From contig CAZJEQ010000001.1 in assembly GCA_964545165.1 (NCBI GenBank), forward strand, positions 1,971 to 65,970: a stretch of 64,000 nt of DNA, read 5' to 3'. Positions within the stretch are counted from its first letter, which is position 1. Each line of letters opens with the position of its first letter. Under the pieces are notes generated by a model, which was not told the DNA's origin, ran no database searches, and was given only the letters and a program-made list of their open reading frames with translations. The translations under genes and the position numbers were made by a program. This DNA is from an uncultured Candidatus Saccharibacteria bacterium. Its GTDB lineage: Bacteria; Patescibacteriota; Minisyncoccia; Phycocordibacterales; UBA2100. Below are positions 1 to 64,000 of this stretch, one piece after another.

Positions 1-968
1 AAGCGACGAACCTTGAGGCGGGGATCGAGGTCGGTGTGGTCGCTGATATCTCTGAGAAGGGTGTCGTCGCTGTCTCGGCGACGGTTCTCTCGCAGACACT
101 CCGTTCAATCATGGCGGACAAGGTTACTTTTACCTCCGAAGAAAATAATCTCCTCATTGAGTCCAAGGGTACTAAGACACTTATCAAATCGGTCCCGCAC
201 GAAGAATTTCCGACACTTCCGACCTCCGGCACAGGTAAGGCAATAAAGATCGAACGTGAGCGACTTTTGAGCGCATTGCAGGCCGTCTCATACGCAGCCT
301 CACCCTCGATGATCCGCCCCGATCTTGGTTCTATCTATCTTGTGGTCAAAGATGGTGCGCTCACCTCCGTCGCAACTGATTCGTTCCGTCTCGCCGAAAA
401 GACGGTGAGTGATACGGGTGCCAAGATGGAGGGCGAACTCTTGATTCCGGTGAAGCATGCACTTGAGTTGGCGCATATCCTGGAGCGATTGGAGGGGGAT
501 ACGGTCTCGCTTGCCATTGAAGATTCGCAGCTGACACTGATAGGTGACGGCACACGCTTTTCTTCGCGTGTAGTGGATGCGCAATTTCCGAACTACAAAG
601 AAATTATCCCCAAAACGGCGACGACTGACGCCACCGTACTCAAGAGTGATTTTGCAGAAATGCTTCGGAAGGCGCGCGTTTTCTCAGGACAGGATATGCA
701 CGTCGGCCTTCATGTGTACCCCAAGAAAAAGATTTTTACCGCAACGGCACGCTCCAATGACGTAGGTGAGATGTCTGATGAGATCGACGGCGCACTGAAT
801 GGGGAAGATCTCGATATTAATTTCCATATCGGCTACCTCGCCGACTGTCTCTCGTCTGTGCAGGCAGATTCACTCGTGCTCTCCTTTGCGGGTCCCGGAA
901 AACCACTCGTCATTAAGGGGGTATCGGACAATTCCTTCCGTTACCTGGTCATGCCACTTAATAGGTAG
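1..968 (+). CDS. dnaN: DNA polymerase III beta sliding clamp, 5'-truncated by the window edge
   Basis: The 310-aa ORF reads through from position 1 with beta-clamp domain organisation and conserved C-terminal motifs (FPNYKEIIP, YLVMPLN). It is about 60 aa short of full length at the N-terminus. Confidence 0.85.
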   Translation, partial: ATNLEAGIEVGVVADISEKGVVAVSATVLSQTLRSIMADKVTFTSEENNLLIESKGTKTLIKSVPHEEFPTLPTSGTGKAIKIERERLLSALQAVSYAASPSMIRPDLGSIYLVVKDGALTSVATDSFRLAEKTVSDTGAKMEGELLIPVKHALELAHILERLEGDTVSLAIEDSQLTLIGDGTRFSSRVVDAQFPNYKEIIPKTATTDATVLKSDFAEMLRKARVFSGQDMHVGLHVYPKKKIFTATARSNDVGEMSDEIDGALNGEDLDINFHIGYLADCLSSVQADSLVLSFAGPGKPLVIKGVSDNSFRYLVMPLNR

Positions 969-989
969 GTGAGGTGGGGCGGCATAGCA

Positions 990-1016
990 AAAGGCGCCGT
1001 GTGGCGCCTTTTGCTA
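990..1016. terminator. bidirectional stem-loop terminator between dnaN and the PBP gene
   Basis: aaaggcgcc-gtgt-ggcgcctttt hairpin with T-runs on both strands between convergent genes. Confidence 0.5.
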
Positions 1017-3437
1017 TTGAATCGTGATCTGGATCTGGGTGGTCTCAATACCGGTGGTGGTCTGTACGAGCGCCTTGAGTGTCGCTGGGCCGCGGATGAC
1101 GGGCGTAAACGTCACGCCGTAGGGTGGCTGGTTGGCTGAGCCAACGAACTGATCGTTGAGGAAATACGAGACGCTTTGCGCATTTTGTGGATTTGCGTAC
1201 GAGGCGGTCGCGATAATCGGCATACCCGACGCCATAAATGTACCTGTTTGTGGAGAGAGTATCTGAAGATTGCCAGCCACGGGGGAGGTGGAGGTGCCGC
1301 TCGTCGGGTTCGCGAGATTTTGTCCCTGAGCCCACAGCTGCACGGGATATTCCCAATACGCATACTGCGGATCTGACCAGGGGTTTCCGGGGCGCCCACC
1401 GCGCGGATTTGATTTGCTGATCCAGTGCAAAATATCGTGCACGCCTTCGCTCGGGCTGGTGTTCCACTCACCACGAATGACTGGTGGCAGCGACGCGAGA
1501 TCAGGCTCTGGTGCAGGCGGGACGAAATCGTCCGACGGGTATTTCTTGAGCGCCTTCACGACGAATTCGTGCCACATCGGCGCGATGATAAATGCCGCGA
1601 TGCGCTTTTCCATTTGCGAGTTGTTGTTGTTGCCAGCCCACGCGCCCACGGAGATGCCCGGTGTGTAGCCGATGATCCACACGTCACGGAAATCGTTGGT
1701 GGTACCAGTCTTGTCGGCGACGTTGTAGCCGGGGAAGTACAGCGGAGAATTTGCGCCGAATTCGGGCGTACGCGCGACGTTGTCGGAGAGTACATCGTTC
1801 ATAAGGCGCGCGATTTGCGGATCGAGTACGCGCTCGGGCTTGGATTCGTAGGACTCGAGCACGGCGCCGTCTTTGTCAGTTACGCGCAGGATAGCGACCG
1901 GTTTGTTTTTCACGCCGTCGTTGGCGAAGACTGCGTACGCACCCGTCATCTCCAAAAGATTGACGTTGCCGCCGCCGAGAACGAGCGAAAGACCGTACTG
2001 TGATGCGTCGCCCAATGATGTGATACCCAGTGAACGCGCCATCTGGATAGCATCGTCGACACCGACGAGGTAGAGCGTCTTCACTGCGGGGACGTTTTCG
2101 GAAATTGCGAGCGCGTCGCGGAGCTTCAAGGGGCCCTTGAAGGTCCCATCGTAATTCGAGGGTGAGTAGCACGGTGGCGTGTCATTGGCGTAGTCGCTCG
2201 CTGCGCAGCGTGTGGAGAATTGTGTCGGCAAATCGAAAACGACGGTGTCTGGTGTATAGCCTTCGGCAAAAGCCGCTGCGTATACGAATGGCTTGAATGA
2301 TGAGCCCGGCTGGCGGCTCGCCGTCACCACATTTACCTTGCCATCTATGGTGTCGTCGAAGTAGCCCTTGGAGCCGACCATGGTGAGAATCTGGCCGGTC
2401 GAGGGCTCAATCGCGACGAGACCCTCGTTGGAGGCATTGAAGCTGGCGAGCATGCCCGGCGCAAATTTCTCTACGGTCGCTTCAGCATCGTTTTGCAGTT
2501 CGTAATCGAGCGTCGTGACAACATTGAGGCCATCGCGATACACCGCGTCGACGCCATATTTCTGCTCGAGATACTCGCGCACGTAGAAGACAAAGTGCGG
2601 CGCCTTGATACCTGCCTCGGTCTCGTCTTTGAATTGCACGGTCTCGGCCTTGGCCTCATCGTGCTCCTCGGCAGTGATGAATTTGTGTTCGAGCATTTTA
2701 TCCAGCACGAGATCTTTGCGCTTGTCCAAGAGTGCTTTGTTGTTGCCATAGGGTGAGTAGCGCGTCGGAGCCTGGGGAAGTGCCGCAAGGTACGCCGCTT
2801 GTGCGAGATCAACATCGATTGCGTCGACGCCGAAGAAATATTGCGAGGCCTCCTGGACGCCGTAGATCGTACCGCCGTAGGGATTTTCGTTGAGATACGT
2901 ATTCAAAATCTGATCCTTGGTGTAGAGACGTTCGAGGCGAAGCGCAAGAATGATCTCTTTGAGTTTGCGTGTCGGCTTTTTGTCTTGGGTGAGCAGCGCA
3001 TTTTTCACCACCTGCTGCGTGATCGTCGAGCCGCCTTGGCCGAGGAGATCACCGGTGGTGAGATTGATCCACACCGCGCGGAGAAATGCGAGGGGACGGA
3101 ATCCGTGGTGCTGGTAGAAGCTTGCATCTTCGATGGCGATCGTCGCGTCTTGGATCGATTTGCTCACCTGGTCGAGCGGCACCGAGGTGCGGCGTACGGT
3201 GCCGTGCACATCGTAGAGGACGATCTGTCCCGTACGGTCGTAGATCTTGGTGGATTGCGCGACGGCACGATTCTCGAAGCTCGTGATTGCGGGGATCGGC
3301 ATTACTGCCGCCCAGAGCACGATCGCTCCCACCGAGAAAAATCCGACAGCGATGATGCCCATCGCGGTGAGCTTCACCCAGTCGGGGAGCTGTGCGAATA
3401 ATCGTGAAGCGCGACGCCAGGCGCGTCGAATAAATTT
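1014..3437 (-). CDS. class A penicillin-binding protein (transglycosylase + transpeptidase), PBP1A-like
   Basis: N-terminal TM anchor; glycosyltransferase motifs (GGSTITQQVVKN, RKLKEIILALRLE); C-terminal transpeptidase domain. Start may be at 3524 (alternative upstream start). Confidence 0.85.
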   Translation of the reverse strand, partial: KFIRRAWRRASRLFAQLPDWVKLTAMGIIAVGFFSVGAIVLWAAVMPIPAITSFENRAVAQSTKIYDRTGQIVLYDVHGTVRRTSVPLDQVSKSIQDATIAIEDASFYQHHGFRPLAFLRAVWINLTTGDLLGQGGSTITQQVVKNALLTQDKKPTRKLKEIILALRLERLYTKDQILNTYLNENPYGGTIYGVQEASQYFFGVDAIDVDLAQAAYLAALPQAPTRYSPYGNNKALLDKRKDLVLDKMLEHKFITAEEHDEAKAETVQFKDETEAGIKAPHFVFYVREYLEQKYGVDAVYRDGLNVVTTLDYELQNDAEATVEKFAPGMLASFNASNEGLVAIEPSTGQILTMVGSKGYFDDTIDGKVNVVTASRQPGSSFKPFVYAAAFAEGYTPDTVVFDLPTQFSTRCAASDYANDTPPCYSPSNYDGTFKGPLKLRDALAISENVPAVKTLYLVGVDDAIQMARSLGITSLGDASQYGLSLVLGGGNVNLLEMTGAYAVFANDGVKNKPVAILRVTDKDGAVLESYESKPERVLDPQIARLMNDVLSDNVARTPEFGANSPLYFPGYNVADKTGTTNDFRDVWIIGYTPGISVGAWAGNNNNSQMEKRIAAFIIAPMWHEFVVKALKKYPSDDFVPPAPEPDLASLPPVIRGEWNTSPSEGVHDILHWISKSNPRGGRPGNPWSDPQYAYWEYPVQLWAQGQNLANPTSGTSTSPVAGNLQILSPQTGTFMASGMPIIATASYANPQNAQSVSYFLNDQFVGSANQPPYGVTFTPVIRGPATLKALVQTTTGIETTQIQITIQ

Positions 3438-3462
3438 CATACGTAGGGCAATTGTAGCGTAA

Positions 3463-3963
3463 TTACAATTTCTGGCGAAGTGCGGGCGCAAAACTTCGGG
3501 CGCGCGCGAGATGCGTGAGCCCAATAGCGATCGCGTCGTACTCGTCGTCTAGACGCACGGGGCGGGGGAATTTTACGAGCATGTGCAGCATGCGCGCAAT
3601 CTGCGCCTTGTCGGCGCGGCCGTCGCCCGTGATTGCGCTCTTTACTTCGCCCGGACCATACTCGTGAATCGTGAGTCCGGCAGCTCCTGCGGAGGAGAGG
3701 ATGGCTCCGCGCACTTCGGCGACGCGCATGGCGGTGGTGCGATTGGCCTTGAAGAAGAGTGTTTCCATGGCGAGTGCTTCGGGTGTATGTGCGCGCATCG
3801 CGGATTCGACCTCCTCGATGACGAGGCGGAGGCGGTCAGTAAATTCGAGATCCGATGATGTCTCGACGCAGGTCGAAAAAAGGAGCGTGTCGACCGTGCC
3901 GATGCGCTCCAAGACGGCGATACCGCATCGCCCGTAGCCCGGGTCGATCGCGAGCACTCGCAT
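3463..3963 (-). CDS. ruvC: Holliday junction resolvase RuvC
   Basis: MRVLAIDPGYGRCGIAV... RuvC fold motifs. The real start is the internal Met of a longer ORF; the N-terminal extension in the ORF track is low-complexity and not credible. Confidence 0.85.
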   Translation of the reverse strand: MRVLAIDPGYGRCGIAVLERIGTVDTLLFSTCVETSSDLEFTDRLRLVIEEVESAMRAHTPEALAMETLFFKANRTTAMRVAEVRGAILSSAGAAGLTIHEYGPGEVKSAITGDGRADKAQIARMLHMLVKFPRPVRLDDEYDAIAIGLTHLARARSFAPALRQKL

Positions 3964-3964
3964 A

Positions 3965-4111
3965 TTATTGCTGCTTCTCTTTGTCGCCGAATTGTTCAAA
4001 ACACGACATGCAGAGGTGTTTTTCTTTGGCGTCGCCATCGGTGGGAGTAAACACGATAGAGTCGCCCGGCTGGAGCGGCTTTTCGCAACTGTCGCAGACG
4101 TTTGCTGCCAT
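3965..4111 (-). CDS. small zinc-ribbon protein (48 aa, CxxC...CxxC), not in the ORF track
   Basis: Reverse-strand ORF encoding MAANVCDSCEKPLQPGDSIVFTPTDGDAKEKHLCMSCFEQFGDKEKQQ. Its stop abuts the ruvC start codon (translational coupling). Confidence 0.45.
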   Translation of the reverse strand: MAANVCDSCEKPLQPGDSIVFTPTDGDAKEKHLCMSCFEQFGDKEKQQ

Positions 4112-4138
4112 GTCTGTAGTATATCGCGCTGCAAGCGC

Positions 4139-4669
4139 TTAGGCGGCGTTGGTGTAGACATCTTCGACGTCGTCGTGTGCGTCGATGGTCTCGAGAATTT
4201 TGAGGAGCTTTTCGTTGTCTTCTTCGGAGAGGGGGACGGTGGTCGTAGCTTCGAAGGCATTGGCGACTTTGGTAAATGCCCAGGCAGCAGAGCCAGGCGA
4301 GGCGAGCTCAAGGCCCTGCTCGCTCAGAAGGTGCTTGATCTCCTGCGCCGTGCGATTGCGACTATCGGTGAGCGTTTGTATCAAAATTGCTGCGCCGCCC
4401 GGGCCGTATGTCTCGTACAAGATAGCTTCCATCGCATCGGCATCGTTCGCGACGCCTTTTTTCACGGCACGCTCGATGTTGTCCTTGGGCATGTTGGCCT
4501 CCTTGGCCTTCTCGATCCAGGTGCGAAGCGTGGGCGAGGTGACGTCACCCGCGGCGATTTTGCTCTCGACGATGATGCGTTTGGCGATTTTGCTCCAGAG
4601 CTTGCTCTTGGCGGCATCGGTCGCACCTTTCTTGTGTTTAATCTGGGACCATTTGTTGTGTCCGGACAT
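4139..4669 (-). CDS. yebC: YebC/PmpR (TACO1) family transcriptional regulator, short form
   Basis: MSGHNKWSQIKHKKG... canonical YebC N-terminus. The ORF-track start is an upstream extension. Confidence 0.8.
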   Translation of the reverse strand: MSGHNKWSQIKHKKGATDAAKSKLWSKIAKRIIVESKIAAGDVTSPTLRTWIEKAKEANMPKDNIERAVKKGVANDADAMEAILYETYGPGGAAILIQTLTDSRNRTAQEIKHLLSEQGLELASPGSAAWAFTKVANAFEATTTVPLSEEDNEKLLKILETIDAHDDVEDVYTNAA

Positions 4670-4836
4670 GATGGAAGGGTATAGGGGATAGCGCAGAAAT
4701 GCAAAAAAAGAAAGACGCCGCGGAGCAAAGCTGCGCGGCGTCTTGTTGCCCGGGGGAAGGTCGGGCAACAGGTTCAGGTCAATACGCGACCCTCGTCAGC
4801 CGAGGCTGACGGACACGTCGCCCGACTAGAAGCGGG

Positions 4837-5391
4837 CTACTGCAGCGCCTGCGGATGACCGGCGGTGTTCTCGAGGATCGACGTCATCGCGTCCCACGTC
4901 TGCGCGAGCTTCGCGACGGTCAGCGTCGCGCCGTCGTCGATCGCCGCCTTGATGGCAATCTCGTCGGCCGCGGCCGGATCGATGATGCCACTGCTGATGC
5001 CCGTGCTGAGCATGTCGGTGCCGCTCACCTGGTAGCCGTCGTCGCCCGACGTCTTGGCGGTGATCACGCGCACGGTGCCACGATCAGGCGTTGGAAGCGC
5101 CGGCGCCGACACGAAGTCGATGTTGCTCTGGCACTGGCCGGCCGCGACGACATCCGGGTTGTGGTGCAGATAGTCGTTGCCGCCGATGCGAGCGTTACCA
5201 TTGATGATGTCGACCTGGCCGCGGTTGGCGGTGGCGAACACCTGGTTCTTGATCGTCGTGGTCTTCTCCATGAACGTCGGGCCAGCGATGCCGAATGCGT
5301 CGAACAGGGAGGTCGGCGGTGCGGCGTTGGCTTGCGAGACGAGGAATGCTGCAGCGAGCGCTGCCGCCCCCGTAATGAGCATGCGAGGCAT
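4837..5391 (-). CDS. secreted hypothetical protein (signal peptide), high-GC
   Basis: MPRMLITGAAALAAAFLVSQANA signal peptide; AAGGA-like RBS upstream; local GC ~62%, above surroundings. Confidence 0.55.
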   Translation of the reverse strand: MPRMLITGAAALAAAFLVSQANAAPPTSLFDAFGIAGPTFMEKTTTIKNQVFATANRGQVDIINGNARIGGNDYLHHNPDVVAAGQCQSNIDFVSAPALPTPDRGTVRVITAKTSGDDGYQVSGTDMLSTGISSGIIDPAAADEIAIKAAIDDGATLTVAKLAQTWDAMTSILENTAGHPQALQ

Positions 5392-5555
5392 GATTACACA
5401 TCCTTTGTTTCGAGTCTTACGCAGTTTCGCTGCGAGGAAGGAACAGGGATAGACTCTTCCTACTGCGCACAGTAGCATTTCTTCATGTAAAGATCACCCG
5501 CACCTGCAGGGGGGGGCGGTGCTATACTTTCTTCATTAACGTAATCAGTCTTTTT

Positions 5556-6008
5556 ATGATGGAAATGATGAATAAGTGGTCGCGCTGGTGCAAGAATCGC
5601 GCACTCGGCCTCCTCCTTATCCGTGCTGCTATCGGTATGGTCTTCTTCGCTCACGGTTGGATGAAGATGCAGAATATGGACATGGCAGAAGCGATGTTTA
5701 TCGGCTTCGGATTCCCAGCATGGGTCGCGGTGGCTATCGCGTGGCTCGAGGTGATAGGTGGTATCGCACTTGTCCTCGGCGTCATGACGCGTCTCTTTGC
5801 GAAGCTCTTCGTGATCGTGATGATCGTCGCATTTTTCGTGACCGGTGGCATCTCCACAGGCTACTTTGCTCACGAGATGGAGCTCGTGCTCTTCTTGGGA
5901 TCGCTCGGCATTCTCTTCGCAGGGAGTGGTCGCTACTCGCTCTGGGCGTGTGAGTGCCACAATTGCGGTGCGATGAATTGCAAAGACGGCAACTGCCAAG
6001 CGAAATAA
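5556..6008 (+). CDS. DoxX family membrane protein with Cys-rich C-terminal tail
   Basis: 4-TM DoxX-like profile (FAHGWMK...), followed by a CECHNCGAMNCKDGNCQAK tail. Confidence 0.6.
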   Translation: MMEMMNKWSRWCKNRALGLLLIRAAIGMVFFAHGWMKMQNMDMAEAMFIGFGFPAWVAVAIAWLEVIGGIALVLGVMTRLFAKLFVIVMIVAFFVTGGISTGYFAHEMELVLFLGSLGILFAGSGRYSLWACECHNCGAMNCKDGNCQAK

Positions 6009-6066
6009 TCTTCGCTGTATAAAAAACGATTCGGCGGCCTCTAGGGGGCCGCCGACCAATAGGTGG

Positions 6067-6399
6067 CTAGATATTCTGCTGCTTCAGCTCACACCGTAGG
6101 TAGAGTACATCGTCGCCGAGGCCGCGTGTATTGCAGCGCACGTTGTGTGAGGTCAGCTCGAGGATGTGGCGTACCGCCTCCTCGTTGTGATTCACAAAGT
6201 GCGCAATCTCACCTTCGCCAAGATACTGGTAATGGCGCAAGAGATAGATCCCGACGGCGCGGATGTCGAAGTGCGCGGCGTTCTCGATTGGCTTGCATAG
6301 CTCTTCGCCTGAGCAGAGTCCATAGTGACGAGCGACGAACTCAAAGATACGCGCCGCTCGTGTCTCTGTTACGTTGCCGTAACGTATGAGGGCGTCCAT
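6067..6399 (-). CDS. standalone DnaA domain IV-like (Bac_DnaA_C) helix-turn-helix protein
   Basis: Resembles the DnaA C-terminal DNA-binding domain (…LLRHYQYLGEGEIAHFVNHNEEAVRHILEL…), with no AAA+ domain. Confidence 0.4.
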   Translation of the reverse strand: MDALIRYGNVTETRAARIFEFVARHYGLCSGEELCKPIENAAHFDIRAVGIYLLRHYQYLGEGEIAHFVNHNEEAVRHILELTSHNVRCNTRGLGDDVLYLRCELKQQNI

Positions 6400-6610
6400 A
6401 TTCTTGTCCTCCTCGACCTGCGTATATCGTAGACGTGCTCACTAGATAGCGCAACAAGATCAGACATTCTGCGCATGGTGTATACACATAGTTATGCACG
6501 CGGTTATACACCTCTTACCCACATACATATCCCCCGAATCGGCGAATATGCCCTGATTCATTAAAAAATAGCGTCGTTACAATGTATCGACTGACCGCCT
6601 TACCGTGCGT

Positions 6611-6831
6611 CAGCGCAGCCGAGGACTGCTGCCCGCAAGGGGAGCAACACCAGGAGGCAGTTCCGCGGGATTACTCGCAGCTTCGGCTGGGAGGACAGAG
6701 CCGGAATCGTTCGGGGAGAGCAATGAGGGCGGTAGGTGCAAGACGGGGAGATCATATCAATCCGAGAAGTGCCGATTCGTCGTCCCACAATGCCCGAAAA
6801 CAAAAGAGACCCGAAAGGGTCTCTTTTGTTA
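6611..6831 (+). ncRNA. GC-rich structured element of ~220 nt ending in an intrinsic terminator; unclassified ncRNA or miniature insertion
   Basis: Marked GC jump; multiple hairpins (gcagc...gctgc, cagcUUCGgctg); agagaccc-GAAA-gggtctct + TTTGTT terminator at 6805-6830; flanked by 10-bp direct repeat taccgtgcgt (6601-6610 and 6832-6841). Confidence 0.3.
6805..6830. terminator. rho-independent terminator hairpin, symmetric and usable on both strands
   Basis: agagaccc GAAA gggtctct followed by a T-run. Confidence 0.55.
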
Positions 6832-6952
6832 TACCGTGCGTTGCGGTCATTGTAGTTGATTTTCCAAGAAAATTGACCCGTATCCACAGTACGAAATATG
6901 TTTGCCTACATAGGCTTGCGGCGGTATTGTGGTGACCGATCTTTGAGCCGTT

Positions 6953-7100
6953 ATTTAGCGACACATAATCGACTTTTCGCGGCGATCCTGCTGTGATGAA
7001 AGAAAATGTGAATCTTTTGCTCCGCTGTGTGCATAGCACCAGTTGTAGTCATGTCCTACATGAATGATGTAGAGGTATGAAGGATTTTGTGTCGCTAAAT
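6953..7100 (+). ncRNA. candidate retron msr/msd ncRNA bounded by a1/a2-like inverted repeats
   Basis: 12-nt perfect inverted repeat atttagcgacac (6953-6964) / gtgtcgctaaat (7089-7100). It encloses ~125 nt with internal hairpins (ctacat-gaatg-atgtag) and ends at the RT start codon. Confidence 0.35.
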
Positions 7101-8691
7101 GCCGATTGATAAAAACAAATTTCTTGCAGTTAGGAATAAAATAGCGCTGGCGTCTCTTCTCGGTGTAAGTCCACGGGCGTTAAACTTCTTTGCCTATGCA
7201 GGAGGCAAAAGATATCGCAGCTTTGATATCAAGAAGAAAAGTGGCGCCCCGAGGTTGATTTCGGCACCTAGTGGACCGCTAAAAACCTTACAGCGGAAAC
7301 TCGCGCTCGTGCTCAATGACATATATCCAGCCCCGAATTCCTCGCATGGATTCGTTTGTCAGCGTTCGATCGTAACAAACGCTGAGCGGCACGTAAGGAA
7401 GCGGATCATTTTGAATCTAGATTTAGAGGATTTTTTCCCGACAATCCACTCGGGAAGAATTTACGGTCTTTTCAAATCGGAACCATTTGGCTTCCCACAT
7501 GAGGTGGCGTCGACTCTCGCGGCGCTCGTGACATTCGAGAACAAGCTGCCGCAGGGTGCTCCAACGTCTCCGATTCTATCGAACATGATCTGTTTTCAAT
7601 TAGATCGTGACATGGCCAAGTTTGCCGCTAGTCACCATGCGACATACACCAGATACGCAGATGACATAACATTTTCGACGATGAGTCGTCGCCTCCCCGA
7701 CGCGCTCGCAATTGAGTCGGCCAGCGGGGCAGAGGCCGGAGGTTTGTTAGAGGCTTTGATAGCTCGTCACGGCTTCAAAATTAACAGCGCCAAAACTCGT
7801 ACACACGGTCTTTCTCGTGCAAAATTCGTGACCGGGGTAAAGGTGAACGAAAAAAAGAACGTCACAAAGAAATTCACACGACAACTACGTGCCATGATTC
7901 ACGCGCTTGCGAAATTTGGCCCATCGAACGCGGGTGCGGAATTTAATTCAAAGTATAACGCTGGGCCCGCAAAGAATTACGTCAGCGTCGTGCGCGGAAA
8001 ATTGGCGCACTTAAAGAACGTAAAGGGAGAAGGAGATGCTCAATATGTCCACCTCTACAATCGATATGCATCAGTTTTCGGACTGCCGCAACTCACGGAG
8101 AAACGAGATCCCAGCGAAGATCTCGAATACAAGACGTTCACAGTCGTATCCAAGAAGGGCATGAGCTCTGGATTTATTCTTAACTCAAAATATCTTGTTA
8201 CTGCGGCTCACGCTCTTGAGGAAGGCGAGAATTCTGTAAAGTACTTTGACTTCAATAATTTCCCATCAACATGCCACAGAACGGGGAGGTTGCGAGCATG
8301 CTTTCCTGAAGTTGATATAGCGCTTTTCAACATTTCGGGTAACGATTTGGACGACATATCACTCGGCCTTCCAGAAAGATATAAGGAGTCCGTCAGAGGT
8401 GATGCTTTGCGTGCATCTGGGTATCCTCTCTCGCAGCCTGGACTGCGTCCCCACATCACACCGATTACGGTGACAGGTAAGATTAGAAATAAATACGGCG
8501 CGACCCTGGTGCATGTGGACGTCCATCTTCTGAGCGGGAATAGCGGAGGGCCGGTTGTGGACCAAGATAATCGTGTCGTGGGAGTAGTAAGTAGAGGTGC
8601 ACCTAACAAGGAAGACCCCGATTACGGCACCGCATTCGTGCCAGTAAGCGAGATATTGAGAGTCTTCGCAGAGGAAGGAATTTCTTTTTAA
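7099..8691 (+). CDS. retron-type reverse transcriptase fused to a C-terminal trypsin-like serine protease
   Basis: RT motifs NAERH (NAXXH), ILNLDLEDFFPTI, QGAPTSPILSN, YADDITF, FVTGV (retron VTG). C-terminal His (TAAHAL), Asp (DIALF) and Ser (GNSGGPV) match the S1 catalytic triad. GC is low (~45%). Confidence 0.8.
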   Translation: MPIDKNKFLAVRNKIALASLLGVSPRALNFFAYAGGKRYRSFDIKKKSGAPRLISAPSGPLKTLQRKLALVLNDIYPAPNSSHGFVCQRSIVTNAERHVRKRIILNLDLEDFFPTIHSGRIYGLFKSEPFGFPHEVASTLAALVTFENKLPQGAPTSPILSNMICFQLDRDMAKFAASHHATYTRYADDITFSTMSRRLPDALAIESASGAEAGGLLEALIARHGFKINSAKTRTHGLSRAKFVTGVKVNEKKNVTKKFTRQLRAMIHALAKFGPSNAGAEFNSKYNAGPAKNYVSVVRGKLAHLKNVKGEGDAQYVHLYNRYASVFGLPQLTEKRDPSEDLEYKTFTVVSKKGMSSGFILNSKYLVTAAHALEEGENSVKYFDFNNFPSTCHRTGRLRACFPEVDIALFNISGNDLDDISLGLPERYKESVRGDALRASGYPLSQPGLRPHITPITVTGKIRNKYGATLVHVDVHLLSGNSGGPVVDQDNRVVGVVSRGAPNKEDPDYGTAFVPVSEILRVFAEEGISF

Positions 8692-8779
8692 ATGAGGCTC
8701 GAAATTTAAAAAATTCAGTATCTTCCGCAAAGCTTCATGTGCGAAGCGTAAGCTTGGCGGATAACCGCTAGCAACATCT

Positions 8780-9133
8780 ATGGACAACGCATCAAGTATT
8801 AAGCCCCTTTACCGTGGCACACAGGTCGTGTGGTATTTATTTTCAGCAATCGAAGTCGTGCTGTTGTTTCGATTCTTTCTCAAGCTCATCGGTGCAAATC
8901 CCGATGCGTGGTTTACGGCATTCATCTATGCGGTGAGCTATCCGTTTGCGGGCCCGTTCCTCTACGTCGTCCGATCCACGCAGGTCTCCGGCAGCGTATT
9001 CGAATGGACGACGCTGCTCGCGATGGCGGTGTACTGGGTACTTGCGTGGGGGATCGTGCGCCTCTTCGTCATGGGCAAGCCCGTCTCCACCGGCGAAGCA
9101 TCGGTCAAGCTCGCCAAGCAAGACGTAGCCTAA
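8780..9133 (+). CDS. YggT-family small membrane protein
   Basis: 2-3 TM helices; YggT-like pattern (FLKLIGANPDAWFTAFIYAVSYPFAGPF... EWTTLLAMAVYWVL). Confidence 0.5.
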   Translation: MDNASSIKPLYRGTQVVWYLFSAIEVVLLFRFFLKLIGANPDAWFTAFIYAVSYPFAGPFLYVVRSTQVSGSVFEWTTLLAMAVYWVLAWGIVRLFVMGKPVSTGEASVKLAKQDVA

Positions 9134-9205
9134 AACAGTTTGCCTTTACAGACCCTGGAGGCTGTGGGATAACGGCGTCAGTCAACAAGATGGAAGGACC
9201 AAGCA

Positions 9206-10075
9206 ATGATCGGTATCGAAACAGCAGGCCCCCTGACGGGAGAAGCCGCGGGCATCGTGCTCAAGGAGGCCGTCAAGCGGGCCGGCGCTGAAATCCGCCG
9301 ACAGCGCTTGTCGTTCGAGTCGGGCTTCAAAGCCGGCCGCAGCGGCAAGATGGACGACGTGTTCACTTCCGCCGACACGGCGGCGCAGGAAATCATGCTG
9401 AAGATCTTGCGCGAGGTGTTCCCGAATGCGGGCATCATCGCCGAGGAGAAGCGCCTGATCATCAAGCCGAATCCCGGCTGTGAGATCTACATCACGATCG
9501 ACCCGATGGATGGCACTCGCGCGTTCAAGCGGAGGCAGTCACGCGGCGTCGGCAGCATGGTCGCGTTGATCGAGAATGGTCGCGTGCTCTCGGCTTGGAT
9601 CTACGACGTATACGCGCGGGAAGTCGTCGGCTATCGGCCCGGCTCCGACAAGGTGCACTGCGTCTTCGACGACGGTGGCAGTCTGCGCCTCGCCGCGCCG
9701 ACTCGACGGTTGCGCGAGGCATATGTGCTGCTGCGCGACCCGCTCGATAAGTATTCGGCGACGAGCGCGTCAATGGTGCAAAAGTTCCGCAGCCACGAGA
9801 TCGAGGGCGGCTCGATCGGCGTCTGGATGATGCGCCTGTTCAAGGGCGAGTGCGGCGGCGTGATCATGCTGCCGTCGGATGACAATCCCTGGGACGTGGC
9901 ACCGATCTACGGTATCGCGCTCAAGCTCGGCTACGTGTTCCTCAGGCCGTTCGGCGATTCGTGGGAGCGGTACGAGCCGTACATCGGGCCAGAGGTGCAG
10001 CCGCGAGATCATGACACGCTGATCGTGCACGAGCGTGCGCTCGGTCAAATCCGTCTTCGCGCTATCGCCGCCTGA
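9206..10075 (+). CDS. inositol monophosphatase / CysQ-family phosphatase
   Basis: DPMDGT and WDVAPIYGIALKLG motifs of the IMPase/FBPase superfamily; GC ~63%. Confidence 0.7.
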   Translation: MIGIETAGPLTGEAAGIVLKEAVKRAGAEIRRQRLSFESGFKAGRSGKMDDVFTSADTAAQEIMLKILREVFPNAGIIAEEKRLIIKPNPGCEIYITIDPMDGTRAFKRRQSRGVGSMVALIENGRVLSAWIYDVYAREVVGYRPGSDKVHCVFDDGGSLRLAAPTRRLREAYVLLRDPLDKYSATSASMVQKFRSHEIEGGSIGVWMMRLFKGECGGVIMLPSDDNPWDVAPIYGIALKLGYVFLRPFGDSWERYEPYIGPEVQPRDHDTLIVHERALGQIRLRAIAA

Positions 10076-10127
10076 GAATCGCGAGCGTATGAATCGGGGG
10101 CCGTCGCTTTAGACGGCCCTCATCTTT

Positions 10128-11132
10128 TTATAAAAGTGCCTGCTGATTTTTTGGCAGATCTTCGCCGAGGTGTGCGTAGCCTTTTTTCGTGACGGTGCGG
10201 CCGCGCGGCGTGCGCTCCAAGAGATCGATCTGCATGAGGTACGGCTCGTGCACTTCTTCGATCGTCGCTTCTTCTTCGGAGAGGGAGGCGGCGATGGTCT
10301 TCAGACCTGCCGGGCCGCCATTAAATTTCTCGATGAGCGTGAGCAGGATGTCGCGGTCGATCTGATTGAGGCCGAGCTCGTCGATCTCGAGCAGCGCGAG
10401 CGCTTTTTTCACCGTCTTGGTATCGAGTACTTCGCTGCTTACTTCGGCGAAATCGCGTGCGCGTTTCAAGAGATAGTTTGCGGTGCGCGGTGTGGCGCGC
10501 GAGCGGCGTGCGATTTCGCCGAGCGATTCTTTATCGATGACAATACCGAGCACGTGCGCAGAGCGGCGGAGGATTTCTGCGATCTCATCCACGCTGTAGT
10601 ACTGCAAGCGGAAGGTCCCGCCCGAGAAGCGTGAGCGAAGTGGCGCGGAGAGCATGGAGACGCGCGTCGTTGCGGCGATGAGGGTAAATGGCGGGAGATC
10701 GAGCTGCACCGTGCGTGCGCTCGGGCCCTTGCCGATGACGATATCGAGGACGCCTGCCTCCATGGCAGGGTAGAGGACCTCCTCGATGGTGCGATTCAAG
10801 CGGTGGATTTCATCTATAAATAGAACGTCGCCCGGTGTGAGGTTGGTGAGGATGGCGGCGAGGTCGCCCACGCGCTCGATCGCCGGCCCCGAGGTGGAGC
10901 GGAGATTGGTATTGAGCTCCTTGGCAATGAGGTGGGCGAGCGTGGTCTTGCCGAGGCCCGGCGGCCCATAGAGGAGCACATGCTCGGGCTGATGATTGCG
11001 GCCCTTGGCAGCCGTGAGGAGGATGCGAAGGTTCTCTTTAATAGAGGGCTGGCCAATGTAATCGGCCCAATCGGTCGGGCGCAGCGCACTATCGAGGCTG
11101 CGGGGGCTTTTTTCGGCTACAGGCTGAGACAT
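10128..11132 (-). CDS. ruvB: Holliday junction ATP-dependent DNA helicase RuvB
   Basis: Walker A (GPPGLGKTT), Walker B ([11 protein letters not shown]), arginine finger/sensor motifs and C-terminal wHTH. Confidence 0.9.
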
Positions 11133-11438
11133 ACGAGGCTTTTCGGCTCTCCGGGGAGAGGCGATAAGGCTACTTGACAATTATTAACAAGATGCTACAC
11201 TATCTGAAGAAGCGGAGCATATCCGCTTTTTTCATTGCGAGGCGCGCAGCTTCGGGTAATCGCGACTTTATCGAGGACGACGACAGTGCTTATCTATACG
11301 GTACGACCACTATCTCCATCCTTAGATCCCAGTTGCAACTTTCTCCCGAAAGGATTACCCGAATTTGTGCACCTCTCATTCCTCTCGAAGCCTATCACTC
11401 GCCAAACCGCCCGCAAGGCGGTTTTGTGGTTTAAAACA

Positions 11439-11708
11439 TCAGACACTTTTGTTCAGCCGCTGATTATTTCGGTAGATTTCTATCAGCATCTCGATCCGCT
11501 CCGGATCGTCTCGCACATCCATCAAGGAAAGTCGCATGAGTGATGTCTCGATGACTCGTGGAGGCAAGCTCTGCATGGCTTCGCGCATCAGTTTTTTCAT
11601 GGAAGCGAGCGTCTCGACAGGCGCTGATGCGTGCGGGCTTTCCGCAAGCCACCCTTCTACCTTTGCGATCTTTTTCTCCACCAGAGAGACGACGTTGGGA
11701 GATTCCAT
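11439..11708 (-). CDS. hypothetical small protein downstream of pilB
   Basis: 89-aa ORF co-oriented with pilB and 8 bp downstream of it. Confidence 0.35.
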   Translation of the reverse strand: MESPNVVSLVEKKIAKVEGWLAESPHASAPVETLASMKKLMREAMQSLPPRVIETSLMRLSLMDVRDDPERIEMLIEIYRNNQRLNKSV

Positions 11709-11715
11709 GTGATTG

Positions 11716-13410
11716 CTAGGCGATTGAATCGAGCATCACCTCGTCGGTGAGGTCCACGACGCGGGAGAGTTCTTCAAATGAAGTGACGCCCTGGAGGATT
11801 TTCACGGCGCCGTCTTGTGCCATGCGGCGAATGCCCTGGTGCTTCGCGGCTTTCCAGATATCGCGCTCGCTCGAGGAGTGGCGCACGCACTCTTCGATCT
11901 CGCGATCCATGAGAATGACCTCGACGACCGCGACGCGGCCCTTGTAGCCGATGCCGCCGCATTTCACGCAGCCCTTCGGCAGCCACATGGTGTCGCGATT
12001 CTGCGGGAGCTCGTCAGCGTGCGGAATATTTTTCAGGAGTATCTCCATGGTCTTTTTTACTTCGCCCTCGATCACGTGCGATTCGCGGCAATTCGGGCAG
12101 AGGCGTCGCACGAGACGCTGTGCCATCGCCACGGTGACGGAAGCGCCGAGAATATCCGCATTTACGCCCATGTCGATGAGTCGGGGGAAGGTGCCAGCGG
12201 CGTCGTTGGTGTGCAGCGTCGAGAAGACCAAGTGACCCGTGAGTGATGCCTGTACTGCCGTGGAGGCGACTTCCGCATCGCGGATCTCGCCGACCATGAT
12301 CACATCGGGGTCTTGGCGGAGTGTCGAGCGCAGGCCCTGCGCAAATGAATACTCTTTTGATACCTGCGTCTGCACGATGCCGGGGAGGTGGTATTCGATC
12401 GGGTCTTCGATCGTGACGATCTTGATCTCGGGGCTCTTCACGGCGGTGAGAAATGCGTAGAGCGTGGTGGTCTTACCGCTGCCGGTCGGACCCGTGTTGA
12501 GGATCATGCCGTTGGGCTTGGCGACCTCGTGCTTGAAGATGTCCATCAGATATTTATCAAAGCCCAGTTGCTCCATCGGCAGTGCGATGGTGCTCGGATC
12601 AAGGACGCGCATGACGATGGTCTCGGCATAGCCGGCAGGGAGGACCGAGAGACGAATCTCGATCTCTTTGCCACCGACGACGATCGAGAAGCGGCCATCT
12701 TGTGCGGCGTTTTTTACGTTGAGCTTGAGACCCGAGAGTAATTTGAGACGACTTGAGATAAGCGCGTAGGTCGGCGCGTCGATCATGAGTGCTTCCACGA
12801 GTACGCCATCGAGGCGATAGCGCATACGGACACCCGCTTCTTCAGGCTCGAGGTGCACATCGCTCGCTCCCAGCGAGAGCGCGCCGGCCATGATCACTTC
12901 GAGCACGCGCGAGATGCGATGCGCGTCCTTGGATCCGGTGTGCGAGGTGATTTCGCTCTTCACATCGGCGAGCGTCTTGAGCGTACCGAGCATTTGCTGG
13001 ATCGCTTCATTGGAGAGGGTGAGGACGCCCGCCTCCGTCTCGGTGGCAAATGAAATGTCTTTGTAGCGATCCCAGGCGTGCTCGAGCGAGACGGTGGAGA
13101 CCATGAATTTGCGAGTCGAATAGCCGAGGCCCTCGATATTTTTTACGACGGTGAGTGCGTCGGGGCGCTCGGGTGCGCGCATACCGATCCAGATTTGTTT
13201 GTTGACCTTGTGAAATGCGGCGACTTCTGCCGCACGTGCCTCAGCTTCGGGGATGAGGCGCAGGGCGTCGGAGTTGATCGCCTTGGAGGTGAGATCGGCG
13301 TATTCGACGCCGTACTTGGTGGAGAGGATTTGCGCGAGCTGCTCCTCCTCTTTGGCGCGGAGCTCGTGCAGGCGCTCCTCGCTCTTCTTCTCATCAAAGG
13401 GCACGTTCAT
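11716..13410 (-). CDS. pilB: type IV pilus assembly / type II secretion ATPase PilB/GspE
   Basis: GPTGSGKTTTLYA Walker A; GspE N-terminal and C-terminal zinc-finger (CPNC...CVKC) domains. Confidence 0.85.
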   Translation of the reverse strand: MNVPFDEKKSEERLHELRAKEEEQLAQILSTKYGVEYADLTSKAINSDALRLIPEAEARAAEVAAFHKVNKQIWIGMRAPERPDALTVVKNIEGLGYSTRKFMVSTVSLEHAWDRYKDISFATETEAGVLTLSNEAIQQMLGTLKTLADVKSEITSHTGSKDAHRISRVLEVIMAGALSLGASDVHLEPEEAGVRMRYRLDGVLVEALMIDAPTYALISSRLKLLSGLKLNVKNAAQDGRFSIVVGGKEIEIRLSVLPAGYAETIVMRVLDPSTIALPMEQLGFDKYLMDIFKHEVAKPNGMILNTGPTGSGKTTTLYAFLTAVKSPEIKIVTIEDPIEYHLPGIVQTQVSKEYSFAQGLRSTLRQDPDVIMVGEIRDAEVASTAVQASLTGHLVFSTLHTNDAAGTFPRLIDMGVNADILGASVTVAMAQRLVRRLCPNCRESHVIEGEVKKTMEILLKNIPHADELPQNRDTMWLPKGCVKCGGIGYKGRVAVVEVILMDREIEECVRHSSSERDIWKAAKHQGIRRMAQDGAVKILQGVTSFEELSRVVDLTDEVMLDSIA

Positions 13411-13463
13411 AGGGCTATTTTACCCCACAAAATAGGCATATATTGGCGAAACTAAGCCATCTA

Positions 13464-13491
13464 TTGACTTTTGACATAATCGTGATACAAT
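13464..13491 (+). promoter_or_regulatory. sigma70-like promoter (TTGACT-N16-TGaTACAAT) for the 13570 gene
   Basis: Near-consensus -35 and extended -10 elements ~80 nt upstream of the ATG. Confidence 0.4.
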
Positions 13492-13569
13492 GAAGAAAGA
13501 ACATATAGCGTACGTATTTGTGTTCTGAACCGGCCTTTGGCCATAACCTCGATTGATCGGAGATTAGTC

Positions 13570-14487
13570 ATGAGCAACGGAAACGCGAGCGTTCGTCGTC
13601 ACCACGGGGCCACCAACTACTACCGCGTCATGCCCGGTCGGCGTCCCCACAAGGTGGGCGATCGCACGGACGAGCGTATCGTACTCGAGAGCGCACGGTA
13701 CTCTTCGACCGCCCTCGAAATCGCGACGGAGAGCTTCGCCGCCGGCCTCGCGGTCGGTCCCGGCGAACACAACGCGGAGGGTTTCGGACAGGGCTTCAAG
13801 CTCTCGCGCGGTGGGGTCATCCTGCCGGCGGTCGCGTCCGATGACGAGCGGACGATCCCGATCCGCGAGTTCCGCTACAAGGACCACGCTGGTCATGAGC
13901 AGGTCCGCTTGTTCGCGGACAAGGTCTCGATCGAGCGCATGCCCGATGGCTCTGCCCGCGCGGTGCCCTTCAACAAGAAGGACGAGTCCGACATTGTCTA
14001 CTTCGAAGTCTGGACCGGCTACACGGGCGACATCAATCGCACGATGCAGTTGATCAACGCGGGCAAGTTCAAGACGCATGGGTCCGTCGAGTACTCCGGC
14101 GGCGCCGTCATGGTCGATGCGTCGAGCAAGCGCAAGCGTCCGACCAAGGCGGAGAGCGCAAAGCTCGATGAGCTGACGATTCTCGAGTCGGATGTCACGT
14201 CCGGCACGCAGGGTCAGGCAGAACTGGTCGCGGAAGTGCCCTTCCTGGTCGTCGGCGGCTTCGTCGTCTGGAGCGTCAGGCTCTGGAAGGTCAAGTATTC
14301 GGCGAAGGGGTCGGAGGCGGTGCTCGTGAAGCACGACGAGCAGTTCCTGTTGCTCCGCGCTCCGGGGGGCAAGGTGCTCGAGAAGGACAAGCTCTACGTG
14401 CCGGCTGCGGACTTCGGGCGCACCTTCACGAGGCTCGCCTCGAATGTCTACGTGCCCGGCGCGTCCAAGCACGAAGCCGCAGCATAG
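13570..14487 (+). CDS. hypothetical protein in a high-GC (~64%) block
   Basis: Protein-like composition on the + strand; GGAG RBS 8 nt upstream of the ATG; strong terminator downstream. The opposite-strand 397-aa ORF is an Arg/Leu-rich GC artefact. Confidence 0.55.
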   Translation: MSNGNASVRRHHGATNYYRVMPGRRPHKVGDRTDERIVLESARYSSTALEIATESFAAGLAVGPGEHNAEGFGQGFKLSRGGVILPAVASDDERTIPIREFRYKDHAGHEQVRLFADKVSIERMPDGSARAVPFNKKDESDIVYFEVWTGYTGDINRTMQLINAGKFKTHGSVEYSGGAVMVDASSKRKRPTKAESAKLDELTILESDVTSGTQGQAELVAEVPFLVVGGFVVWSVRLWKVKYSAKGSEAVLVKHDEQFLLLRAPGGKVLEKDKLYVPAADFGRTFTRLASNVYVPGASKHEAAA

Positions 14488-14504
14488 TACGCATAGATCG
14501 TTAA

Positions 14505-14535
14505 TGAAGAGCGGGCACGCTAGTGCCCGCTCTTT
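14505..14535 (+). terminator. intrinsic terminator
   Basis: agagcgggcac-gcta-gtgcccgctct followed by TTATTTTT. Confidence 0.6.
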
Positions 14536-14580
14536 ATTTTTCGGCAGATTGGTAGGTGTCTGCGTGGTAAAATATTTTAT

Positions 14581-15498
14581 ATGGATGGGAAAATCGGACG
14601 TGTTAAGAACAGAGAAACAGGTCAATGGTTCAGCAGCCCTGAAGAAGCTGCGCGCGCAGCAACACTCACGGCATCTGCAGAATCTCCAACTACACCGGAA
14701 ATGCCTCCTGAAGAAGTGCAGCTCAACATGAATGATGCGCGTGAAATCTGGTATCAAACGCGTAGCGGGGAGATCGTAAAATTACGAGAGCAGCCAGCAA
14801 TTAACGACGAACGAGATCGTCAGCAAATATCTCCTGACTCGCTGCCGCTGCCGGGGTTCCCAAAATTTAGTCGCACCATAGAAGATGCCGAAATTCCTGA
14901 CCCGAACGCTCCTGAATCAGTTCCAGTTCCAGCTTCAGCGCCTCCTGCCACCCCTGTTCGCGATACTGCTCGACGAGCAGAGCCAGTGGTAGAGGAGCGT
15001 CTCTCGGCTGATGAGTGGCGCCAAGTCGACACCTCAGTGAGCTACTTTAGAAACATGTACAAGCCAGCTCTTCCAGGCGAGCGTAAAGGTCCGATCGCGA
15101 TCACACGTTTTTTGGAAGCGACTCACGCTATGCCCGCACAAGTGATCAACGCCGTCATCACCGATATCTCAAGCAGGGGCGAGGGCTACCCGAGCAAAGG
15201 AATGCTTGAGGCCGCGAACCTAAATCGGTACATGTACGACTACAATTTTAGTGCTCGGGATAGTTTGAATACGGGAGAAGGAGCAAATACATATGTAGCT
15301 GCGGATGCTCCAGCTGATGAGACGCCAGAACAACGTGCACTCCGCCAACGCACGGCACAAATGCTCGCACGCCTTGATGCAACACCTCGCGTGCCAGGCG
15401 AAGCAACTGCGCCGACGCGAGAAGCAGCGACACCGGTCGCAGAAACACAAGAACAGCGGAATGAAAGAACGCGCAAGATGCTCGCTCGGTTGGGATAA
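14581..15498 (+). CDS. hypothetical Pro/Ala-rich protein
   Basis: 305-aa ORF, low-complexity central region, no recognisable domain. Confidence 0.4.
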   Translation: MDGKIGRVKNRETGQWFSSPEEAARAATLTASAESPTTPEMPPEEVQLNMNDAREIWYQTRSGEIVKLREQPAINDERDRQQISPDSLPLPGFPKFSRTIEDAEIPDPNAPESVPVPASAPPATPVRDTARRAEPVVEERLSADEWRQVDTSVSYFRNMYKPALPGERKGPIAITRFLEATHAMPAQVINAVITDISSRGEGYPSKGMLEAANLNRYMYDYNFSARDSLNTGEGANTYVAADAPADETPEQRALRQRTAQMLARLDATPRVPGEATAPTREAATPVAETQEQRNERTRKMLARLG

Positions 15499-15528
15499 TA
15501 TCTCGCTGTCGCTATTTGCTATGCTGTC

Positions 15529-15981
15529 GTGATGCAGACGACCAGTCTCGTGGAATTCAATGACGAAGCGACGCGCTTTGCGGCTTCACTCACACCGGCC
15601 GCGGAGGCGACGGTCGTCGCGCTCTCGGGGGATTTAGGGGCAGGGAAGACCACCTTCACCCAGGCGCTCGCACGGCATTTCGGTATCGCAGAGCAGGTCT
15701 CGAGCCCCACCTTTGTCATCGAAAAGATCTACTCTATAGAAGGAGGTCCGCCAGCTGGCGGATTCACGCGCCTCGTTCATATCGATGCCTACCGCCTCAA
15801 AGGCTCGCACGAGCTCGAGGCGCTTGGCTGGGCGGAGCTCGTCCATAATCCAGAGAATCTCGTTCTGATAGAGTGGCCAGAGCGCGTGGCGGAGCTTATC
15901 CCGTCGAGCGCACATCGCATTGCGCTTACATTCATCGACGAACACACACGAGAGATTTCATATGGCGAAAAGAGTAATTAA
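15529..15981 (+). CDS. tsaE: tRNA t6A biosynthesis ATPase TsaE (YjeE)
   Basis: GDLGAGKTTF P-loop and SPTFV motif; ~150 aa. Confidence 0.8.
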   Translation: MMQTTSLVEFNDEATRFAASLTPAAEATVVALSGDLGAGKTTFTQALARHFGIAEQVSSPTFVIEKIYSIEGGPPAGGFTRLVHIDAYRLKGSHELEALGWAELVHNPENLVLIEWPERVAELIPSSAHRIALTFIDEHTREISYGEKSN

Positions 15982-18391
15982 AAAGAAAGAGGAGAAAGAA
16001 GAGCGTGCGGGGGAGAAGCCGGCGCGATTGGTCCTGCTCGATTCGCACGCGATTTTGCACCGCGCGTATCACGCACTTCCCGAATTCTCCAAGGCCAATG
16101 GCGAGCCCACCGGCGCGCTCTACGGCCTTATCCTCATGCTCCTGAAGATCCAGGACACGCTCAAGCCCGATTACATCATCGCGACGCGCGATTTGCCCGG
16201 CAAGACCGTGCGCCACGAAGCATTCGAAGCATACAAGGCGACGCGTGCCGAAATTGACGAGGCGCTCATCAAACAGCTGATCGCAGCACCAAAGATTTTC
16301 GAGGCCTTTGGTATTCCTGTGTACCAAAGAGAGGGCTATGAGGCAGACGACATGCTCGGTACCATCGCGCGTGAGACGAGTGTGCGCAGCGACATGCAGA
16401 CTATTATCGCGACGGGCGATAGCGATACGCTCCAGCTCGTGGGTCCACGCGTCCACGTCTTTATGATGCGGACCGGCATTTCCGATACCGTGATCTACGA
16501 CGAAGCAGGCGTGCGCGAGAAATATGGCTTTGGCCCCGAATTTGTCACCGACTACAAGGGCATCGTGGGAGATACCTCAGACAACATCCCCGGTGTCCCG
16601 GGTGTCGGCGCGGGTAGTGCGTCGAAGCTGATCGCGACCTTTGGCGGCCTCTCCAAGATTTACGAAGCTATCGCCAAGAAGGGCGTCGAAGCGACAGCCA
16701 AAGAAGCAGGTGTGCAGAAACGATACGTACAGCTCGTCGCAGACAACAAAAGCCAGGCGCAATTCTCGAAAGAGATCGCGACGATTCATACGGATCTTCC
16801 GATCGGATTTAAAATGCCCCCGCGCCACTATCATATGAAGGAGTACGCCGAGACCATCGGCAAAATCCTTGAGGAATACGAATTCCATTCCATCCGACAG
16901 CGTCTGAAGAGTGTGCTGGATTTGAGCGAGCCGACGGTCCAGAGCGTGGGAGAGAAGGACGTTATTGTTGATGAAGCGGAAGTCAAAGAAACAGGGCTCG
17001 CCGTGTGGCTTTTGCGGAGCGATATCACAGCGCCGAGTGTGCAGGATATTTTGAATTTCGCGCAGACGGAGGATTTCGCTAAAGCCAAGGAGAGCATTTT
17101 CGCGCAGCTGCGTGCGACCGGAAAGCTCGAGGCGGTATACAACGAGATTGAGCACCCCCTCATCGCCGTGGTCAATCGTATGAATGCGACGGGTATCGTG
17201 CTCGATGTGGCGTACATGCAGGGTCTTGAGAAGGAGTACACCGCCGAGCTCGCCAAGATCGTGGCGCGCATCTACGGGCACGTCGGCCACGAATTCAATA
17301 TCAATTCTCCCAAGCAGCTTGGCGATGTGCTCTACGACGAGCTCAAGATCACGCCCGAGCGGCAGAAGAAAACCGCGACCGGTGCTCGCACCACGCGCGA
17401 AGAAGAGCTGCTCAAGATGGTCGACCAGCATCCGATTATTGAAGACGTGCTTGCGTATCGTGAATTGCAGAAGCTGCTTGGCACGTATGTCGAGAAGATG
17501 CCGAAATTAGTGGGCGAAGATGGCCGACTCCGCACCGAATTCGTGCAATCAGGCTCGGCGACAGGGCGCATGTCGTGTCAGGATCCGAATCTCCAGAATA
17601 TTCCGATCAAGACCGAGTACGGTCGCCGTATTCGCAATGGGTTCGTCGCGGCTCCCGGCTGCAAGATCGTTGCGATCGACTATTCGCAGATCGAGCTGCG
17701 TATCGCGGCAGGTCTCTCTGGCGATGAGAAGCTCACTGAGATCTTCAAGCGCGGGGACGATGTGCACACGGCGACCGCCGCGCAGGTATTTAATGTGCCG
17801 GCCGAGCATGTCGACAAGGAAATGCGTCGTCGTGCCAAGGTAATCAACTTTGGCATCCTCTACGGCATGGGAGTTAATGCGCTCAGGCAAAATCTCGGCA
17901 CTGATGTCTCGCGCGAAGAGTCAGCACAGTATCTCGACGACTATTTCAAAAATTTCGCTGGCATTGCGCGTTATATCGCGCAAACCAAAGCAGATGCCGC
18001 TCGACAGGGATACACCGAGACACTCTACGGTCGCCGCCGCTACTTCCCGGGATTCAAATCACCGCTGCCGAATTTGCGCGCGCAGGCAGAGCGCATGGCA
18101 GTGAATGCGCCGATTCAAGGCACGCAGGCCGACATCATCAAGCGCGCCATGATCGAAGCTGATGCGCTGATCGAGAAAAAGGGGTGGCGTGACAAGGTGA
18201 AGTTGCTCATGCAGGTGCACGATGAGCTTGTCTATGAAATCGATGAGCAAGAAGCTGAATCGATTGGATCTGAGCTTCGAAAGACAATGGAAGATGTCGT
18301 TGACCCCGCGCTGATCTCTGGGGTGCCCATCATCGCCGAGATGTCGATCGGGGACAACTGGGGCGATCTCGAAAAAATAAAGCACAGCTAA
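15962..18391 (+). CDS. polA: DNA polymerase I (5'-3' exonuclease + polymerase domains)
   Basis: N-terminal FEN-like domain; pol A motifs RRRAKVINFGILYGMG and QVHDELVYE; overlaps the tsaE stop. Confidence 0.9.
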   Translation: MAKRVIKKKEEKEERAGEKPARLVLLDSHAILHRAYHALPEFSKANGEPTGALYGLILMLLKIQDTLKPDYIIATRDLPGKTVRHEAFEAYKATRAEIDEALIKQLIAAPKIFEAFGIPVYQREGYEADDMLGTIARETSVRSDMQTIIATGDSDTLQLVGPRVHVFMMRTGISDTVIYDEAGVREKYGFGPEFVTDYKGIVGDTSDNIPGVPGVGAGSASKLIATFGGLSKIYEAIAKKGVEATAKEAGVQKRYVQLVADNKSQAQFSKEIATIHTDLPIGFKMPPRHYHMKEYAETIGKILEEYEFHSIRQRLKSVLDLSEPTVQSVGEKDVIVDEAEVKETGLAVWLLRSDITAPSVQDILNFAQTEDFAKAKESIFAQLRATGKLEAVYNEIEHPLIAVVNRMNATGIVLDVAYMQGLEKEYTAELAKIVARIYGHVGHEFNINSPKQLGDVLYDELKITPERQKKTATGARTTREEELLKMVDQHPIIEDVLAYRELQKLLGTYVEKMPKLVGEDGRLRTEFVQSGSATGRMSCQDPNLQNIPIKTEYGRRIRNGFVAAPGCKIVAIDYSQIELRIAAGLSGDEKLTEIFKRGDDVHTATAAQVFNVPAEHVDKEMRRRAKVINFGILYGMGVNALRQNLGTDVSREESAQYLDDYFKNFAGIARYIAQTKADAARQGYTETLYGRRRYFPGFKSPLPNLRAQAERMAVNAPIQGTQADIIKRAMIEADALIEKKGWRDKVKLLMQVHDELVYEIDEQEAESIGSELRKTMEDVVDPALISGVPIIAEMSIGDNWGDLEKIKHS

Positions 18392-18392
18392 T

Positions 18393-19022
18393 ATGCTTTT
18401 TTTCTATTCCGGCACCGATACATCAAAGCTGCGCGCGAAATTAAACGCGGCCGTTGAAAAAGTTAAAGGCGCAACGGTGGTGCGGGTTACTGATGCGCAC
18501 GGTATTGCTGATCTCGAGGCGGCACTTGCCGGGGGAGGTATGTTCTCGACAGGGAAGCGTATGGTCGTGCTCGATAATGTCCTCGGCAATCCTGACATGA
18601 GCGTGATGATCCTTGGGCGGCTCCCGGTGCTCGCCACGAGCGCGGACATCTTTTTCCTTGTGGCGTCTGAGGTGAATGCCGCGACGCGCAAACAGATCGA
18701 AAAGCATGCGGAGACATCTGAGAAATTTGATGCGGAAAAAGAGAAGAAGGCCGAGACCATTTTTGCGCTGGCGAATGCCTTGCAGAGTGGCAAGAAAAAG
18801 GATCTTTGGGTCGGCTACCGCCGCGAAATTGCGGCGGGTAAATCACCCGAGAGCATTCATGGGGTGCTTTTTTGGGCGGCAAAGCAATATTTCCTCAGAA
18901 GCCCGCAGGATGTGCGCGCCAAAAAGCTGGTCGCACAGCTCGCGGAATTGCCACATGAAGCGCGCCGCAATGGATTTGATATGGAATACGCACTGGAGCA
19001 CTTCGTACTTTCTACTGCGTGA
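18393..19022 (+). CDS. DNA polymerase III delta subunit-like protein (HolA-like), short
   Basis: Weak HolA-like pattern (RMVVLDNV..., alpha-helical C-terminus); position immediately after polA. Confidence 0.3.
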   Translation: MLFFYSGTDTSKLRAKLNAAVEKVKGATVVRVTDAHGIADLEAALAGGGMFSTGKRMVVLDNVLGNPDMSVMILGRLPVLATSADIFFLVASEVNAATRKQIEKHAETSEKFDAEKEKKAETIFALANALQSGKKKDLWVGYRREIAAGKSPESIHGVLFWAAKQYFLRSPQDVRAKKLVAQLAELPHEARRNGFDMEYALEHFVLSTA

Positions 19023-19034
19023 TAGAATTTCTGC

Positions 19035-21569
19035 ATGAGGAGGCTCACTCGTGCGACTGCTGTAATTCTTTCGTTTGCGATGCTGCTGTCGCCGCTCACA
19101 GTGACAGCGCAAGGATCATTCCCGTCTAATTGGGCCTCTCTTACACCGCAGCAGCAGACCAATTGGTTGAATGCATACAATAACCAGACGTTGCCGGCGT
19201 ACGTCTCGCCGACAGTTCCTTCGAGCCCCTCTCTATGGTCGCAATTTACAAATTTGTTCAGTGCGCCGTCGCCATCTCCTGCGTACAACCCCTATTCTGC
19301 GCAGTCGCCGGATATGTACGGTCAGCAGAATCAGTACACCTCTACTAACAACGCGTTACAGGATTACAGTCGCCTCAATCCGTCATCGGGTACGACGGGC
19401 GGACAAGGATGGGGAGGTCCCGAGCCCGCACCGGGAAGCTTGAGTGGCTCGGGGAGCGGAGCGGGTGCAAGCGCTGGGGGAGGCAGTGCAGCGGGTGCGA
19501 TAGCTGGACCAGCGGCTTCGATTGGTGCGGGAGCAATCATGAATCAAGGAGGCAATCTCTTGTGCGCAAATGTCATCGTCAATAATCTGTGCCCACCGTG
19601 CTCACTCCCCGAAAAAGCATCGAACCCAGCCGGGTACAACTGTATCCCAAAGGCCAATCAATATATGTGTCCTGGCTCGTGTTTTGATATTTCATCGGCC
19701 ACGGTTGGTATGTGTGTTGCGCCCGGAAAATGTCAGGCAGTGTCAGCACCGGGTCTCGGTGGCATTGGCGGCGGATTGCTCTCGACGCTCGGTGTTGGTG
19801 TGACGATGTCGGTGGTTGGAGCCGTCGTCGGCAAGCTCGTGAGTGGTTTTGGCGCTGCATCCGGCGGCGGCACGAATCCTGGTGCCAGCGGATACGGTAG
19901 CAATCCGTTTGGTTCGACGAATCCGACCGCGCAAACCTGCACCTCGTATCGGCCGACCAGCGACACCGCCCAGCTCTCACAGCCGTGCACGTACTATGTC
20001 CCTGCTTCGGGGACGAGTACGGGTACCACTGGTACGGGCACTACGTGCAGTGCGATGGATCAGGCACTGGGCCTCTGCGGCGGCACGAGCACCGGCACTA
20101 CCGGCACGGGCACTGGTACGAACACGTGCAGCCCGACCTCGCAAGCCCTCGGCCTCTGCGGCGGCACGAGCACGACGACCAGTGCGACCAATGCCTCAGT
20201 CTCAGCCACGCCAACGTCTGGCCCGGCACCGCTCAGCGTCACCTTTACGGTGACAGATACCTCGACTGGCTGTACGCGCGATGCGGTCACACTCGCATAC
20301 GGTGATTCATCGGCAGCGGTCACGGTGTTTGCGGCAACGACTGCGTGTGGTGCGCGCAATCCGGCGACGCTCACGCATACGTATGCGACGAGCAGTTCCT
20401 TCGTCGCGCGCCTCAAGAATGCTGCGAGCGGAGCGGAGCTCTCGAGTGTCAGTATTACCGCGACGGCACCAGGGACGACCGGCGGAGGACCCATCGCTGA
20501 CGTGACGACGGCAGCACTCGCCGCAGCGCCCTCGTCTGGTTCCGCACCGCTTTCTGTTTCGATCATCGCATCCGACACATCACCCGAATGTCCTCATGCG
20601 CCGATCGGTATCAGATACGGAGACGATTCAGCCCCGATAACGCTCTTCGATGGTGTGACCAGTTGCGGACAAGCGGCACAGCGGCTGACGCATGCGTACG
20701 TGGCACCTGGCTCGTACAAGCTTGAGCTCGTAAAAGCGGGAGGTGCGATCGTCCGTTCGGTCACTATCAATGTGAGCGCGCCGACGACGGGCACGGGTGG
20801 CACGCAAGGACAAGGTGGGGTGCAGACGACATTCGATGCAGACGCGCAACCGATTACCGCTGGCGTCCAATCATCCGAAAATCAAGCGACCATTACCTCT
20901 GGTGGCGCGGCTCCTGCGGGAGCGCCGACAGGCGACATCAAGCTCTTTGGCGCGGGTGCGACTATTTCTGCATCCACCAAGGACGCGCAGACCAATACCA
21001 CGGTCTCTGGCTTCGTCGGTGGCAACACCAACAGCACTATCAACGATAAGAGCGTTGCGCAGCGCTTGTGCGTCTCGCGACCATGGAGCAGCAATTTCCT
21101 TTCTTATGTGATTCCGCCGTCGTTCTTCGACTCGCTCTGTTCGTGGCGTGGCTACGAAGTGGGGCAGGCAACCTCGACGCCTGTCGTGCCAACGACTTCC
21201 ACCACACAAACCAGCGTGAAGCCGCAGGTGCAGCTGACGCAGCAGCCCGCGAAGACGACACCCGCTTCGGTGAAGCCAGCGACTACGACGCCGGTCCTCA
21301 CGACACCGGCAAAAATAGATGTGTGGGCGGTGCCAGCCAGCGTCCCGCTCGGCTCGCGCACGTCAATCTTCTGGAATGCTGAGGGTGTGGAGAGCTGCCT
21401 CATTACCTCGCCCGATGGGAGCTTTACGCAGAACGTCTCGGGCGCAAATCTCCGCAACAAGGGCGCCTCGACCGTGCCGATTATTGCCGCCACCACCTTC
21501 TCAATGTCATGTCTGCGTGCCGATGGTTCGCATGTGACAGATTTCGTCACGGTAAAGATTGCCATTTAA
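19035..21569 (+). CDS. large secreted surface protein with Gly/Ser/Thr-rich region, two PKD-like domains and C-terminal Ig-like domain
   Basis: Signal peptide MRRLTRATAVILSFAMLLSPLTVTAQG; internal repeats (CS.MDQALGLCGGTSTGTTGTG x2); PKD-like repeats (PLSVTF...GD...LTHTY...); the C-terminal domain is shared with the 32796 protein. Confidence 0.7.
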   Translation: MRRLTRATAVILSFAMLLSPLTVTAQGSFPSNWASLTPQQQTNWLNAYNNQTLPAYVSPTVPSSPSLWSQFTNLFSAPSPSPAYNPYSAQSPDMYGQQNQYTSTNNALQDYSRLNPSSGTTGGQGWGGPEPAPGSLSGSGSGAGASAGGGSAAGAIAGPAASIGAGAIMNQGGNLLCANVIVNNLCPPCSLPEKASNPAGYNCIPKANQYMCPGSCFDISSATVGMCVAPGKCQAVSAPGLGGIGGGLLSTLGVGVTMSVVGAVVGKLVSGFGAASGGGTNPGASGYGSNPFGSTNPTAQTCTSYRPTSDTAQLSQPCTYYVPASGTSTGTTGTGTTCSAMDQALGLCGGTSTGTTGTGTGTNTCSPTSQALGLCGGTSTTTSATNASVSATPTSGPAPLSVTFTVTDTSTGCTRDAVTLAYGDSSAAVTVFAATTACGARNPATLTHTYATSSSFVARLKNAASGAELSSVSITATAPGTTGGGPIADVTTAALAAAPSSGSAPLSVSIIASDTSPECPHAPIGIRYGDDSAPITLFDGVTSCGQAAQRLTHAYVAPGSYKLELVKAGGAIVRSVTINVSAPTTGTGGTQGQGGVQTTFDADAQPITAGVQSSENQATITSGGAAPAGAPTGDIKLFGAGATISASTKDAQTNTTVSGFVGGNTNSTINDKSVAQRLCVSRPWSSNFLSYVIPPSFFDSLCSWRGYEVGQATSTPVVPTTSTTQTSVKPQVQLTQQPAKTTPASVKPATTTPVLTTPAKIDVWAVPASVPLGSRTSIFWNAEGVESCLITSPDGSFTQNVSGANLRNKGASTVPIIAATTFSMSCLRADGSHVTDFVTVKIAI

Positions 21570-21572
21570 ATC

Positions 21573-22472
21573 ATGTGGCAGGCCTTTGCATTTCTCGCGC
21601 TCCTCGCGACAGCCGGGCAAAGTGTCGTCGATAAGTGGGCGATCGTGAGCGATCGTCGCATTGATCCCACTGTGGCGACCTTCTGGCGCAATGCACTCGT
21701 TTTTGTGTTCGTGGTAGCTATGGGCTGGTGGGGAATCATGGGCACCATCAGCTGGTACTTCGATCCGCTCATTCTGCTCTTCGGTGCGCTGCTTGTCTGC
21801 AGCGCCTTCTTTTACACCTACATGCTCAAGCATGTCGAAGTGACCGGTATCGAAATGGACAACTACATAGATCCCGTCGTATTTCTCTTGATCGATGTGT
21901 TCATCGTAGGCGCGGCGCTCAATGGCGGGCAGATAGCGGGAGTCGTATTGCTCTCGGTAGGGGGCTTCCTCTTTGCGGTGGATGCGCGCACGCGTCATCT
22001 CAAGCGGGAATTCTCGCTCAAGGTAGTGGGGATTATTTGCTTTTGGGTCATCTACAGCGGTCTGCAGTTTTACCTCTTCAAGTACCTCAACGACACCGTC
22101 GGACTCAACAGCGTGAGCTTTATGGCAAGTACGCATCTGGTCGCAGTTGCTATCATGCTTCTCCTGGTGACGATGCGTGGGAAATTCGGCGCGCTTTTTC
22201 TCAGTGCATCTGCTCAGTATTTGCCACCCGTCATGCTCAGCAAGGTATTCGATACTGCTGCAGCGCTGCTCATGCTCACAGCGCTCATGAGTGCGAGCGC
22301 CTCACAAGTTGCCGCGATAGGGGCGCTCGCACCGCTCATCCTCCTTGCTACAGCGGTATTCGTCCAAAAGGAGACCCGATTCAATATCCGCGAGCGTGTG
22401 GACCGTGCCAATGTTTCTTCGAAAATCGTGGCCGTCATCCTGATCGGCCTCGGCATTTATTTGGTGAGCTAA
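21573..22472 (+). CDS. DMT-superfamily (EamA-like) 10-TM transporter
   Basis: Duplicated 5-TM hydrophobic pattern. Confidence 0.5.
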   Translation: MWQAFAFLALLATAGQSVVDKWAIVSDRRIDPTVATFWRNALVFVFVVAMGWWGIMGTISWYFDPLILLFGALLVCSAFFYTYMLKHVEVTGIEMDNYIDPVVFLLIDVFIVGAALNGGQIAGVVLLSVGGFLFAVDARTRHLKREFSLKVVGIICFWVIYSGLQFYLFKYLNDTVGLNSVSFMASTHLVAVAIMLLLVTMRGKFGALFLSASAQYLPPVMLSKVFDTAAALLMLTALMSASASQVAAIGALAPLILLATAVFVQKETRFNIRERVDRANVSSKIVAVILIGLGIYLVS

Positions 22473-22501
22473 GGATGCTATAGTCGTCCTGTTCATTGCA
22501 T

Positions 22502-22577
22502 CCGCCCGTAGCTCAGTCGGTAGAGCAACTCCCTTTTAAGGAGATGGTCGTTGGTTCGATTCCAACCGGGCGGACCA
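22502..22577 (+). tRNA. tRNA-Lys (anticodon TTT), CCA encoded
   Basis: Manual cloverleaf: acceptor ccgcccg/cgggcgg, D-arm gctc-agtcggta-gagc, anticodon loop cTTTTaa, T-loop ttcgatt. The overlapping 81-aa ORF (…VAQSVEQLP…) is the typical tRNA translation artefact. Confidence 0.85.
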
Positions 22578-22584
22578 GTAAAAG

Positions 22585-22625
22585 AAAATGCCGAGCTTTT
22601 TGCTCGGCATTTTCTTTTTGTTATT
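22585..22625 (+). terminator. intrinsic terminator after tRNA-Lys
   Basis: aaaatgccgagc-tttt-gctcggcatttt followed by CTTTTTG. Confidence 0.6.
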
Positions 22626-22881
22626 TATTTTCGCTACCGGGTTCTTTCATCGCCGCAAGGGCATCGAGCAGCTCAACTCCCTGTTCTTGCAATTCCATGA
22701 TGCGTGCTTCGTCCGCTTCCTTCTGCAGCGATTCGGCGTAAAAGCCGAGCAGAAGCTTGCCCTGCACCTCTTCGGGTAATTCCTGGTAATGGTCGATCAT
22801 AAATCGTTCCACTGCCTTCTCGTCGCCCGCATCAACGAGCTTGTCTATTTCCGCCATCAATTGTTGCTGAGTCATAGTCAT
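22621..22881 (-). CDS. hypothetical small acidic protein
   Basis: 86-aa ORF (MTMTQQQLMAEIDKL...) directly downstream of the 22887 gene. Confidence 0.4.
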   Translation of the reverse strand: MTMTQQQLMAEIDKLVDAGDEKAVERFMIDHYQELPEEVQGKLLLGFYAESLQKEADEARIMELQEQGVELLDALAAMKEPGSENK

Positions 22882-22886
22882 ATCAT

Positions 22887-24146
22887 TTATAGGGGAGCGG
22901 ATGCGGTCGCCCACCATCCGTTCATATCTTGATGCATTCGGTCGCGCGTTGGCCACAATAGTTCCATAAGTGCAGCAAAAAGCCCCGTCGCTTTGTGCTG
23001 CTCACGCTGCCCCTGCTGCATTGCCGTTTCTTCGCTGAGGCAGCTTGCATCGAAGGCGTCGTGTTCCGGTTGTGTGAACGCGTCCGGTGTCTTGCCAAGT
23101 CGCACGCATTCTGCCTGAAGACGCTCTTTGTATCTGCGCTGCCGAGCCTCAGGAGAGTTCGATTCTCTAAGGCCTTCGCGCACTCCACGAAACTCGGCAA
23201 ATGTTTTGACCGCACGTTCTTCCCGTAGGACTGGCGCGTTCCCAGTTTTCAATGCTTCGATGATCGCAATACGCATATCGGGATCAAGCGTGCCGCGAAG
23301 AATCGTGCCGACCTGTCCCATGTACGCATCCCGCCGCTGCATGATCGCGCGCTCTCCTTCAAATGCGCGTTCAATTTGCGCCACCTTGCGTCGGACATGA
23401 CCTCCGCCCCACAAGCCGTCCCACAATCGGCCGATGCCGTTCATCTGCGCCCGAGCAAGTTGTGCCAGATTTTCTCTAACGGCATCTGTCATACCAGCGG
23501 TACCGAGTGCGGGTTCGATAGCCGTTCGGTAGGCTTCTTCTGTTATGCCATGCCTGCCGAGAGCCCCAAGTACATTCGCCGTTGCTCGTTCGGCATCTGG
23601 GCTTGAGCCAAGTGTGCGCGCAGATCGGAGGTTGTCTACAAGGGTCTCGAATCCTCGGGGATTCTCGACAGCCATCTTATCGAGCTGAGATCGCAATACG
23701 TTTCCTGCTTCCTGCAAATTGCGCGTTTGTCCGAGCACTTCCTGAATACGTGGGTCGCGTAAAGCCATGCGTTGGATCTCCGGGTCAGAAATAGCCTCAC
23801 GCGCAAGTGACACAAGCGTCATTTGACGGTTAAAACCCTGCCGAGATGCCTCCAAAAAAGCGTTCTCTTCGTCGGTGAACAAGCGCTCTGCTACCGAGCG
23901 CGCGGGATCATTTTCTATCTTTTGCGCAATCGATACAGCCATATTCGGGTCCTGTGCGTGCAGGTACTTGCCGAAGAATAAATCCTCAAGGTGCGCGTTG
24001 CTTCGCAGCTGCGGAAGCGTGCGATCATTATCTCCAAGCGCAACGGTACCTTCACCGAGCGGATTCGGGATTTCCCTGCTTCGTTGTATTTGAGCATCGC
24101 TCGAAGCAACCATGCGATTTAGCGCCCTCTCTGACTCCATTGACAT
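22887..24146 (-). CDS. hypothetical alpha-helical protein
   Basis: 419-aa ORF with no recognisable motifs. Confidence 0.45.
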   Translation of the reverse strand: MSMESERALNRMVASSDAQIQRSREIPNPLGEGTVALGDNDRTLPQLRSNAHLEDLFFGKYLHAQDPNMAVSIAQKIENDPARSVAERLFTDEENAFLEASRQGFNRQMTLVSLAREAISDPEIQRMALRDPRIQEVLGQTRNLQEAGNVLRSQLDKMAVENPRGFETLVDNLRSARTLGSSPDAERATANVLGALGRHGITEEAYRTAIEPALGTAGMTDAVRENLAQLARAQMNGIGRLWDGLWGGGHVRRKVAQIERAFEGERAIMQRRDAYMGQVGTILRGTLDPDMRIAIIEALKTGNAPVLREERAVKTFAEFRGVREGLRESNSPEARQRRYKERLQAECVRLGKTPDAFTQPEHDAFDASCLSEETAMQQGQREQHKATGLFAALMELLWPTRDRMHQDMNGWWATASAPL

Positions 24147-24198
24147 GCAGCTATTGTGACACGGTACTTACGCCGTGCAATCGGGACAACTGCGCGGT

Positions 24199-24543
24199 TT
24201 ACAGCGGGAGATCGAAGGCGAAGGCGCCTGGGCCAGTGACCACGAGGGTCGCGAGCATCACGCACATGAGTATGGCCGTGGTCATTGGGTAGTGGCGCAT
24301 TTTGGGTACGAAAAGTCCTGCCGCCACCACGACGAGGCCAATGAGGGCGGCAATCTGCGTCCACGCGCCGACGAGGAGCGATATAGCGACGGCAACTTCT
24401 ACGACACTGAGCGTGCGCGTGAGCGAATCGCGATGCGCCATGTGCTGCCAGGCAGCGAGTACGAGAAAGGCTGCGAGGGCGAGACGAATAGCGAGTGCTG
24501 CAAATGGTGAGAGGAAGAGGAGTTGTGGGAAGAGGCTCAACAT
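24199..24543 (-). CDS. DoxX family membrane protein (second copy)
   Basis: 4-TM DoxX-like sequence (LAAWQHM...). Confidence 0.5.
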   Translation of the reverse strand: MLSLFPQLLFLSPFAALAIRLALAAFLVLAAWQHMAHRDSLTRTLSVVEVAVAISLLVGAWTQIAALIGLVVVAAGLFVPKMRHYPMTTAILMCVMLATLVVTGPGAFAFDLPL

Positions 24544-24580
24544 GGGTGCAGTATATCGTATTTCGTATATGGTATGCACC

Positions 24581-25045
24581 ATGCACGAGACGGTAGCCAT
24601 CCTCCACAACATCCGCAGTGCTCACAATGTGGGCTCCATATTTCGCACCTGCGATGCGGCTGGCATTGCCAGGGTATTTCTCACCGCCCACACCCCAACC
24701 CCCCTTCATACATTGGCCCCCCCCCAAACGGATGTTCCCAACCCCGCGCGCGGCGCCGAGCGCACGGTCGGCTGGGAGCAGTATGCGAATGTGCGTGATG
24801 CAATACAGAAGCTGCGCGATGAGGGCTTCCAGATCATCGGTGTGGAGCTCGACGATCGTGCTGTCGATTATCGTCAGTTCGTCCGCGCCGAAAAGTCAGC
24901 ATTCATTTTCGGCAACGAGGTGCGTGGCCTCTCACCCGCGCTTCGCGACGCGTGTGATGCGCTTGTAGAAATTCCTATGCGGGGAACCAAAGAATCACTC
25001 AATGTCTCGGTGAGCGCGGGTGTTATTCTCTTCGCGCTTCAGTAG
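24581..25045 (+). CDS. SpoU/TrmH-family RNA 2'-O-methyltransferase
   Basis: SPOUT motifs: AILHNIRSAHNVGSIFRTCDAAG, IGVELD, FIFGNEVRGL, EIPMRG..SLNVSVSAGVILF. Start ambiguous (24569/24581). Confidence 0.75.
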   Translation: MHETVAILHNIRSAHNVGSIFRTCDAAGIARVFLTAHTPTPLHTLAPPQTDVPNPARGAERTVGWEQYANVRDAIQKLRDEGFQIIGVELDDRAVDYRQFVRAEKSAFIFGNEVRGLSPALRDACDALVEIPMRGTKESLNVSVSAGVILFALQ

Positions 25046-25809
25046 GAGGTCTCGTCGACGATGCGCCCCGCGCTATCGAGGAGGCGCAGTGTGTCACCAG
25101 TATTTTTCCAGATTTCCTTGGTGTATCCGCCGTAGAGCCGCCAGCTCGGGAAATAAAAGCCGGGCGAGGAGGCGCGTTGGTTCGCGCATGCGCCGTACGA
25201 CTGCATATTCGGAAGATACTGCGTGCATTGATTTTCGCGGAACGAGACACCGATCGGCGAGACGCCACTAAAGATGAGTGCGCTCCCATCGCTCTGAAGC
25301 ACGACGTTGTCTACGCGATTCGGCGTGCCGGGGAGAAAGGGAGTCGTCGCCAGCGGGATCACCAGGCGCACGCCCGTGGTCATACTAACGATGGACCAGC
25401 CGCTGAGCGTGACCGGTGCCGCGCTGTCGCCCGTCATGTAGATCGAGAGGTATTCGTCGCGCGCACTTTCCGCGTATGCGTTGCTCGCCTCGAGCCGTAC
25501 TGATCCTCGCGCGGGAGAATCTGCGCCAGTGGTGGATAGGGGAGTATACGAGGTTGTGTCGCTCTCTATCGAGGGAGCGCTCTGGTCGTCGATTTCGGGC
25601 TCGATGCCGAGATCGCCGAAGATGCCGTCTTGCCCTGGTAATTGGAATTGTGTGGAGGATGAGGCGATGCCAAAGAGAAAATCGCGCAGGCTCGGCACGG
25701 AGTGCGCGGTATTTACGATAGAGCGAATACCACCACCATTAATAAACAGGAGGAGCACCACCGAGGCCACCATGCCGACAACAGTCCAGCCGAGGACGGT
25801 CTTTATCAT
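25039..25809 (-). CDS. membrane-anchored protein with C-terminal lamin-tail-like (LTD) domain
   Basis: N-terminal TM helix; C-terminal ...GDTLRLLDSAGRIVDETSY typical LTD ending. Confidence 0.45.
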   Translation of the reverse strand: MIKTVLGWTVVGMVASVVLLLFINGGGIRSIVNTAHSVPSLRDFLFGIASSSTQFQLPGQDGIFGDLGIEPEIDDQSAPSIESDTTSYTPLSTTGADSPARGSVRLEASNAYAESARDEYLSIYMTGDSAAPVTLSGWSIVSMTTGVRLVIPLATTPFLPGTPNRVDNVVLQSDGSALIFSGVSPIGVSFRENQCTQYLPNMQSYGACANQRASSPGFYFPSWRLYGGYTKEIWKNTGDTLRLLDSAGRIVDETSY

Positions 25810-25816
25810 CGATCTA

Positions 25817-27073
25817 TTATATCGTCCCGCGAAGCTTCTCTAATTCTTCTCGTGCGATTCGTGCGTCGCTCCATGGCTCTTTCGTGCCGTTGGCTCGAGC
25901 AATATTCGGGTCAGTACCTTTGCCCGTGATGATGACGGCGTCACCGGCGCGTGCGAGTGTAAGGCCGCGTGCAATGGCCTCGCGGCGATCCATGATGATT
26001 TCTGGTGTGTGCTTCGTGATGCCGCGCGCGAGCTCGTCGACGATACTGCGCGGATCTTCGTCGTACGGGTCCTCATCGGTCAAAATGACGATGTCGCAAT
26101 GCGTGTCGGCAACGCCCGCCATCACGGGGCGCTTCCATTTGTCTCTACCCCCACCCGTTGCACCCAAGACGCAGATGCGTCGGCGCCCTTCGTAGGCGTC
26201 GTAGATCGCTTTGAGTGAATCCGGCGTATGTGCATAGTCGACAACCACGGCAAAATCCTGGCCCGCGTCGACACGCTCGGCACGGCCGGGGATACGGCGA
26301 ATGCTCCCGAGCGCTGCAGCGATGACATGTGGCTTCACGCCGAGAGCGCGCGTGAGGGTCGCGGCGGCGAGTGCGTTTTTGAGAGAGAATTCTCCGGGCA
26401 ACTGAATCTCGATTTTCTCGCCCTCGAGCGTAAAGTAGCCGCCCTCGGACGTTGCCTCCCATGGCTGGTGCGCGGAGAGCGAGAATGGAAGCGCGCGCTC
26501 AACCGGGAGCGCTAGGTATCGCGCACTCTGCGGATCATCGGCGTTGGCGACCATGAAACGATGACGCTTCCTCGATCGTGCGAGTGCACGGCCTATTTCG
26601 AATTTCGCATCAGCATAGGCCTCGAAGGAGCCGTGGGACTCGATATGCTCTGGTGCGAGATTCGTAAAGATGAGCGCGTCGAGCGCGATGCCGCGATGGC
26701 GATGCTGTCGCGCACCCTCGGATGTCATTTCCAAAACGACCGCATCACAATCATCCGCGTACGCGCGTCGCATAAATCGCTGCATAAAAAATCTGCCCGG
26801 CATCGACATGCGTGTCGTGTTCGGCGCGGACCACTCGCCAATTTTGAAGCGAATGGAATTCACGAGCGCAGTGCGATAGTTGGACGCCTCGAGAATCGCC
26901 GCGACCATCTCAGTGACCGATGATTTACCTTTGGTGCCGGTCACCGCGACGATGAGCATCCCGCGCGATGGGTAGCGAAACACCAGGGCGGCGAATTCCG
27001 CGAGGAAGAGGTGATACGCCGAGATGGCTCGCTCGGGGAGCAATCCTCGAATGATGTTTTTGAGCGTACGCAT
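25817..27073 (-). CDS. Mur ligase family protein (MurE/MurT-like)
   Basis: VAVTGTKGKSS P-loop, DYAHTPDSL motif, Mur ligase central and C-terminal domains; short N-terminus. Confidence 0.7.
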   Translation of the reverse strand: MRTLKNIIRGLLPERAISAYHLFLAEFAALVFRYPSRGMLIVAVTGTKGKSSVTEMVAAILEASNYRTALVNSIRFKIGEWSAPNTTRMSMPGRFFMQRFMRRAYADDCDAVVLEMTSEGARQHRHRGIALDALIFTNLAPEHIESHGSFEAYADAKFEIGRALARSRKRHRFMVANADDPQSARYLALPVERALPFSLSAHQPWEATSEGGYFTLEGEKIEIQLPGEFSLKNALAAATLTRALGVKPHVIAAALGSIRRIPGRAERVDAGQDFAVVVDYAHTPDSLKAIYDAYEGRRRICVLGATGGGRDKWKRPVMAGVADTHCDIVILTDEDPYDEDPRSIVDELARGITKHTPEIIMDRREAIARGLTLARAGDAVIITGKGTDPNIARANGTKEPWSDARIAREELEKLRGTI

Positions 27074-27074
27074 A

Positions 27075-27644
27075 TTAGCGGCCCATTATTTTCAGCGCCT
27101 CGCGCAGTCGCTCCGAGCTCGATTCGATTTCGGGCGGCACTTGACGCAGTGCATCGCGCGCTTCTGCACCGCTGTAGCCGAGTGCCTTCATGGCCTCGAG
27201 CGCTTCCTCATCGCCCTTGAGGCTGGCCGTCTCGTAGGCGCTGCCGGTGCCGACTTTGTCGCGAAGTTCGAGCACAATCTTCTCAGCAGTCTTTTTGCCG
27301 ATGCCGGAGACCTTGGTGAGATATTCGGAGCGGCCGGTCGAAATCGCGCTGCGGAGCGTCTCGACACTCGCGATATCTAAAATGGCGAGTGCGGATTTCG
27401 GGCCGATGCCGGAGACAGAGAGGAGCATCTCAAAGAAGTGCTGCTCCTCCTCGTCAGCAAAGCCGTAGAGATCGAGGATGTCTTCGCGAACCGCGAGGTG
27501 CGTCCAGAGTGAGGCCTCCGTGCCTTCGCGAAGCGGGGAGAGGGTGGCGCGGGTAGCGGCGACCTTGTAGCCCACACCGCCGCACGAGAGGATGACGAAT
27601 CCGGCAGCGCTTTTGGTGACGATTCCACGCAGGTGTCCGATCAT
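27075..27644 (-). CDS. ruvA: Holliday junction helicase subunit RuvA
   Basis: MIGHLRG... OB-fold N-terminus, HhH motifs (GIGPKSA, GIGKKTAEKI), C-terminal RuvB-interaction domain. Upstream extension in the ORF track is not credible. Confidence 0.85.
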   Translation of the reverse strand: MIGHLRGIVTKSAAGFVILSCGGVGYKVAATRATLSPLREGTEASLWTHLAVREDILDLYGFADEEEQHFFEMLLSVSGIGPKSALAILDIASVETLRSAISTGRSEYLTKVSGIGKKTAEKIVLELRDKVGTGSAYETASLKGDEEALEAMKALGYSGAEARDALRQVPPEIESSSERLREALKIMGR

Positions 27645-27723
27645 CCGCTCAGTATGAGCGGCACTAGACCCGGGGGCAAGTAGATTGCAATTGTGGGCAG
27701 AATTGTGTAGTATCTCGCCACAT

Positions 27724-27987
27724 ATGGCACGTACGTCTTCCGCACGAAAAGCCCATCGCGTCGCAAAGCGCCGCGGCCTTTTCAATGCACGCCGTAAGGG
27801 CACGATGAAATCGGCCGTCAAAGGCATCCAGAAACAGATCCTTGCCAAATCAGCCGATGCTGCCAAGTCGCTCTCGGGTGTTCAGCAGGCGATCGACAAG
27901 GCCGCCAAGAACGGCACCATCAAGAAAAACACGGCCGCGCGCATGAAATCGCGCATCGCCAAGCGCATCTCAGCGCTCTCCAAGTAA
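27724..27987 (+). CDS. rpsT: 30S ribosomal protein S20
   Basis: MARTSSARKAHRVAKRRG... basic helical S20 signature; terminator follows. Confidence 0.8.
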   Translation: MARTSSARKAHRVAKRRGLFNARRKGTMKSAVKGIQKQILAKSADAAKSLSGVQQAIDKAAKNGTIKKNTAARMKSRIAKRISALSK

Positions 27988-27999
27988 GATATAAGAAAA

Positions 28000-28027
28000 C
28001 GACCCCGGAAGGGGTCGTTTTCTTAGA
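28000..28027 (+). terminator. intrinsic terminator after rpsT
   Basis: aaacgacccc-ggaa-ggggtcgttt + TCTT. Confidence 0.55.
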
Positions 28028-28043
28028 GCTTTTCTCTCACTTG

Positions 28044-28115
28044 TGCTCTCGGTAGGAATCGAACCTACATCACAACCTCCGCAAGGTTGCGTCCTATCCA
28101 TTGAACGACGAGAGC
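28044..28115 (-). tRNA. tRNA-Arg with anticodon GCG
   Basis: Reverse complement folds as GCTCTCG/CGAGAGC acceptor, D-loop with A20, anticodon stem CAACC/GGTTG, loop TTGCGGA (C35), T-loop TTCGATT. Confidence 0.75.
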
Positions 28116-28232
28116 GTGGTAGCCGCCAATGTAGCATAATTCTTCCATTTTCACAGAGGGCGAGCGGACGCTCGTGACACTCTCCACACGTGAGTCATTG
28201 TTGAAGCATCATCCAGGCTTCATTATTGGGCC

Positions 28233-31200
28233 ATGTCACACCCGCAAAAGGGAGCTGCTGTGTTGAATGCGCTCCTTTCTTTTGCGCTCATCTTTACAGC
28301 TGGATACGGTGTTTATGAAATCATCCCGGCGGACACCGCTGCGCAACAGGCGTCGGCGACCCTGGCGCTCGGGGAGACGGACCTGGCTTCTGCTGCAGAT
28401 GTCGCCACGCCGTCACTCGAAACGAGAGCTGGTTCAAGCCGCTGTGATTCATCTAAATCTCAGAGCGCTGCAGAGAGCGACGCGCAGGCCGATGATTTGA
28501 ATGCGGTGTGCGTGCCAGGTTGTACCTACGATGTGTATCAACAAAGCGCGAGCGCTGAATATGCGACGAAAGTGGTCGCGCTCGACACCTGTCCTCAGAT
28601 CAACGGCCAAGCAACACTCAGCTGTGCACGAACGGCGAGGTGCGTTGTGCGGTACTGCATCGGATCATCGCCGTGCGTGGAAGCGGGCTCGAAGAGCCTC
28701 GCTGGTGGATCTCCCGAGCAATACCTGAAGCAAAAGTTGGGGATGAGTACCGACACCGGACCGATTACTCTCAAAGAGAGTCCGGATTTGCAGAAGGTGC
28801 TTGATCTTGCGAAAACGAATCCTGCTGCGGCGCAAGAGATGCTCAGCGGCATGTCGCAGCCCCTGCAGGCGGCGTACAAAGAGCTGCAGGGGGAAGCAGT
28901 GCAGCAAAATAAAACAGAGATCCAAAATAATATTGAAGCGATCAAAGAGCTCGGTGCCTCGAATCCGGCAGCGCAGCAGGAGTACCAAAATAAAATCAGC
29001 GCTCTTCAAGAGGAGAACCAGAAGCTCGCTCAAGTAAATCCAGGACTCGTCACGAGCCAGGGCGTGCTGGCGGCTCCTGGGCAAGATTACCCAGAGCTGG
29101 GTCCGATAGCGGGTAGTGAGGGTCGGGACAGCATGCCCGAGTTTGCGCGCGGACAAGATACGTTTGCCGATGCGGAGCTTGCGCACCGAGCAACGGAAAC
29201 ACAGCACGTATCACCGAGCTTTGCGGGTGAGTGCCCGGATTGCGTGAGCGGCGAACGCGCGTGGCCGGATGCAAATTGGCGGCCGTTGTATGCGGCGGCG
29301 GGAGATCAGCGAGAAGCAGCGTTTCAAGAGGTAAATGCGGAGCCGCAAGAGTGGCCGACGAGTGTCTGGAAGCCGGAGTCTTCGCAAGAAAACGCGGCGT
29401 TTGAAGAATTGAATCGCGGTGGCGGCTCGACGCTGCTCGAAGAGCGAAATCAGGAAGGAGTTGCGGCGCGGGCTCCTGGATCGCTCAGCGATACTGAGCT
29501 GGATCGATTGGCTGAGTTGAGTCTCAGAAGACAGGCGGCGGCACAAGCAGAAAATGCCGGTGACCTTGTGCCCTTGAACCAAGCAGAGTCATACGAATGG
29601 CGAAACCTCATACAACGATATGGTGAATTCGGCCTGATCGAACACGATGAGCGTCCGCGAACGCCGGATGAGGACAGTAGATACGCTGAATACGTGGCGA
29701 AGTTACAGCGCGGAGAAATGCTAACGAGAGAAGAGACTGTCGATATGATGAGATTAGACGACAGACGAAGATCACTCGGAGATGTCGACGGGAGAAACGG
29801 CGTTGCTCCACTATCGACGACCGAGGTAGAGGAGTATGCTGGCTTCCAACAAAAGCGTGCTCGCGGAGAAGCTTATTTTACCCGAGAAGAAATCGAACAG
29901 TATCGCGATCTCAGAACACGCTACGCCTTTGCTGGCACGTCAGACGAGCTGGTATCTGGAACGCCGCGGACCAGTGAGGAGGCAGCGGAACTCAAGGAAA
30001 TCTTTAACAAACGCCCAAGCGACCGAACGGTTGGCGAATGGGTGCGCGCCCTGAACGACGAGGCTGCGGACGATTCGTTCGTCAGGCAATTTAATAATCC
30101 GTACAAAGTAGAGCCCAACACAAATTCGCCGATCACAGGCTCGATTACCGCAGAAGAGCTGCCGGTCTTGCCTGGCGAAGTCCGCGAGGGTTTGGGGGCT
30201 GTACCGCAAGCCGCGGCAGAAGGTGCGAGCCCAGCAGAGCGCGATTATGTAGAGAAGCTCAATGGCGGCTGGGCATTCGATACCTTTGCAGCCGGTGCCA
30301 AAGGCCCCGAATTTGAAGAAGCAAACTGGCCAGAGGACATAGAGCGTCTCAGCGATGGCTCGTGTCTCCAGGACACAGAAGAAGAGCTCGGCTATAACTC
30401 GGCCGTGCCGTGTCCGCTCCCGACTCGCACGACATACGGCGCTGTATGGCGGCCGGATCAGACGTTCTTGAGTGGCAACGAGAGCGAGGCGCCGCGAGGG
30501 GATGAGCCGAATGCCAACACGAGTCGCGCCGGTACTGTCGCGAATACCGCGCCGGAGCTTACTGGGGAGCTCACTCCGCTCGACGAGGCAGAAAAGCTCA
30601 GATACGCGGAGCTCGTGCGTGACTCATGGCAGCCTGGGTATGACTACGAATCCGAGGAAAACAAAGAAGTGCAAAAATTAGCTGCTCGGTATGGCGCATT
30701 TGGTCTGGAGCGGGCGTCGACAGAACCACTCTCCGTTGAAGAGCAAGCGAGACTCGATGAATTGGAGAATAAAGATAAAGCAAGCAAAACCGTTGCAGAG
30801 TGGGCGCAATTGATGGACTTGAAGGCAAAGCAGGGCTATGCGCTGCGGGATCAAGACACTCTCAATGAGATGTTGCCGGACCCAGAAGATTTCCCGATCA
30901 CTGATGCAGAGCGGGTAGCGCTGGGAGCCAAGCCAGACACCGGGTTAACGGGAGCGCAGAATGCAGCGACGCTCAATGATGGCGACTTACGCAGATTGGC
31001 GGAGCTGCAGAATATGCATGCCCGCGAGAATGCACCAGGCTCAGACTATCGGATGAGCAACGAGGAATTCAGGGAGCGCGCTGATCTGCTTGAGCGTTTT
31101 CGTAGTCAGGGGGTGAACTCAGAGTGGAAGCGACTTACCGAAGACGAAGAAAAGCGATATGTTGAGCTTCAAGATAAAGACGCTAAGTCCGGGCTCACAC

Positions 31201-32735
31201 TAGCTGAGCGGGAAGAAGCTTTAAAGCTGGAAGCTCGGTATCGTCAATATGCGTTGAGCACGCCTACCAGTCCGACTCCTTCAGCAGCAGAAGGACTCGG
31301 GTATATTCCGCAGTCTGCGGCACCAGGAGCGAGTCTTGTGGAGCAGGGATATATAGAAGCACTCAAAGGTGGGTGGGTATTTGATGTGACTACGGGCGAT
31401 GGCAGCTACGCACTGGAAGGTTTCCGCGTGAAGCAGCAATCACCGGCTCTGGAGGAGTCGCTTTCAGACACGACCTCGCAGGAGAGAATTGATGACTGTG
31501 CCCGGCATCGTGATTGCACAGGCGATGCTCCTCGTGCGGTGTGGACGCCGCAACATCAGCTGACCGAATTTGCTTCTGGTCCGCAATCAACTACTCAGGC
31601 TATCGACGACACGAACCCGCCAGGCGACCAGTCGTCATCAGCAATGCCGCGCGGCATCGTGACGTCGACATCTGACTGCGGGGTAGCAGCCGATGAGAAC
31701 GGTAAGTGTCCTCCTGCGCAGCCAGCGAACATCTCGAAGCAAGATAAAGATTATGGACCTGGCACAGAGACACTGCCGTCGAAGAAAGATAAAGATTATG
31801 GACCAGGCACTGAGAGCGCATCTGCGCCGACACCGCGCCCAGATGGCACAGCGCCGAAACAGGGGATTGAAGAAAATAGTGGGTACTGTCTCGCGACAGC
31901 AGGCAGTAGCAGCGAGCGTTTGTGGCTCGTGAATCGTGGATATCAATGCGATGCCACCGGCCAGGGATCATATTCGTGCACGATGCAGAAGGGTGCGGCA
32001 GGCTGCGCACCGTCATTTAACCCAACCCCGTCTACTCCGGCAGCACCGCAGGCGCCACAGAAGAGTGGCACTGCCCCTGCACCAACAACGCGCTCTGCCG
32101 GTGCGTCGCAGGGAAGTGGTGCGGCTCAGCAACAGCAGACAGGCACACCGCAAGGAAGTGGCGCACCACAGCCCCAGCAACCGTACACGCCGAGCAATGC
32201 GCAGCTTCAGCAGGCAATTCCACAGCAGGGCACGGTATTGAGCGGGGATTACTTCTGCGTGACGAGCAAGGACCCGCTTATCGTGATGCCGCTCTCCGCG
32301 GGACAGGCGATGCCTGCAAATTGTTACAACGCTGAGTACCAGCGAGCACAGAACGCCGCAAATGCCGGTGCAACGCAAGCACAAAACTCTCCGCTCACGC
32401 AGAAGCCGATGTGGGATACGCAGACGGGGTTGCCGTGTACAAATGAGTTTGCCAATAAGATCGTCTGCGGAACGGTGCAGTCGGTGCCACTCCCGTGGCA
32501 GAAGCCAGCAGCTACGCCGGGCGTAACAGCTCAGAATTTGCAGAATTATCCGGGCTGGCAGCCGGGAGCAGCCGCGCCTGTGTCGCAGACTGGCGGTATG
32601 TGCTACGCCAGCATTTACAACGGCGATCAGTTCACGTATGCGATCGCGCGAGGCTACACGTGCCAATACGGCATGTACCCGACGGTGTGCTCCAAGCCAG
32701 ATCTAGGCGCTCCGAGTAGCTGCACAAGTCCGTAA
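28233..32735 (+). CDS. giant (1500 aa) membrane-anchored surface protein
   Basis: N-terminal TM helix; coiled-coil/Gln-rich segments; acidic repeat regions; Cys motifs (C..GC.YD, GYxC); internal KDKDYGPGTE repeat. Confidence 0.7.
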   Translation: MSHPQKGAAVLNALLSFALIFTAGYGVYEIIPADTAAQQASATLALGETDLASAADVATPSLETRAGSSRCDSSKSQSAAESDAQADDLNAVCVPGCTYDVYQQSASAEYATKVVALDTCPQINGQATLSCARTARCVVRYCIGSSPCVEAGSKSLAGGSPEQYLKQKLGMSTDTGPITLKESPDLQKVLDLAKTNPAAAQEMLSGMSQPLQAAYKELQGEAVQQNKTEIQNNIEAIKELGASNPAAQQEYQNKISALQEENQKLAQVNPGLVTSQGVLAAPGQDYPELGPIAGSEGRDSMPEFARGQDTFADAELAHRATETQHVSPSFAGECPDCVSGERAWPDANWRPLYAAAGDQREAAFQEVNAEPQEWPTSVWKPESSQENAAFEELNRGGGSTLLEERNQEGVAARAPGSLSDTELDRLAELSLRRQAAAQAENAGDLVPLNQAESYEWRNLIQRYGEFGLIEHDERPRTPDEDSRYAEYVAKLQRGEMLTREETVDMMRLDDRRRSLGDVDGRNGVAPLSTTEVEEYAGFQQKRARGEAYFTREEIEQYRDLRTRYAFAGTSDELVSGTPRTSEEAAELKEIFNKRPSDRTVGEWVRALNDEAADDSFVRQFNNPYKVEPNTNSPITGSITAEELPVLPGEVREGLGAVPQAAAEGASPAERDYVEKLNGGWAFDTFAAGAKGPEFEEANWPEDIERLSDGSCLQDTEEELGYNSAVPCPLPTRTTYGAVWRPDQTFLSGNESEAPRGDEPNANTSRAGTVANTAPELTGELTPLDEAEKLRYAELVRDSWQPGYDYESEENKEVQKLAARYGAFGLERASTEPLSVEEQARLDELENKDKASKTVAEWAQLMDLKAKQGYALRDQDTLNEMLPDPEDFPITDAERVALGAKPDTGLTGAQNAATLNDGDLRRLAELQNMHARENAPGSDYRMSNEEFRERADLLERFRSQGVNSEWKRLTEDEEKRYVELQDKDAKSGLTLAEREEALKLEARYRQYALSTPTSPTPSAAEGLGYIPQSAAPGASLVEQGYIEALKGGWVFDVTTGDGSYALEGFRVKQQSPALEESLSDTTSQERIDDCARHRDCTGDAPRAVWTPQHQLTEFASGPQSTTQAIDDTNPPGDQSSSAMPRGIVTSTSDCGVAADENGKCPPAQPANISKQDKDYGPGTETLPSKKDKDYGPGTESASAPTPRPDGTAPKQGIEENSGYCLATAGSSSERLWLVNRGYQCDATGQGSYSCTMQKGAAGCAPSFNPTPSTPAAPQAPQKSGTAPAPTTRSAGASQGSGAAQQQQTGTPQGSGAPQPQQPYTPSNAQLQQAIPQQGTVLSGDYFCVTSKDPLIVMPLSAGQAMPANCYNAEYQRAQNAANAGATQAQNSPLTQKPMWDTQTGLPCTNEFANKIVCGTVQSVPLPWQKPAATPGVTAQNLQNYPGWQPGAAAPVSQTGGMCYASIYNGDQFTYAIARGYTCQYGMYPTVCSKPDLGAPSSCTSP

Positions 32736-32795
32736 GATCGCACTCTCCACATTTCTCTAATTGTCGATAGGCCTGCGAGGGCGCATGATTGAGCG

Positions 32796-35147
32796 ATGAT
32801 CAACTCGCGGCGAGGCGATTTCACACGTGGTACCTCGGTACTTGCTGCACTCGTCTTCGTCGCCGTCCTCTCGACCATCGCATACGCGGTCCATGCCATC
32901 GTCCCTAATGATCCGCTGGCGCAAACAGCATCGGCAACCCTGGCTGCTGATACGACATTTGAGCCCAATGAAGCAAAAGGCGAGCCTCTGCAGGTAACAC
33001 CACTTCTTGCGAATTTATCGGGCGACGAACGATGCAAAGCCCCGATCGAAAATAAAGAGAAGAGTGAAATCGGGGGAGCGGAAGAGCCGAGCAGTAAAGA
33101 TGAGAGCGTACAGACTGCATGCGTACGCGGCTGTCGTTACGACATATCCATAGCGAAGGGGGTCACAAAGGTTTTAGCGAAAGATCTTGCAGTAAAAAGC
33201 AATGGAGAAATTGATCAGCAGTATGTTGCTATTAACAAGTGCGCGGTAAGACAATGTGACGAATCTGGTAAATGCATTGCGCTCGACACGGCGAGCATGA
33301 GCGACCAAACGCTTAGCTCTCTACTCGCTGCGAAGTCTCGAGTGAATGCCGCACTTGTCCAAATCAAGGAAAGTCCTGATCTTCAAAAAGCGTTGCAGCA
33401 GATGCAGTCAGGCTCATTTGACTCCTACAACAAACTTTCATCGGGTGACCAGGATCTGATAAAAAGTGCTCAGCAGGAGCAAATCCGCCAAAATGACGCG
33501 CAGATCAAGAGTAATCTCGAAATTATCAGAAGCATGGCGAATGATCCGCCAGAGGCGAGGAGTAAAGTCGAAGCCGAGAATGCGCGTCTCGTCACCGAGA
33601 CTGAAAATTTGAAACGCGTATCATCGATCCTCGGTAAGAGCCAGTCCAGCATTTCTGCGGTAGTGGGATGCGGACTGTCCGGGCAAGTAGATGGAGAGTG
33701 TCCTGCCGCCAGCCCCGACGGGATCCCATACACACCGAAGGTTGTCGGAGAAAATACTTTTGGGGCGAGCATGGTCTGTGGTCAGCCAGGAGCAAATCCG
33801 GATTCCTGCATTCCGGCGAATGCAAAAGAGACAGGAAGTACAAACCCGAAAGAAGCGGCGAAGAATTTGCCAAAAGTTGAGGGCAATTGGACAGGCGCAG
33901 AGCCTCCGCCAGGTGTGGGGACAAACCCATCATGTTCAGGTGGGGTCTGCAAAGCGTTACCGAGAAACGATGCCGAATACAGATCGCTGCTCCTGCAAGG
34001 CTATCGGTGCGAAGCGGATGCAGGTGGCAATGTGTGCTGGCGCGAACAGCCGAATCGTGGGGGCAATAAGCCGGACGCAAACCCTGGTCCACAAGTACCA
34101 CCGCCTGGTAGAGAAGCGCCGCCGCCCGGCAAGAGGGATACGACCGAGACCACTACGAAGACGACACAAACGCAAACTACTCCGCGCTCGACTTCGAGCT
34201 GGCTCAGCGATGACGCAATGAAGCTTGGAGTTCAGGGATTCTTGACGGGCTTTATGGGATCGATGGCCGCGAGCAATCAGCAGCAATCGCGCAACGGTGC
34301 GCCGCCGGGATACCAGCCACCGATCGGTAATAGCATTCCACAGCAGCCAGGCACATGCGGCGTCTCTCTGTACTGCCAAAACGGTATGCAGTATCAACGC
34401 AATGCGCAGTGTGTGGATCAGGTGGTGCAGACGTGTCAGTACGGCTGCAACGGCAATCAGTGCGTAAGTGCGCCGCAGAATCAGTGCCCACCTCCACCGC
34501 AGATGCCGCCAGCCTCAGCCTGCTCGGGCACGTGGAATGAAACGACATCGACCTTGGGCAATGCCGTGCAATGCGTGACCGGCTGGACCTGTGAGCTGAA
34601 CACACCAGGCGCGACCACGACGCCGGATACGACACCGACCGGCGCGCCGACAGCGGAGATTTCTTGCGCACCATCTATCGCAGATGCTGGCACGGCCATT
34701 TCGATTACCTATGCGTGTGGCAATTCCGCAACATCAAGCGGTAGCAATTTCTCGACCCGCGGTGCACTCTCCGGTACGGCATCACTCACGGCACCGACGG
34801 CGAGCACGACAATCTCGTTTGGTGTTGCGTGTGTAAATACGCAGGGGCAGGCCAAGACCGACACGTGTAGCGTACAAATCGTACGACCAACGATCGTGCT
34901 CGTCGCTCGTCCACAATCGGTCGCGCCCGGTGAGAAATCGACCGTGGGATGGGTGAGCACTGGTATGCAATCGTGCGTCATCTCGAGCCCGCAATCGAGC
35001 GCATTCACCGCTGCTAATGCTGGCCAAACCGCAACGAGCGGTACCGCCGAGACGCCGCCGCTCACCGCTTCTATGACGATGGTACTGCGCTGCGAGACGC
35101 TCGGCGGCAATGTGCGCAGTGCCTCAACGACGGTTGTTGTGCGCTAG
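32796..35147 (+). CDS. large (783 aa) membrane-anchored surface protein, paralogue of the preceding gene, with C-terminal Ig/PKD-like domains
   Basis: The N-terminal ~250 aa share architecture with the 28233 protein (TM anchor, ATLA.DT, C..GCRYD, IKESPDLQK.L). The C-terminal domain resembles the C-terminus of the 19035 protein. Confidence 0.7.
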   Translation: MINSRRGDFTRGTSVLAALVFVAVLSTIAYAVHAIVPNDPLAQTASATLAADTTFEPNEAKGEPLQVTPLLANLSGDERCKAPIENKEKSEIGGAEEPSSKDESVQTACVRGCRYDISIAKGVTKVLAKDLAVKSNGEIDQQYVAINKCAVRQCDESGKCIALDTASMSDQTLSSLLAAKSRVNAALVQIKESPDLQKALQQMQSGSFDSYNKLSSGDQDLIKSAQQEQIRQNDAQIKSNLEIIRSMANDPPEARSKVEAENARLVTETENLKRVSSILGKSQSSISAVVGCGLSGQVDGECPAASPDGIPYTPKVVGENTFGASMVCGQPGANPDSCIPANAKETGSTNPKEAAKNLPKVEGNWTGAEPPPGVGTNPSCSGGVCKALPRNDAEYRSLLLQGYRCEADAGGNVCWREQPNRGGNKPDANPGPQVPPPGREAPPPGKRDTTETTTKTTQTQTTPRSTSSWLSDDAMKLGVQGFLTGFMGSMAASNQQQSRNGAPPGYQPPIGNSIPQQPGTCGVSLYCQNGMQYQRNAQCVDQVVQTCQYGCNGNQCVSAPQNQCPPPPQMPPASACSGTWNETTSTLGNAVQCVTGWTCELNTPGATTTPDTTPTGAPTAEISCAPSIADAGTAISITYACGNSATSSGSNFSTRGALSGTASLTAPTASTTISFGVACVNTQGQAKTDTCSVQIVRPTIVLVARPQSVAPGEKSTVGWVSTGMQSCVISSPQSSAFTAANAGQTATSGTAETPPLTASMTMVLRCETLGGNVRSASTTVVVR

Positions 35148-35621
35148 CTACAGATTCAAAAATTCAAAAATCTTGTGCGAGAGCGGCTCTTGCATGGGCA
35201 CCTCCTCGCATCGTTCGCGCAAATACGCGCGTATCAGATCGTGATCGATGTGCTCGATGGGGATGATGAGATTCGGCGACATGAATTTGACTGTATCGAT
35301 AAGCAGGAGCGGCCGACCCTTGTGATGCTCTTCCTCGACCCAAAACGAAATGATTTCTTCAAAGCGGTGTAGGCGACCGTTGATACGCAAGCCGCGGTCG
35401 GAGAGCTCAAACTGCGCGATCTCCGGCGGTGTGCGCGAGAGGAGCGCGATGGTGTAGGCGGCGATAAGGATGAGAAGTGCAAAGAGGAAGTCGTGTAGCA
35501 AGATACTCGTGAGTGCAATCGACACGGAGGCGATGCCGAGCGCCCAATACCAATCGCTGCCGCGCTCGATATGCTCGTGCTCGTACGCACTCCAACGCAG
35601 CGTCGTGTTTTCACCCGGCAT
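35148..35621 (-). CDS. hypothetical 2-TM membrane protein
   Basis: ORF with two hydrophobic helices; start ambiguous. Confidence 0.4.
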   Translation of the reverse strand: MPGENTTLRWSAYEHEHIERGSDWYWALGIASVSIALTSILLHDFLFALLILIAAYTIALLSRTPPEIAQFELSDRGLRINGRLHRFEEIISFWVEEEHHKGRPLLLIDTVKFMSPNLIIPIEHIDHDLIRAYLRERCEEVPMQEPLSHKIFEFLNL

Positions 35622-35692
35622 TGGCCAAATTGTAGCATCGCACTCTCTGAGCATGCGCTTTTCGTGCGTACGTGTTACAACGATGGCACGGA

Positions 35693-35777
35693 GGAGAGGT
35701 GGCAGAGTGGTCTATCGCACCTGTCTTGAAAACAGGAGTCTCGCAAGGGACCGAGAGTTCGAATCTCTCCCTCTCCG
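35693..35777 (+). tRNA. tRNA-Ser (anticodon TGA), long variable arm
   Basis: GGAGAGG/CCTCTCC acceptor, 3-bp D-stem, anticodon loop CTTGAAA, long extra arm, T-loop TTCGAAT, discriminator G. Confidence 0.85.
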
Positions 35778-35812
35778 CAGTATTGAAGGCAGTGATTTGA
35801 TAGAGTATCGAT

Positions 35813-36817
35813 ATGGCATCTGGCGAAAAGGGGATGACACCGGTCATCGCAGCCCTTGTTGGCAATACGACCGTGACGCTCATCAAAGGGGCGGTCGCGG
35901 TATCTTCTGGTTCGAGCGCGATGTTCTCCGAGGCGGTACACAGCTTTGCCGACACCCTCAACCAGGCGCTCCTTCTCATCGGCTTGCGCCGCTCGCGCAA
36001 AAAGCCCGATGAGGAATTCGGGTATGGCTATGGATTCGAGAGATTCTTCTGGGCGCTCATTTCCGCCTGCGGTATTTTCTTTGTCGGCGCTGGCGTGACG
36101 ATTTATCATGGCATTACGAGCCTGCAGCATCCGAAGCCAGTTACTATCGACATACTCACCTTCGCGGTGCTCTTTATCGCGTTCGTCATTGAATTCTGGA
36201 CGCTCACTGTCGCTGCGCGAGCGCTTCGAGAATCGCACCCTGGATTTTCGTGGCGCGAGCGCCTCAATCATGCGGATCCAACGACGCTCGCGGTCTTCCT
36301 CGAAGATGGCATCGCCGTTATCGGTGTATCTATCGCGGCGGCGGCAATCTCGATTTCATACATGACGCAGAGCGTGACCTGGGACGCGTATGGTTCGATA
36401 CTGATCGGTATACTCCTCGCTATTGCGGCGGTGGTCCTCATTATCAAAAATCGTCAGTATCTCATCGGCCGCTCGATTCCCGAGAAAGAGCGCGCGGACA
36501 TCATCGATCTGCTTGTCAAAGATCCTGCGATCGAGCGCGTGATCGATTTCAAATCGACGGTACTCGATATCGGTGTGTACCGCATTAAATGCGAAGTGGA
36601 ATTCAACGGCTCCGCGCTTCTCCATGCCGCTCACCAAATGGATGAGCTCAAAAATGATTACGAAAAGATCAAAGACAACTACGAGGAATTCAAGAAGTTT
36701 TACGTCGATTATGCAGATAGAATTCCGCGTCTCATCGGTAAGCGTATCGACGAGATCGAGTCACGCATCCGCGAGCGTTTTCCGAATGTGCGCCACATTG
36801 ATATCGAAATCAATTAA
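35813..36817 (+). CDS. cation diffusion facilitator (CDF) family metal efflux transporter
   Basis: 6-TM N-terminal domain with HSFAD metal-site motif; cytoplasmic C-terminal CDF domain. Confidence 0.8.
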   Translation: MASGEKGMTPVIAALVGNTTVTLIKGAVAVSSGSSAMFSEAVHSFADTLNQALLLIGLRRSRKKPDEEFGYGYGFERFFWALISACGIFFVGAGVTIYHGITSLQHPKPVTIDILTFAVLFIAFVIEFWTLTVAARALRESHPGFSWRERLNHADPTTLAVFLEDGIAVIGVSIAAAAISISYMTQSVTWDAYGSILIGILLAIAAVVLIIKNRQYLIGRSIPEKERADIIDLLVKDPAIERVIDFKSTVLDIGVYRIKCEVEFNGSALLHAAHQMDELKNDYEKIKDNYEEFKKFYVDYADRIPRLIGKRIDEIESRIRERFPNVRHIDIEIN

Positions 36818-36883
36818 AAGCAGAGCGGCGCGATCCGTGAGGTCGCGCCGCCGATTATATCTGTAGTGCCTTGTGCGTGACCT

Positions 36884-37642
36884 CTAGCGGTCGCGACTGC
36901 GGCCGAGCACGTGGGGCACCATGTCTTGCACGGTGAATTTGCCATTCGGCTCGAGGCCCCAGCTGCGCGCTGCCGTAGCATTCGTGTACTGCATCTGCGA
37001 GCCGAGGAAGAGGTCCGATGGCATCTTCTCGATGGGGTAGGCCTTGATCACCTCGACGAACGCAGCGCAGAGTGCGTCACCGGCGTTGCTCGAGAGGTTC
37101 TCCTGCGAACCGGCAACGCGGTGAGCGATGATTGCTGCATCTTCACTCAGTATCTTGAAGGAGCCGCGCACCGCCGCCTGGATGTGCCGGCCGTCACGAG
37201 TGATGGCCGCGCAGCCCTTTGAGGTGCGGACGGTGTCGTCGTAGAAGAACACCGTCTCCGTAAACGGATTGAACCACGTGAGTGTCGCACCGGAAGCGTA
37301 TCGAATGTCCACTTGTCCCGCATCGTGTTCGATCACGCGATAGCTGCCGCGCTGCACTTGCAGCAAGCAAAAGTGGCTGGCGATCGTGGCGATGACGACG
37401 ATCGTCTGCAGGCACCGTTTGGCAGGTGTGTACCACGTTCGTCGATGCCATGTCTCCGCATTCTTTATGAATACTATGAGTATCCCAATGCCAAGCAGCA
37501 ACACACAGAGCGGCAGCAGGTTCTTCTCTGCGAAGCCCGTTATCGTCGAAATGACGCAGATGATGAGAACGCTGCCCGTCACGAGCAGCTCGAGCAGGTC
37601 GGGGTCGAAAGGAGTCGACCGCTGGATCCGGGTAGCATTCAT
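36884..37642 (-). CDS. membrane protein, tentatively SPFH/band-7-like
   Basis: N-terminal TM segments and weak SPFH-like pattern; call is tentative. Confidence 0.3.
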   Translation of the reverse strand: MNATRIQRSTPFDPDLLELLVTGSVLIICVISTITGFAEKNLLPLCVLLLGIGILIVFIKNAETWHRRTWYTPAKRCLQTIVVIATIASHFCLLQVQRGSYRVIEHDAGQVDIRYASGATLTWFNPFTETVFFYDDTVRTSKGCAAITRDGRHIQAAVRGSFKILSEDAAIIAHRVAGSQENLSSNAGDALCAAFVEVIKAYPIEKMPSDLFLGSQMQYTNATAARSWGLEPNGKFTVQDMVPHVLGRSRDR

Positions 37643-37764
37643 GGTATTTCTCCGTGCTTTCGGCAGCCGTAGCCCTCTTTGACTATCTCAGAAGGGACGG
37701 TTGTGTCTGCGAGGATACTTCCACTCGCGGCTTTTATTGTCAACGCATTTGATAGAGTGGTCGC

Positions 37765-38115
37765 ATGAGCTCATCAGAGGAGTATCGGGGAATCGTACAG
37801 AAAGGGGCACGGCGCGGCTCGGCGCTCGGGTATCCGACCGTGAATATCCCCATGACGGAGGGCGATGCCGACGGCATTTATGCGGCACGGGTGAGCGTGG
37901 GGGCAGTGGAATATCTCGCCGCTGCTTTTGCCGATCCGGCGCGCGGTGTCCTCGAGGCGCACATCCTCAGCTTCTTTGGTGATTTGTACGACAAAGAAAT
38001 CGCTATCACGCTGGAGAAGAAAATCCGCGACACAGAAACCTTCCACGCCGATGTTGATCTGAGGAACGCGATAGCCGAAGATGTGCAGGCGGTGCGTCAG
38101 TATTTCTCCGCATAA
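37765..38115 (+). CDS. monofunctional riboflavin kinase (RibF C-terminal-domain type)
   Basis: GIVQKGARRGSALGYPTVNI... flavokinase signature (G.G.G..LG.PT.N) in a 116-aa protein. Confidence 0.7.
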   Translation: MSSSEEYRGIVQKGARRGSALGYPTVNIPMTEGDADGIYAARVSVGAVEYLAAAFADPARGVLEAHILSFFGDLYDKEIAITLEKKIRDTETFHADVDLRNAIAEDVQAVRQYFSA

Positions 38116-38117
38116 TT

Positions 38118-38693
38118 ATGTTCAGCGGGATTGTAGAAGCCATCACGAAGGTGACGGCAATAAAAAAGCGTGGCGCGCATCTCGCGGTCGCGTTTACTAC
38201 GCCGAGCGGCTGGCGTCTGAAGAAAGGGCAGAGTGTCTCGATCGACGGGATCTGCTCCACGGTGGTGGCGATTGGCGAGGGAAACTTCTCTGTCGAGTAC
38301 ATGCAGGAAACGCTTGAGAAGACGACGGCGACTCACTTTGCACCGGGCTATGCGGTCAATCTCGAGCGCTCCCTCGCGGCGGGGAGTCGCATTGATGGAC
38401 ATTTTGTGGCGGGACACATCGATGCGCGTGCCGAGATTGCGCGCATTGAGGAAAATGTCTTCACCATCAAAGTGCCACGCACACTTGCGCGCTTCATTGC
38501 CAAGAAAGGTTCGATTGCCATCAACGGCGTCGCGCTTACCGTGACCGCGGTTACAGCGGGGAATTTTTCAGTCGCGCTTATTCCGTACACGATTGCACAC
38601 ACCACGCTCGGTGCGCTCGCGAAAGGGAGCGCGGTCAACGTCGAAGTCGACCTCTTGGCTCGTTACCTGGACGCGCTCCTCAAAAAGCGTTAG
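38118..38693 (+). CDS. ribE: riboflavin synthase alpha subunit
   Basis: MFSGIVE... start, duplicated lumazine-binding barrel; 191 aa. Confidence 0.85.
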   Translation: MFSGIVEAITKVTAIKKRGAHLAVAFTTPSGWRLKKGQSVSIDGICSTVVAIGEGNFSVEYMQETLEKTTATHFAPGYAVNLERSLAAGSRIDGHFVAGHIDARAEIARIEENVFTIKVPRTLARFIAKKGSIAINGVALTVTAVTAGNFSVALIPYTIAHTTLGALAKGSAVNVEVDLLARYLDALLKKR

Positions 38694-38703
38694 CGTACGG
38701 CGC

Positions 38704-39168
38704 ATGAGACGCACCGCACACACGACGCAGCGCACCACGAGAGGCGATGGGTCAAAGCTGCGCGTGGGCATTGCCGTCGCGCGATTCAACGAAGATATCA
38801 CCACGGCGCTCCTCGATGGCGCGCGCGAAACTCTTCGCGCCTGGGGTGTCAAAGATGCGCACGTGCACGTATCGCATGTAGCGGGGAGCTACGAGCTGCC
38901 GCTTGCATGTGCACGGCTCATCAAGCGTCACAAGCTCGATGCGGCACTCGCGCTCGGCTGCATCGTGAAAGGTGAGACCAAGCACGACGAATATCTCGCA
39001 CAGGCAGTTGCAAACGGATTGATGCAACTCATGCTGAGCACGAATGTGCCGATCGGATTTGGCGTGATTACTGCAAATACACTACAGCAGGCACGCGTGC
39101 GCTCGCGTGGCACCGCCAACAAGGGGAGTGAGGCTGCGGCCGCGGCACTCGAGAGCGCCTGCGCGTGA
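38704..39168 (+). CDS. ribH: 6,7-dimethyl-8-ribityllumazine synthase
   Basis: LRVGIAVARFNEDIT... and GETKHDEYLA motifs. The ORF-track N-terminus overlaps ribE; the real start is the internal Met. Confidence 0.85.
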   Translation: MRRTAHTTQRTTRGDGSKLRVGIAVARFNEDITTALLDGARETLRAWGVKDAHVHVSHVAGSYELPLACARLIKRHKLDAALALGCIVKGETKHDEYLAQAVANGLMQLMLSTNVPIGFGVITANTLQQARVRSRGTANKGSEAAAAALESACA

Positions 39169-39287
39169 CCGTGAAATTCTCACCAGGGAATTTCTAGAGT
39201 CATGCCCGGACAGACCCCTGCAGGGGTGTGACGTTGGGCATAACTCAGCAGATTCTCTGCTGAAAATCTGAAGGGTATACTGCCTGC

Positions 39288-40241
39288 ATGCTTAGTCGAC
39301 AAAAGCTTGCTGCTTGGGGCCCGGTACTCGTTTTTCTCGCCGCCATACTGTGGGCGACGGATGCGCCGTTTCGCGCACATCTCACAGAGGGACTCTCTTC
39401 GAATTTCATAGTATTTGCCGAGCACTTCGTAGATGTGCTGATAGCACTGCCGATTCTCTGGTGGATGCGATCAGATCTCAAGAAACTCTCGCGAAAGGAG
39501 TGGGGTGCAATTCTCTTGATCGCCATCGGCGGTTCCGCGCTGGCTTCCATCGCGTTTACCCAGGCATTCCATTACGTGAATCCATCTGTCGCGATTCTCT
39601 TGCAGAAAATCCAGCCGCTCATCGCCATCGTGCTCGCTGGCGTCTTCCTCGGTGAGCGCATGCATCGCAATTTTTGGATTTGGGCCGCGGTCGCGCTCTG
39701 TGGCACGTATCTGATTAGCTTCCCGACGCTTGTGCCGCAGCTCTACGCGGGAGAAGCCTTCAATCCCAACACCATCGGTGTACTTCTTGCGCTCACGGCG
39801 GCGCTGCTCTGGGGTGCGTGCACGGTAGTGGGCAAATTTGTTCTGCGCACGGCTGCCTTTCAAACGCTCACCGCGCTGCGCTTCGTCATCGCGTTTATTT
39901 TCTTGGGAATCCTCAATCTGGTGCAGGGTACCTTTCCGGTATGGAGTACCGTCACACCGACCGACTATTTCTTTATCGTTATCATCGCACTCGCTTCTGG
40001 CGTGTTTTCGCTCTTTCTCTATTACTACGGACTCCAATACACCAAAGCCTCGATTGCCACGATCGCAGAGTTGGGCTTTCCGTTTGCGGCAGTCGTCGTC
40101 AATGCGTACTTCATCGTGGGCGCCATGCAGCCGGGGACCGTGCTCGGTCTGCATCTCGGACAGTGGGTCGGCTCGATGATGCTCCTTGGCGCGCTCTACA
40201 TGCTCGCGCGCGTCAATCGCGAAGACGCGGCAGCTACATAA
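39288..40241 (+). CDS. EamA/DMT-family transporter embedded in the rib cluster (candidate riboflavin transporter, RibN-like)
   Basis: 10-TM duplicated EamA pattern; the riboflavin substrate is inferred only from genomic context. Confidence 0.5.
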
Positions 40242-40245
40242 CCAT

Positions 40246-40656
40246 ATGGCGCGCATCATGGTCTTCGGGACCTTCGATATGGTGCACGAAGGACATCTCG
40301 ATTTGTTTCGACAGGCGCGTGCGCTCGCACCTGAGCCACACCTCATCGTCTCTGTGGCACGCGACGCGGTAGCAGCGCGGATTAAGGGTGCCGCGCCTCG
40401 CAGACGTGAAGAAGCGCGTCGTGCCGCTGTCGCAGCAAGCGATCTTGTCGACGAGGCAGTCTTGGGAGACAGCGAAGGATATCTGCCGCATATCATCGCT
40501 GCGCAGCCGGAGATTATTGCATTGGGATACGATCAGGAAGGGGAATACGTCGCGCACCTCGCGCAGGATTTGGAAGCTGCGGGTCTTCGTGTGCGCATCG
40601 TGCGACTCGAGCCCTTCGAGCCCGAGATATACAAAACTTCCAAGCTGCGCTCGTGA
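40246..40656 (+). CDS. cytidylyltransferase-family protein, archaeal RibL-like putative FMN adenylyltransferase
   Basis: [13 protein letters not shown] (nucleotidyltransferase HxGH motif); ~137 aa; directly downstream of the rib genes and transporter. Confidence 0.5.
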
Positions 40657-40753
40657 ATCCCTCCCTTTCACAACCCGTGCTCACACGTTCCTGCGCAACG
40701 AGTTGCTGCTGTGCACATTGCGTTCAGTATGTTATTCGCGTAGAAAGGGAAGG

Positions 40754-41143
40754 ATGAAATATTTTGCAATCGATTACGGCTCAAAACGCATCGGCACGGC
40801 TGCTTCAAATGTTGAGGGCACGATCGCATTTCCACGTACAACCATCCCCAATGATGCCTCAGCCGTCACCACACTGGTCACCATGATTGCCGCAGAAAAA
40901 GCGGAGGCGATTGTGATCGGCGATACGCGCACGCTCGAAGGGAGCGAGAATCCGGTGACGAAAGCTGCACAGCAATTTGCGGAGAAGCTCGGTGCCGCCG
41001 CACAGGTGACGATTGTATGGGCCCGCGAGGCGGGAAGCACCATCGGGGCGGGGGAAATCTCTGGCACGAATCATGATGATGCGTCAGCCGCAGCGTTTAC
41101 CTTGCAGCGGTATTTGGATATGCATACAAGACGTGTAGAGTAG
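40754..41143 (+). CDS. ruvX: RuvX/YqgF pre-16S rRNA nuclease / Holliday junction resolvase-like
   Basis: MKYFAIDYGSKRIGTA... signature; 129 aa; GGA-rich RBS. Confidence 0.8.
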   Translation: MKYFAIDYGSKRIGTAASNVEGTIAFPRTTIPNDASAVTTLVTMIAAEKAEAIVIGDTRTLEGSENPVTKAAQQFAEKLGAAAQVTIVWAREAGSTIGAGEISGTNHDDASAAAFTLQRYLDMHTRRVE

Positions 41144-41147
41144 CGAT

Positions 41148-41495
41148 ATGGAAGAGGCACCACAGCCGACGGAAATTCAATACGAAGATTTTGCGAAGCT
41201 CGATATCCGCATTGGGCTCATCGTGGCCGCGGAAAAGGTGCCCGAGACCGACAAGCTCATCAAGTGCACGATTGATTTTGGCGCATTCGGACAGCGCACC
41301 ATCGTCTCAGGTATTGCTGCATGGAAGACGCCAGAAGAGCTGGTTGGAAAAAAACTCCCCTACATCGTGAATCTTGCACCGCGCATGCTCAAGGGGGTGG
41401 AAAGTCAGGGGATGTTGCTCGCGGCCAGCGATGAGACAGGTCTTGCGCTGATCGTTCCCGAGCGCGATGTGACACCTGGTACGCGCCTCAAGTAA
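41148..41495 (+). CDS. tRNA-binding protein (CsaA/Trbp111-like OB-fold)
   Basis: DIRIGLIVAAEKVPETDKLIKCTIDFG...RTIVSGI matches the Trbp111/MetG C-terminal domain. Confidence 0.75.
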   Translation: MEEAPQPTEIQYEDFAKLDIRIGLIVAAEKVPETDKLIKCTIDFGAFGQRTIVSGIAAWKTPEELVGKKLPYIVNLAPRMLKGVESQGMLLAASDETGLALIVPERDVTPGTRLK

Positions 41496-41587
41496 AGCGA
41501 GAGTCGATGCGCGACTGATATAATTGTGCGATGGATCTCTCCTTCGCGCGGAAGATTGGCGACGATGGTCGAGCTTTTTCGCGTATC

Positions 41588-42658
41588 ATGGCGCGCGCCT
41601 TCCCGATGCCGCAGCTGTTGATGCCGCCAGCAGCAGGTGTCGACATCTCGGACTCTTCAGTGAAGTGGCTCGTGCTCAAGCAGGTGGGCGAGTCGTACCA
41701 TGTCGATAATTACGGCGAGGTACCGCTCCCGAGCGGCGTCGTCGTGGCCGGTGCCGTACAGAATGTGGGAGCGCTTGCCGAGGCGCTCAAGGCGGTGCGC
41801 GTACAGCTCAAGGGCGTCCGCGCGGCGCATGGCGCGCTTCCTGAAGAAGCCGCGTACGTCTTCAGCATGCTCGTCCCGCACGCGACACCGCGCACCCAGG
41901 TCTTGCGCATGATCGAATTCGAATTCGAGGGTCGTGTGCCGATTGCGCCCACTGCTGCGGTCTACGATTACTCGCTCATTCCGGCAGAAGGCAATGAGCA
42001 GGAAGAGATCAGTGTGGTGGTATTCCCGAAAGACATCGCAGAAGCGTATACCGCCGCATTTGATCAGGCGGGCATGACGCTCCTCTCGCTCGAAGTCGAG
42101 GCACGCTCTATTGCACGCGCGGTCTCCTCCGGCGCACCCGATGAGCCTGTCACGCTTATAGCTGATTATGGTCGCGGCCGCACTGGCTTTGCCGTCCTCA
42201 AACGCGGCGTGCCGATTTTTACCTCCACAGTGCCAGTCGGAGGTGATGCGATTAATCGCGCGCTGATCGACACGATGCACATGAGCGAGGCAGAGGCGGC
42301 ACAGTTCAAGCTCGATGAGGGTGTTGATGCACAGGCCCAGCGCACCGCGGCACGCGACGCGATTTTGCCTGCGGTGAGCGCGTTTGCCGATGAGATTGCA
42401 CGTCACTATCGGTACTGGGATACGCGCAAGAATGATCGGGGTGATCGAGTCACCGCCGTGGGCAAGGTGATGCTCGTCGGCGGCAATGCGAATCTTCGCG
42501 GACTGGCAGACTACGTGGCAAGCAGGGTCCAGGCCCCGGTCGAAATAGGGCAGTGCTGGCGACATGTCGCGCCCTTCGATACATACATTCCGCCGATTGA
42601 TCGACACATCTCGCTCCAGTATGCGACCGCCGTTGGTCTCGCACTGCGCGCACACTAA
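41588..42658 (+). CDS. pilM: type IV pilus assembly protein PilM (actin-like ATPase)
   Basis: GVDISDSSVKWLVL start of the actin fold; GGGANLRGL motif; followed by pilN/pilO. Start ambiguous (41531-41606). Confidence 0.75.
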   Translation: MARAFPMPQLLMPPAAGVDISDSSVKWLVLKQVGESYHVDNYGEVPLPSGVVVAGAVQNVGALAEALKAVRVQLKGVRAAHGALPEEAAYVFSMLVPHATPRTQVLRMIEFEFEGRVPIAPTAAVYDYSLIPAEGNEQEEISVVVFPKDIAEAYTAAFDQAGMTLLSLEVEARSIARAVSSGAPDEPVTLIADYGRGRTGFAVLKRGVPIFTSTVPVGGDAINRALIDTMHMSEAEAAQFKLDEGVDAQAQRTAARDAILPAVSAFADEIARHYRYWDTRKNDRGDRVTAVGKVMLVGGNANLRGLADYVASRVQAPVEIGQCWRHVAPFDTYIPPIDRHISLQYATAVGLALRAH

Positions 42659-42660
42659 CT

Positions 42661-43194
42661 ATGGCCAACGTCTTGCCACTTGATGCTCAGAAGAAAATCG
42701 CCAGCGAATACCGCGCGCGCTTTGTGATCGCCACGGCAATTGCGATTGCGGCGACCGCACTCTTGCTCGCGCTCGCGCTCGTACCCAGCTATCTCGCGAT
42801 CTCGCTCGCCGCGCCCCCTATACGCGATGCTGTGAGCGCTGAGCACGCGCAAAACCCACAGGTGGTGGCGCGCACGCAGATGCTGATCACGCAATTCATG
42901 CCGACGCTCGCCGCGACAACGTCGCCGCGTGCGCTCATCTCAGCCGCCATTGCTGATCGGCCGAGCGGTGTCACGCTGGATCATTTCGTATACTCCGCAC
43001 CGCGCACAGGTAAGAGCGCAGAGATGCTGATCACGGGAGTCGCCGCGCGCGATAAAATCGCCGCGTATCGCGATGCTCTGGAAGCCGATCCGCTTTTTGC
43101 AACGGTGTCGGTGCCGGTGAGCGCGCTCGTGGGTGGCGGAAGCGGCGATTTCTCCGCCACACTTACTATTCCGAGCATCACCGCAACCTTTTAA
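42661..43194 (+). CDS. pilN: PilN-like pilus assembly protein
   Basis: Single N-terminal TM helix; position between pilM and pilO. Confidence 0.55.
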   Translation: MANVLPLDAQKKIASEYRARFVIATAIAIAATALLLALALVPSYLAISLAAPPIRDAVSAEHAQNPQVVARTQMLITQFMPTLAATTSPRALISAAIADRPSGVTLDHFVYSAPRTGKSAEMLITGVAARDKIAAYRDALEADPLFATVSVPVSALVGGGSGDFSATLTIPSITATF

Positions 43195-43197
43195 TCT

Positions 43198-43734
43198 ATG
43201 CGACACCTAGCATCACTCTCGTGGTTTGCGCTGCTCGGCTCCATCGCGCTTTTAGCATTGGTGGTTTATCAGGCGGGAGCGATTCGCGAAGAAGCGCGTA
43301 CACGCGCGGCGTTTGCGGCAGATCGCGAACAGCAAAGTGATCGAAGTGCGTATGCGCAACGGGTGGCTGCCGTGATCGCAGAGACAGAAGACGAGCGCGC
43401 GAAACTCGACGCGTTTGCAAAGCTCGATGTGGTCTCGGTCGTCGAGCTCCTTGAAAGCGCGGGGACAAGCGCCGGGCTCACGGTGACGGTCGCGGGCGCA
43501 CAGGCCGAAAGCGGTGCGCAGCTTCCGACAGGGGAGCTGGTGCAGCCCGTCGCGTTTTCCGTGAATACATCCGGCTCGTACGCGGCGGTGATGCGCGCGC
43601 TCGATCTCTACGAGCATCTCCCGCTTGCCTCGCAAATTGAACAGCTCGACATCGCACGCGACGCATCGGGAAGCGGACGCACGTGGAGCCTGTCGATGCG
43701 AATCCGTATTATGACGCTTGCACCATCCTTATGA
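43198..43734 (+). CDS. pilO: PilO-like pilus assembly protein
   Basis: N-terminal TM helix plus coiled-coil and C-terminal domain; position after pilN. Confidence 0.5.
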   Translation: MRHLASLSWFALLGSIALLALVVYQAGAIREEARTRAAFAADREQQSDRSAYAQRVAAVIAETEDERAKLDAFAKLDVVSVVELLESAGTSAGLTVTVAGAQAESGAQLPTGELVQPVAFSVNTSGSYAAVMRALDLYEHLPLASQIEQLDIARDASGSGRTWSLSMRIRIMTLAPSL

Positions 43735-44057
43735 TGTCATTCGGCACATTCAAACGCGTAAAGGAACTGTATACGTACCGGCATGAGCCGGAGTACATGC
43801 GCCCGCTCGGCGAGATCTTCTGGCATGGCCTTTTGCTCTGTGCCGCGGTCGCTATGGTGGGTGTGCTTGTCTTTGCGGCGAGTGTCTTTGTCGATGTGCT
43901 CACCACACTCGGGGGCTCGGCAGCGGGACCCACGAGACCGCCTGTGGTGCTCGATCGTGCGAAACTCGACGAGATGCTCAATCGCATCGACGAGAAGGTC
44001 GTCGAATACAATGCGCATCGCGCGGCATCATCGCCAGTTGTCGATCCGTCGAGATAG
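43731..44057 (+). CDS. hypothetical single-TM protein
   Basis: ORF overlapping the pilO stop by 4 nt. Confidence 0.35.
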   Translation: MMSFGTFKRVKELYTYRHEPEYMRPLGEIFWHGLLLCAAVAMVGVLVFAASVFVDVLTTLGGSAAGPTRPPVVLDRAKLDEMLNRIDEKVVEYNAHRAASSPVVDPSR

Positions 44058-44069
44058 AAACGTCTGTGG

Positions 44070-44142
44070 TGCGCGCTGAGGGACTTGAACCCCCGACCTT
44101 CCCCGTGTAAAGGGGTTGCTCTACCAACTGAGCTAAGCGCGC
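44070..44142 (-). tRNA. tRNA-Val (anticodon TAC), CCA encoded at 44067-44069
   Basis: Reverse complement: GCGCGCT/AGCGCGC acceptor, D-arm GCTC-AGTTGGTA-GAGC, anticodon loop TTTACAC, T-loop TTCAAGT. Confidence 0.85.
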
Positions 44143-44292
44143 ATGTGCCCCCGTTCGGTCTGTAACCCCATGAGGTGAGACACCGTAAGGGTTTCTGGAG
44201 GGACCTTTAATATAACAGGCTTGGGCCGCTCGGTCGCGTCCCTTTTTTGGAAAGTTACAAAAGTGACACAGGAATGTGACGTGACCGTGTCA

Positions 44293-45027
44293 CTATTTGG
44301 TTGACTCGCTTTGTTGCTGCTCTGTCTTTTCAAGGGAAAGGTCTTGTGTGGCAATTGCCTGACGGAGCTTGAACAGACCGAACCACACGGCAGGATGGGC
44401 CTTCATTTTGTGTCGCGGACCGCACACGCAATTAGTTGCCCCATTGATGTGTTCTTGGCCGGAGAGCAACTTTTGCACGCGCGGCCATTCGATCATATTT
44501 GCCTGCATTTTGCGTATGCAGATTTCCACGTGTTCGCGAGAGCTGCCTGAACGATGGTAAGACTCAAATACACCTGCCGAGCCGTGTGAATAGTCATTCC
44601 AGGGCCACTCATCGTGCAAGTCGTAATGCCGCTGTCCATACAAGAATGGGTAGACCAGTTGCTCGAGATACACGGGGAAAGAAAATCCAGCGTTCATGCG
44701 CTCCACCTCTTCTACGGGCCCACACAAACAAGCGTGACCGGTTCCGTAGAAATGCCTATCGAGTATGAGCTCGACCTTATCGCCGAGTACCTGAAGTGTT
44801 GGGAGGGTTTTGTTGTTTCTGCCCTTCTTAATCGATATCTCGTACGCACCGCGGAGCACAACACCCACTCCAGTTTGTCCGGACTGCGTGAGCGGCGTGA
44901 AAGTATCTGTCGCCTTGTCGTAAGCGGCGGCGAACACAATCTCGCCGCTTATCTCCGTATGGTCAGCATTAACTGTGAGAAGTGGGTAGCTGGTTTGGAG
45001 CCATGTGACTTCATCCTTGGTGATCAT
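44293..45027 (-). CDS. uncharacterised protein co-operonic with the CD-NTase (two CxCGP motifs)
   Basis: Overlaps the 3' end of the nucleotidyltransferase gene; contains HACLCGP and NCVCGPRHK; no recognisable E1/E2/JAB/HORMA signature. Confidence 0.45.
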   Translation of the reverse strand: MITKDEVTWLQTSYPLLTVNADHTEISGEIVFAAAYDKATDTFTPLTQSGQTGVGVVLRGAYEISIKKGRNNKTLPTLQVLGDKVELILDRHFYGTGHACLCGPVEEVERMNAGFSFPVYLEQLVYPFLYGQRHYDLHDEWPWNDYSHGSAGVFESYHRSGSSREHVEICIRKMQANMIEWPRVQKLLSGQEHINGATNCVCGPRHKMKAHPAVWFGLFKLRQAIATQDLSLEKTEQQQSESTK

Positions 45028-45940
45028 GGCTGTCGCCCCACTGGCGCGTTGGAGTGAAGGAGCTGCCGGCTGCGTACGCTGCACCGGCAGCTGCGGATGC
45101 TGTGCCGGAAGCCGTAGCCGACTTAGTAGTAGGGCCGCTTTCGCGGAACTCCTGTTGCCAGACGGAAATGTCGTCTACGCCATCGAGCATTTTGTGTGCG
45201 TTGGCTGCAGCACGCGCAATATTAGTCTTCTCGGCGGGCTGCATCAGTTGTGATACTACGTTGTTGGTGTTCGCGGGATCGACGAGTTGCAAGGTCTCAA
45301 ACTCACTCTCGAACGCATCGAGTACGCCCAAGAAACTCTCTTTGAGATCGCTCTTGCTGCGCGAGCCCTTGAGGGCCTCAACGACAAAGAGCTCGAGGAT
45401 GAACGTCTTGATTTGGAGACGATTGCGATGCGCCCAGAGCTTGATCAACCGGATGACCGGTACACATTCGCTGTTGGTAATGTAGTCGATATGCGTCTTG
45501 AGGTTCGTCTTCATGCGCTCCTGCTCACCGTATTGGACGTGTAGGAACACATCCTTAGTGCCTTCTATAAAGCGGCCAGGAACGACGTCGATGTGGAAGT
45601 CGCCCGGCGCGGCCGCGCCCTTGAGATCAAGAATGCGCTCGGCCGACGCTTTTGGGCGCGTGACGTACTTTTCACGCAATCGCTTGGCAACATCTTCACG
45701 AATGTCTTTTAGCGAGCGGGAGTCGCCACTGAGGAAATAGCAGACGATGTCGAGATCGTAACGGTCGCTGATCATCGTGCCCTTCTCATACGAACCCGCA
45801 TACTTTATGTGCGGCGTGTCGCCGAACTCCGTGCGCAGGAATTTAGTAATCTCATCCTTGTGCAACTGGAGGTCTTTCTCCTGACGCGGAGTGAGATCCT
45901 GCGAAGCGAGTGTCTCTTCTAAATATTTTTTTGGTGTCAT
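45011..45940 (-). CDS. CBASS cGAS/DncV-like nucleotidyltransferase (SMODS domain)
   Basis: IKYAGSYEKGTMISDRYDLDIVCYF (GS...DxD) and FHIDVVP third acidic residue; Pol-beta NTase fold; low-complexity Ala/Ser tail. Confidence 0.75.
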   Translation of the reverse strand: MTPKKYLEETLASQDLTPRQEKDLQLHKDEITKFLRTEFGDTPHIKYAGSYEKGTMISDRYDLDIVCYFLSGDSRSLKDIREDVAKRLREKYVTRPKASAERILDLKGAAAPGDFHIDVVPGRFIEGTKDVFLHVQYGEQERMKTNLKTHIDYITNSECVPVIRLIKLWAHRNRLQIKTFILELFVVEALKGSRSKSDLKESFLGVLDAFESEFETLQLVDPANTNNVVSQLMQPAEKTNIARAAANAHKMLDGVDDISVWQQEFRESGPTTKSATASGTASAAAGAAYAAGSSFTPTRQWGDSHDHQG

Positions 45941-45949
45941 ATTGTTTTT

Positions 45950-47068
45950 TTAATTAATGGTTAATGTGGGAACGAAAACACCCTGGTCTCTGTCATATAC
46001 GCGCATGGTCGGATCGGCCTTGGGGAGCAACTCTTTGCCACACAGCACCGCGACCGGAGCTGGTATCGCGGGAAATAAGTAGATAGTGCTGCCGCCGTAC
46101 TTCGCTCCTATCTCGCTAAGCACCTGCCGATATGTTGTTCTGAATTTTTCGAGGCGGGATTTGTAAGGCAAGAAACCTGGGTTGGCACCATCCACTTCTA
46201 TCTCATACACTGGCGCGTCGCCGACAATAGGACGATACATCTCCGAACCGTTCTTGCCGCTGAGCGAGAGTACCAGTGCTACTTTACTGTGGTCCGCGCC
46301 CTCAGTGTGGGTGACGCGAAATGTAAAATCGTCCTCCGCTGGCTCCTCTTTCCACTTCCAGTCATCGGTGTCGCGATGTTTTTGATAGAGGTCTACTGGC
46401 ACAATGTTTCCCAACTGGTTGCCTAGATGCACGAGAATGGGTATCGGCGCGAGTGCAAACACCGACAGATGGCTATACAACAGACCATCATTACCCCGAC
46501 GTAGTGATTGCCGGAGCTGTTCTGTTACCTCACTCGCGAATTGCGTCCAAAACGCTTCGTCGCCTCTACCTGCCTTGTGACTGAAGTCGAGCCATACGCC
46601 CTTGTCATCCGCTAAAGGACGCGATTGAACTGCCGGAAAAATATCGGCGGGTGCAATTTCAACCCGCCGATCGCCGATCGGTGCATTGAACCGGAGCACA
46701 GCAGTAGGACCTTCGACGCCGATGGCTGTCTGGCGTTGGATACGCTCCTCGTGCTTTTGTTTGTAGCTCCGTAGTTGCTCAATCGTATAGGACTCCGCAT
46801 TGCGCCCGTCTATGAGGCGCGAATGCTTGAGACATACGAGCATGAGGTTGTCGTAATCGGTTTGTAACTCGGACGATAACTCCTCATCTCCGCGTGGACC
46901 GTTCGGACTCGCCGCGACAATGTGCGCCATGTGGGCGAAATTATCTTCCTTCTGAGTAGTGTCATCGCGCCAAACCGGCTCGTTACAGTTTGGGAACTCG
47001 CAACGGCCTCCGGAATGGACCCAGAGTTTAAGCCTGACCTGCTCGGGTATGTTAAGACGCGCCGCCAT
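45950..47068 (-). CDS. CBASS effector Cap5-like: N-terminal HNH endonuclease + C-terminal SAVED domain
   Basis: HNH motif (LWVHSGGRCEFPNCN...NFAHMAHIVAASPNGPRGD); C-terminal ~250 aa SAVED-like; 10 bp upstream of the NTase gene. The ORF-track start at 47251 is an over-extension into the DUF2188 gene. Confidence 0.7.
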   Translation of the reverse strand: MAARLNIPEQVRLKLWVHSGGRCEFPNCNEPVWRDDTTQKEDNFAHMAHIVAASPNGPRGDEELSSELQTDYDNLMLVCLKHSRLIDGRNAESYTIEQLRSYKQKHEERIQRQTAIGVEGPTAVLRFNAPIGDRRVEIAPADIFPAVQSRPLADDKGVWLDFSHKAGRGDEAFWTQFASEVTEQLRQSLRRGNDGLLYSHLSVFALAPIPILVHLGNQLGNIVPVDLYQKHRDTDDWKWKEEPAEDDFTFRVTHTEGADHSKVALVLSLSGKNGSEMYRPIVGDAPVYEIEVDGANPGFLPYKSRLEKFRTTYRQVLSEIGAKYGGSTIYLFPAIPAPVAVLCGKELLPKADPTMRVYDRDQGVFVPTLTIN

Positions 47069-47075
47069 ATCGTTA

Positions 47076-47321
47076 TTAGTGCTTCTTGTCGCGAGGAGGA
47101 TTCGGATCATGACCAGGCGCAACAGTGTCGCTGTCGCGGATAGGTCCGCCATTCGGCTTGTGAATCCGTACCTCGCCACCACCGGAGTTACCGGAAAACT
47201 CCTTGGCGATTTTCTCCGCTTCCTTTTGTGTATCCGCAGTCGCGGACGCACGATCAGCTCCTTCTTTTACAACCTTCCAAACATCGGACCCCTTGGGGTT
47301 CGTGACGTGGTAATTAGCCAT
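47076..47321 (-). CDS. DUF2188-family small protein
   Basis: MANYHVTNPKGSDVWKVVKEGADRASATADTQKEAEKIA...IHKPNGGPIRDSDTV..DPNPPRD matches the DUF2188 pattern. Confidence 0.6.
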   Translation of the reverse strand: MANYHVTNPKGSDVWKVVKEGADRASATADTQKEAEKIAKEFSGNSGGGEVRIHKPNGGPIRDSDTVAPGHDPNPPRDKKH

Positions 47322-47326
47322 ACGTT

Positions 47327-47962
47327 TTAGTACAGGTCGGGTGGCAAGACTCCCACCACCACACCCTGAATGCTGCAATTATCTGTTAATACGATCGGCG
47401 TGTGCGGATCGGACGACTTCGGGCGGAGGATCACCACGCCGTTCTTTCGTTCCAATATCTTTACGGTCGCTTCGTCGTTAATGAGCGCGACGACGATCTG
47501 GCCGTCGTCTGCGGATTCCTGCTGGCGCACGAGCACGATGCTTCTGTCATCGACGCTCACGCCGCCCACTCTCGCCTGGTTCATTGACGTACCAACGACA
47601 CGGAGCAGAAAGTACCGTGAGCCGGGACGCGCGAGCGCCGTCGAGACTGGAATCACTGCCTCGACATTCTGCTTCGCGAGCATCGGCGCACCGGCGGCTA
47701 CACTGCCCACCAATGGCACGTTCACCGTGGACACGGACGTGTTCGCATTGAGGCTCGGACTCGTGAGCCGAATCCTTCTGCCGAGGCGGCGTATAAGCCC
47801 CGCCGCTTCAAGGCGTTCGAGGGCCAAGACAGCCGAGCGGGGGGAGGCCTTCTTGGTCACCTGGTTGATTTCCCGCAGCGTGGGCGCTTCCTGACCGTGG
47901 ACGAGGCGGTTGCGGATGAGGAGATAGACCTGCTTGTCGCTCTCGCTGAGGTTATTAATCAT
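47327..47962 (-). CDS. lexA: LexA-like repressor (wHTH + S24 peptidase)
   Basis: N-terminal wHTH; S24 catalytic Ser in GTSM and Lys in VKIL; VAAG cleavage-site region. Confidence 0.8.
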   Translation of the reverse strand: MINNLSESDKQVYLLIRNRLVHGQEAPTLREINQVTKKASPRSAVLALERLEAAGLIRRLGRRIRLTSPSLNANTSVSTVNVPLVGSVAAGAPMLAKQNVEAVIPVSTALARPGSRYFLLRVVGTSMNQARVGGVSVDDRSIVLVRQQESADDGQIVVALINDEATVKILERKNGVVILRPKSSDPHTPIVLTDNCSIQGVVVGVLPPDLY

Positions 47963-48021
47963 AGGTATAAACAAGTATACACCCAAGTGGACTTTTTTGC
48001 AAGGGGTGCTAGGCTAGAGAA

Positions 48022-48441
48022 ATGGAGTACCAGCTGCAACTCAAGCCGTTCGAGCGCAAGGATGGTCTCAAATACAAGGTCATACAGATTACCGATATAG
48101 CCCTCCACACGACCCCTCACCGCCCAACCTCCGTCGGCAAGAAAATCAAGCAGGCGTTCACTCAAAACAAGCCGGGACGGGTGTACGCGCCGTTGACAGG
48201 GGCCATACAGACGGATGAATCCGCCCACGAGGCCAAGATCTCCATTGAGCAATTGATTCGGCAGGACCCTGAACTGGTGCGCTGGATTCAAGAAGAGGAA
48301 CAAAAGGGGTACAAGATCCTGATCGGTCTCCCGAAGGGCGGCATTCCGATATTCGAGGGACCGGATACCCGGGAGTTCCTCCAGAGCAAAAACGGTAAGC
48401 GCGTGCTTAGAGGGCTTGCCAAGAAACAGGACGGTGTATAA
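48022..48441 (+). CDS. hypothetical protein, divergent from lexA
   Basis: 139-aa ORF with no recognisable motifs. Confidence 0.4.
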   Translation: MEYQLQLKPFERKDGLKYKVIQITDIALHTTPHRPTSVGKKIKQAFTQNKPGRVYAPLTGAIQTDESAHEAKISIEQLIRQDPELVRWIQEEEQKGYKILIGLPKGGIPIFEGPDTREFLQSKNGKRVLRGLAKKQDGV

Positions 48442-48571
48442 TAAGGGTTCAGCGTAGTAAAAAGTAGAGTAGCGTATCGCCTCCAGGCCATGCCTACTTC
48501 GCGCAAGAGATAGTGAGGTCTTCGGACTTTCCCTGTTTCGTGTGTGGAGTAGGCATTTTCTATATCCACGC

Positions 48572-48592
48572 ATTTATTAACAGCTCGTTAAT
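48572..48592. promoter_or_regulatory. perfect palindrome TTATTAAC-agctc-GTTAATAA overlapping the RBS region of the ParB-MTase gene (candidate operator)
   Basis: 8-bp arms, 5-bp spacer, ending 9 nt before the ATG at 48601. Confidence 0.4.
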
Positions 48593-48600
48593 AAAGGCAT

Positions 48601-49872
48601 ATGCAAAAACTAGCCTGGAAAACAGAGCGGCGGCGGGTCAACGACCTGCTGCCCTACGAGGCCAACCCTCGTGTTATCAGCGATAAGCAGATGGAGGATC
48701 TCAAAAAGAGTCTCCGCATGTTCAACCTGGTCGAACTCCCCGCGATAGATGCGGACAACCGAATCATTGCGGGGCACCAACGCCTCAAGGCGCTTCAGCT
48801 TCTCGGGCGCGGTGAGGAACAGATCGAGGTGCGCGTCCCGAACCGCAAACTCACCAAGGCGGAATTCGAGCGGTACCTCGTCACCTCGAACGCGGTGGGT
48901 GGCGACTGGGACTTCAGCAAGCTCAAGTCGTTCGACCTCGAGCTGTTGCTCGACATCGGATTCAATGACGACGATGTCGCCAGCATTTGGGATGGCAACC
49001 TCGAAACCGAGGACGACGGCTTCGACGTAGAAAAAGAACTCGCCAAAATCACGAAGCCGAAAACGAAACTCGGTGACCTCTACCAGCTCGGGACGCATCG
49101 CCTCATCTGCGGCGACTCGACCGATCTAGCGGTGCTAAAGAAACTCGTCGGCAAGGATGCGGTCTCGATGATATACAGCGACCCCGTCTACAACATCGGT
49201 GTCGACTACAACAAAGGCATCGGCGGCAAGAAGTCATACGGCGGCACGGTGAACGATAAGCGCACCGATACCGAGTACAAAGTATTTCTCCGCACAACGC
49301 TCGAGAACGCACTCACCGTCTCCAAGCTCGACACGCATGTGTACTATTGGTGCGATGAATCGTACATCTGGCTTATTCAAGAGTTGTACCGAGAACTCGG
49401 TATCGAGAACAAGCGCGTATGCATGTGGATCAAGAACGGCCACAATCCGACGCCCGGCGTCGCGTTCAACAAATGCTACGAGCCCTGCGTGTACGGCGTG
49501 CGCGGAAAACCCCATCTCACCAAGGGCATCGACAACCTCAACGAGGTGTTCAACAAAGAACTCACGACCGGCAACCGGCTTATCGACGACATCCTCGACC
49601 TCCTCAACATCTGGCTCGTGAAGCGGATGGCGGGACAGGACTACCAGCACGCCACGGCAAAACCGCCCACACTCCACGAAAAAGCCATCCGGCGCTGTAC
49701 GCGCCCGGGTGATCTCATTCTCGACTCGTTCGGCGGCTCCGGCAGCACCTTAATAGCAGCAGAACAGCTCAAGCGGCGCTCCGCCTTGGTCGAACTGGAG
49801 CCGATATTCTGCGACCTCATCGTCAAGCGATATGAAGCACTCACGCACACAAAAGCCAAAAAGCTCAATTAA
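48601..49872 (+). CDS. ParB-like nuclease N-terminal domain fused to DNA methyltransferase (N6A/N4C beta-class)
   Basis: ParB-N motif (AGHQRLKA); SDPVYN (DPPY-like) catalytic motif; C-terminal DSFGGSGST AdoMet-binding motif. Confidence 0.75.
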   Translation: MQKLAWKTERRRVNDLLPYEANPRVISDKQMEDLKKSLRMFNLVELPAIDADNRIIAGHQRLKALQLLGRGEEQIEVRVPNRKLTKAEFERYLVTSNAVGGDWDFSKLKSFDLELLLDIGFNDDDVASIWDGNLETEDDGFDVEKELAKITKPKTKLGDLYQLGTHRLICGDSTDLAVLKKLVGKDAVSMIYSDPVYNIGVDYNKGIGGKKSYGGTVNDKRTDTEYKVFLRTTLENALTVSKLDTHVYYWCDESYIWLIQELYRELGIENKRVCMWIKNGHNPTPGVAFNKCYEPCVYGVRGKPHLTKGIDNLNEVFNKELTTGNRLIDDILDLLNIWLVKRMAGQDYQHATAKPPTLHEKAIRRCTRPGDLILDSFGGSGSTLIAAEQLKRRSALVELEPIFCDLIVKRYEALTHTKAKKLN

Positions 49873-50605
49873 GGTCGGTGACGTCTTCTGCATCGGCGAC
49901 CACGTACTCGGCTGCGGCGATGCCCGCGATGCCGACTTCGTGAATCGCGTCATCGGCAAGGCCAAGATCGCACTCATTCTGAGCGACCCGCCGTATGGCG
50001 TGGCATTCGTCGAGAGCAAGGAATCCTTCACGAACATCAAGGTACAAAAGAGAATCCTCAACGATGGAATCGTCTCGGAATCGCAGTACGCGCAATTCAC
50101 GAAGGACTGGCTTGTGCCGGTCGTGCCGCATCTTGCGAGCAAGAACAGCGTCTACATCTTCAACTCCGACAAGATGCTCTTTGCCCTGCGCGAGGGCATG
50201 GAGCGCTCAGGCATCCGCTTCGCACAACTCTTGGTATGGATCAAAAACCATGTCGTGGTCGGGCGCAAAGACTATCTTCCCCAGCATGAGCTAGTGGCAT
50301 ACGGCTGGCATGGCACGCATGACTTCAAGAAAGCGAAGGATAAATCCATCCTCTTCTATCCGAAGCCGAGCAAGAGCCCGCTGCACCCGACACAAAAGCC
50401 GGTAGGACTCCTGCGCCGTCTCGTCCTCAACAGTTCCGACATCAAAGGTGTGGTGTACGACTGCTTTGCGGGGTCGGGCTCGACCGGCATCGCCGCGGAG
50501 CAGTGCAAGCGCAAGTCGATCCTCATCGAGCGGGACGAGGAGTATTGCCAGACCATTATCAGCCGCTTCGAGCGGGAGTTCGGACTCAAGGCGACAAAGG
50601 TATGA
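49832..50605 (+). CDS. DNA methyltransferase (beta-class N6-adenine/N4-cytosine)
   Basis: SDPPYG catalytic motif followed by CFAGSGSTGIAAE motif I; overlaps the previous gene by ~40 nt. Confidence 0.75.
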   Translation: MKHSRTQKPKSSIKVGDVFCIGDHVLGCGDARDADFVNRVIGKAKIALILSDPPYGVAFVESKESFTNIKVQKRILNDGIVSESQYAQFTKDWLVPVVPHLASKNSVYIFNSDKMLFALREGMERSGIRFAQLLVWIKNHVVVGRKDYLPQHELVAYGWHGTHDFKKAKDKSILFYPKPSKSPLHPTQKPVGLLRRLVLNSSDIKGVVYDCFAGSGSTGIAAEQCKRKSILIERDEEYCQTIISRFEREFGLKATKV

Positions 50606-51072
50606 AAAAGGACCGCACCAAAAACCTCTTTCTGGAGCAGCTTCGGAAAATCCCGATCGTGCAAATCGCGTGCGAGAAAGTCGACATCTCGCGCAACACC
50701 ATCTACCGCTGGCGCAAAGAAGAGCCTGAATTCGCTAAGACGATGGACGAGGCGCTCACCGACGGCGAGGCGGTCGTCAACGACATGAGCGAATCGCAGT
50801 TGCTCTCCAAGATCAAAAACGGCGAATGGCCTCCCATCGCGTTCTGGCTTCGCAAACGCCACCCGAAATTCAAAGACCGCCTCGAAATTACCGGCATCTT
50901 GCAAGGACCGCAGGAAGAGCTGTCCCCCGAACAAGAGGCTGTCGTTAAAGAAGCGCTGCGCCTTGCTTCGTTATCCGTCGAGCAGCCACTAGAACAACCA
51001 ATCGAACAAGCGGATACCGCGCAAGGTGCGGAAGAAATTAGTCATAAGAAAAAAGACCATGAACAAAATTAA
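50602..51072 (+). CDS. phage terminase small subunit-like HTH protein
   Basis: ACEKVDISRNTIYRWRKEEPEF HTH typical of small terminases; overlaps the MTase stop and the TerL start. Confidence 0.55.
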   Translation: MKKDRTKNLFLEQLRKIPIVQIACEKVDISRNTIYRWRKEEPEFAKTMDEALTDGEAVVNDMSESQLLSKIKNGEWPPIAFWLRKRHPKFKDRLEITGILQGPQEELSPEQEAVVKEALRLASLSVEQPLEQPIEQADTAQGAEEISHKKKDHEQN

Positions 51073-52552
51073 TACCAACGAGAATTACCAGTCCAACAGC
51101 GGGCTTACACCAGAGCTTGCGGAGAAAATGTTCCGCGACCGCCGCATCCGAACGGCGATCACGCGGCAAAGCCACTTCATGTTCTTCCATTTCTACTTCG
51201 CGCACTATGTGAAGTACGCGACCGCGCCATTCCAACGCGAGCTATTTCACCTGAGCGAACGGCAGGACATCAAAAATCTTTTTGTCGTCGCGTTTCGCGG
51301 ATCGGCAAAGTCGACAATATTCACGACCTCGTATCCGGTGTGGGCGATTCTTGGAGAACAGCAGAAAAAATTCGTGCTCATCCTCTGCCAGACGCAAGCG
51401 CAGGCAAAGCAACACATGATGAACTTGCGCCGCGAGCTTGAGAGCAACGCACTTCTCAAGAACGACCTTGGTCCATTCCAAGAAGAGAATAACGAGTGGG
51501 GTTCGTCGTCGCTCGTGTTCTCGAATCTCAACGCTCGCATCACGGCAGTCTCATCCGAGCAGAGCATTCGCGGTCTGCGCCACAATCAGCATCGTCCCGA
51601 CTTGATTGTCGGCGACGACCTAGAGGACCTCGCATCTACGAAAACGCGAGAGGGACGCAACAAAACCTACCAGTGGCTCACGGGAGAGGTTGTGCCCGCA
51701 GGCGACCGCAATACGCGACTCGTCATAGTCGGCAACTTGCTCCATGAGGACTCGCTCCTCATGCGGCTCAAAGAGGATGTCGATAAAGGGAGAATTAATG
51801 GCGTATTCAAGGCGTACCCACTGATACAAAAGGGCCTCATCGTATGGCCCGGCAAGTATCCCTCGATGGCGGACATCGAAGAGGAAAAATCGAAAGCGGC
51901 GAATGAGTACGCATGGCAGCGAGAGTATCTGCTGCACATTGTACCGGCTGAAGATCAGGCGATTCATCGTGAATGGATACAGTACTACGACACCATACCG
52001 GCACCGATTCGGGTCATCGACAATTACACGTCACACAAGGAGGTTCGCATCGGTATCGACCCGGCCATCTCAAAAAACGACGCTGCGGATTATACGGCTA
52101 TGGTGCCCGGGCTGTTGTACGAACTCAGGGAGGGGTATCGGATTTATATTCTCCCGAAAATCATCAATAGGCGTATGTCATTCCCGGAAACGGTGGAAAT
52201 GTGCAAGACGCTTGACGACAGCTATGGCGAAGAGGATACGGGACGTCCAACATTCGTGATCGAAGATGTTGCGTATCAGAAAGCGTTGCCGCAGCAACTG
52301 AAGGACGAAGGGATATGGAACGTGATGACAACGCGGCCGGGCAATCAAGACAAGCGTAGTCGTCTCGTGCTCACAGCGAATCTCATCAAGAGCGGCAAAA
52401 TCCTCTTTCCGAGGGAGGGCGCGGAGCAACTCATACAGCAAATCGTACACTTTGGCGTTGAGAAGCACGACGACCTTGCCGATGCGTTCGCAAATCTCGT
52501 GCATAGTGTTTCAGAGGATCCACCGTGCGTACCGAGAATATTTTTTTTCTGA
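51059..52552 (+). CDS. phage terminase large subunit
   Basis: Walker A-like VVAFRGSAKST and Walker B DLIVGDDLED; C-terminal RNase H-like nuclease (IGIDPA...DAADYTAMV). Confidence 0.75.
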   Translation: MNKINTNENYQSNSGLTPELAEKMFRDRRIRTAITRQSHFMFFHFYFAHYVKYATAPFQRELFHLSERQDIKNLFVVAFRGSAKSTIFTTSYPVWAILGEQQKKFVLILCQTQAQAKQHMMNLRRELESNALLKNDLGPFQEENNEWGSSSLVFSNLNARITAVSSEQSIRGLRHNQHRPDLIVGDDLEDLASTKTREGRNKTYQWLTGEVVPAGDRNTRLVIVGNLLHEDSLLMRLKEDVDKGRINGVFKAYPLIQKGLIVWPGKYPSMADIEEEKSKAANEYAWQREYLLHIVPAEDQAIHREWIQYYDTIPAPIRVIDNYTSHKEVRIGIDPAISKNDAADYTAMVPGLLYELREGYRIYILPKIINRRMSFPETVEMCKTLDDSYGEEDTGRPTFVIEDVAYQKALPQQLKDEGIWNVMTTRPGNQDKRSRLVLTANLIKSGKILFPREGAEQLIQQIVHFGVEKHDDLADAFANLVHSVSEDPPCVPRIFFF

Positions 52553-52597
52553 TCTCCAGGGCTGACTCGATATTCGATGATGATGACGACTAACGAC

Positions 52598-53467
52598 TTA
52601 CTGGCATTGCGGACTAAGCGAGCGACTGTATTTTGCGAGCAATGCATCAAGTGTATCGAATGATTCTAGATAACTCTCGCTCAGACCCTTCCATCCGTCG
52701 CAGGACGCTGGGTAGTAGTACTTTGCACTGTAGTGAGAGGACGTGTAGTACTTGCTGCCGGTGGAGGGTTGCGCGACCGGATCCGCTTTGCCGTTGCAGG
52801 TGGTCGGTGACCACAAACCCTTACCAGCATTCTGCGCGGCAAGTTGAGCGGCTTTGAATTCCGCTTGATACTTGTACGCTTTATCGTACGTGTACTCGTA
52901 TGCGTACCCATCGGCGACCATATTCTTGTTGAAGAATAGGCTGTCATCGCGGTAGATGTAGACGAGGAGCCGTCCATACTTGTCTCGCGTGTCCTGGGTT
53001 GGGTCGGCTTCAATGCGAACCTTCTGACCAGACAGTAATGCTTTTGCCCGGTTGGATGCTTCGGTGCCGAAACATTGTACGGGCTTCCGTGGATCAACGG
53101 TCTCTGGAGTATCGATGCCGATAAGTCGGAGCGTTTCTACTGTGCCGCCCATGTTTATCTTAAGCGTGTCGCCATCAACAACGTCGGTGACTGCGTAGTA
53201 CTGATACTGTGGAGCGGACTGAGTCGGAGTAGCGGGAGTCTGTGTAACCGACGGTGTTTGCTTCGGCGCAGTAGCCTCTGTCTTTGCGGTAACGAATGTC
53301 ACTTCTGTGACAGACTCAGATGTTGTTGCTTCAGTAGCAGTTTCTGTCTGCGAGATTTGCTGCAGCTGTTCTTGGGCAGGCGCTGGTTCCGGCGAAGGGG
53401 CGAAAATGCCGATGATAAAAAGTAGGCCGATGACACCTCCAACACCGTAAAGAATTTTTCTAATCAT
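52598..53467 (-). CDS. membrane-anchored thermonuclease (SNase-like) family protein
   Basis: N-terminal TM helix; Thr/Glu-rich linker; SNase motifs (VVDGDTLK, RLIGIDTPE, YGRLLVYIY). Confidence 0.7.
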   Translation of the reverse strand: MIRKILYGVGGVIGLLFIIGIFAPSPEPAPAQEQLQQISQTETATEATTSESVTEVTFVTAKTEATAPKQTPSVTQTPATPTQSAPQYQYYAVTDVVDGDTLKINMGGTVETLRLIGIDTPETVDPRKPVQCFGTEASNRAKALLSGQKVRIEADPTQDTRDKYGRLLVYIYRDDSLFFNKNMVADGYAYEYTYDKAYKYQAEFKAAQLAAQNAGKGLWSPTTCNGKADPVAQPSTGSKYYTSSHYSAKYYYPASCDGWKGLSESYLESFDTLDALLAKYSRSLSPQCQ

Positions 53468-53607
53468 ATGGCTCAGGTCTTGGTGTTCTAACTTAGGTTC
53501 GAGGGTATGCGAAGGGGGTTACCAACTCTTGCCTTTGATTGACATTCGTAGCCTAACATAATTATTCCACTTTGGAATATCCCAATACGGAATACACGCT
53601 TATAGGT

Positions 53608-53826
53608 ATGAGAAAGTCTATTCATACCAACGAGAGGGCTGGGTTCGTAAAGAAGCTGAAACAGGCTCGGCTCGAAGCTGGGTTGAGCCAGACAGAGGTA
53701 GCAAAGAAACTAGGCTGCTCGCAGTCTTGGGTATCGAAAATTGAATTGGGCGAGTTGCGAGTGGAAGCGATTTGGCTTAATCGTTTGGCGAAGCTCTACG
53801 GAAAGAGCCTGAGCTACTTTCTATAG
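53608..53826 (+). CDS. XRE-family HTH transcriptional regulator
   Basis: LSQTEVAKKLGCSQSWVSKIE HTH_3 motif. Confidence 0.7.
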   Translation: MRKSIHTNERAGFVKKLKQARLEAGLSQTEVAKKLGCSQSWVSKIELGELRVEAIWLNRLAKLYGKSLSYFL

Positions 53827-53917
53827 GCTATAGGCGCATCCTTTAGATGCCTGGCCCCTTGAAGCTTTGAATAGTCTCCACTGGATTTTCAGCTGGATTC
53901 GCGGTATTCCTTAAGGT

Positions 53918-54340
53918 ATGACTGTAACCGTGACATCAAATTGTAAAAAGTGTGATGGGGCTGGAAGGTATATGTACGATGAAAATCACATAAAACCTTG
54001 TGAGGAGTGTTGCACTCATTCAGAAGGATGGTGGGAGCTGGAAGAACATTACGGAAACGATAACGGCAAATATGCATGCAAGAAAGGTTGCGGAACTCTG
54101 ATGACTCGACCACCGTCAGAAAAACTAACGAAGAAAATACCCGTTCCTCAAACGGAAGAAGATCTTATGGAACTCACCAAAGATGCGCTCGCCGACGTAC
54201 TTGGGCGTGAGCCCACAAAGCAGGAAATTCTAAAGGCGCATGCCGGATTTAAACGCATGGCCTTTGTCATGCACGAACATCTTCGTCACGAGGAGGTTAC
54301 AAAGAAAGAAGCCCCCAAAGATCCAAAACACTCGAATTAA
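53918..54340 (+). CDS. hypothetical Cys-rich protein
   Basis: 140-aa ORF with CKKCDGAG...CEEC and CKKGCG clusters. Confidence 0.4.
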   Translation: MTVTVTSNCKKCDGAGRYMYDENHIKPCEECCTHSEGWWELEEHYGNDNGKYACKKGCGTLMTRPPSEKLTKKIPVPQTEEDLMELTKDALADVLGREPTKQEILKAHAGFKRMAFVMHEHLRHEEVTKKEAPKDPKHSN

Positions 54341-54499
54341 TTAGCACGTACACTTCGTCTCTGCTTCACTGCACGCCTTGCACTTCGGCATGCAGTGATC
54401 CCCGCCGCATTTGTGATTTGCATCATGCTCCTTCGCCTCCGCGCCGCATACATCACACTTAAACCCCTCCACATCGCCGTCACATGTCTTACACGACAT
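54341..54499 (-). CDS. small Cys-rich metal-binding protein (52 aa), not in the ORF track
   Basis: Reverse-strand ORF MSCKTCDGDVEGFKCDVCGAEAKEHDANHKCGGDHCMPKCKACSEAETKCTC with 12 Cys; co-oriented immediately downstream of the multicopper oxidase. Confidence 0.4.
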   Translation of the reverse strand: MSCKTCDGDVEGFKCDVCGAEAKEHDANHKCGGDHCMPKCKACSEAETKCTC

Positions 54500-54539
54500 A
54501 CGTTTTAGTGATTACAAAATTTACTAATAATTTACCCCA

Positions 54540-56090
54540 TTATTCTACGCTATATTTAAGCATCATCCCGGCTTCGAGGTGCTCCGCGATATGGCAATGC
54601 GCCATCCAAGTACCGGGGTTGGATGTATCGAGCACGATGTCGACGGTTTCTCCCGCCTTCACGAGCACGGTATCTTTCCAAACGAGATTCGTCTGCGGCA
54701 CACCATCGCGCGAGACAACGAGGAATCGTTGGCCGTGGAAATGGATTGGATGTTGCATAGGATGCATTGATTTTGGATCGTTGAAAATCCTGATCTTGAC
54801 CGGTTCACCTTTTTTGAAAGTCCAATCTATATCCATATCTTTCTTGCCGGTGTCCTGATCAATGATCCGCCATTTAACCATCTCGGCATTCGACATCTCA
54901 TTCATCATTTGCATATCAGTGTCTTCCCATTCGATTCCTCCTTCGGGTACTTCTCCCATACTCATGCCTCCCATCATTGTGCCGTCCGACATCATGTGGC
55001 CTCCCATGCCGCTCATCATTCCTCCTGTCATGTCGACTGAAAGCGCAATGCGCTTATCCGGTGCTGTCTCAAAGAGGAATCGATAAGGTTCAATGCTTGC
55101 GATGGTTTCTGCGTGTGAGCGAAGTGTCCCGAATTGCGCGGCATATGACTCTTCGATCTCTTGATTCAACACGGTTATGCTCCCGAGTGCATAGGTTTTT
55201 TCGGGAGTTTTGTTTTGGATCGCGTATGTTCCCGCATTGTCGAAAAGCACTTCGACAATCGCGCGCTCTGACGGCCCCAAGACAACACTATCGGCCCAGC
55301 TCTCTTGCTCATAAGCGCCTCCATCTGCGCCAACAAGCTTCATCCGAGTTCCTTCAATCGCAAAGTTGAATGGGCGGGTATTCGCGACATTCGTGACGTA
55401 CAAGCGTACAACCTCTCCCTCCTTCATTTCGAGTTTGTACGCCTCATCGCCATTTATGAGCATCACATTGCCGAATCGACCCATGAGCGTGCGGTCAGCT
55501 CCTTTTTTGCTGAGGAGGATATTGCCATCCTCGATGAGGATGTCATCAAGAAAAAGTGGAATTTCGCGATTGACTGGCGACCAGTAGTCTTGAGAATTCG
55601 GAATTACAAGATACCCGCCATAGAGTCCAAGCTCTTGCTGGTAGTCTTCGCGTACATGCGGGTGATACCAGTACATTCCGACATCAGGAAACTTCAGTCT
55701 GTACGAAAATGTTTCGCCGGGCTCCATTTCCTTTTGGCTGGTTTGCGATCCATCAAAAGGATTATCCATCCGCACTCCGTGTGAATGTAGGAGGGTTTTC
55801 ATGTCCGTATTATTAGTAAAGTTGATCGTAACCTCTGCACCTTGCGCGACCTTGATAAGCGGTCCCGGAATAGAACCGTTATAGGCAAGCATCGAGTATG
55901 TCTTGCCTCCGATGTTCTTTTTGACAGCAGATGCCACAAGGTCATATGTGTCGCCATTTTTGAGTTCGACGATCTGGCTCTCCGTAACAGGTGACATTTG
56001 CTGCCCCGGGATGACCCACCAGCCGATTGCGGCGATTGTGCCTCCGATAAGCGCGACTGCCACTGCGATGTTGAAGTATTTTTGGTTCAT
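54540..56090 (-). CDS. multicopper oxidase (CueO/laccase-like) with Met-rich insert
   Basis: Copper-ligand motifs HSHGV, HPHVRE, HCHIAEHLEAGMM; Met/Gly-rich segment MTGGMMSGMGGHMMSDGTMMGGMSMG; signal/TM N-terminus. Confidence 0.85.
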   Translation of the reverse strand: MNQKYFNIAVAVALIGGTIAAIGWWVIPGQQMSPVTESQIVELKNGDTYDLVASAVKKNIGGKTYSMLAYNGSIPGPLIKVAQGAEVTINFTNNTDMKTLLHSHGVRMDNPFDGSQTSQKEMEPGETFSYRLKFPDVGMYWYHPHVREDYQQELGLYGGYLVIPNSQDYWSPVNREIPLFLDDILIEDGNILLSKKGADRTLMGRFGNVMLINGDEAYKLEMKEGEVVRLYVTNVANTRPFNFAIEGTRMKLVGADGGAYEQESWADSVVLGPSERAIVEVLFDNAGTYAIQNKTPEKTYALGSITVLNQEIEESYAAQFGTLRSHAETIASIEPYRFLFETAPDKRIALSVDMTGGMMSGMGGHMMSDGTMMGGMSMGEVPEGGIEWEDTDMQMMNEMSNAEMVKWRIIDQDTGKKDMDIDWTFKKGEPVKIRIFNDPKSMHPMQHPIHFHGQRFLVVSRDGVPQTNLVWKDTVLVKAGETVDIVLDTSNPGTWMAHCHIAEHLEAGMMLKYSVE

Positions 56091-56497
56091 ACAGAGTTAC
56101 GTGACGTAATAAATACCCTAATCCATTCTTTCCAAAAAAGAAAGGCGAGGATTGGAAAGACGAGAGACGTGACAAGCCCCGGATAGTAGTCTCCTGCGAA
56201 TAAGGCCTTGATCGGGTGATGCAGTTCAAAAACGAAGATTATTCCTACGAGCGCAAGTGCGTAGAAACGAGTGCGCTCACTAATGAGAAACAGCAGAGCA
56301 ACGGCAAGGAGCACCCAGAACATCATTTGAAAGGTTGCGAACATCGCCTGATGAATCGACGTAAATGGCAACAGTCCAAAAATCCATTCATCCCACTTAT
56401 CAAGAGTATAAAATCCAGTGAAATATTCCTCAATGCCGTGCAGAATAAACACGGGTATCGATGCGGCAAAGATATATTTTATTCGTGGTGTGATCAT
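56087..56497 (-). CDS. HXXEE-domain membrane protein
   Basis: HGIEEY motif in a 4-TM ~136-aa protein; overlaps the MCO start by 4 nt. Confidence 0.55.
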   Translation of the reverse strand: MITPRIKYIFAASIPVFILHGIEEYFTGFYTLDKWDEWIFGLLPFTSIHQAMFATFQMMFWVLLAVALLFLISERTRFYALALVGIIFVFELHHPIKALFAGDYYPGLVTSLVFPILAFLFWKEWIRVFITSRNSV

Positions 56498-56499
56498 AA

Positions 56500-57117
56500 T
56501 TAAACAAGCCAGTCTTTTAGACTCGCCTCGACGGCGTCGCGTACCTCATCAATACCAAGACGTGCGGCGTCGACAACAAAATCAGCATATTTTTTGGTCG
56601 GCTCTATATATTGCTTGTGCATTGGAATGAGAATCTTTTGAACGTACTCTTTGTCACCATCCTTTGTGCGTCTTTTCAAAGATTCTTCGATCGGAATGTC
56701 GAGATAAATTTTTCGCGCCATGAGTTCGCGTACGTGCATGTCGTGAAATGTGAGGTACCCCTCGACGAGAATGACTGACGTCGGTTCTATGGTATGCGGG
56801 ATTTTATTCCGGCGAATTGGATCATACCCCGGGTTGTAGAGTTCGCTCTTGGTCATTACCGTAACCGCTTTCCCATGCATGAGAGAGACGATATCGCGGT
56901 ACAGGTCGTCAAATCGAATCGTTGCGGGATCATCCCAGTTGATCATGCCGTTCACGATTGGCGCATCCTCGGGTTCTACGAAGTAATCATCAAGGTGCAT
57001 GAGTGCAATCTTGTTTGGGTATTTTTTATGGAGCCCTATAGCAAGGGTTGTTTTACCTGACCCGGAACCCCCGGCAATCCCTACAATCCTGCACTCATGT
57101 CCGTGTTGCATATCCAT
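56500..57117 (-). CDS. uridine kinase / phosphoribulokinase-family P-loop kinase
   Basis: GIAGGSGSGKTT P-loop and ILVEGY motif. Confidence 0.5.
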   Translation of the reverse strand: MDMQHGHECRIVGIAGGSGSGKTTLAIGLHKKYPNKIALMHLDDYFVEPEDAPIVNGMINWDDPATIRFDDLYRDIVSLMHGKAVTVMTKSELYNPGYDPIRRNKIPHTIEPTSVILVEGYLTFHDMHVRELMARKIYLDIPIEESLKRRTKDGDKEYVQKILIPMHKQYIEPTKKYADFVVDAARLGIDEVRDAVEASLKDWLV

Positions 57118-57380
57118 TAGATCATTTCTCCCTTCTTCTCAAGCATCATGTGGTGGATAGTTGCGATCTGTGTCCAAATGGCAATAAGGATAAGAATCGC
57201 AGAACATGCGAGCGCGTCGGCTTTAGTAATACCAAAAACCGATTGCGGGTCGCCAAAAGCCGCGATGAGAAAAGAGATTACACCAATAAATCCGACAATC
57301 ACACTCGCAACATGCATTAATTTTGATGGTTTCATATTTTTATGATTAATTCTTAATATATTGCGCGAGCAATCCGACAA
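57117..57380 (-). CDS. small hypothetical membrane protein
   Basis: 87-aa ORF with two hydrophobic helices, in the operon-like run. Confidence 0.3.
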   Translation of the reverse strand: MSDCSRNILRINHKNMKPSKLMHVASVIVGFIGVISFLIAAFGDPQSVFGITKADALACSAILILIAIWTQIATIHHMMLEKKGEMI

Positions 57381-57597
57381 GCCCGATGCTCGCGCCCACG
57401 ATAATGTTCCAGAGAATGAGGCTTACGACGAAGTTCTGAAGCGTGAAGATATTCTCAACCGGCCCGACATTCAAGTGCAAGATGTACGGCAGAAGCGTGG
57501 GACGAATTGCCGGTATCAACCCTAAGAGTCCGTAGCACAGCACGTACGTAATATTGATATACGCCAAACCTATCTTAATTGCACGAGTGATGTTCAT
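57346..57597 (-). CDS. small hypothetical membrane protein
   Basis: 83-aa hydrophobic ORF. Confidence 0.3.
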   Translation of the reverse strand: MNITRAIKIGLAYINITYVLCYGLLGLIPAIRPTLLPYILHLNVGPVENIFTLQNFVVSLILWNIIVGASIGLVGLLAQYIKN

Positions 57598-57631
57598 AGA
57601 ATTTCTGTTAATTCATAATGCTTATGATCTG

Positions 57632-58279
57632 TTAACCTGTTTCGACCCGCCTTTCGGCGACAGATTTTTGCTTGAAGTGCCAGAAGATGAACACGCTCAA
57701 GATCGCAGCGAAGAAGCACCACACTGAAATAAAATTGACGTTGTAGAACCACTGCGTAACTAAAAAGGCGACGAATGCCGTGAAGCCGAAGAGATTTAAG
57801 ATTCTGTGGCTTGAGACCATTCCGCTTACGGTTGTTACAACAACGTAGGGAGCAACGTAGAGAAGGTCATATACATGGCGAAAATCATAGGCAATACTCT
57901 GATTGAGAATGTGTGCTTGGCCCGGCTCAAGAACAAGAAAATAGAGAAGATATAGCCCTATCGCGAGCCCTACGGCAGAAAATGCCTGCAATATCCTTCT
58001 TCGGAGCGGGTGTGTTTCTACGAGGAGAGTCGCGATAGGGACAAGAATAGGCCAGAGAACATAGGCGAAGAATAAGAATCCGTAGGCTGCAATAGTATTG
58101 AGGAGCGTCGAGCCAAACGAAATCCAAACAATTCCTTCAATTGCTTGCTGAATTCCAAACAGAAGCGGAATGCTTGCAAGCGGGAGCTCACTTGTTGATT
58201 TCGCTTTTTTAAGCGTCACAACCCCAGTTGTGCTGAGAACTGCGGCGGCCGTAAAACTTGCTGTGGCAGAAAAACACAT
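57632..58279 (-). CDS. hypothetical polytopic membrane protein
   Basis: 215-aa ORF with ~6 TM segments, immediately downstream of copA. Confidence 0.4.
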   Translation of the reverse strand: MCFSATASFTAAAVLSTTGVVTLKKAKSTSELPLASIPLLFGIQQAIEGIVWISFGSTLLNTIAAYGFLFFAYVLWPILVPIATLLVETHPLRRRILQAFSAVGLAIGLYLLYFLVLEPGQAHILNQSIAYDFRHVYDLLYVAPYVVVTTVSGMVSSHRILNLFGFTAFVAFLVTQWFYNVNFISVWCFFAAILSVFIFWHFKQKSVAERRVETG

Positions 58280-58281
58280 AT

Positions 58282-60504
58282 CTATTCTTTTAAGCGAGGT
58301 TCAACCCGCTTTAATAATACCGCGTTCGTGGCGACGATGATGGAGGAGGCGGACATAAGGAGCGCGGCGATTTCGGGTCGCAAGGACCAGCCAAGAGATG
58401 TGTAGAACACACCGGCGGCAACGGGAATGGCAAGTACATTGTAGATCGCGGCCCAAAAGAGATTCTGCTTCATTTTTGTAACAGTCGCCTTGCTTAGGCG
58501 AAGTGCGGCCACGATGTCGTACGGGTCTGACTTCATAAGTACGATGTTACCGGTCTCGATTGCAACATCAGTACCCGCCCCAATGGCTATGCCAATGTCA
58601 GATTGCGCCAAAGCGGGGGCATCATTGATGCCATCACCGACCATCGCGACAAACTTGCCTTCGTCTTGGAGTTTCTTCACGTATTTTGCTTTCTCCTCCG
58701 GAAGCACCTGTGCGAAGTAGCGTTCGATGCCAAGCTGTGTGGCGACCGCTTTAGCCACCTGTTCGTGGTCACCCGTGATCATGACTACTTCCAAGCCCAT
58801 CTCTTTGAGTTTTGACACTGTTTTCTTTGCAGAATCACGCACCGTATCGGCGACGCCGATAGCTCCGGCGACTTTGCCGTCAATCGCCACGATGCTTATG
58901 GTATTCCCAGTATCGAGCAATCGGTTGATTTCTTTTTGAAGTGGCGAAAGATCGATATTGCTTTGCTTCATGAGGCGTTCGGTTCCCGCAATGACGTCTC
59001 TGCTGTCCGCAAGCGCGCGCACGCCGTGGCCGCCGATCGATTCAAACTTTTCAACTTTCTTCTCGATCGACACATTCCGCTTCTTTGCCTCCTCGATGAT
59101 GGCAAGGCTAATTGGGTGATTAGAGCTTCGCTCCACCGCGGCAGCATACGCAAGCACATCTTCTTTGGTGTATGAATTTATAGAAACGACTTCGGTGACT
59201 TTGGGTTTTCCTTCCGTGAGCGTTCCTGTTTTATCTAACACGATAGCAGTGAGCTTTGACGTATTTTCAAGCGTTGCCGCGTCTTTGATGAGAATGTTGT
59301 GCTTTGCGCCAAGACCAGTGCCTACCGCAACAGCGGTAGGGGTGGCAAGTCCTAAGGCATCGGGACACGCAATGACAACGGTCGAAACAGCAAAGGTAAG
59401 CGCAGTCAGAAGTCCTACATCACCAAAGAAATACCAGCCAATAAAAGCGGCCGTGCCAGAGCCGATGGCAACGACAACTAATCTGCCTGCCCACAGATCC
59501 GCGATTCTCTGTCCGGGCGCTTTAGAGTTCTGCGCGGTTTCCACCATTTTGATGATCTGTGCAAGTACAGTATCTGCACCGACTTTTGTCGCCTTGAATT
59601 GCACAGCACCGGTGAGATTTACCGAACCGCCCACCACTTTGTCTCCCTTCGCTTTGGAGACAGGGATTGATTCACCGGTCACCAGCGATTCGTCGATTGA
59701 TGTTCCGCCTTCAGTCACTTCTCCATCTACCGGCACCTTGTCGCCGGGGCGCAAAACGACGATATCGCCCTGCACTATCTCGGAGCTTGGTATCGAGAGT
59801 TCTTTCCCATTACGGACAACCGTCGCTTTCGGAGGCACTAGATCAAAGAGCGCACGCAGCGCATCAGAGGTTCCCCGGCGCGATTTCATTTCCATCCAAT
59901 GACCGAAGAGGACGAAGGTAACGAGGAGCGCAGCTGCTTCGTAGAAAGTCTCACTCTCGGGCTGGATCAATGTAAGAAGCACGCTAAAGAGGTACGCCGC
60001 AAGGACACCGGTAGCGATGAGTACCGCCATGTTGAGCTTCCGGGCTTTCAGGGAGTAGTAGGTACCGGTTATGAAAATTGAACCAGTCCAAAAGACAATA
60101 GGAGTCGTGAGGATCAGAAGAATCCAACTCGCTGGAATGGGGGTTGGGAGATTAAGTCCGAAAAAATTGATGCCCACAGGAGAGTAGAGAAATATCGGGA
60201 TCGAAAGAGCCAAGGAAATCCAGAAACGGCGGCGCATATCTCTCTCCATCGCCTTCGCCATTTGTGGATTTGTCATCGCTGACTCGTGATCCATATGGCT
60301 GACCTTCGACATATCGTGCCCGGCATGTTCTCCAGCACTTTCTTTTGACGATGCGGCCTTGGGAATTAAATCCATGCCACACCCGGGACATTTGCCGGGT
60401 TCCTTCTTTACTACCTCCGGATGCATGGGGCAGGTGTAAACAGCGCTCGACGAATCTTTGACGACCACTTTTGCATGCTTATGGTTGTGATGTTTGTGGT
60501 TCAT
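58282..60504 (-). CDS. copA: copper-translocating P1B-type ATPase (CopA)
   Basis: CPC transmembrane metal site (ACPDALGLATP), DKTGTLT phosphorylation motif, GDGIND; His-rich N-terminus with CPMHPE...CPGCG metal-binding motif. Confidence 0.9.
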   Translation of the reverse strand: MNHKHHNHKHAKVVVKDSSSAVYTCPMHPEVVKKEPGKCPGCGMDLIPKAASSKESAGEHAGHDMSKVSHMDHESAMTNPQMAKAMERDMRRRFWISLALSIPIFLYSPVGINFFGLNLPTPIPASWILLILTTPIVFWTGSIFITGTYYSLKARKLNMAVLIATGVLAAYLFSVLLTLIQPESETFYEAAALLVTFVLFGHWMEMKSRRGTSDALRALFDLVPPKATVVRNGKELSIPSSEIVQGDIVVLRPGDKVPVDGEVTEGGTSIDESLVTGESIPVSKAKGDKVVGGSVNLTGAVQFKATKVGADTVLAQIIKMVETAQNSKAPGQRIADLWAGRLVVVAIGSGTAAFIGWYFFGDVGLLTALTFAVSTVVIACPDALGLATPTAVAVGTGLGAKHNILIKDAATLENTSKLTAIVLDKTGTLTEGKPKVTEVVSINSYTKEDVLAYAAAVERSSNHPISLAIIEEAKKRNVSIEKKVEKFESIGGHGVRALADSRDVIAGTERLMKQSNIDLSPLQKEINRLLDTGNTISIVAIDGKVAGAIGVADTVRDSAKKTVSKLKEMGLEVVMITGDHEQVAKAVATQLGIERYFAQVLPEEKAKYVKKLQDEGKFVAMVGDGINDAPALAQSDIGIAIGAGTDVAIETGNIVLMKSDPYDIVAALRLSKATVTKMKQNLFWAAIYNVLAIPVAAGVFYTSLGWSLRPEIAALLMSASSIIVATNAVLLKRVEPRLKE

Positions 60505-60514
60505 AGTGCGAACG

Positions 60515-60766
60515 TTAAAGCCAATAGTTAATAACTCCGAAAATGAGAATGGCTGTCACGATAAGCGTATTGATAAACATGCCGATTTGATCCGCATCTC
60601 TCCACGCCTTATACGTGCTGTAGAGCCAGAAAACTTCTGAAATCAGGTTCGCAATAACACCGTATTCCGGAAGTTTGAGCGAAGTGAGCAAGAAGCCGAG
60701 CATTGTAAATCCAACCAGCCCGACCTGCATAAAACTATTAAGCGATCTCTGTTCCGGTTGAATCAT
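60515..60766 (-). CDS. small hypothetical membrane protein
   Basis: 83-aa ORF with 2-3 TM segments. Confidence 0.3.
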   Translation of the reverse strand: MIQPEQRSLNSFMQVGLVGFTMLGFLLTSLKLPEYGVIANLISEVFWLYSTYKAWRDADQIGMFINTLIVTAILIFGVINYWL

Positions 60767-61602
60767 ATTATTTTTAATAATTGCCGTGTCTCTTTAATAA
60801 CTGTGTCAGCTCGCGCCGGTGATCCAACTATTTTTTGCAAAATATCAGGATTGTCTAAAATGTCCTTGCATAAAATAAGCCCCTCACCTAACAACTCTTG
60901 TTTTTGGAAACGATTGAGGAGCGTAAGGCATGTAAGCGGGTGTAGATTGTGCCGTTCGATCAGTGCTTCCAAACCACCGGCTGCTGGGTAACTCCAACCG
61001 ATTGCAGTCATGCCAACGCACTTCGCATAGTCAGTTGCGTCCGATGTGAGTTTAGTATTGGTTACGAGCCACACCTCGTGGAATTTCTCTCCGTGCTCCG
61101 GTTGCTTCTTCCACCGACGCTCGATGTCCTCGAAGCGAGCTTGTACATACAAAGATATTTTCACGTCCGATCGCAATCCCGACTGGTTGTGGAATTTGCA
61201 TTCAACCATCACATGCCTATCACCTTTAGTGCCGACTACATCGACTTCATGCTTGACGCACACTCCCGGAACGATTTTTGCCACTTCGACGGCGAATCCC
61301 TCTGATTTCATAAGCTCACCAACGAAACGCTCAAATGGCCTACCAGTCGGGCCCAACTCCATGAGCGCGTTTTTAAGACTGTAGCGGGCAGCAGTCGGCC
61401 GATTCGTTTTACGAAGCAGGGAGAAGGCTTTGCGGTAGATGTCCGATGTCTTCATTCCTTCTGTAATCTCGTTTTCAATATGAACGACAATATCGTCAAT
61501 TAATGCGGGTGACGCGTGCACCCGCTGTAGTGATCGCCGAAGCTTATCTTCCGAAAATGCTTCTCTTTCTCCCGATGCCTTTGTGATACGAATCGTTTTC
61601 AT
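60763..61602 (-). CDS. ATP-cone domain fused to Mrr-like PD-(D/E)xK restriction endonuclease domain
   Basis: N-terminal ATP-cone (MKTIRITKASGEREAFSEDKLRRSL...); central nuclease motif (VDVVGTKGD...VMVECKFH = D...ExK). Confidence 0.6.
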   Translation of the reverse strand: MKTIRITKASGEREAFSEDKLRRSLQRVHASPALIDDIVVHIENEITEGMKTSDIYRKAFSLLRKTNRPTAARYSLKNALMELGPTGRPFERFVGELMKSEGFAVEVAKIVPGVCVKHEVDVVGTKGDRHVMVECKFHNQSGLRSDVKISLYVQARFEDIERRWKKQPEHGEKFHEVWLVTNTKLTSDATDYAKCVGMTAIGWSYPAAGGLEALIERHNLHPLTCLTLLNRFQKQELLGEGLILCKDILDNPDILQKIVGSPARADTVIKETRQLLKII

Positions 61603-61604
61603 GG

Positions 61605-61826
61605 TTACTTGTGCTCGTACTCCGGTTTATTGTGATCATGGCCGTGCCCTCGGTGCATAAATATATGCAGAAGTGGACAAGCGAGAAGTATGAGATACGG
61701 TAGAAGAACAAGTACGTGCGAAGTGTGATTTCTAAGAAGAAATACGAGACCGGCAAACCCGATGATTGCGACGACTATCCAGTGCGTCTTTGAAAACAGA
61801 CCTCCGTTATTTTCTTGATTGTGCAT
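61605..61826 (-). CDS. DUF2933-like small membrane protein with His-rich tail
   Basis: CPLLHIFMHRGHGHDH motif and one or two TM segments; common in metal-resistance loci. Confidence 0.45.
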   Translation of the reverse strand: MHNQENNGGLFSKTHWIVVAIIGFAGLVFLLRNHTSHVLVLLPYLILLACPLLHIFMHRGHGHDHNKPEYEHK

Positions 61827-61853
61827 ATCTTTGTTAGTTATCGTTTATAAATT

Positions 61854-62603
61854 TCATTCGACCACGATTGAACCTTCAATCGCTGGGTTTATATGGTCGT
61901 GGTAGGGCCATGTGCCTTTTGAATCGAACGTGTACATGTAACTCTGACCTTTTGCAACCCCGTTAAATTGGTCAAATGTGGCCAGGATCTCGTGCGATGG
62001 GTGCATGTTTGATGCAACCCACATTTCCTCGTCGCTTTGGTTTACGAATTCGACCATGGTGCCGACTGGTACGGTAAGTTTTGCAGGCTCAAAACCAGAG
62101 TTCGTGTAGCGAACAGTTACCATTCCCATACCGCCCTCTGGGGCAACTTCGTGCTCAAAGATAGACGCGAGTACTGGCTTACCAGTCTTCGCGAATACGG
62201 CAGAGGCAGTAATCGGCTGATCAAGTTCGCTGAACGACTTGTCTCCATCGTCTTGGTAGATCATTGCAATGAGCTGGTCAGTCTCTTTGTAGGTGTAGAA
62301 GTCACCAAGTTCAATAGTTATATTTTCATGTTCTCCCGCCTCAAAATACCGGCTGATTTCTATGACCTGACCAACACGTCTGCCGTCGCCACCACGGACG
62401 ACCACATATCCGCCCTGTGCTAACGTGGCGCGATTTATTGTGACTGATGCTCGTGCGTCTTGCGGAGAAATGATGAGCTGTTCAGTAGCCTGGCTTACAG
62501 AAGATTCGATGACTCCGTTTCCATTTGTGAGATAGAGCGCATACGCACCCACGCCAACGATAAGCACGGCCGAGAGAACTGTTAGGATCGTTTTGGATTT
62601 CAT
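61854..62603 (-). CDS. membrane-anchored cupredoxin-domain protein
   Basis: N-terminal TM helix; C-terminal plastocyanin-like copper site (H...C..H..M pattern: NMHPSHE..., WPYHDHINPAIEG). Confidence 0.55.
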   Translation of the reverse strand: MKSKTILTVLSAVLIVGVGAYALYLTNGNGVIESSVSQATEQLIISPQDARASVTINRATLAQGGYVVVRGGDGRRVGQVIEISRYFEAGEHENITIELGDFYTYKETDQLIAMIYQDDGDKSFSELDQPITASAVFAKTGKPVLASIFEHEVAPEGGMGMVTVRYTNSGFEPAKLTVPVGTMVEFVNQSDEEMWVASNMHPSHEILATFDQFNGVAKGQSYMYTFDSKGTWPYHDHINPAIEGSIVVE

Positions 62604-62604
62604 A

Positions 62605-62877
62605 TCATCTTTTCTTTTGGGCAAGTCGGTAGACTTTGAGAATTTCACTTATAGCCTGCTTGTTCTTTCCCGAACGTATTTGCTCAATGACATGGGTAGA
62701 TAAGTGGTTCTCCAGCATCAAGTCCTCGACACCCGCGAGAGCTTCTTTTATTGCGGATGTTTGCGTAATGACATCAATGCAATACTTCTCATCGCTCACC
62801 ATCCTCTGAAGTCCTCTTACCTGGCCCTCGATGAGTTTCAGCCTTCTGATAACTTTACGCTTTGTGTCTTCTTTCAT
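62605..62877 (-). CDS. csoR: CsoR/RcnR-family metal-sensing repressor
   Basis: DUF156 pattern with KYCIDV (Cys) and ...H..C-like ligands; ~90 aa; upstream of the cupredoxin/copA run. Confidence 0.7.
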   Translation of the reverse strand: MKEDTKRKVIRRLKLIEGQVRGLQRMVSDEKYCIDVITQTSAIKEALAGVEDLMLENHLSTHVIEQIRSGKNKQAISEILKVYRLAQKKR

Positions 62878-62918
62878 GATGCCCAGTATACCCCCACAGG
62901 GTATACGGTGCAACTAGG

Positions 62919-63341
62919 TTATTCGTAACGCAGTTCAATCTTGTCGCCGTCTTTCATTTGGTAGTTCTCGAACTCGGTATTTTCCTTGCCGTTCACGGTC
63001 ATTTTCAAGCTTGAGCCGAATGAGTTGAAGTCCTTGCCCCAATTCTTGAAGAATGCACCGAGCGTAACCTCGTCCTTCTTTGCTGATCCAGCGAATTCCA
63101 TATGGATGATGGGGAGATCGTCGTGCGTATGGATGGGTCTATGTCCTCCCGCGAGTCCAATTCCTTGCGGAATTTCTTGCTTTTCTCCTTTGACATAGAT
63201 CATTAACTCCGGATGCCAATGGAATGCACCTGCCGATACTATGTTTGGGTCACTACTTTGTAAGAGTCGCGACCAACCAAGCAAGCCGGTGATAAGAACG
63301 ATGAATCCGATGATCCACCATAGTGTTGGTATCTTTTTCAT
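62919..63341 (-). CDS. hypothetical membrane-anchored protein
   Basis: 140-aa ORF with N-terminal TM helix. Confidence 0.4.
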   Translation of the reverse strand: MKKIPTLWWIIGFIVLITGLLGWSRLLQSSDPNIVSAGAFHWHPELMIYVKGEKQEIPQGIGLAGGHRPIHTHDDLPIIHMEFAGSAKKDEVTLGAFFKNWGKDFNSFGSSLKMTVNGKENTEFENYQMKDGDKIELRYE

Positions 63342-63347
63342 GTTTGT

Positions 63348-63920
63348 TTAATGGGTAACGTGATCACCAGGACCGCCACAGCCGTCTGAGAGATTCCAGA
63401 CTTCAGTGACCTGTTCTCCGGTGAAGCCGTATTTTTGAATGAGTAATTTTCCTAAGCCACCGTAGACATACCAGCGCCAGCATTTGCAGCAGCACGGGCC
63501 TTTTTCGTTAGAGTTTTGCATCGCGTAGTCATACGCTTCTTGCTCCTCCGGCGTAAGTTGTACGTCGTAATACGCCTTCAGTTGCTTTGCGAGTACTGCA
63601 TCAATGTCGTACGGATCAGAAGGAATCTCGGGAATGTCCTTGAATTTCTTTAGCCCCGTGACTTGTTCCTCGTAGCGGTGCGGATCCATTGGAGAGCAAC
63701 ATGAGCCTTGAATCCGGCCGGTGTCTGGCATGGTATCTATTGAACCTGCAAAAGCTGCCGAACATGTCGAGTTCCCGTTCTTGCTTAAGACATCGAACTT
63801 GGCGGCCAGAGCTTCGTCGGCAATGAGCGCTACGGGGGTTGTCCTTGTGGTGCTGAAATAGTACGCGCCTCCGATGAGAAGCACGGTTATCGCAACAGCA
63901 ATTGATAATTGAGTGTTCAT
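63348..63920 (-). CDS. hypothetical membrane-anchored Cys-containing protein
   Basis: ORF with N-terminal TM helix and CC/CCC motifs (GSCCSP, GPCCCKC). Confidence 0.4.
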   Translation of the reverse strand: MNTQLSIAVAITVLLIGGAYYFSTTRTTPVALIADEALAAKFDVLSKNGNSTCSAAFAGSIDTMPDTGRIQGSCCSPMDPHRYEEQVTGLKKFKDIPEIPSDPYDIDAVLAKQLKAYYDVQLTPEEQEAYDYAMQNSNEKGPCCCKCWRWYVYGGLGKLLIQKYGFTGEQVTEVWNLSDGCGGPGDHVTH

Positions 63921-64000
63921 GGTTTGAGTTCCGGCTCGCACACAAGCGGTTTTGTACTTTGTTTTGCTAAGAGATACGTTGAGTACCCGAGGAGCGCAAC

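Follow-up and report, generated by a model that had tools for sequence, protein, structure and literature searches.

Directly upstream of a type XI retron, a compact GC-rich block raises the question of whether it is a mobile insertion, a part of the retron or a gene of its own. In the window (the whole stretch of DNA analysed here, 64 kb) its region has yebC-ruvC-PBP1A as left-hand and ruvB as right-hand neighbours (Table 1). The initial annotation had described positions 6611-6831 as an abrupt GC-rich block with strong hairpins, flanked by a perfect 10-bp direct repeat, and had seen in it a miniature non-autonomous insertion or, alternatively, an independent sRNA gene upstream of the retron. 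The description of the block is borne out: the GC fraction is 0.64-0.65 at 6600-6750 with respect to 0.46 in the flanks, and folding of the forward strand gives -113.4 kcal/mol (a z of -5.4 relative to shuffles, and of -3.4 for the reverse strand). Both copies of the repeat can be read in the sequence, as can the UUCG stem (hairpin CAGC-UUCG-GCUG). The intrinsic terminator proposed at 6805-6830 is also present, but with slightly shifted coordinates: its stem is formed by 6800-6812 and 6817-6829 around a GAAA loop, and the T-run lies partly in the stem. The block is very probably a conserved structured non-coding RNA (ncRNA) gene, neither a transposon nor a part of the retron, and ~6590-6831 would represent an independent chromosomal gene for a structured ncRNA of ~235 nt that is absent from Rfam 15.

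Table 1. Coordinates of the features of the RNA locus and of its retron neighbour in the window
Feature	Position	Strand	Details
Array of DnaA-box-like 9-mers (n = 5)	6480-6536	+	11-13 bp apart; GTATACACA, TTATGCACG, TTATACACC, TTACCCACA, TATCCCCCG
Predicted -10-like hexamer of the RNA gene	6578-6583	+	TACAAT; predicted transcription start ~6590
Outer inverted repeat	6592-6598 and 6843-6849		tgaccgc and gcggtca; not considered functional
Conserved 5' leader	6599-6610	+	CUUACCGUGCGU; includes repeat copy 1 (6601-6610)
Domain P1	6615-6658	+	closing helix, internal loops, apical hairpin with GNRA or UUCG cap
Domain P2	6659-6707	+	6-bp helix GUUCCG/CGGAAU around UUCG hairpin (6678-6689) and conserved GACAnUGC strand
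Domain P3-P5	6710-6798	+	6-bp helix UUCGGG/CCCGAA around a long irregular hairpin
P3-P5 apical loop	6748-6760	+	GAGAUCAUAUCAA; second most conserved sequence of the RNA
Bidirectional intrinsic terminator	6800-6831	both	13-bp stem, GAAA loop, A-tract before, T-tract after
Repeat copy 2	6832-6841		TACCGTGCGT; reverse strand reads ACGCACGGUA, complement of the RNA leader
Predicted short antisense RNA, ~45-50 nt	6790-6841	-	ACGCACGGUA, then terminator hairpin and U-run; predicted from promoter- and terminator-like sequence
CATTGTA (TACAATG on reverse strand)	6848-6854	-	predicted -10 of the convergent promoter
Lone downstream DnaA-box-like 9-mer	6880-6888	+	GTATCCACA
Retron msr/msd-like ncRNA	6950-7101	+	long a1/a2 duplex; neighbour, outside the RNA gene
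Type XI retron reverse transcriptase fused to trypsin-like protease	7099-8691	+	neighbour, outside the RNA gene

A covariance model (R1) built from two sequences only, those of the window and of a retron-bearing relative (L001), retrieved full-length matches in five relatives without a retron nearby, which had been sampled through Kaiserbacteria ruvB loci (L014, 133 bits; L016, 104; L023, 97; L025, 92; L015, two matches at 87 and 57). Another copy in L001 was matched as well, at 44 bits. The total is nine copies in seven genomes, all lying in the variable interval between ruvB and yebC, with one copy each in L014, L016, L023 and L025, two in tandem in L015 and two in L001. RuvB identity to the window is 84-93% across the relatives and 84-90% in the five retron-less ones; the closest RuvB proteins, at 86-93% identity, carry the label Candidatus Kaiserbacteria, which places the window in a CPR/Patescibacteria genome. 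The RNA was found in every close Candidatus Kaiserbacteria relative whose matching region was readable, and no copy occurs within 7 kb of ruvB on six contigs of one further Kaiserbacteria species (L017-L022). Pairwise identity among the nine copies is 43-65%. By their sequence signatures they can tentatively be assigned to two subtypes, and both two-copy genomes would carry one of each. Searches with fixed patterns added little: GGAATNGTTNGGNGAGNGCANTGAGG matched nothing in genome contigs or in viral contigs, which is no evidence of absence because the pattern is too strict and several of the later true homologues do not match it, and a three-block pattern scanned against metagenomes returned only the L001 contig again, together with three coding false positives.

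Folded singly, each of the nine copies shows the same three-domain layout. Both alignments used to count pairs, one guided by the model and one manual, were fitted to the structure. In the model-guided, structure-fitted alignment 93.4% of the cells are paired, with respect to 75.8 +/- 1.4 in shuffles and 37-46% with slid partners. In the same structure-fitted alignment 26 pairs have changed on both sides (14.9 +/- 2.1 in shuffles) and the covariation score is 0.503 (0.176 in shuffles), the observed values of all three measures being reached by 0 of 500 shuffles. The manual alignment, likewise fitted to the structure, has 37 pairs and is 93.7% paired, and helices P2 and P3 were also recovered by MAFFT and RNAalifold without structural guidance. 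Compensatory pair types are found in P1 at four of five closing pairs and four of four apical pairs (manual alignment). Helix 4, in P2, is 96.8% paired (model-guided alignment), whereas P3 (helix 6) reaches 100%, with five pairs changed on both sides. The core GAU....UC.A of the P3-P5 loop is invariant across the copies. The terminator helix (helix 11) is also 100% paired, with changes on both sides in nine of ten pairs. In a test limited to the sequence level, a GC-rich terminator stem between an A-run and a T-run is shared by all nine copies, and the A-rich run that precedes the stem in each of them would become a U-run in transcripts of the opposite strand. Pairing of the internal loop of P2 with the loop of P5 as a pseudoknot was considered by eye and dropped as inconsistent across copies. 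Three-frame translation of the nine copies yielded no conserved ORF, stop codons being scattered through all frames.

By eye, the initial annotation had found no match to RNase P, tmRNA, SRP, 6S, common riboswitches or hammerhead motifs, and a scan of the window and its relatives against Rfam 15 agrees with it: neither the gathering score nor E <= 10 brought up anything besides tRNAs and terminator-like noise, and the best scores (13-25 bits, for thresholds of 37-114) all fall on the terminator. This bears on the reading of the locus as a highly divergent housekeeping RNA (6S, SRP, RNase P or tmRNA) that the Rfam models would miss in CPR. RNAs of the CPR are often divergent, and the two paralogous copies recall the 6S-1/6S-2 pair that Bacillus possesses, but none of the 4227 models matched at E <= 10. 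Moreover, the three consecutive local domains are unlike the end-to-end rod with a central bubble of 6S RNA; no P4-type GGAAAGUCC motif, SRP domain IV motif or tRNA-like ends were seen by eye; and another Kaiserbacteria species has no copy near ruvB. We consider a housekeeping RNA very unlikely. A tmRNA or tRNA-like RNA was also dropped after ARAGORN found none.

A cis-acting leader or riboswitch, controlling downstream genes through the terminator, is quite unlikely for other reasons. The structured RNA does end in a terminator, and in some loci a yggT-like, DoxX or RelA/SpoT-type gene lies downstream on the same strand. However, the identity of the downstream gene varies and in L014 and L025 it is convergent, the 13-bp terminator has no evident competing antiterminator, P3 ends right at the terminator base, and no Rfam riboswitch or leader matches. 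The RNA rather resembles orphan ncRNA classes such as the raiA motif RNA (PMC10861870), also a multi-helix RNA of ~200 nt with conserved loops and compensatory changes, independently transcribed (as is predicted here) and with no assigned biochemical function. It differs from the orphan classes of Rfam in matching none of them in sequence or structure, in its narrow known range of seven related genomes, and in its conserved single-stranded leader and repeat-based antisense layout.

The CPR/Patescibacteria represent a large, mostly uncultured bacterial diversity with tiny genomes, and we know of almost nothing on their regulatory RNAs. A three-domain RNA of ~235 nt, with a fold kept at ~50% identity, an invariant leader of 9 nt and two tentative subtypes, is a strong candidate for a new class of functional RNA.

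The mobile-element reading holds that a miniature non-autonomous transposable element carrying an RNA inserted into a former hairpin and left a 10-bp target-site duplication. What speaks for it is that the limits of the GC-rich block coincide exactly with the perfect repeat, beyond which lie the arms of a 7-bp inverted repeat, and that two genomes carry two copies each. We consider it extremely unlikely nonetheless, as the block lacks the properties of such elements. Terminal inverted repeats are missing, since the sequence of one end (CAGCGCAGCC...) does not return in inverted form at the other (...CTCTTTTGTTA), and inverted matches within the block are limited to the terminator. It is present once in the 64 kb and once or twice in the loci covered in the relatives, always in the ruvB-yebC interval, and the five retron-less orthologous loci all carry the RNA, so that no empty site was found. 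The conserved unit reaches ~120 bp upstream and ~55 bp downstream of the repeats; because conserved sequence thus runs beyond both of them, the repeats lie inside a larger unit and a target-site duplication cannot explain them. Copies that are 35-57% different have kept the repeat, which a neutral duplication would not be expected to do. As for the supposed older hairpin, its 7-bp arms exist in the window but are absent from the other eight copies, and this outer inverted repeat is probably specific to this genome or due to chance. Of the findings that the initial annotation would have counted against an insertion, the single copy (in the 64 kb) is seen, whereas the repeats are present in orthologous loci and no Rfam family matches the segment. 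BLASTN of 6560-6860 against phage and plasmid collections gave only terminator-like matches, and a scan of viral contigs for the repeat pair gave two matches, both rejected as false positives because they lie inside ORFs and are unmatched by the model. The locus resembles MITEs in being small (~220 bp) and in having a short direct repeat on either side, but it has no terminal inverted repeats and, in the loci covered, no dispersed copies or empty sites, and its repeats lie inside the conserved unit. What stands of the initial annotation is its alternative, an independent sRNA gene with its own predicted -10 element and terminator and a covarying fold, occurring with or without a retron.

The neighbouring retron is clearly of type XI (PADLOC RT-Protease_XI, E = 3e-149; Pfam RVT_1 and Trypsin_2). 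Its closest reverse transcriptase (P0002, 64% identity) is the only one above 45% identity in 5.8 billion proteins, and on the contig of P0002, L001, the retron adjoins ruvB with a homologous RNA upstream. No protein identical to the reverse transcriptase of the window is on record, and a query with it against genome contigs returned no relatives. This retron clade is present in two genomes only, and in both the RNA lies directly upstream of it in the same orientation, so that the RNA could be suspected to be a second, accessory RNA of the retron (for instance a regulator or an extra template). This reading has hardly any probability left once other loci are compared: five genomes have the RNA without a retron nearby, four other type XI retrons, at 42-45% identity of the reverse transcriptase (L002, L005, L007 and L008), lack the RNA upstream, and the RNA has its own strong terminator. 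In addition, the RNA that precedes the retron is of one subtype in the window and of the other in L001, as judged from their sequence signatures. In L016 and L023 a yggT-like gene directly follows the RNA, and its ortholog in the window (79% and 67% identical, respectively) comes after the retron. From this gene order the retron appears as a later insertion between the RNA gene and the yggT-like gene; on these comparisons it is an unrelated cassette. It is possible that the downstream module of the RNA gene is a preferred landing site for defence cassettes, for example the type XI retron. Telling the RNA gene of the host apart from the retron avoids its misannotation as a retron part and exposes the real type XI ncRNA.

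That ncRNA is an msr/msd-like RNA situated directly upstream of the RT-protease gene in the window (Table 1), L001 (5838-6008), L002 (3262-3426), L005 (2838-3008), L007 (2853-3008) and L008 (1945-2101). It has an a1/a2 duplex of ~22 bp (ATTTAGCGACAC... / ...GTGTCGCTAAAT) that overlaps the start codon of the reverse transcriptase and a conserved hairpin, UCGCGGCGAUCCUGCUGYGA; over the six type XI loci, 15 of its 33 pairs show changes on both sides. Mestre et al. 2020 (PMC7736814) had listed type XI without a recognisable ncRNA. Structured RNA genes are also found next to other type XI retrons. In L002, a tmRNA gene (5421-5820, reverse strand) lies 400 nt after the reverse transcriptase. In L005, the region 2300-2800 resembles by eye a tRNA gene that a group I intron interrupts (Rfam match at 2348-2545), although ARAGORN called no tRNA in L005; downstream of it, the tRNA-like 3' end is repeated and a large serine recombinase is encoded.

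If the 10-bp repeat is no insertion scar, it would be a conserved working part of the locus. TACCGTGCGT occurs only twice in the 64 kb, at the two edges of the block, and its reverse complement is absent. The repeat is not significant alone because perfect 10-mers repeated within 300 bp are common in the window (85 such k-mer pairs); its significance comes from its conservation. The 5' copy is present in 9/9 copies, where ACCGUGCGU, within the leader UUUACCGUGCGU, is an invariant stretch of 9 nt. The 3' copy is intact in 7/9, degenerate in an eighth (L001a, TACGGTGCGC) and absent in L015a, and four of the five retron-less orthologous loci also have it.

The surroundings of the repeat follow a common order. 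The upstream half consists of three to eight DnaA-box-like 9-mers, 40-50 nt, a -10-like hexamer, 15-17 nt and the leader, and the downstream half of the RNA, the terminator, the second repeat, 6-8 nt, CATTGTA, 25-27 nt and TTATCCCCAC. These spacings are kept in seven of the nine copies, a conservation that is inflated by the shared ancestry of the seven genomes, all close relatives. The upstream hexamer has the form TAnnnT (TATAGT, TATACT, TACAAT, TACTAT or TACCAT) and is found in all nine copies, whereas the downstream one follows the second repeat in seven (CATTGTA in five, TATTGTA and CATTCTA in one each). An extra hairpin separates the terminator from the second repeat in L023, where the spacing between repeat and CATTGTA is kept. 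No recognisable -35 element was found at either predicted promoter; promoters in these bacteria are poorly known.

In the mechanism that we propose, the long RNA would be transcribed from its own promoter, with the -10 element downstream of the DnaA-box-like array, and would comprise the invariant single-stranded leader with the first repeat copy, the three consecutive helical domains and the bidirectional terminator. The second copy would lie at the start of a convergent transcript of ~45-50 nt, driven by the TACAAT of the other strand and ending at the same terminator; the spacing of CATTGTA to the repeat places its predicted start at the A of ACGCACGGUA. Since the repeat would be read in one direction in the long RNA and in the other in the short one, the 5' regions of the two would be complementary, and the predicted duplex of leader and antisense has -16 to -22 kcal/mol where the module is complete (seven copies) and -12.2 in L001a. 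The short RNA could thus pair with the long one and control it, in the way RNA II acts on RNA I of the pAD1 par locus. The antisense partner would not be obligatory, since the downstream module is missing altogether in L015a, and L001a has the degenerate repeat and no CATTGTA. We give this pairing mechanism slightly less than an even chance. The complete statement, that is an ncRNA gene family with its own promoter, antisense control of the leader and a retron inserted later, appears to us marginally favoured. Trans targets of the leader or of the apical loop were sought in the loci examined, and only 9-mers at chance level came up.

The par locus of the Enterococcus faecalis plasmid pAD1 encodes two RNAs of ~230 and ~40 nt from convergent promoters with a shared bidirectional terminator, and its direct repeats in the DNA are transcribed in opposite directions (PMC7472228). 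We infer a short convergent antisense RNA here because the layout mirrors this RNA I/RNA II (Fst-type) locus without the toxin ORF. A long and a short RNA (~230 and ~40-50 nt, both predicted here), a single shared bidirectional intrinsic terminator and direct repeats crossed in opposite directions, which give complementary 5' regions, are common to both; the convergent promoters of par would have their counterpart in the -10-like hexamers conserved at fixed spacing on both strands. In contrast to par, the locus has one 10-nt repeat instead of the DRa/DRb pair, is flanked by DnaA-box-like arrays, belongs to a CPR bacterium and not to a Firmicute, and the long RNA has a covarying three-domain non-coding fold. 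The locus could also be read as a type I toxin-antitoxin system of the par/Fst kind with the long RNA as toxin mRNA. The layout matches par point for point, but neither a conserved ORF nor a hydrophobic peptide is encoded in the three frames of the nine copies, insertions and deletions are not in multiples of three, and the helices covary; such a toxin mRNA is exceedingly improbable. If the antisense proposal is true, a par-like layout without toxin ORF would indicate that this regulatory design is used beyond toxin-antitoxin systems.

Another reading needs no RNA pairing: the 10-mer could be a DNA operator, with a sequence-specific protein binding both copies just downstream of the convergent starts and repressing or looping the locus. 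At both positions the motif is indeed conserved as DNA, and each copy falls in transcribed sequence close to a predicted promoter. On the other hand, the 10-mer has no dyad symmetry, two copies ~230 bp apart in direct orientation are unusual for operators, the first copy is embedded in an RNA whose other parts show selection at the RNA level, and exactly such a geometry is explained by RNA pairing in the known par layout. We regard an operator as unlikely, with a probability that is low but not negligible.

An array of DnaA-box-like 9-mers equivalent to that of the window lies upstream of all nine copies. The window has 14 forward-strand matches to TTATNCACA (with at most one mismatch), four of them within a span of 44 bp in the array, the site of the densest 300-bp stretch of the window (four boxes for 0.15 expected). 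A downstream box (TTATCCCCAC, TTATGCACA or TATCCACA) follows CATTGTA by 25-27 nt in 7/9 copies, and in L016, L014 and L025 the dnaA-dnaN spacer also has clusters of the box motif. Because the motif is the same as in that spacer, the arrays suggest that the promoter of the RNA gene is under DnaA control. DnaA-regulated promoters and DnaA-box clusters are known outside oriC, for example in B. subtilis (PMC2533591); as there, several phased TTATNCACA-like boxes lie beside a promoter (a predicted one here), a few kb from dnaA. Unlike there, the gene controlled by these putative DnaA sites would be an ncRNA. The association of a conserved RNA gene with a DnaA-box array hints at a coupling between replication status and RNA regulation. 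The locus may even form a sense/antisense module made of RNA alone and tied to the replication initiator, in which a large structured ncRNA of a hitherto unrecognised CPR class, under DnaA-box control, is checked by a short convergent antisense through the 10-nt repeat. We consider this rather doubtful; if it is true, the module could act as a riboregulator linked to the cell cycle or to replication, or as an RNA toxin with an RNA antitoxin.

In the loci that have both regions, the densest box clusters are those of the dnaA-dnaN spacer and upstream of the RNA gene (window, Table 1; L016 16300-16560; L014 13040-13065; L025 18964-19204). A replication origin at the array of the window was rejected, as the cumulative GC skew keeps climbing over the first ~20 kb of the window and does not turn at 6.5 kb. 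In L023 and L024, a gene for a protein with a weak match to Bac_DnaA_C, the DNA-binding domain of DnaA (252 aa; L023 11091-11849, forward strand), comes right after ruvB, ~1.5 kb from the RNA gene, and its product could be a second reader of the DnaA-box-like sites.

Other genes of the interval also vary. Between yebC and the RNA gene, the window carries three ORFs on the reverse strand (4837-6399; 213, 199 and 110 aa) with no Pfam or PADLOC match and with no BLASTP similarity to a handful of neighbouring ORFs from L001, L014, L016 and L025; these ORFs could belong to a variable island. A gene of the inositol-monophosphatase family (9206-10075, forward strand) separates the yggT-like gene of the window from ruvB; none was called in that interval in L016 or L023, so that it is another variable gene there. 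Finally, direct repeats with a period of 81 bp occupy ~19864-20164 of the window, with GGCCTCTGCGGCGGCACGAGCAC at 20070 and 20151 and a partial third copy at 19864.

Follow-up and report, generated by a model that had tools for sequence, protein, structure and literature searches.

An apparently complete type XI retron encoding a reverse transcriptase–protease fusion in a Candidatus Kaiserbacteria genome

RESULTS

A single gene encodes a retron reverse transcriptase fused to a protease

The window, by which we mean the whole stretch of 64,000 nucleotides analysed here, carries at positions 6952–8691 of the forward strand a candidate structured RNA followed directly by one long gene (7099–8691, +). 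The gene begins with ATG, the first start codon following a stop codon, and encodes 530 amino acids plus the stop; AlphaFold2 modelled the protein with a mean pLDDT of 91. Its N-terminal part, including the thumb (nt 7099–8088, +; aa 1 to approximately 330), is a retron reverse transcriptase (RT) domain, in which Pfam RVT_1 matched aa 44–236 (E = 3e-22) and which contains NAERH (N94–H98, corresponding to NAxxH), DLEDFFPTI, QGAPTSPILSN, the catalytic YADD (Y186-A-D188-D189, nt 7654–7665), and FVTGV (V244–G246, corresponding to VTG). The C-terminal part (nt 8134–8673, +) is an HtrA/Deg-like (S1C) protease domain matched by Trypsin_2 (aa 357–496, E = 8e-18) and Trypsin, with the catalytic triad formed by H371 in TAAHAL (nt 8209–8211), D406 in DIALF (nt 8314–8316), and S482 in GNSGGPV (nt 8542–8544). 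NAxxH, YADD, VTG, and the triad were invariant in 37 homologues. Every RT and protease motif quoted in an initial annotation of this DNA was thus found in place in the 530-aa ORF, both profiles that it proposed for searching matched that same ORF, and the triad whose conservation it put forward as a check on the fusion proved to be conserved.

The protease domain was modelled at high pLDDT as an HtrA-like fold and lacks a PDZ domain and a signal peptide. Its relatives were HtrA1 by sequence and Deg9, Rv3671c, MucD, HTRA1, and DegS by fold, and it showed a weak resemblance (E = 2e-10 to 4e-03) to the effector modules LmuA of Lamassu, HamA of Hachiman, and Avs1b.

The RT was grouped with retron RTs on model scores and structure matches, without an explicit phylogenetic tree. 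All 25 of the PADLOC matches listed for the ORF were retron RT models. In the PDB sequence search, retron RTs matched with E values from 1e-45 (Eco2) through 7e-37 (Ec86) to 1e-13, versus 5e-05 for a group II intron RT. The fold search with the model agreed in its ranking, with Eco2 as the best match (E = 5e-29, 32% identity) and with Eco2 and Ec86 far above group II intron and DGR RTs. An RT from outside the retrons (of the Abi/UG/DRT, DGR, or group II intron classes) with a superficial likeness to them would share the RVT_1 fold, but nothing further speaks for this explanation, whereas the exclusively retron PADLOC matches, the distance in E value from the group II intron RT, and the invariance of the retron-specific NAxxH and VTG motifs leave it a negligible probability. 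The placement in the retron clade, on which the initial annotation had made its reading depend, thus came out on the side of retrons.

The protein belongs to retron type XI

The PADLOC model RT-Protease_XI was the best model for the ORF and matched it over its full length (496 bits, E = 3e-149); with the RT domain alone, the type XI model (400 bits) also scored higher than those of types XII (380 bits) and I-C (333 bits). Type XI retrons are defined as an RT fused to a serine protease and belong to RT clade 8 (Mestre et al., 2020, PMC7736814). In the window, the RT and the protease are joined in a single ORF, as placed by the Trypsin_2 match within the RT ORF, and the gene stands alone, in that the neighbouring genes vary at every related locus examined. 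One retrieved paper uses "type XI" for a type of Thoeris and not of retron, and was set aside. The locus at 6952–8691 (+) is almost certainly a complete canonical type XI retron of RT clade 8, and the initial view that no catalogued type could be assigned has to be replaced by this type. The locus is not new to science; it is an intact further copy of a catalogued retron type. Its host lineage is CPR/Patescibacteria, placed in Ca. Kaiserbacteria.

A covarying RNA with the a1/a2 geometry of retrons lies upstream of the RT gene

A perfect 12-nt inverted repeat (6953–6964/7089–7100, ATTTAGCGACAC/GTGTCGCTAAAT), ending on the ATG of the RT gene, had been noticed in the initial annotation and was present; it lengthens to 18 nt with 94% complementarity (6953–6970/7083–7100), and at its widest the stem extends over 18–19 nt (6952–6970/7083–7101). 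Shuffling the 380-nt upstream region 30 times never gave a score as high as that of the repeat, in keeping with the earlier estimate that it exceeds chance. Furthermore, a 161-nt region folded at −58.6 kcal/mol (z = −5.8), a stability equalled by none of 200 shuffled sequences. On the strength of the inverted repeat and of covariation, the a1 arm was set at 6952–6970 (+), with the perfect core at 6953–6964, and the a2 arm at 7083–7101 (+), where it overlaps the ATG at 7099–7101.

Across 10 related loci, compensatory changes on both sides were seen in 14 of the 22 pairs of the a1/a2 helix, and 95% of the helix cells were paired, compared with 25%–53% when the partners were slid; on four of the five measures of covariation, none of 500 shuffles matched the observed value. 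The a1/a2 geometry first suggested from the window by itself is thus conserved in position and covaries at homologous loci. A covariance model, R1, built from ten seed loci of the CPR sub-lineage, gave the window RNA 122 bits on the forward strand and 32 bits on the reverse strand, which, together with conserved G–U pairs, identifies the forward strand as the RNA strand. R1 matched exclusively directly upstream of RT–protease genes and on the strand of the RT; its non-seed matches included loci L016, L090, L111, L085, L019, L056, L045, L037, and L187, as well as the independent closest relative, L171, which scored 85 bits (E = 6e-17). The RNAs of distant type XI loci were picked up with E values from 9e-07 to 0.02. 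Approximately 40 of 47 full-length RT–protease loci had a strong inverted repeat that spanned 107–177 nt and ended at most about 65 nt from the RT start, and for 29 of these the score was reached by at most one of 30 shuffles. Rfam returned nothing for a retron ncRNA and nothing for a structured element further upstream. This element, approximately 250 nt at 6588–6836, was considered as the retron RNA or a part of it and rejected, since homologous copies lie away from RTs. Judged from sequence and covariation, the predicted msr/msd ncRNA gene is the a1/a2-bounded region of approximately 150 nt at 6952–7101 (+), directly upstream of the RT gene.

The order of internal motifs follows that of validated type XI RNAs

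The ncRNAs and RT-DNAs of three type XI retrons, Mestre-1122 (Sphingomonas), Mestre-1143 (Nitrospira), and Mestre-1163 (Ruminococcus), have been validated in Escherichia coli (Khan et al., 2024, PMC10849725 and its supplement 3). The yield of RT-DNA was 0.02 times that of Eco1 for Mestre-1122 and 0.26 and 0.79 times for the other two; in all three, the RT-DNA runs from the base just 5′ of a2 back to an AATGT/AAGGG motif, and the sequenced RT-DNA of Mestre-1163 ends at the GT of AATGT (PMC10849725). When compared by alignment with Mestre-1143, Mestre-1163, and Mestre-1122-like loci, the window RNA showed the same order of elements, that is, a1, G, a T-rich spacer, a hairpin, AATGT, a variable msd, GAAGG, and a2, and shared with type XI ncRNAs the hairpin loop (G)NTNC(T)GC.

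The candidate branching (priming) G is G6971 (+), the first unpaired base past a1. Its equivalent was G in all 10 seed loci, and by alignment the site corresponds to the G following a1 in the three validated ncRNAs. Among 38 distant loci, the first base past the detected a1 arm was G in 17, the ends of the arms being imprecise. L171 has a T at this site; either priming is impossible in that copy, or the branching G has been assigned imperfectly. The putative msr hairpin (6978–6995, +; CGCGGCG-ATCC-TGCTGTG), which carries a family-wide CTGC motif in the loop and 3′ side, has seven pairs, three of them with two-sided changes, and is 97% paired, and CTGC is invariant; these counts refer to the seed loci only, as the MAFFT alignment sets the type XI sub-lineages in different hairpin registers. 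The hairpin was also found in the aligned validated type XI ncRNAs. The AATGT motif (7005–7009, +), which all 10 seed loci have in the form AA[TG]G[TG] and which is conserved across type XI, would by analogy be the stop of reverse transcription and the msr/msd boundary. The predicted msd (7008–7082, +), an msDNA template of approximately 75 nt whose boundaries follow from the same analogy, varies between loci, as msd regions do; the predicted msDNA forms two hairpins, and its fold is unexceptional (z = −1.7). At the presumed msd/a2 junction lies GAAGG (7079–7083, +), with G-AGG invariant in the seed; GAAGG also precedes a2 in Mestre-1143, Mestre-1163, and many type XI loci and, since it is present at any distance to the start codon, is a feature of the RNA and not a ribosome-binding site.

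In 11 of 11 loci of the CPR sub-lineage, a2 overlaps the ATG of the RT gene, and the duplex must therefore affect translation initiation, as a mere cis-regulatory hairpin (a start-codon occluder or attenuator without an msr/msd template) would. Such a hairpin is nevertheless very improbable as the whole explanation, considering that other type XI sub-lineages carry the same stem 10–60 nt upstream of the start codon, that the internal motifs are those of ncRNAs with sequenced RT-DNA, and that the approximately 110 nt enclosed, in which a hairpin is conserved and an msd-like part varies, would be needless for a simple occluder. An msr/msd RNA accounts for these features, and by analogy with the validated retrons the window retron probably produces msDNA.

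The retron lies among housekeeping genes, at a site shared with a second genome

The GC content was 0.44–0.51 over positions 6800–8800 and 0.55–0.64 in the flanks, agreeing with the lower GC reported at first sight. The retron is flanked by genes of a housekeeping kind (DoxX, YGGT, an inositol monophosphatase-like gene, RuvB, and PilB) and does not lie in a defence island. Approximately 50 nt upstream of a1, between a terminator at 6799–6830 and a1, lies a weak candidate sigma-70-type promoter (6873–6902, +; TTGACC, 18 nt, TATGTT); the consensus scan found this one site versus 3.4 expected by chance, and the match alone proves nothing.

Among the matches listed, identity to other members of the RT–protease family was 28%–45%, with one relative at 64%, and metagenome relatives, among which the closest ones are not included, were approximately 30%–40% identical. 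A search of the genome collection with the single protein as query returned no relatives, and was repeated with alignment A1 as query. Some relatives adjoin serine recombinases or phage genes, or sit on IMG/VR contigs. The 64% relative, L171 (protein P0002), is syntenic and occupies the same insertion site in a second Kaiserbacteria genome; its DNA was located through the neighbouring RuvB protein. In L171 the RT gene directly abuts ruvB, indicating that the two ORFs downstream of the retron in the window are host genes. An empty site was sought in another Kaiserbacteria genome through its RuvB (P0123), where synteny is not kept.

This setting bears on whether the locus could be a relic of a type XI retron, vertically inherited, making no msDNA and providing no defence, and possibly co-opted for housekeeping in a reduced CPR genome. 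The core-gene surroundings without a defence island, the insertion site common to a second genome, which implies long residence, and the lack of the candidate branching G in L171 are in its favour. However, the ORF is intact with all catalytic residues of both domains conserved, the window RNA retains the G, the hairpin, AATGT, and GAAGG and scores highly on R1, and between the two genomes the RT (64% identity) has diverged further than RuvB (84%) while both are still full length, which argues for selection. We therefore consider a relic improbable.

DISCUSSION

The window retron is like type XI retrons in that one ORF joins a retron RT of clade 8 to a trypsin-like protease at the C-terminus, and unlike the validated ones in its CPR host, in the position of a2 over the RT start codon, and in being known here from sequence alone. 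The closest solved structure is that of Retron-Eco2/Ec67 (type I-C1, clade 8; PDB 9lm3 and 9i2f), with 32% identity over approximately 350 residues. Retron-Eco2 likewise consists of one protein with an effector fused at the C-terminus of the RT, though in place of a protease it has a Toprim RNase, which cuts tRNA; this fused nuclease is kept caged by the msDNA until the phage nuclease DenB degrades the msDNA (PMC12916289, PMC12405507). Type XII (RT–TIR), the second-best PADLOC model for the RT, is a single gene of the same RT clade, with a TIR domain at the C-terminus where the window has a protease. Lineages of related RT clades with WYL or DnaB_C accessory genes have, as in the window, candidate a1/a2-flanked ncRNAs upstream of the RT and lack the protease, whereas the window keeps the ancestral protease fusion. 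The proteases of HtrA/Deg (S1C), LmuA, HamA, and Avs1b share their fold and catalytic triad with the window protease, which differs from HtrA/Deg in being fused to an RT and in lacking PDZ domain and signal peptide.

The best explanation of the locus, and a likely one in our judgement, is a type XI retron that makes msDNA, which gates the fused protease in defence. By analogy with validated type XI retrons, the RT would bind the msr hairpin at 6978–6995, prime on the 2′-OH of G6971 at the inner end of the a1/a2 duplex, and copy the msd from G7082 back to approximately G7008, giving a branched msDNA of approximately 75 nt. By analogy with Retron-Eco2, the msDNA–RT complex may keep the fused protease inactive, and a phage-induced change of the msDNA may release it; the freed protease would then cleave cellular or phage proteins, and infection would be stopped by abortive infection. 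For the gated-protease defence mechanism taken separately, the analogy gives about an even chance. The initial annotation described RT–protease retrons as uncharacterized, which no longer holds for reverse transcription, RT-DNA having been shown for three type XI retrons (PMC10849725), and stands for the protease, as the searched literature yielded neither experiments on a type XI protease nor a phage-defence assay for type XI retrons.

The protease might alternatively be no toxic effector, serving instead in cis processing or maturation of RT–msDNA, or targeting phage proteins without cell killing. Members of the HtrA family are usually quality-control or regulatory proteases, narrow in specificity and allosterically gated, as the fold matches DegS, MucD, and Rv3671c recall, and results on toxicity for type XI are absent from the searched literature. 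Against this role, the C-terminal domain of the sister types is an effector, namely Toprim in I-C/Eco2 and TIR in XII, and related protease domains stand at effector positions in the Lamassu, Hachiman, and Avs models; we regard a non-toxic protease as quite unlikely.

Returning to the protease as a gated effector, the position of a2 in the CPR sub-lineage suggests a further step. Because a2 contains the ATG at every one of these loci, the a1/a2 duplex that positions the branching G would bury the RT initiation site. It is conceivable, though doubtful, that translation and reverse transcription are mutually exclusive on this RNA and that, combined with an msDNA-gated protease, the locus would give retrons with a protease effector their first worked example. 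If true, this would be an autoregulatory coupling on one transcript, in bacteria with minimal genomes.

The retron is an ordinary addition to a catalogued family that is well represented in metagenomes, and the locus is a clean example of type XI, in which the protease is the putative effector. In the survey of Mestre et al. (2020, PMC7736814), no ncRNA was identifiable for type XI, a preprint by Toro (2026) still has type XI without a covariance model, and only the three protease-fused type XI ncRNAs of Khan et al. (2024, PMC10849725) have been experimentally validated. The present analysis provides a covarying ncRNA consensus for the canonical protease-fused type XI retrons. Type XI retrons thus do occur in CPR/Patescibacteria, at the same chromosomal site in two Kaiserbacteria genomes.

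The RT–protease protein

The ORF at 7099–8691 (+), which starts at the first ATG past a stop codon, encodes a 530-aa protein in which every RT and protease motif quoted in the initial annotation was present. Pfam recovered both domains expected there, RVT_1 at aa 44–236 (E 3e-22) and Trypsin_2 at aa 357–496 (E 8e-18; Trypsin, E 7e-11). The top PADLOC-DB models were two RT-Protease_XI profiles, matched over full length (E 3e-149 and 9e-149), followed by RT-TIR_XII and RT-Toprim_I-C, and the remaining matches listed were all retron RT models. The RT domain alone (aa 1–329) gave the order XI (400 bits) > XII (380) > I-C (333). With the protease domain alone, the match was to the C-terminal portion of the XI models, and weaker matches were to LmuA, HamA, and Avs1b, models that bear a protease. 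Among solved structures compared by sequence, retron Ec67/Eco2 was the best match (E 1e-45), then Ec86, Kva2, and Ec78, whereas group II intron RTs reached E 5e-05 at best; that the RT is of a non-retron kind is exceedingly improbable. The C-terminal domain matched mycobacterial HtrA1 (E 4e-07). In an AlphaFold2 model built from a 37-sequence alignment (mean pLDDT 91, confident), the predicted fold of the N-terminal two thirds was closest to Eco2 (E 5e-29, 32% identity over approximately 350 columns) and that of the C-terminal third resembled the HtrA/Deg-family S1C proteases Deg9, Rv3671c, MucD, HTRA1, and DegS.

When the protein was aligned with 36 homologues of 34–64% identity, residues N94, A95, and H98 of NAxxH, Y186, D188, and D189 of YADD, V244, T245, and G246 of VTG, and H371, D406, and S482 of the protease were invariant, the last three being the triad on which the annotated protease rested. 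The architecture is that of type XI of Mestre et al. (2020; PMC7736814), and by sequence the retron thus belongs to this catalogued type, contrary to the earlier view that no type could be assigned.

The upstream inverted repeat and its RNA

The initial annotation had read a perfect 12-nt inverted repeat (6953–6964/7089–7100) as the a1/a2 repeats of a retron. This repeat was confirmed and is longer, 18 nt with one mismatch (6953–6970/7083–7100) or 19 nt with a terminal G–U pair, and its 3′ arm reaches into the ATG at 7099. The claim that it exceeds chance also held, as no equally good repeat arose in 30 shuffles of the 380 nt upstream. The 161-nt repeat region folds at −58.6 kcal/mol (z = −5.8), equalled by none of 200 shuffles. 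Loci of relatives were drawn from genome, metagenome, and assembly collections, and the best inverted repeat within 350 nt upstream was surveyed at the 47 with a full-length RT–protease gene. In approximately 40 of the 47, this repeat spanned 107–177 nt and ended no more than about 65 nt from the RT start codon (mostly ≤33 nt); its score was reached by at most one of 30 shuffles at 29 of these loci, and the arm sequences varied between loci.

The seed alignment comprised ten loci from the sub-lineage to which the window retron belongs (RT 40–45% identical), in which the whole element aligns well; for it, RNAalifold gave a closing helix of 22 bp and a hairpin of 7 bp. Across these loci 95% of cells were paired, two-sided changes occurred in 14 of the 22 closing-helix pairs and three of the seven hairpin pairs, and the observed values of four of five pair-count measures were reached by none of 500 shuffles; in slid-partner controls pairing fell to 25–53%. 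Several G–U pairs that would be A–C on the opposite strand are conserved, and the covariance model built from the alignment scored 122 bits on the + strand of the window against 32 bits on the − strand; the RNA is therefore read in the RT direction. The model found one element in the 64-kb window and, in other loci, matched only directly upstream of the RT gene on the RT strand. Outside the seed it matched L016 (E 9e-07), L090 (1e-05), then L111, L085, L019, L056, L045, and L037, as well as L187, which lies on a prophage, and, the most telling case, Kaiserbacteria locus L171 (85 bits, E 6e-17), which is independent and the closest relative. Conservation and covariation across homologous loci thus decisively favour the original reading, and the inverted repeat is, on this comparative evidence, the a1/a2 stem of a conserved RNA.

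Mestre et al. recognised no ncRNA for type XI (PMC7736814), and in a 2026 preprint by Toro type XI is still without a covariance model, candidate ncRNAs being given only for protease-less type XI-like lineages. Khan et al. (2024; PMC10849725) synthesised five type XI retrons, their validated ncRNAs include ‘clade 8, type XI’, and their supplement holds the ncRNA and sequenced RT-DNA of three: Mestre-1122 from Sphingomonas, Mestre-1143 from Nitrospira, and Mestre-1163 from Ruminococcus, with RT-DNA yields of 0.02, 0.79, and 0.26 times that of Eco1, respectively. In all three the first base of the RT-DNA lies immediately 5′ of a2, and the RT-DNA of 1163 and 1143 stops at an AATGT/AAGGG motif located 3′ of the first hairpin (PMC10849725). 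The window RNA shows the same order of elements: a1, G (6971), a T-rich spacer, the hairpin CGCGGCG-ATCC-TGCTGTG (6978–6995, +), which has the same ATCCTGC loop-to-3′-stem sequence as Mestre-1143, AATGT (7005–7009, +), a variable segment, GAAGG (7079–7083, +), and a2. By analogy, G6971 is the candidate branching guanosine, and the predicted msd would extend over approximately 7008–7082; the resulting msDNA would measure some 75 nt and form two hairpins.

The a2 arm takes in the RT start codon in 11 of 11 loci of the sub-lineage (window 7083–7101; L081, L083, and L164–L171), with the consensus CGCTAAATG, and in other type XI sub-lineages it ends 10–60 nt upstream of that codon. A purely regulatory hairpin is thus very improbable, the stem lying well upstream of the ATG in those sub-lineages and the window RNA matching sequenced RT-DNA templates. 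The conserved GAAGG lies at least 14 nt from the ATG in the window's sub-lineage and is an RNA motif, not a Shine–Dalgarno site; no obvious ribosome-binding site precedes the RT start there. The overlap of a2 and start codon could couple priming and translation.

Genomic setting and history

The RuvB of the window is 86–93% identical to proteins named Candidatus Kaiserbacteria, and the host is therefore a CPR/Patescibacteria bacterium. The retron's neighbours are housekeeping genes (PBP1A, RuvC, YebC, DoxX, YGGT-like, inositol-monophosphatase-like, RuvB, and PilB-type ATPase), and the locus is not a defence island. The low GC reported earlier was borne out (0.44–0.51 over 6800–8800 vs. 0.55–0.64 on either side) and marks the retron as foreign in origin. 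In L171, a second Kaiserbacteria contig (RT 64% and RuvB 84% identical), the retron is at the equivalent site, with the DoxX side on one flank and ruvB on the other; it therefore predates the divergence of the two genomes.

At L171 approximately 8725 (−), corresponding to window 6971, a T replaces the G that is invariant in the window and ten other loci, and two bases are missing on the a2 side, so that the helix simply continues; this may be an assembly variant, or a copy that, despite an intact ORF, is unable to prime msDNA. The housekeeping context and this T would fit a relic or domesticated copy in the window as well, a reading that is rather unlikely given that both catalytic centres and the RNA are fully conserved there.

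Members of the sub-lineage adjoin large serine recombinases or phage genes (L081 5670–6896; L167 1146–2741 and 5179–7608, with a terminase and a ParB-methylase; L168 1–1256 and 5302–7020; L170 4834–6165), and full-length RT–protease genes also occur on IMG/VR viral contigs (L175, L176, L178, L180, L182, L187, and L188), which indicates that many type XI relatives are carried on prophages or integrative elements and that the family therefore travels on them. No recombinase was found near the window retron.

Just upstream of the retron lies a GC-rich (approximately 57%) structured element of about 250 nt (6588–6836, +; fold z = −3.8), preceded by a TACAAT box at approximately 6579, ending in a perfect 14-bp hairpin terminator (6799–6830), and without a match in Rfam. 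Other Kaiserbacteria contigs carry homologous copies, in L171 at 8827–9076 and 10094–10396 (−) and in L172 at 10157–10417 and 10541–10797 (−), which can lie away from any retron and are sometimes in tandem. Covariation between the window and L171 is seen in the terminator stem, and in two genomes the retron is immediately downstream of one copy. The element resembles a small RNA, or a miniature mobile element, that Ca. Kaiserbacteria carry in multiple copies and that appears to be undescribed. Between DoxX and this element is a 110-aa ORF without a Pfam match (6067–6399, −), and in the relative's equivalent DoxX–retron interval lies an unannotated small ORF of 89–93 aa, called on either strand. 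GC dips a second time (0.50–0.53) at 11000–11700, in the stretch separating ruvB from the pilB-like gene, where there is an ORF of 89 aa that Pfam does not match.

Proposed mechanism

In the window retron, judged by its sequence, the RT is intact, every catalytic and retron-specific residue being present, and so is the triad of the HtrA-like protease; its msr/msd-type RNA is conserved, covaries, and is correctly placed and oriented. As in the validated type XI relatives, the RT would prime on G6971 and copy from approximately 7082 back to 7008. The nearest mechanistically solved relative is Retron-Eco2, in which a trimer scaffolded by msDNA cages the fused Toprim nuclease, and in which the msDNA is degraded by the phage nuclease DenB and the freed nuclease cuts tRNA (PMC12916289, PMC12405507). 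Both are one-protein clade 8 retrons, but the fused effector is a protease in the window retron. By analogy, we consider a comparable scenario for type XI about as probable as its opposite, in which the protease may be held inactive by msDNA until a phage factor alters the msDNA, and proteolysis by the released protease would stop infection. Such gating fits HtrA-family proteases, which are typically trimers with an allosteric switch. That the protease, instead of being a toxin, works in cis or against a particular phage target is unlikely. In the literature searched, no test of either the defence or the protease function of type XI was found.

The window retron is recognisable at once by a specialist with PADLOC or DefenseFinder, and its kind is already known. 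Mildly new are three things: how the ncRNA of canonical type XI retrons looks across the family, that the type is present and vertically retained in Kaiserbacteria, and that a2 consistently overlaps the RT start codon in the window's sub-lineage.

Follow-up and report, generated by a model that had tools for sequence, protein, structure and literature searches.

The canonical bifunctional RibF of bacteria (type I FAD synthetase) joins two chemical steps in one protein, i.e., riboflavin to FMN in its C-terminal riboflavin kinase module and FMN to FAD in its N-terminal FMN adenylyltransferase (FMNAT) module (PF06574). Archaeal RibL (MJ1179 in M. jannaschii; 3GLV is the Thermoplasma volcanium homologue) is a single-domain HxGH nucleotidyltransferase of ~140-150 aa (PF01467) that goes with the CTP-dependent kinase RibK, and in methanogens it carries a C-terminal C-x-x-(C/H)-S-S motif and two conserved cysteines that are tied to air sensitivity. 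An archaeal-type enzyme has also been described from Entamoeba histolytica, i.e., EhFADS, a cysteine-less protein of 168 aa whose FAD synthase activity proved in experiments to be specific for ATP (PMC11423594). Among flavin transporters, RibN is cited as an EamA-domain protein (PMC10557607), with orthologues reported in Proteobacteria only (PMC4418817). In a 2015 survey of Parcubacteria genomes no riboflavin biosynthesis genes, ribK/ribL, ribF, riboflavin transporter or FMN riboswitch were found, even though these genomes encode the FAD-dependent MurB and TrxB, and the source of the flavin cofactor was left open (PMC4508563).

Here we describe a cluster of five genes within a 64-kb stretch of DNA (the window, i.e., the whole stretch that was analysed) and consider it likely that these genes form a flavin-cofactor module. 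The host would be a groundwater bacterium with a tiny genome that resembles Kaiserbacteria within the Parcubacteria (Candidate Phyla Radiation, CPR). Riboflavin would either enter through an EamA permease or be formed from lumazine by the action of RibH and RibE, a stand-alone kinase of bacterial type (RFK) would convert it to FMN, and a RibL-type nucleotidyltransferase (NTase) of 136 aa would adenylylate FMN to FAD, taking the place of the FMNAT module that forms the N-terminal part of canonical RibF and is absent here.

The comparison with RibF is one of shared chemistry and different packaging: RFK is homologous to the C-terminal module of RibF, and both the RibF FMNAT and the NTase fall in the HxGH nucleotidyltransferase superfamily, but PF06574 is absent from the cluster and the two predicted activities lie on separate genes. 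Archaeal RibL is closer still to the NTase, being likewise a single-domain protein of the same size class, 35-38% identical over the full length and of the same predicted fold, with 3GLV as the top match by both sequence and structure. Unlike archaeal RibL, however, the NTase is bacterial (CPR) and belongs to a clade of its own in which the C-terminal motif reads YK(T/S)SK, it is without both methanogen cysteines, and its kinase partner is a bacterial-type ATP riboflavin kinase (PF01687) instead of RibK. In being RibL-type outside Archaea, without the RibL cysteines and beside a conventional riboflavin kinase, it recalls the eukaryotic, experimentally characterised EhFADS, a likeness taken from the published description (PMC11423594). 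The permease, like ImpX, RfnT and RibXY, is implicated through its positional clustering with flavin genes (the criterion of PMC4418817); it has the EamA domains for which RibN is cited, and it differs from RibN and ImpX in that no FMN riboswitch is present here.

Cluster layout and gene identities

All five genes are on the + strand and span 37765-40656 (Table 1), with intergenic gaps of 2, 10, 119, and 4 bp from 5' to 3'. A scan for promoters and terminators across 36800-41600 gave nothing exceeding shuffled expectation, so that the operon structure is based solely on the short gaps, and these suggest that the five genes may be co-transcribed. The gene 5' of RFK (36884-37642) is on the opposite strand, which means that no FMNAT module lies ahead of RFK. 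On the other side of the cluster, RuvX, the tRNA-binding-domain protein and pilM/N/O make up a conserved syntenic block that is probably outside flavin metabolism.

Table 1 Coordinates of the flavin cluster and its downstream neighbours within the window
Feature	Position	Strand	Evidence
RFK, monofunctional riboflavin kinase, bacterial/eukaryotic PF01687 type, without FMNAT module, 116 aa	37765..38115	+	Pfam Flavokinase, E 1.4e-21
RibE, riboflavin synthase, two lumazine-binding domains, 191 aa	38118..38693	+	Pfam Lum_binding x2, E 6e-44
RibH, 6,7-dimethyl-8-ribityllumazine synthase, 154 aa	38704..39168	+	Pfam DMRL_synthase, E 1.3e-46
EamA/DMT-superfamily permease, candidate riboflavin importer, 317 aa	39288..40241	+	Pfam EamA x2, E 3e-37
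RibL-type nucleotidyltransferase (NTase), predicted FMN adenylyltransferase (FAD synthetase), 136 aa	40246..40656	+	Pfam CTP_transf_like (PF01467), E 1e-11
RuvX, downstream neighbour of NTase	40754-41143	+	Pfam RuvX
tRNA-binding-domain protein, after RuvX, then pilM/N/O	41148-41495	+	Pfam tRNA_bind

For comparison we assembled 83 Kaiserbacteria/Paceibacterota loci, i.e., those of 80 GTDB species, two loci designated L001 and L002, and the window, the 82 related loci being taken as +/-10 kb around the NTase. The gene order NTase-RuvX-tRNA_bind-PilM is near universal among them; as the 83 loci are one lineage sharing this synteny, counts of adjacency are not counts of independent events.

The identities of RFK, RibE and RibH are established by profile scores and alignment. 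RibE lies above the curated equivalog cutoffs of NCBIfam PRK09289 (201 bits, cutoff 155) and TIGR00187 (166 bits, cutoff 157) and RibH above that of TIGR00114 (143 bits, cutoff 84.6), with ATG 38704 a likelier start for the latter than 38593. RFK consists of the Flavokinase domain alone: its NCBIfam matches are confined to positions ~190-310 of RibF, all RibF equivalog scores are far under the whole-protein cutoffs, and it aligns with residues 193-308 of E. coli RibF and 161-279 of T. maritima RibF, with the motifs G-x-x-LGYPTVN, GIYA, and LEAHIL visible in the alignment. The N-terminal FMNAT module of RibF (PF06574; E. coli seed) had no match among the ORFs of the window or in any of the loci, and the C-terminal module, in the same search, recovered 68 RFKs. 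The sequence-only reading had described a split cluster of these five genes in which a stand-alone flavokinase replaces a bifunctional RibF, and Pfam and NCBIfam confirm both the arrangement and the stand-alone kinase.

Early pathway genes and the embedded permease

Seeds of E. coli RibD, RibA, and RibB found no match in the ORFs of the window or in the 82 related loci (+/-10 kb), and none of the three occurs in the Pfam-annotated gene list of L001. No FMN riboswitch reached the Rfam gathering score anywhere in the 64-kb window, and none appeared even at E<=10 within 36800-40800. The earlier remark that neither ribD/ribBA genes nor an FMN riboswitch are visible nearby thus holds for the whole window, and the salvage-oriented pathway it suggested may well apply. 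The intact RibE and RibH imply that the organism does, or once did, more than import riboflavin. Both genes lack an explanation if riboflavin is merely imported.

The permease comprises two EamA domains with about 9-10 hydrophobic segments, in keeping with the EamA/DMT transporter of about 10 TM that had been proposed; this architecture is general to the superfamily and does not single out RibN. Exporters are common among EamA proteins. The matches of the permease in NCBIfam include YddG, YedA, and RarD, no equivalog being reached, its best PDB match is the choline importer LicB at an E value of only 3e-4, and no specific similarity to any characterised transporter was detectable. Orthologues (E 1e-123 to 1e-162) occur in 30 of the 83 loci, and all 30 are situated within the RFK...NTase cluster, either adjoining RFK or between RibH and NTase, with none outside it. 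Within the loci compared, the EamA gene is therefore confined to the flavin cluster, and the flavin association that had been supposed for its homologues is borne out. Seventeen loci have RFK-EamA-NTase without any RibE/RibH, and the presence of EamA is independent of these two genes (Fisher p = 0.61), which fits riboflavin as the substrate rather than a pathway intermediate. The idea of a precursor importer tied to RibE/RibH was rejected for lack of that association. From the gene context we infer riboflavin as the substrate and import as the direction, i.e., the embedded permease probably brings riboflavin in.

It is unlikely, in our estimation, that the cluster is instead the tail of a complete de novo pathway, with ribD and ribA/ribB located elsewhere and the EamA gene an unrelated passenger or an exporter of excess flavin or of some other metabolite. 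Export would accord with what many family members do and with the YddG, YedA, and RarD matches, but such a role makes little sense in the 17 related species whose RFK-EamA-NTase clusters are devoid of RibE and RibH. Early genes at a distance would suit a RibE and a RibH that are intact and above their cutoffs, all the more so as some bacteria (e.g., E. coli) do not keep their rib genes together and the gene content is known here from the 64-kb window, part of a contig of at least 131,742 bp; their homologues, however, are missing not only from the window but also from the surroundings of the NTase in the 82 related loci and from the L001 gene list, and genes for riboflavin biosynthesis were likewise missing from the Parcubacteria genomes that the published survey covered (PMC4508563).

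We also consider a last-steps-only module sustained by cross-feeding, which strikes us as rather improbable. Early genes would be absent altogether, RibH and RibE would finish a precursor leaked by a host or neighbour (6,7-dimethyl-8-ribityllumazine or 5-amino-6-ribitylaminouracil), the permease would be the first flavin(-precursor) importer identified in the CPR, and bacteria would have reinvented RibF in the pair of RFK and RibL-type protein, whose fused forms in some species have the reverse order.

Assignment of the nucleotidyltransferase

The flavin-cofactor module that we favour depends on the NTase being an FMN adenylyltransferase. The protein has the RibL-type format, i.e., a single PF01467 domain, a length in the ~140-150 aa class and an N-terminal (H/T)xGH motif: its residues 8-17 are [10 protein letters not shown], with HEGH at 14-17, and its sequence includes the segment [17 protein letters not shown]. 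It ends in a C-terminal YKTSKL motif and has zero cysteines.

Its best PDB match by sequence is 3GLV (E 5e-19, 35% identity, full length), ahead of the TagD/TarD entries (E 3e-6 to 6e-5). A profile of the CPR family scores 3GLV at 94 bits and TagD, CCT, HldC, and E. coli HldE-II at 50, 45, 43, and 38 bits, respectively. In the opposite direction, an HMM of RibL, constructed on archaeal sequences that carry the name 'FAD synthase', gives 161 bits for 3GLV and 86 for the NTase, and it is modestly selective, since domain II of E. coli HldE reaches 72 bits. The archaeal set had been seeded with an MJ1179 sequence 96-97% identical to Methanocaldococcus proteins, after which database sequences alone were used. 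Alignment of the CPR family with the archaeal 'FAD synthase' (RibL) alignment by hhalign yielded a probability of 99.9, E 3e-32 and 38% identity. The AF2 model of the NTase (pLDDT 90) likewise had 3GLV as its top Foldseek match in the PDB (E 1e-12, TM 0.80/0.89, rmsd 2.1 A). In an NJ tree the CPR proteins made up their own clade in 200/200 bootstraps, and this clade grouped with RibL in 129/200 (65%) and with HldE-II in 0/200. Many proteins of ~140 aa, from a search of 1.84 billion representatives, exceed 110 bits on both the CPR and the RibL profiles and so bridge the two groups.

Comparison with curated models gives a consistent picture. The NTase does not reach the TagD equivalog TIGR01518 (31.2 bits, cutoff 165.4) or the heptose-1-phosphate adenylyltransferase model TIGR02199 (rfaE_dom_II; 47.9 bits, cutoff 181.5). 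Genuine archaeal RibLs return the same ranked list of NCBIfam matches, because NCBIfam is without a RibL model, and they too are under the TIGR02199 cutoff, at 90 bits.

Cysteines are absent from 83 of 120 close relatives of the NTase, and the C..(C/H)S(S/T) motif, seen in 102/120 archaeal RibLs, is found in 0/150 representatives. The two C-terminal cysteines (C126 and C143 of MJ1179) are a hallmark of the methanogen subgroup and define neither fold nor activity, because 3GLV and the active Entamoeba enzyme are also without them.

Sequence, profile and predicted fold, then, all place the NTase in the RibL branch of the HxGH superfamily, as had been suggested from its resemblance to archaeal RibL: archaeal RibL is the best match on each count, TagD, HldE-II, CCT, and PPAT come much lower, and no clustering with TagD or NadD was seen. 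Conversion of FMN to FAD is its predicted activity.

Pairing with riboflavin kinase across relatives

RFK and NTase form a conserved pair, at times within one fused protein. RFK is upstream of the NTase on the same strand in 68 of the 83 loci, as a rule with 3-15 bp between it and the following gene, and in nine of the 83 both are a single ORF. Beyond these loci, PF01687 and PF01467 occur together in one protein of ~250 aa in about 77 distinct clusters at 90% identity (drawn from NCBI, JGI, ENA, and Logan assemblies), and the in-frame fusion is kept down to ~47% identity. In the fusions RFK is N-terminal and the NTase C-terminal, the reverse of the domain order in RibF. Such in-frame fusions of RFK to a RibL-type protein support a functional link (the 'Rosetta stone' argument), and the gene context as a whole supports FMN adenylylation as the predicted role of the NTase.

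The neighbourhood is not uniform. In 12 loci the NTase is without a nearby RFK and abuts conserved upstream neighbours, and none of the listed upstream ORFs matched the RFK seed in a seed comparison. In more distant relatives of the NTase the fusion partner is an unrelated protein (NUDIX, Ham1, TruB, or 5-FTHF cyclo-ligase). Judged from their first residues, the ORFs inserted in the clusters of relatives, which include methyltransferases, EEP-family proteins and a two-component system, add no recognisable flavin gene.

That the NTase is some other small cytidylyl- or adenylyltransferase (TagD-, HldE-II- or PPAT-like) of the syntenic block, with flavin genes beside it by chance in one lineage, we hold to be highly improbable: the block order is retained in the 12 loci without RFK, the fusion partners of distant relatives are mixed, the RibL HMM scores HldE-II well too, and rfaE_dom_II and TagD are the top specific NCBIfam matches, but archaeal RibLs produce that same ranking, both scores are far short of membership, the RFK::NTase fusions persist across their ~77 clusters, and no other FMNAT candidate is found beside any of the 68 RFKs.

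Conclusions

Some relatives of the NTase are already auto-named "FAD synthase" in databases, and we found no literature description of a system of riboflavin kinase and RibL-type FAD synthetase in CPR, Patescibacteria or Kaiserbacteria. As the known route of FAD synthesis is unchanged and relatives already bear the 'FAD synthase' label, the advance is incremental. The cluster nevertheless offers a concrete, testable answer to the question of where Parcubacteria obtain their flavins, at least for a Kaiserbacteria-like lineage, and this answer would consist of a kinase of bacterial type, an FMN adenylyltransferase of archaeal type displacing the N-terminal module of RibF, and a dedicated permease of the DMT family. 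The fusions of RFK to RibL-type proteins would be predicted bifunctional FAD synthetases with a domain order opposite to that of RibF, and the permease is a candidate for a new family of riboflavin transporters.

Organization of the cluster

Five adjacent forward-strand genes encode a riboflavin kinase (RFK), riboflavin synthase, lumazine synthase, an EamA permease and a nucleotidyltransferase (NTase) carrying the HxGH motif (Table), separated by gaps of 2, 10, 119 and 4 bp when RibH is started at the first ATG yielding a normal-sized product of 154 aa. The kinase matches the NCBIfam RibF models only over their C-terminal part (ca. 190-310), far under the whole-protein cutoffs; it aligns with residues 193-308 of E. 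coli RibF and 161-279 of T. maritima RibF, and retains the motifs LG(Y/F)PT(V/A)N, G(I/V)Y and (L)E-x-(H/Y)-(I)L. As the gene 5' of it lies on the opposite strand, RFK is truly stand-alone. The sequence-only reading had described just such a lone flavokinase followed by ribE, ribH and an embedded EamA/DMT transporter, and this description holds: RibE and RibH are both intact and exceed their NCBIfam cutoffs, and the permease has two EamA domains with 9-10 hydrophobic segments. Downstream, on the same strand, follow ruvX, a gene with a tRNA-binding domain and pilM/N/O. Co-transcription of the five genes is presumed; a promoter/terminator scan of the region was uninformative on operon structure. 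The 119-bp ribH-EamA spacer is not conserved (15-33 bp in relatives with identical gene order) and contains a TATACT ca. 7 nt 5' of the EamA ATG, which, speculatively, could act as an internal promoter and yield a nearly leaderless transcript.

Features of the window
Feature	Position	Strand	Evidence
RT fused to trypsin-like protease	7099-8691	+	PADLOC retron type XI 'RT-Protease' 3e-149
Small membrane protein	35148-35654	-	motif WSAYEHEHIERGSDWYWALG; no Pfam family
RFK	37765-38115	+	116 aa, Flavokinase domain only, Pfam E 1.4e-21
Riboflavin synthase RibE	38118-38693	+	PRK09289 201 bits, cutoff 155 (NCBIfam)
Lumazine synthase RibH	38704-39168	+	TIGR00114 143 bits, cutoff 84.6 (NCBIfam)
ribH-EamA spacer	39169-39287		119 bp
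EamA permease	39288-40241	+	317 aa, two EamA domains, E 3e-37
NTase	40246-40656	+	136 aa, PF01467 nucleotidyltransferase (Pfam)
E2-like protein	44293-45084	-	PADLOC E2, 2e-25
CD-NTase/SMODS cyclase	45011-45940	-	PADLOC Cyclase, 2e-67
HNH-SAVED effector	45950-47251	-	PADLOC 5e-116; Pfam SAVED 6e-40
LexA	47327-47986		after the CBASS-type operon
DNA methylases	48601-49872, 49832-50605
Terminase large subunit	51026-52552		Terminase_6C just under Pfam cutoff
Multicopper oxidase	54540-56090		low-GC block
Cu P-type ATPase with HMBD	58282-60504		low-GC block

In line with the earlier reading that ribD/ribBA and an FMN riboswitch are missing nearby, no such riboswitch was detected in the window at the Rfam gathering score, nor in 36800-40800 even at E<=10, and E. 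coli RibD, RibA, RibB and the RibF FMN adenylyltransferase (FMNAT) module found no match among the window ORFs. Earlier riboflavin-pathway genes were likewise absent within 10 kb in every relative examined. Either ribD/ribA/ribB are located elsewhere in the genome, or the last two riboflavin steps alone have been kept and are patchily being lost.

The nucleotidyltransferase is allied to archaeal RibL

All of the closest NTase homologues (65-78% identity) belong to Parcubacteria assembled from metagenomes and filed as Kaiserbacteria, Paceibacterota or Parcubacteria, and the G+C content around the cluster (55-60%) fits this group; NCBI also has a 100%-identical protein, encoded on a 131,742-bp contig. 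Among all PDB sequences the best match was 3GLV of Thermoplasma volcanium (E 5e-19, 35% identity, full length), deposited as 'LPS core biosynthesis protein', with TagD/TarD, ECT, CCT and HldC far below; the profile of the Candidate Phyla Radiation (CPR) family gave 94 bits for 3GLV, 50 for TagD, 45 for CCT and 43 for HldC. We assembled a set of archaeal FAD synthetases (RibL), seeded with an MJ1179 sequence (96-97% identical to Methanocaldococcus proteins) and thereafter made of database sequences only, many of them called 'FAD synthase' by NCBI, UniRef or JGI. 3GLV reached 161 bits on the resulting HMM and is thus a RibL; the window NTase scored 86 bits on this profile, whose selectivity is limited (E. 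coli HldE domain II, 72 bits). Aligning the CPR family profile to that of archaeal RibL gave a probability of 99.9 (E 3e-32, 38% identity), and the AlphaFold2 model (pLDDT 90) had 3GLV as its top match (TM 0.80/0.89, rmsd 2.1 A). In a neighbor-joining tree the CPR proteins formed one clade in 200/200 bootstraps and the archaeal RibLs with 3GLV another in 192/200; the two were sisters in 129/200, and CPR grouped with HldE-II in none. The proposed RibL-like rather than TagD- or NadD-type affinity is therefore upheld.

NCBIfam has no RibL model, and genuine RibLs and the NTase share an identical ranked list of sub-threshold models (rfaE_dom_II, cyt_tran_rel, HldE, TagD, PPAT), so that such matches are no argument against RibL. 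Searching 1.84 billion representatives (50% identity) retrieved 78 proteins with E<=1e-30 and 1610 with E<=1e-10; many of those of ca. 140 aa exceed 110 bits on CPR and RibL profiles alike, i.e., intermediates link both groups. Among distant NTase relatives (P0345-P0491) we saw apparent fusions to NUDIX (6), Ham1 (4), TruB (3), 5-FTHF cyclo-ligase (3) and AsnC/MarR-type HTH (2) domains; truB and ribF are classic neighbours in bacteria, and FAD pyrophosphatases of the NUDIX type are known to partner FAD synthetases.

The NTase contains no cysteine, hence neither of the two conserved in methanogen RibLs, and the CPR family carries a C-terminal YK(T/S)SK motif. Both cysteines are also missing from 3GLV and from an Entamoeba RibL-type enzyme whose activity as an ATP-specific FAD synthase has been proven by experiment (PMC11423594), which indicates that they mark a RibL subgroup and not the activity.

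Gene context in related genomes

Context was examined within +/-10 kb in 80 species-level GTDB relatives and in one contig each from JGI and Logan, together with the window, cluster-gene homologues being located by phmmer. The order NTase-RuvX-tRNA_bind-PilM is nearly universal, and variation sits upstream of the NTase (Table).

Architectures upstream of the NTase in 83 loci, all from one lineage, so that counts are not independent
Architecture	Loci	Remark
RFK-NTase	26	9 as one in-frame RFK::NTase ORF, ~250 aa
RFK-EamA-NTase	17
RFK-RibE-RibH-NTase	11	plus 2 with divergent RibH on the other strand
RFK-RibE-RibH-EamA-NTase	9	window among them
RFK-EamA-RibE-RibH-NTase	3
NTase, no RFK nearby	12
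Cut by contig end	3

RFK and NTase are linked: a same-strand RFK lies upstream of the NTase in 68/83 loci, usually with 3-15 bp to the gene that follows it. A query with one fusion recovered PF01687 and PF01467 within a single protein in about 77 distinct clusters (90% identity), drawn from four independent data sources and with identities down to ~47%; in a few, RuvX is part of the fusion too. In these fusions the kinase is N-terminal and the transferase C-terminal, whereas RibF has the reverse order, and a search with the canonical RibF FMNAT module found it in none of the examined loci. The architectures are interleaved on the NTase tree, suggesting repeated gain, loss and rearrangement, not one frozen arrangement.

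Several loci carry further genes. An Exo_endo_phos (EEP) family gene sits between RibH and NTase in L001 (9240-10004) and L002 (671-1435), the JGI and Logan contigs, and a 244-aa ORF (MKLICLNVWGG..., EEP-like by eye only) occupies a matching position between EamA and RibE in L008 (2924-3658). Divergent lumazine-synthase-like genes (E ~1e-12 to the window RibH) stand at the RibH position, on the reverse strand in both cases, in L029 (9477-9974) and L059 (9481-10035). The small membrane protein, whose motif is conserved, is a conserved upstream neighbour of the flavin/NTase locus in Kaiserbacteria-like genomes, and also occurs in L026, L032, L068, L076 and L079.

A candidate riboflavin permease

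The permease falls below every NCBIfam equivalog cutoff, and its nearest solved DMT protein, the choline importer LicB, matches only at E 3e-4. RibN, the riboflavin importer type invoked by the sequence-only reading, is reported from Proteobacteria only (PMC4418817). Its flavin association is borne out: 30 loci contain an orthologue (E 1e-123 to 1e-162), 30/30 inside the cluster, directly 3' of RFK or between RibH and NTase, staying beside RFK even where unrelated genes are inserted before the NTase. EamA presence is uncorrelated with that of RibE/RibH (12/25 vs 17/43, p = 0.61), which argues that the substrate is riboflavin and not a pathway intermediate, and for the 17 RFK-EamA-NTase species without RibE/RibH we infer import of riboflavin as the only sensible role.

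Other features of the window

A CBASS-type anti-phage operon (44293-47251, reverse strand) precedes lexA, and a candidate retron reverse transcriptase, fused to a protease, lies far upstream. Two methylases and a terminase at 48601-52552 are phage-like and may represent what is left of a prophage in this CPR genome. From ~52000 to 64000 the GC content is lower (0.46-0.52 vs 0.55-0.60 elsewhere) and copper-handling genes accumulate, including CsoR-like and cupredoxin-like ORFs (by eye); the block was probably acquired horizontally as a copper-resistance island.

Implications for flavin metabolism in Parcubacteria

In the pathway we propose, riboflavin would be supplied through import by the permease and/or synthesis by RibH and RibE, converted by RFK to FMN and by the RibL-type transferase, a predicted FMNAT, to FAD. 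Databases already contain this assignment, some relatives being named 'FAD synthetase' or 'FAD synthase' by annotation pipelines; a literature search found no published description of the cluster. Monofunctional RFK, RibL-type FAD synthetase, flavin-clustered DMT permeases and RibE/RibH are all known kinds. A previous survey found the Parcubacteria examined to be without ribK/ribL/ribF, riboflavin transporters and riboswitches, yet needing FAD (PMC4508563). It is the way these parts are combined in a bacterium that is unusual: a predicted archaeal-type FMNAT without the RibL cysteines displacing the N-terminal module of RibF and paired, sometimes fused in reverse order, with a bacterial-type kinase, alongside a dedicated candidate EamA permease and no riboswitch.
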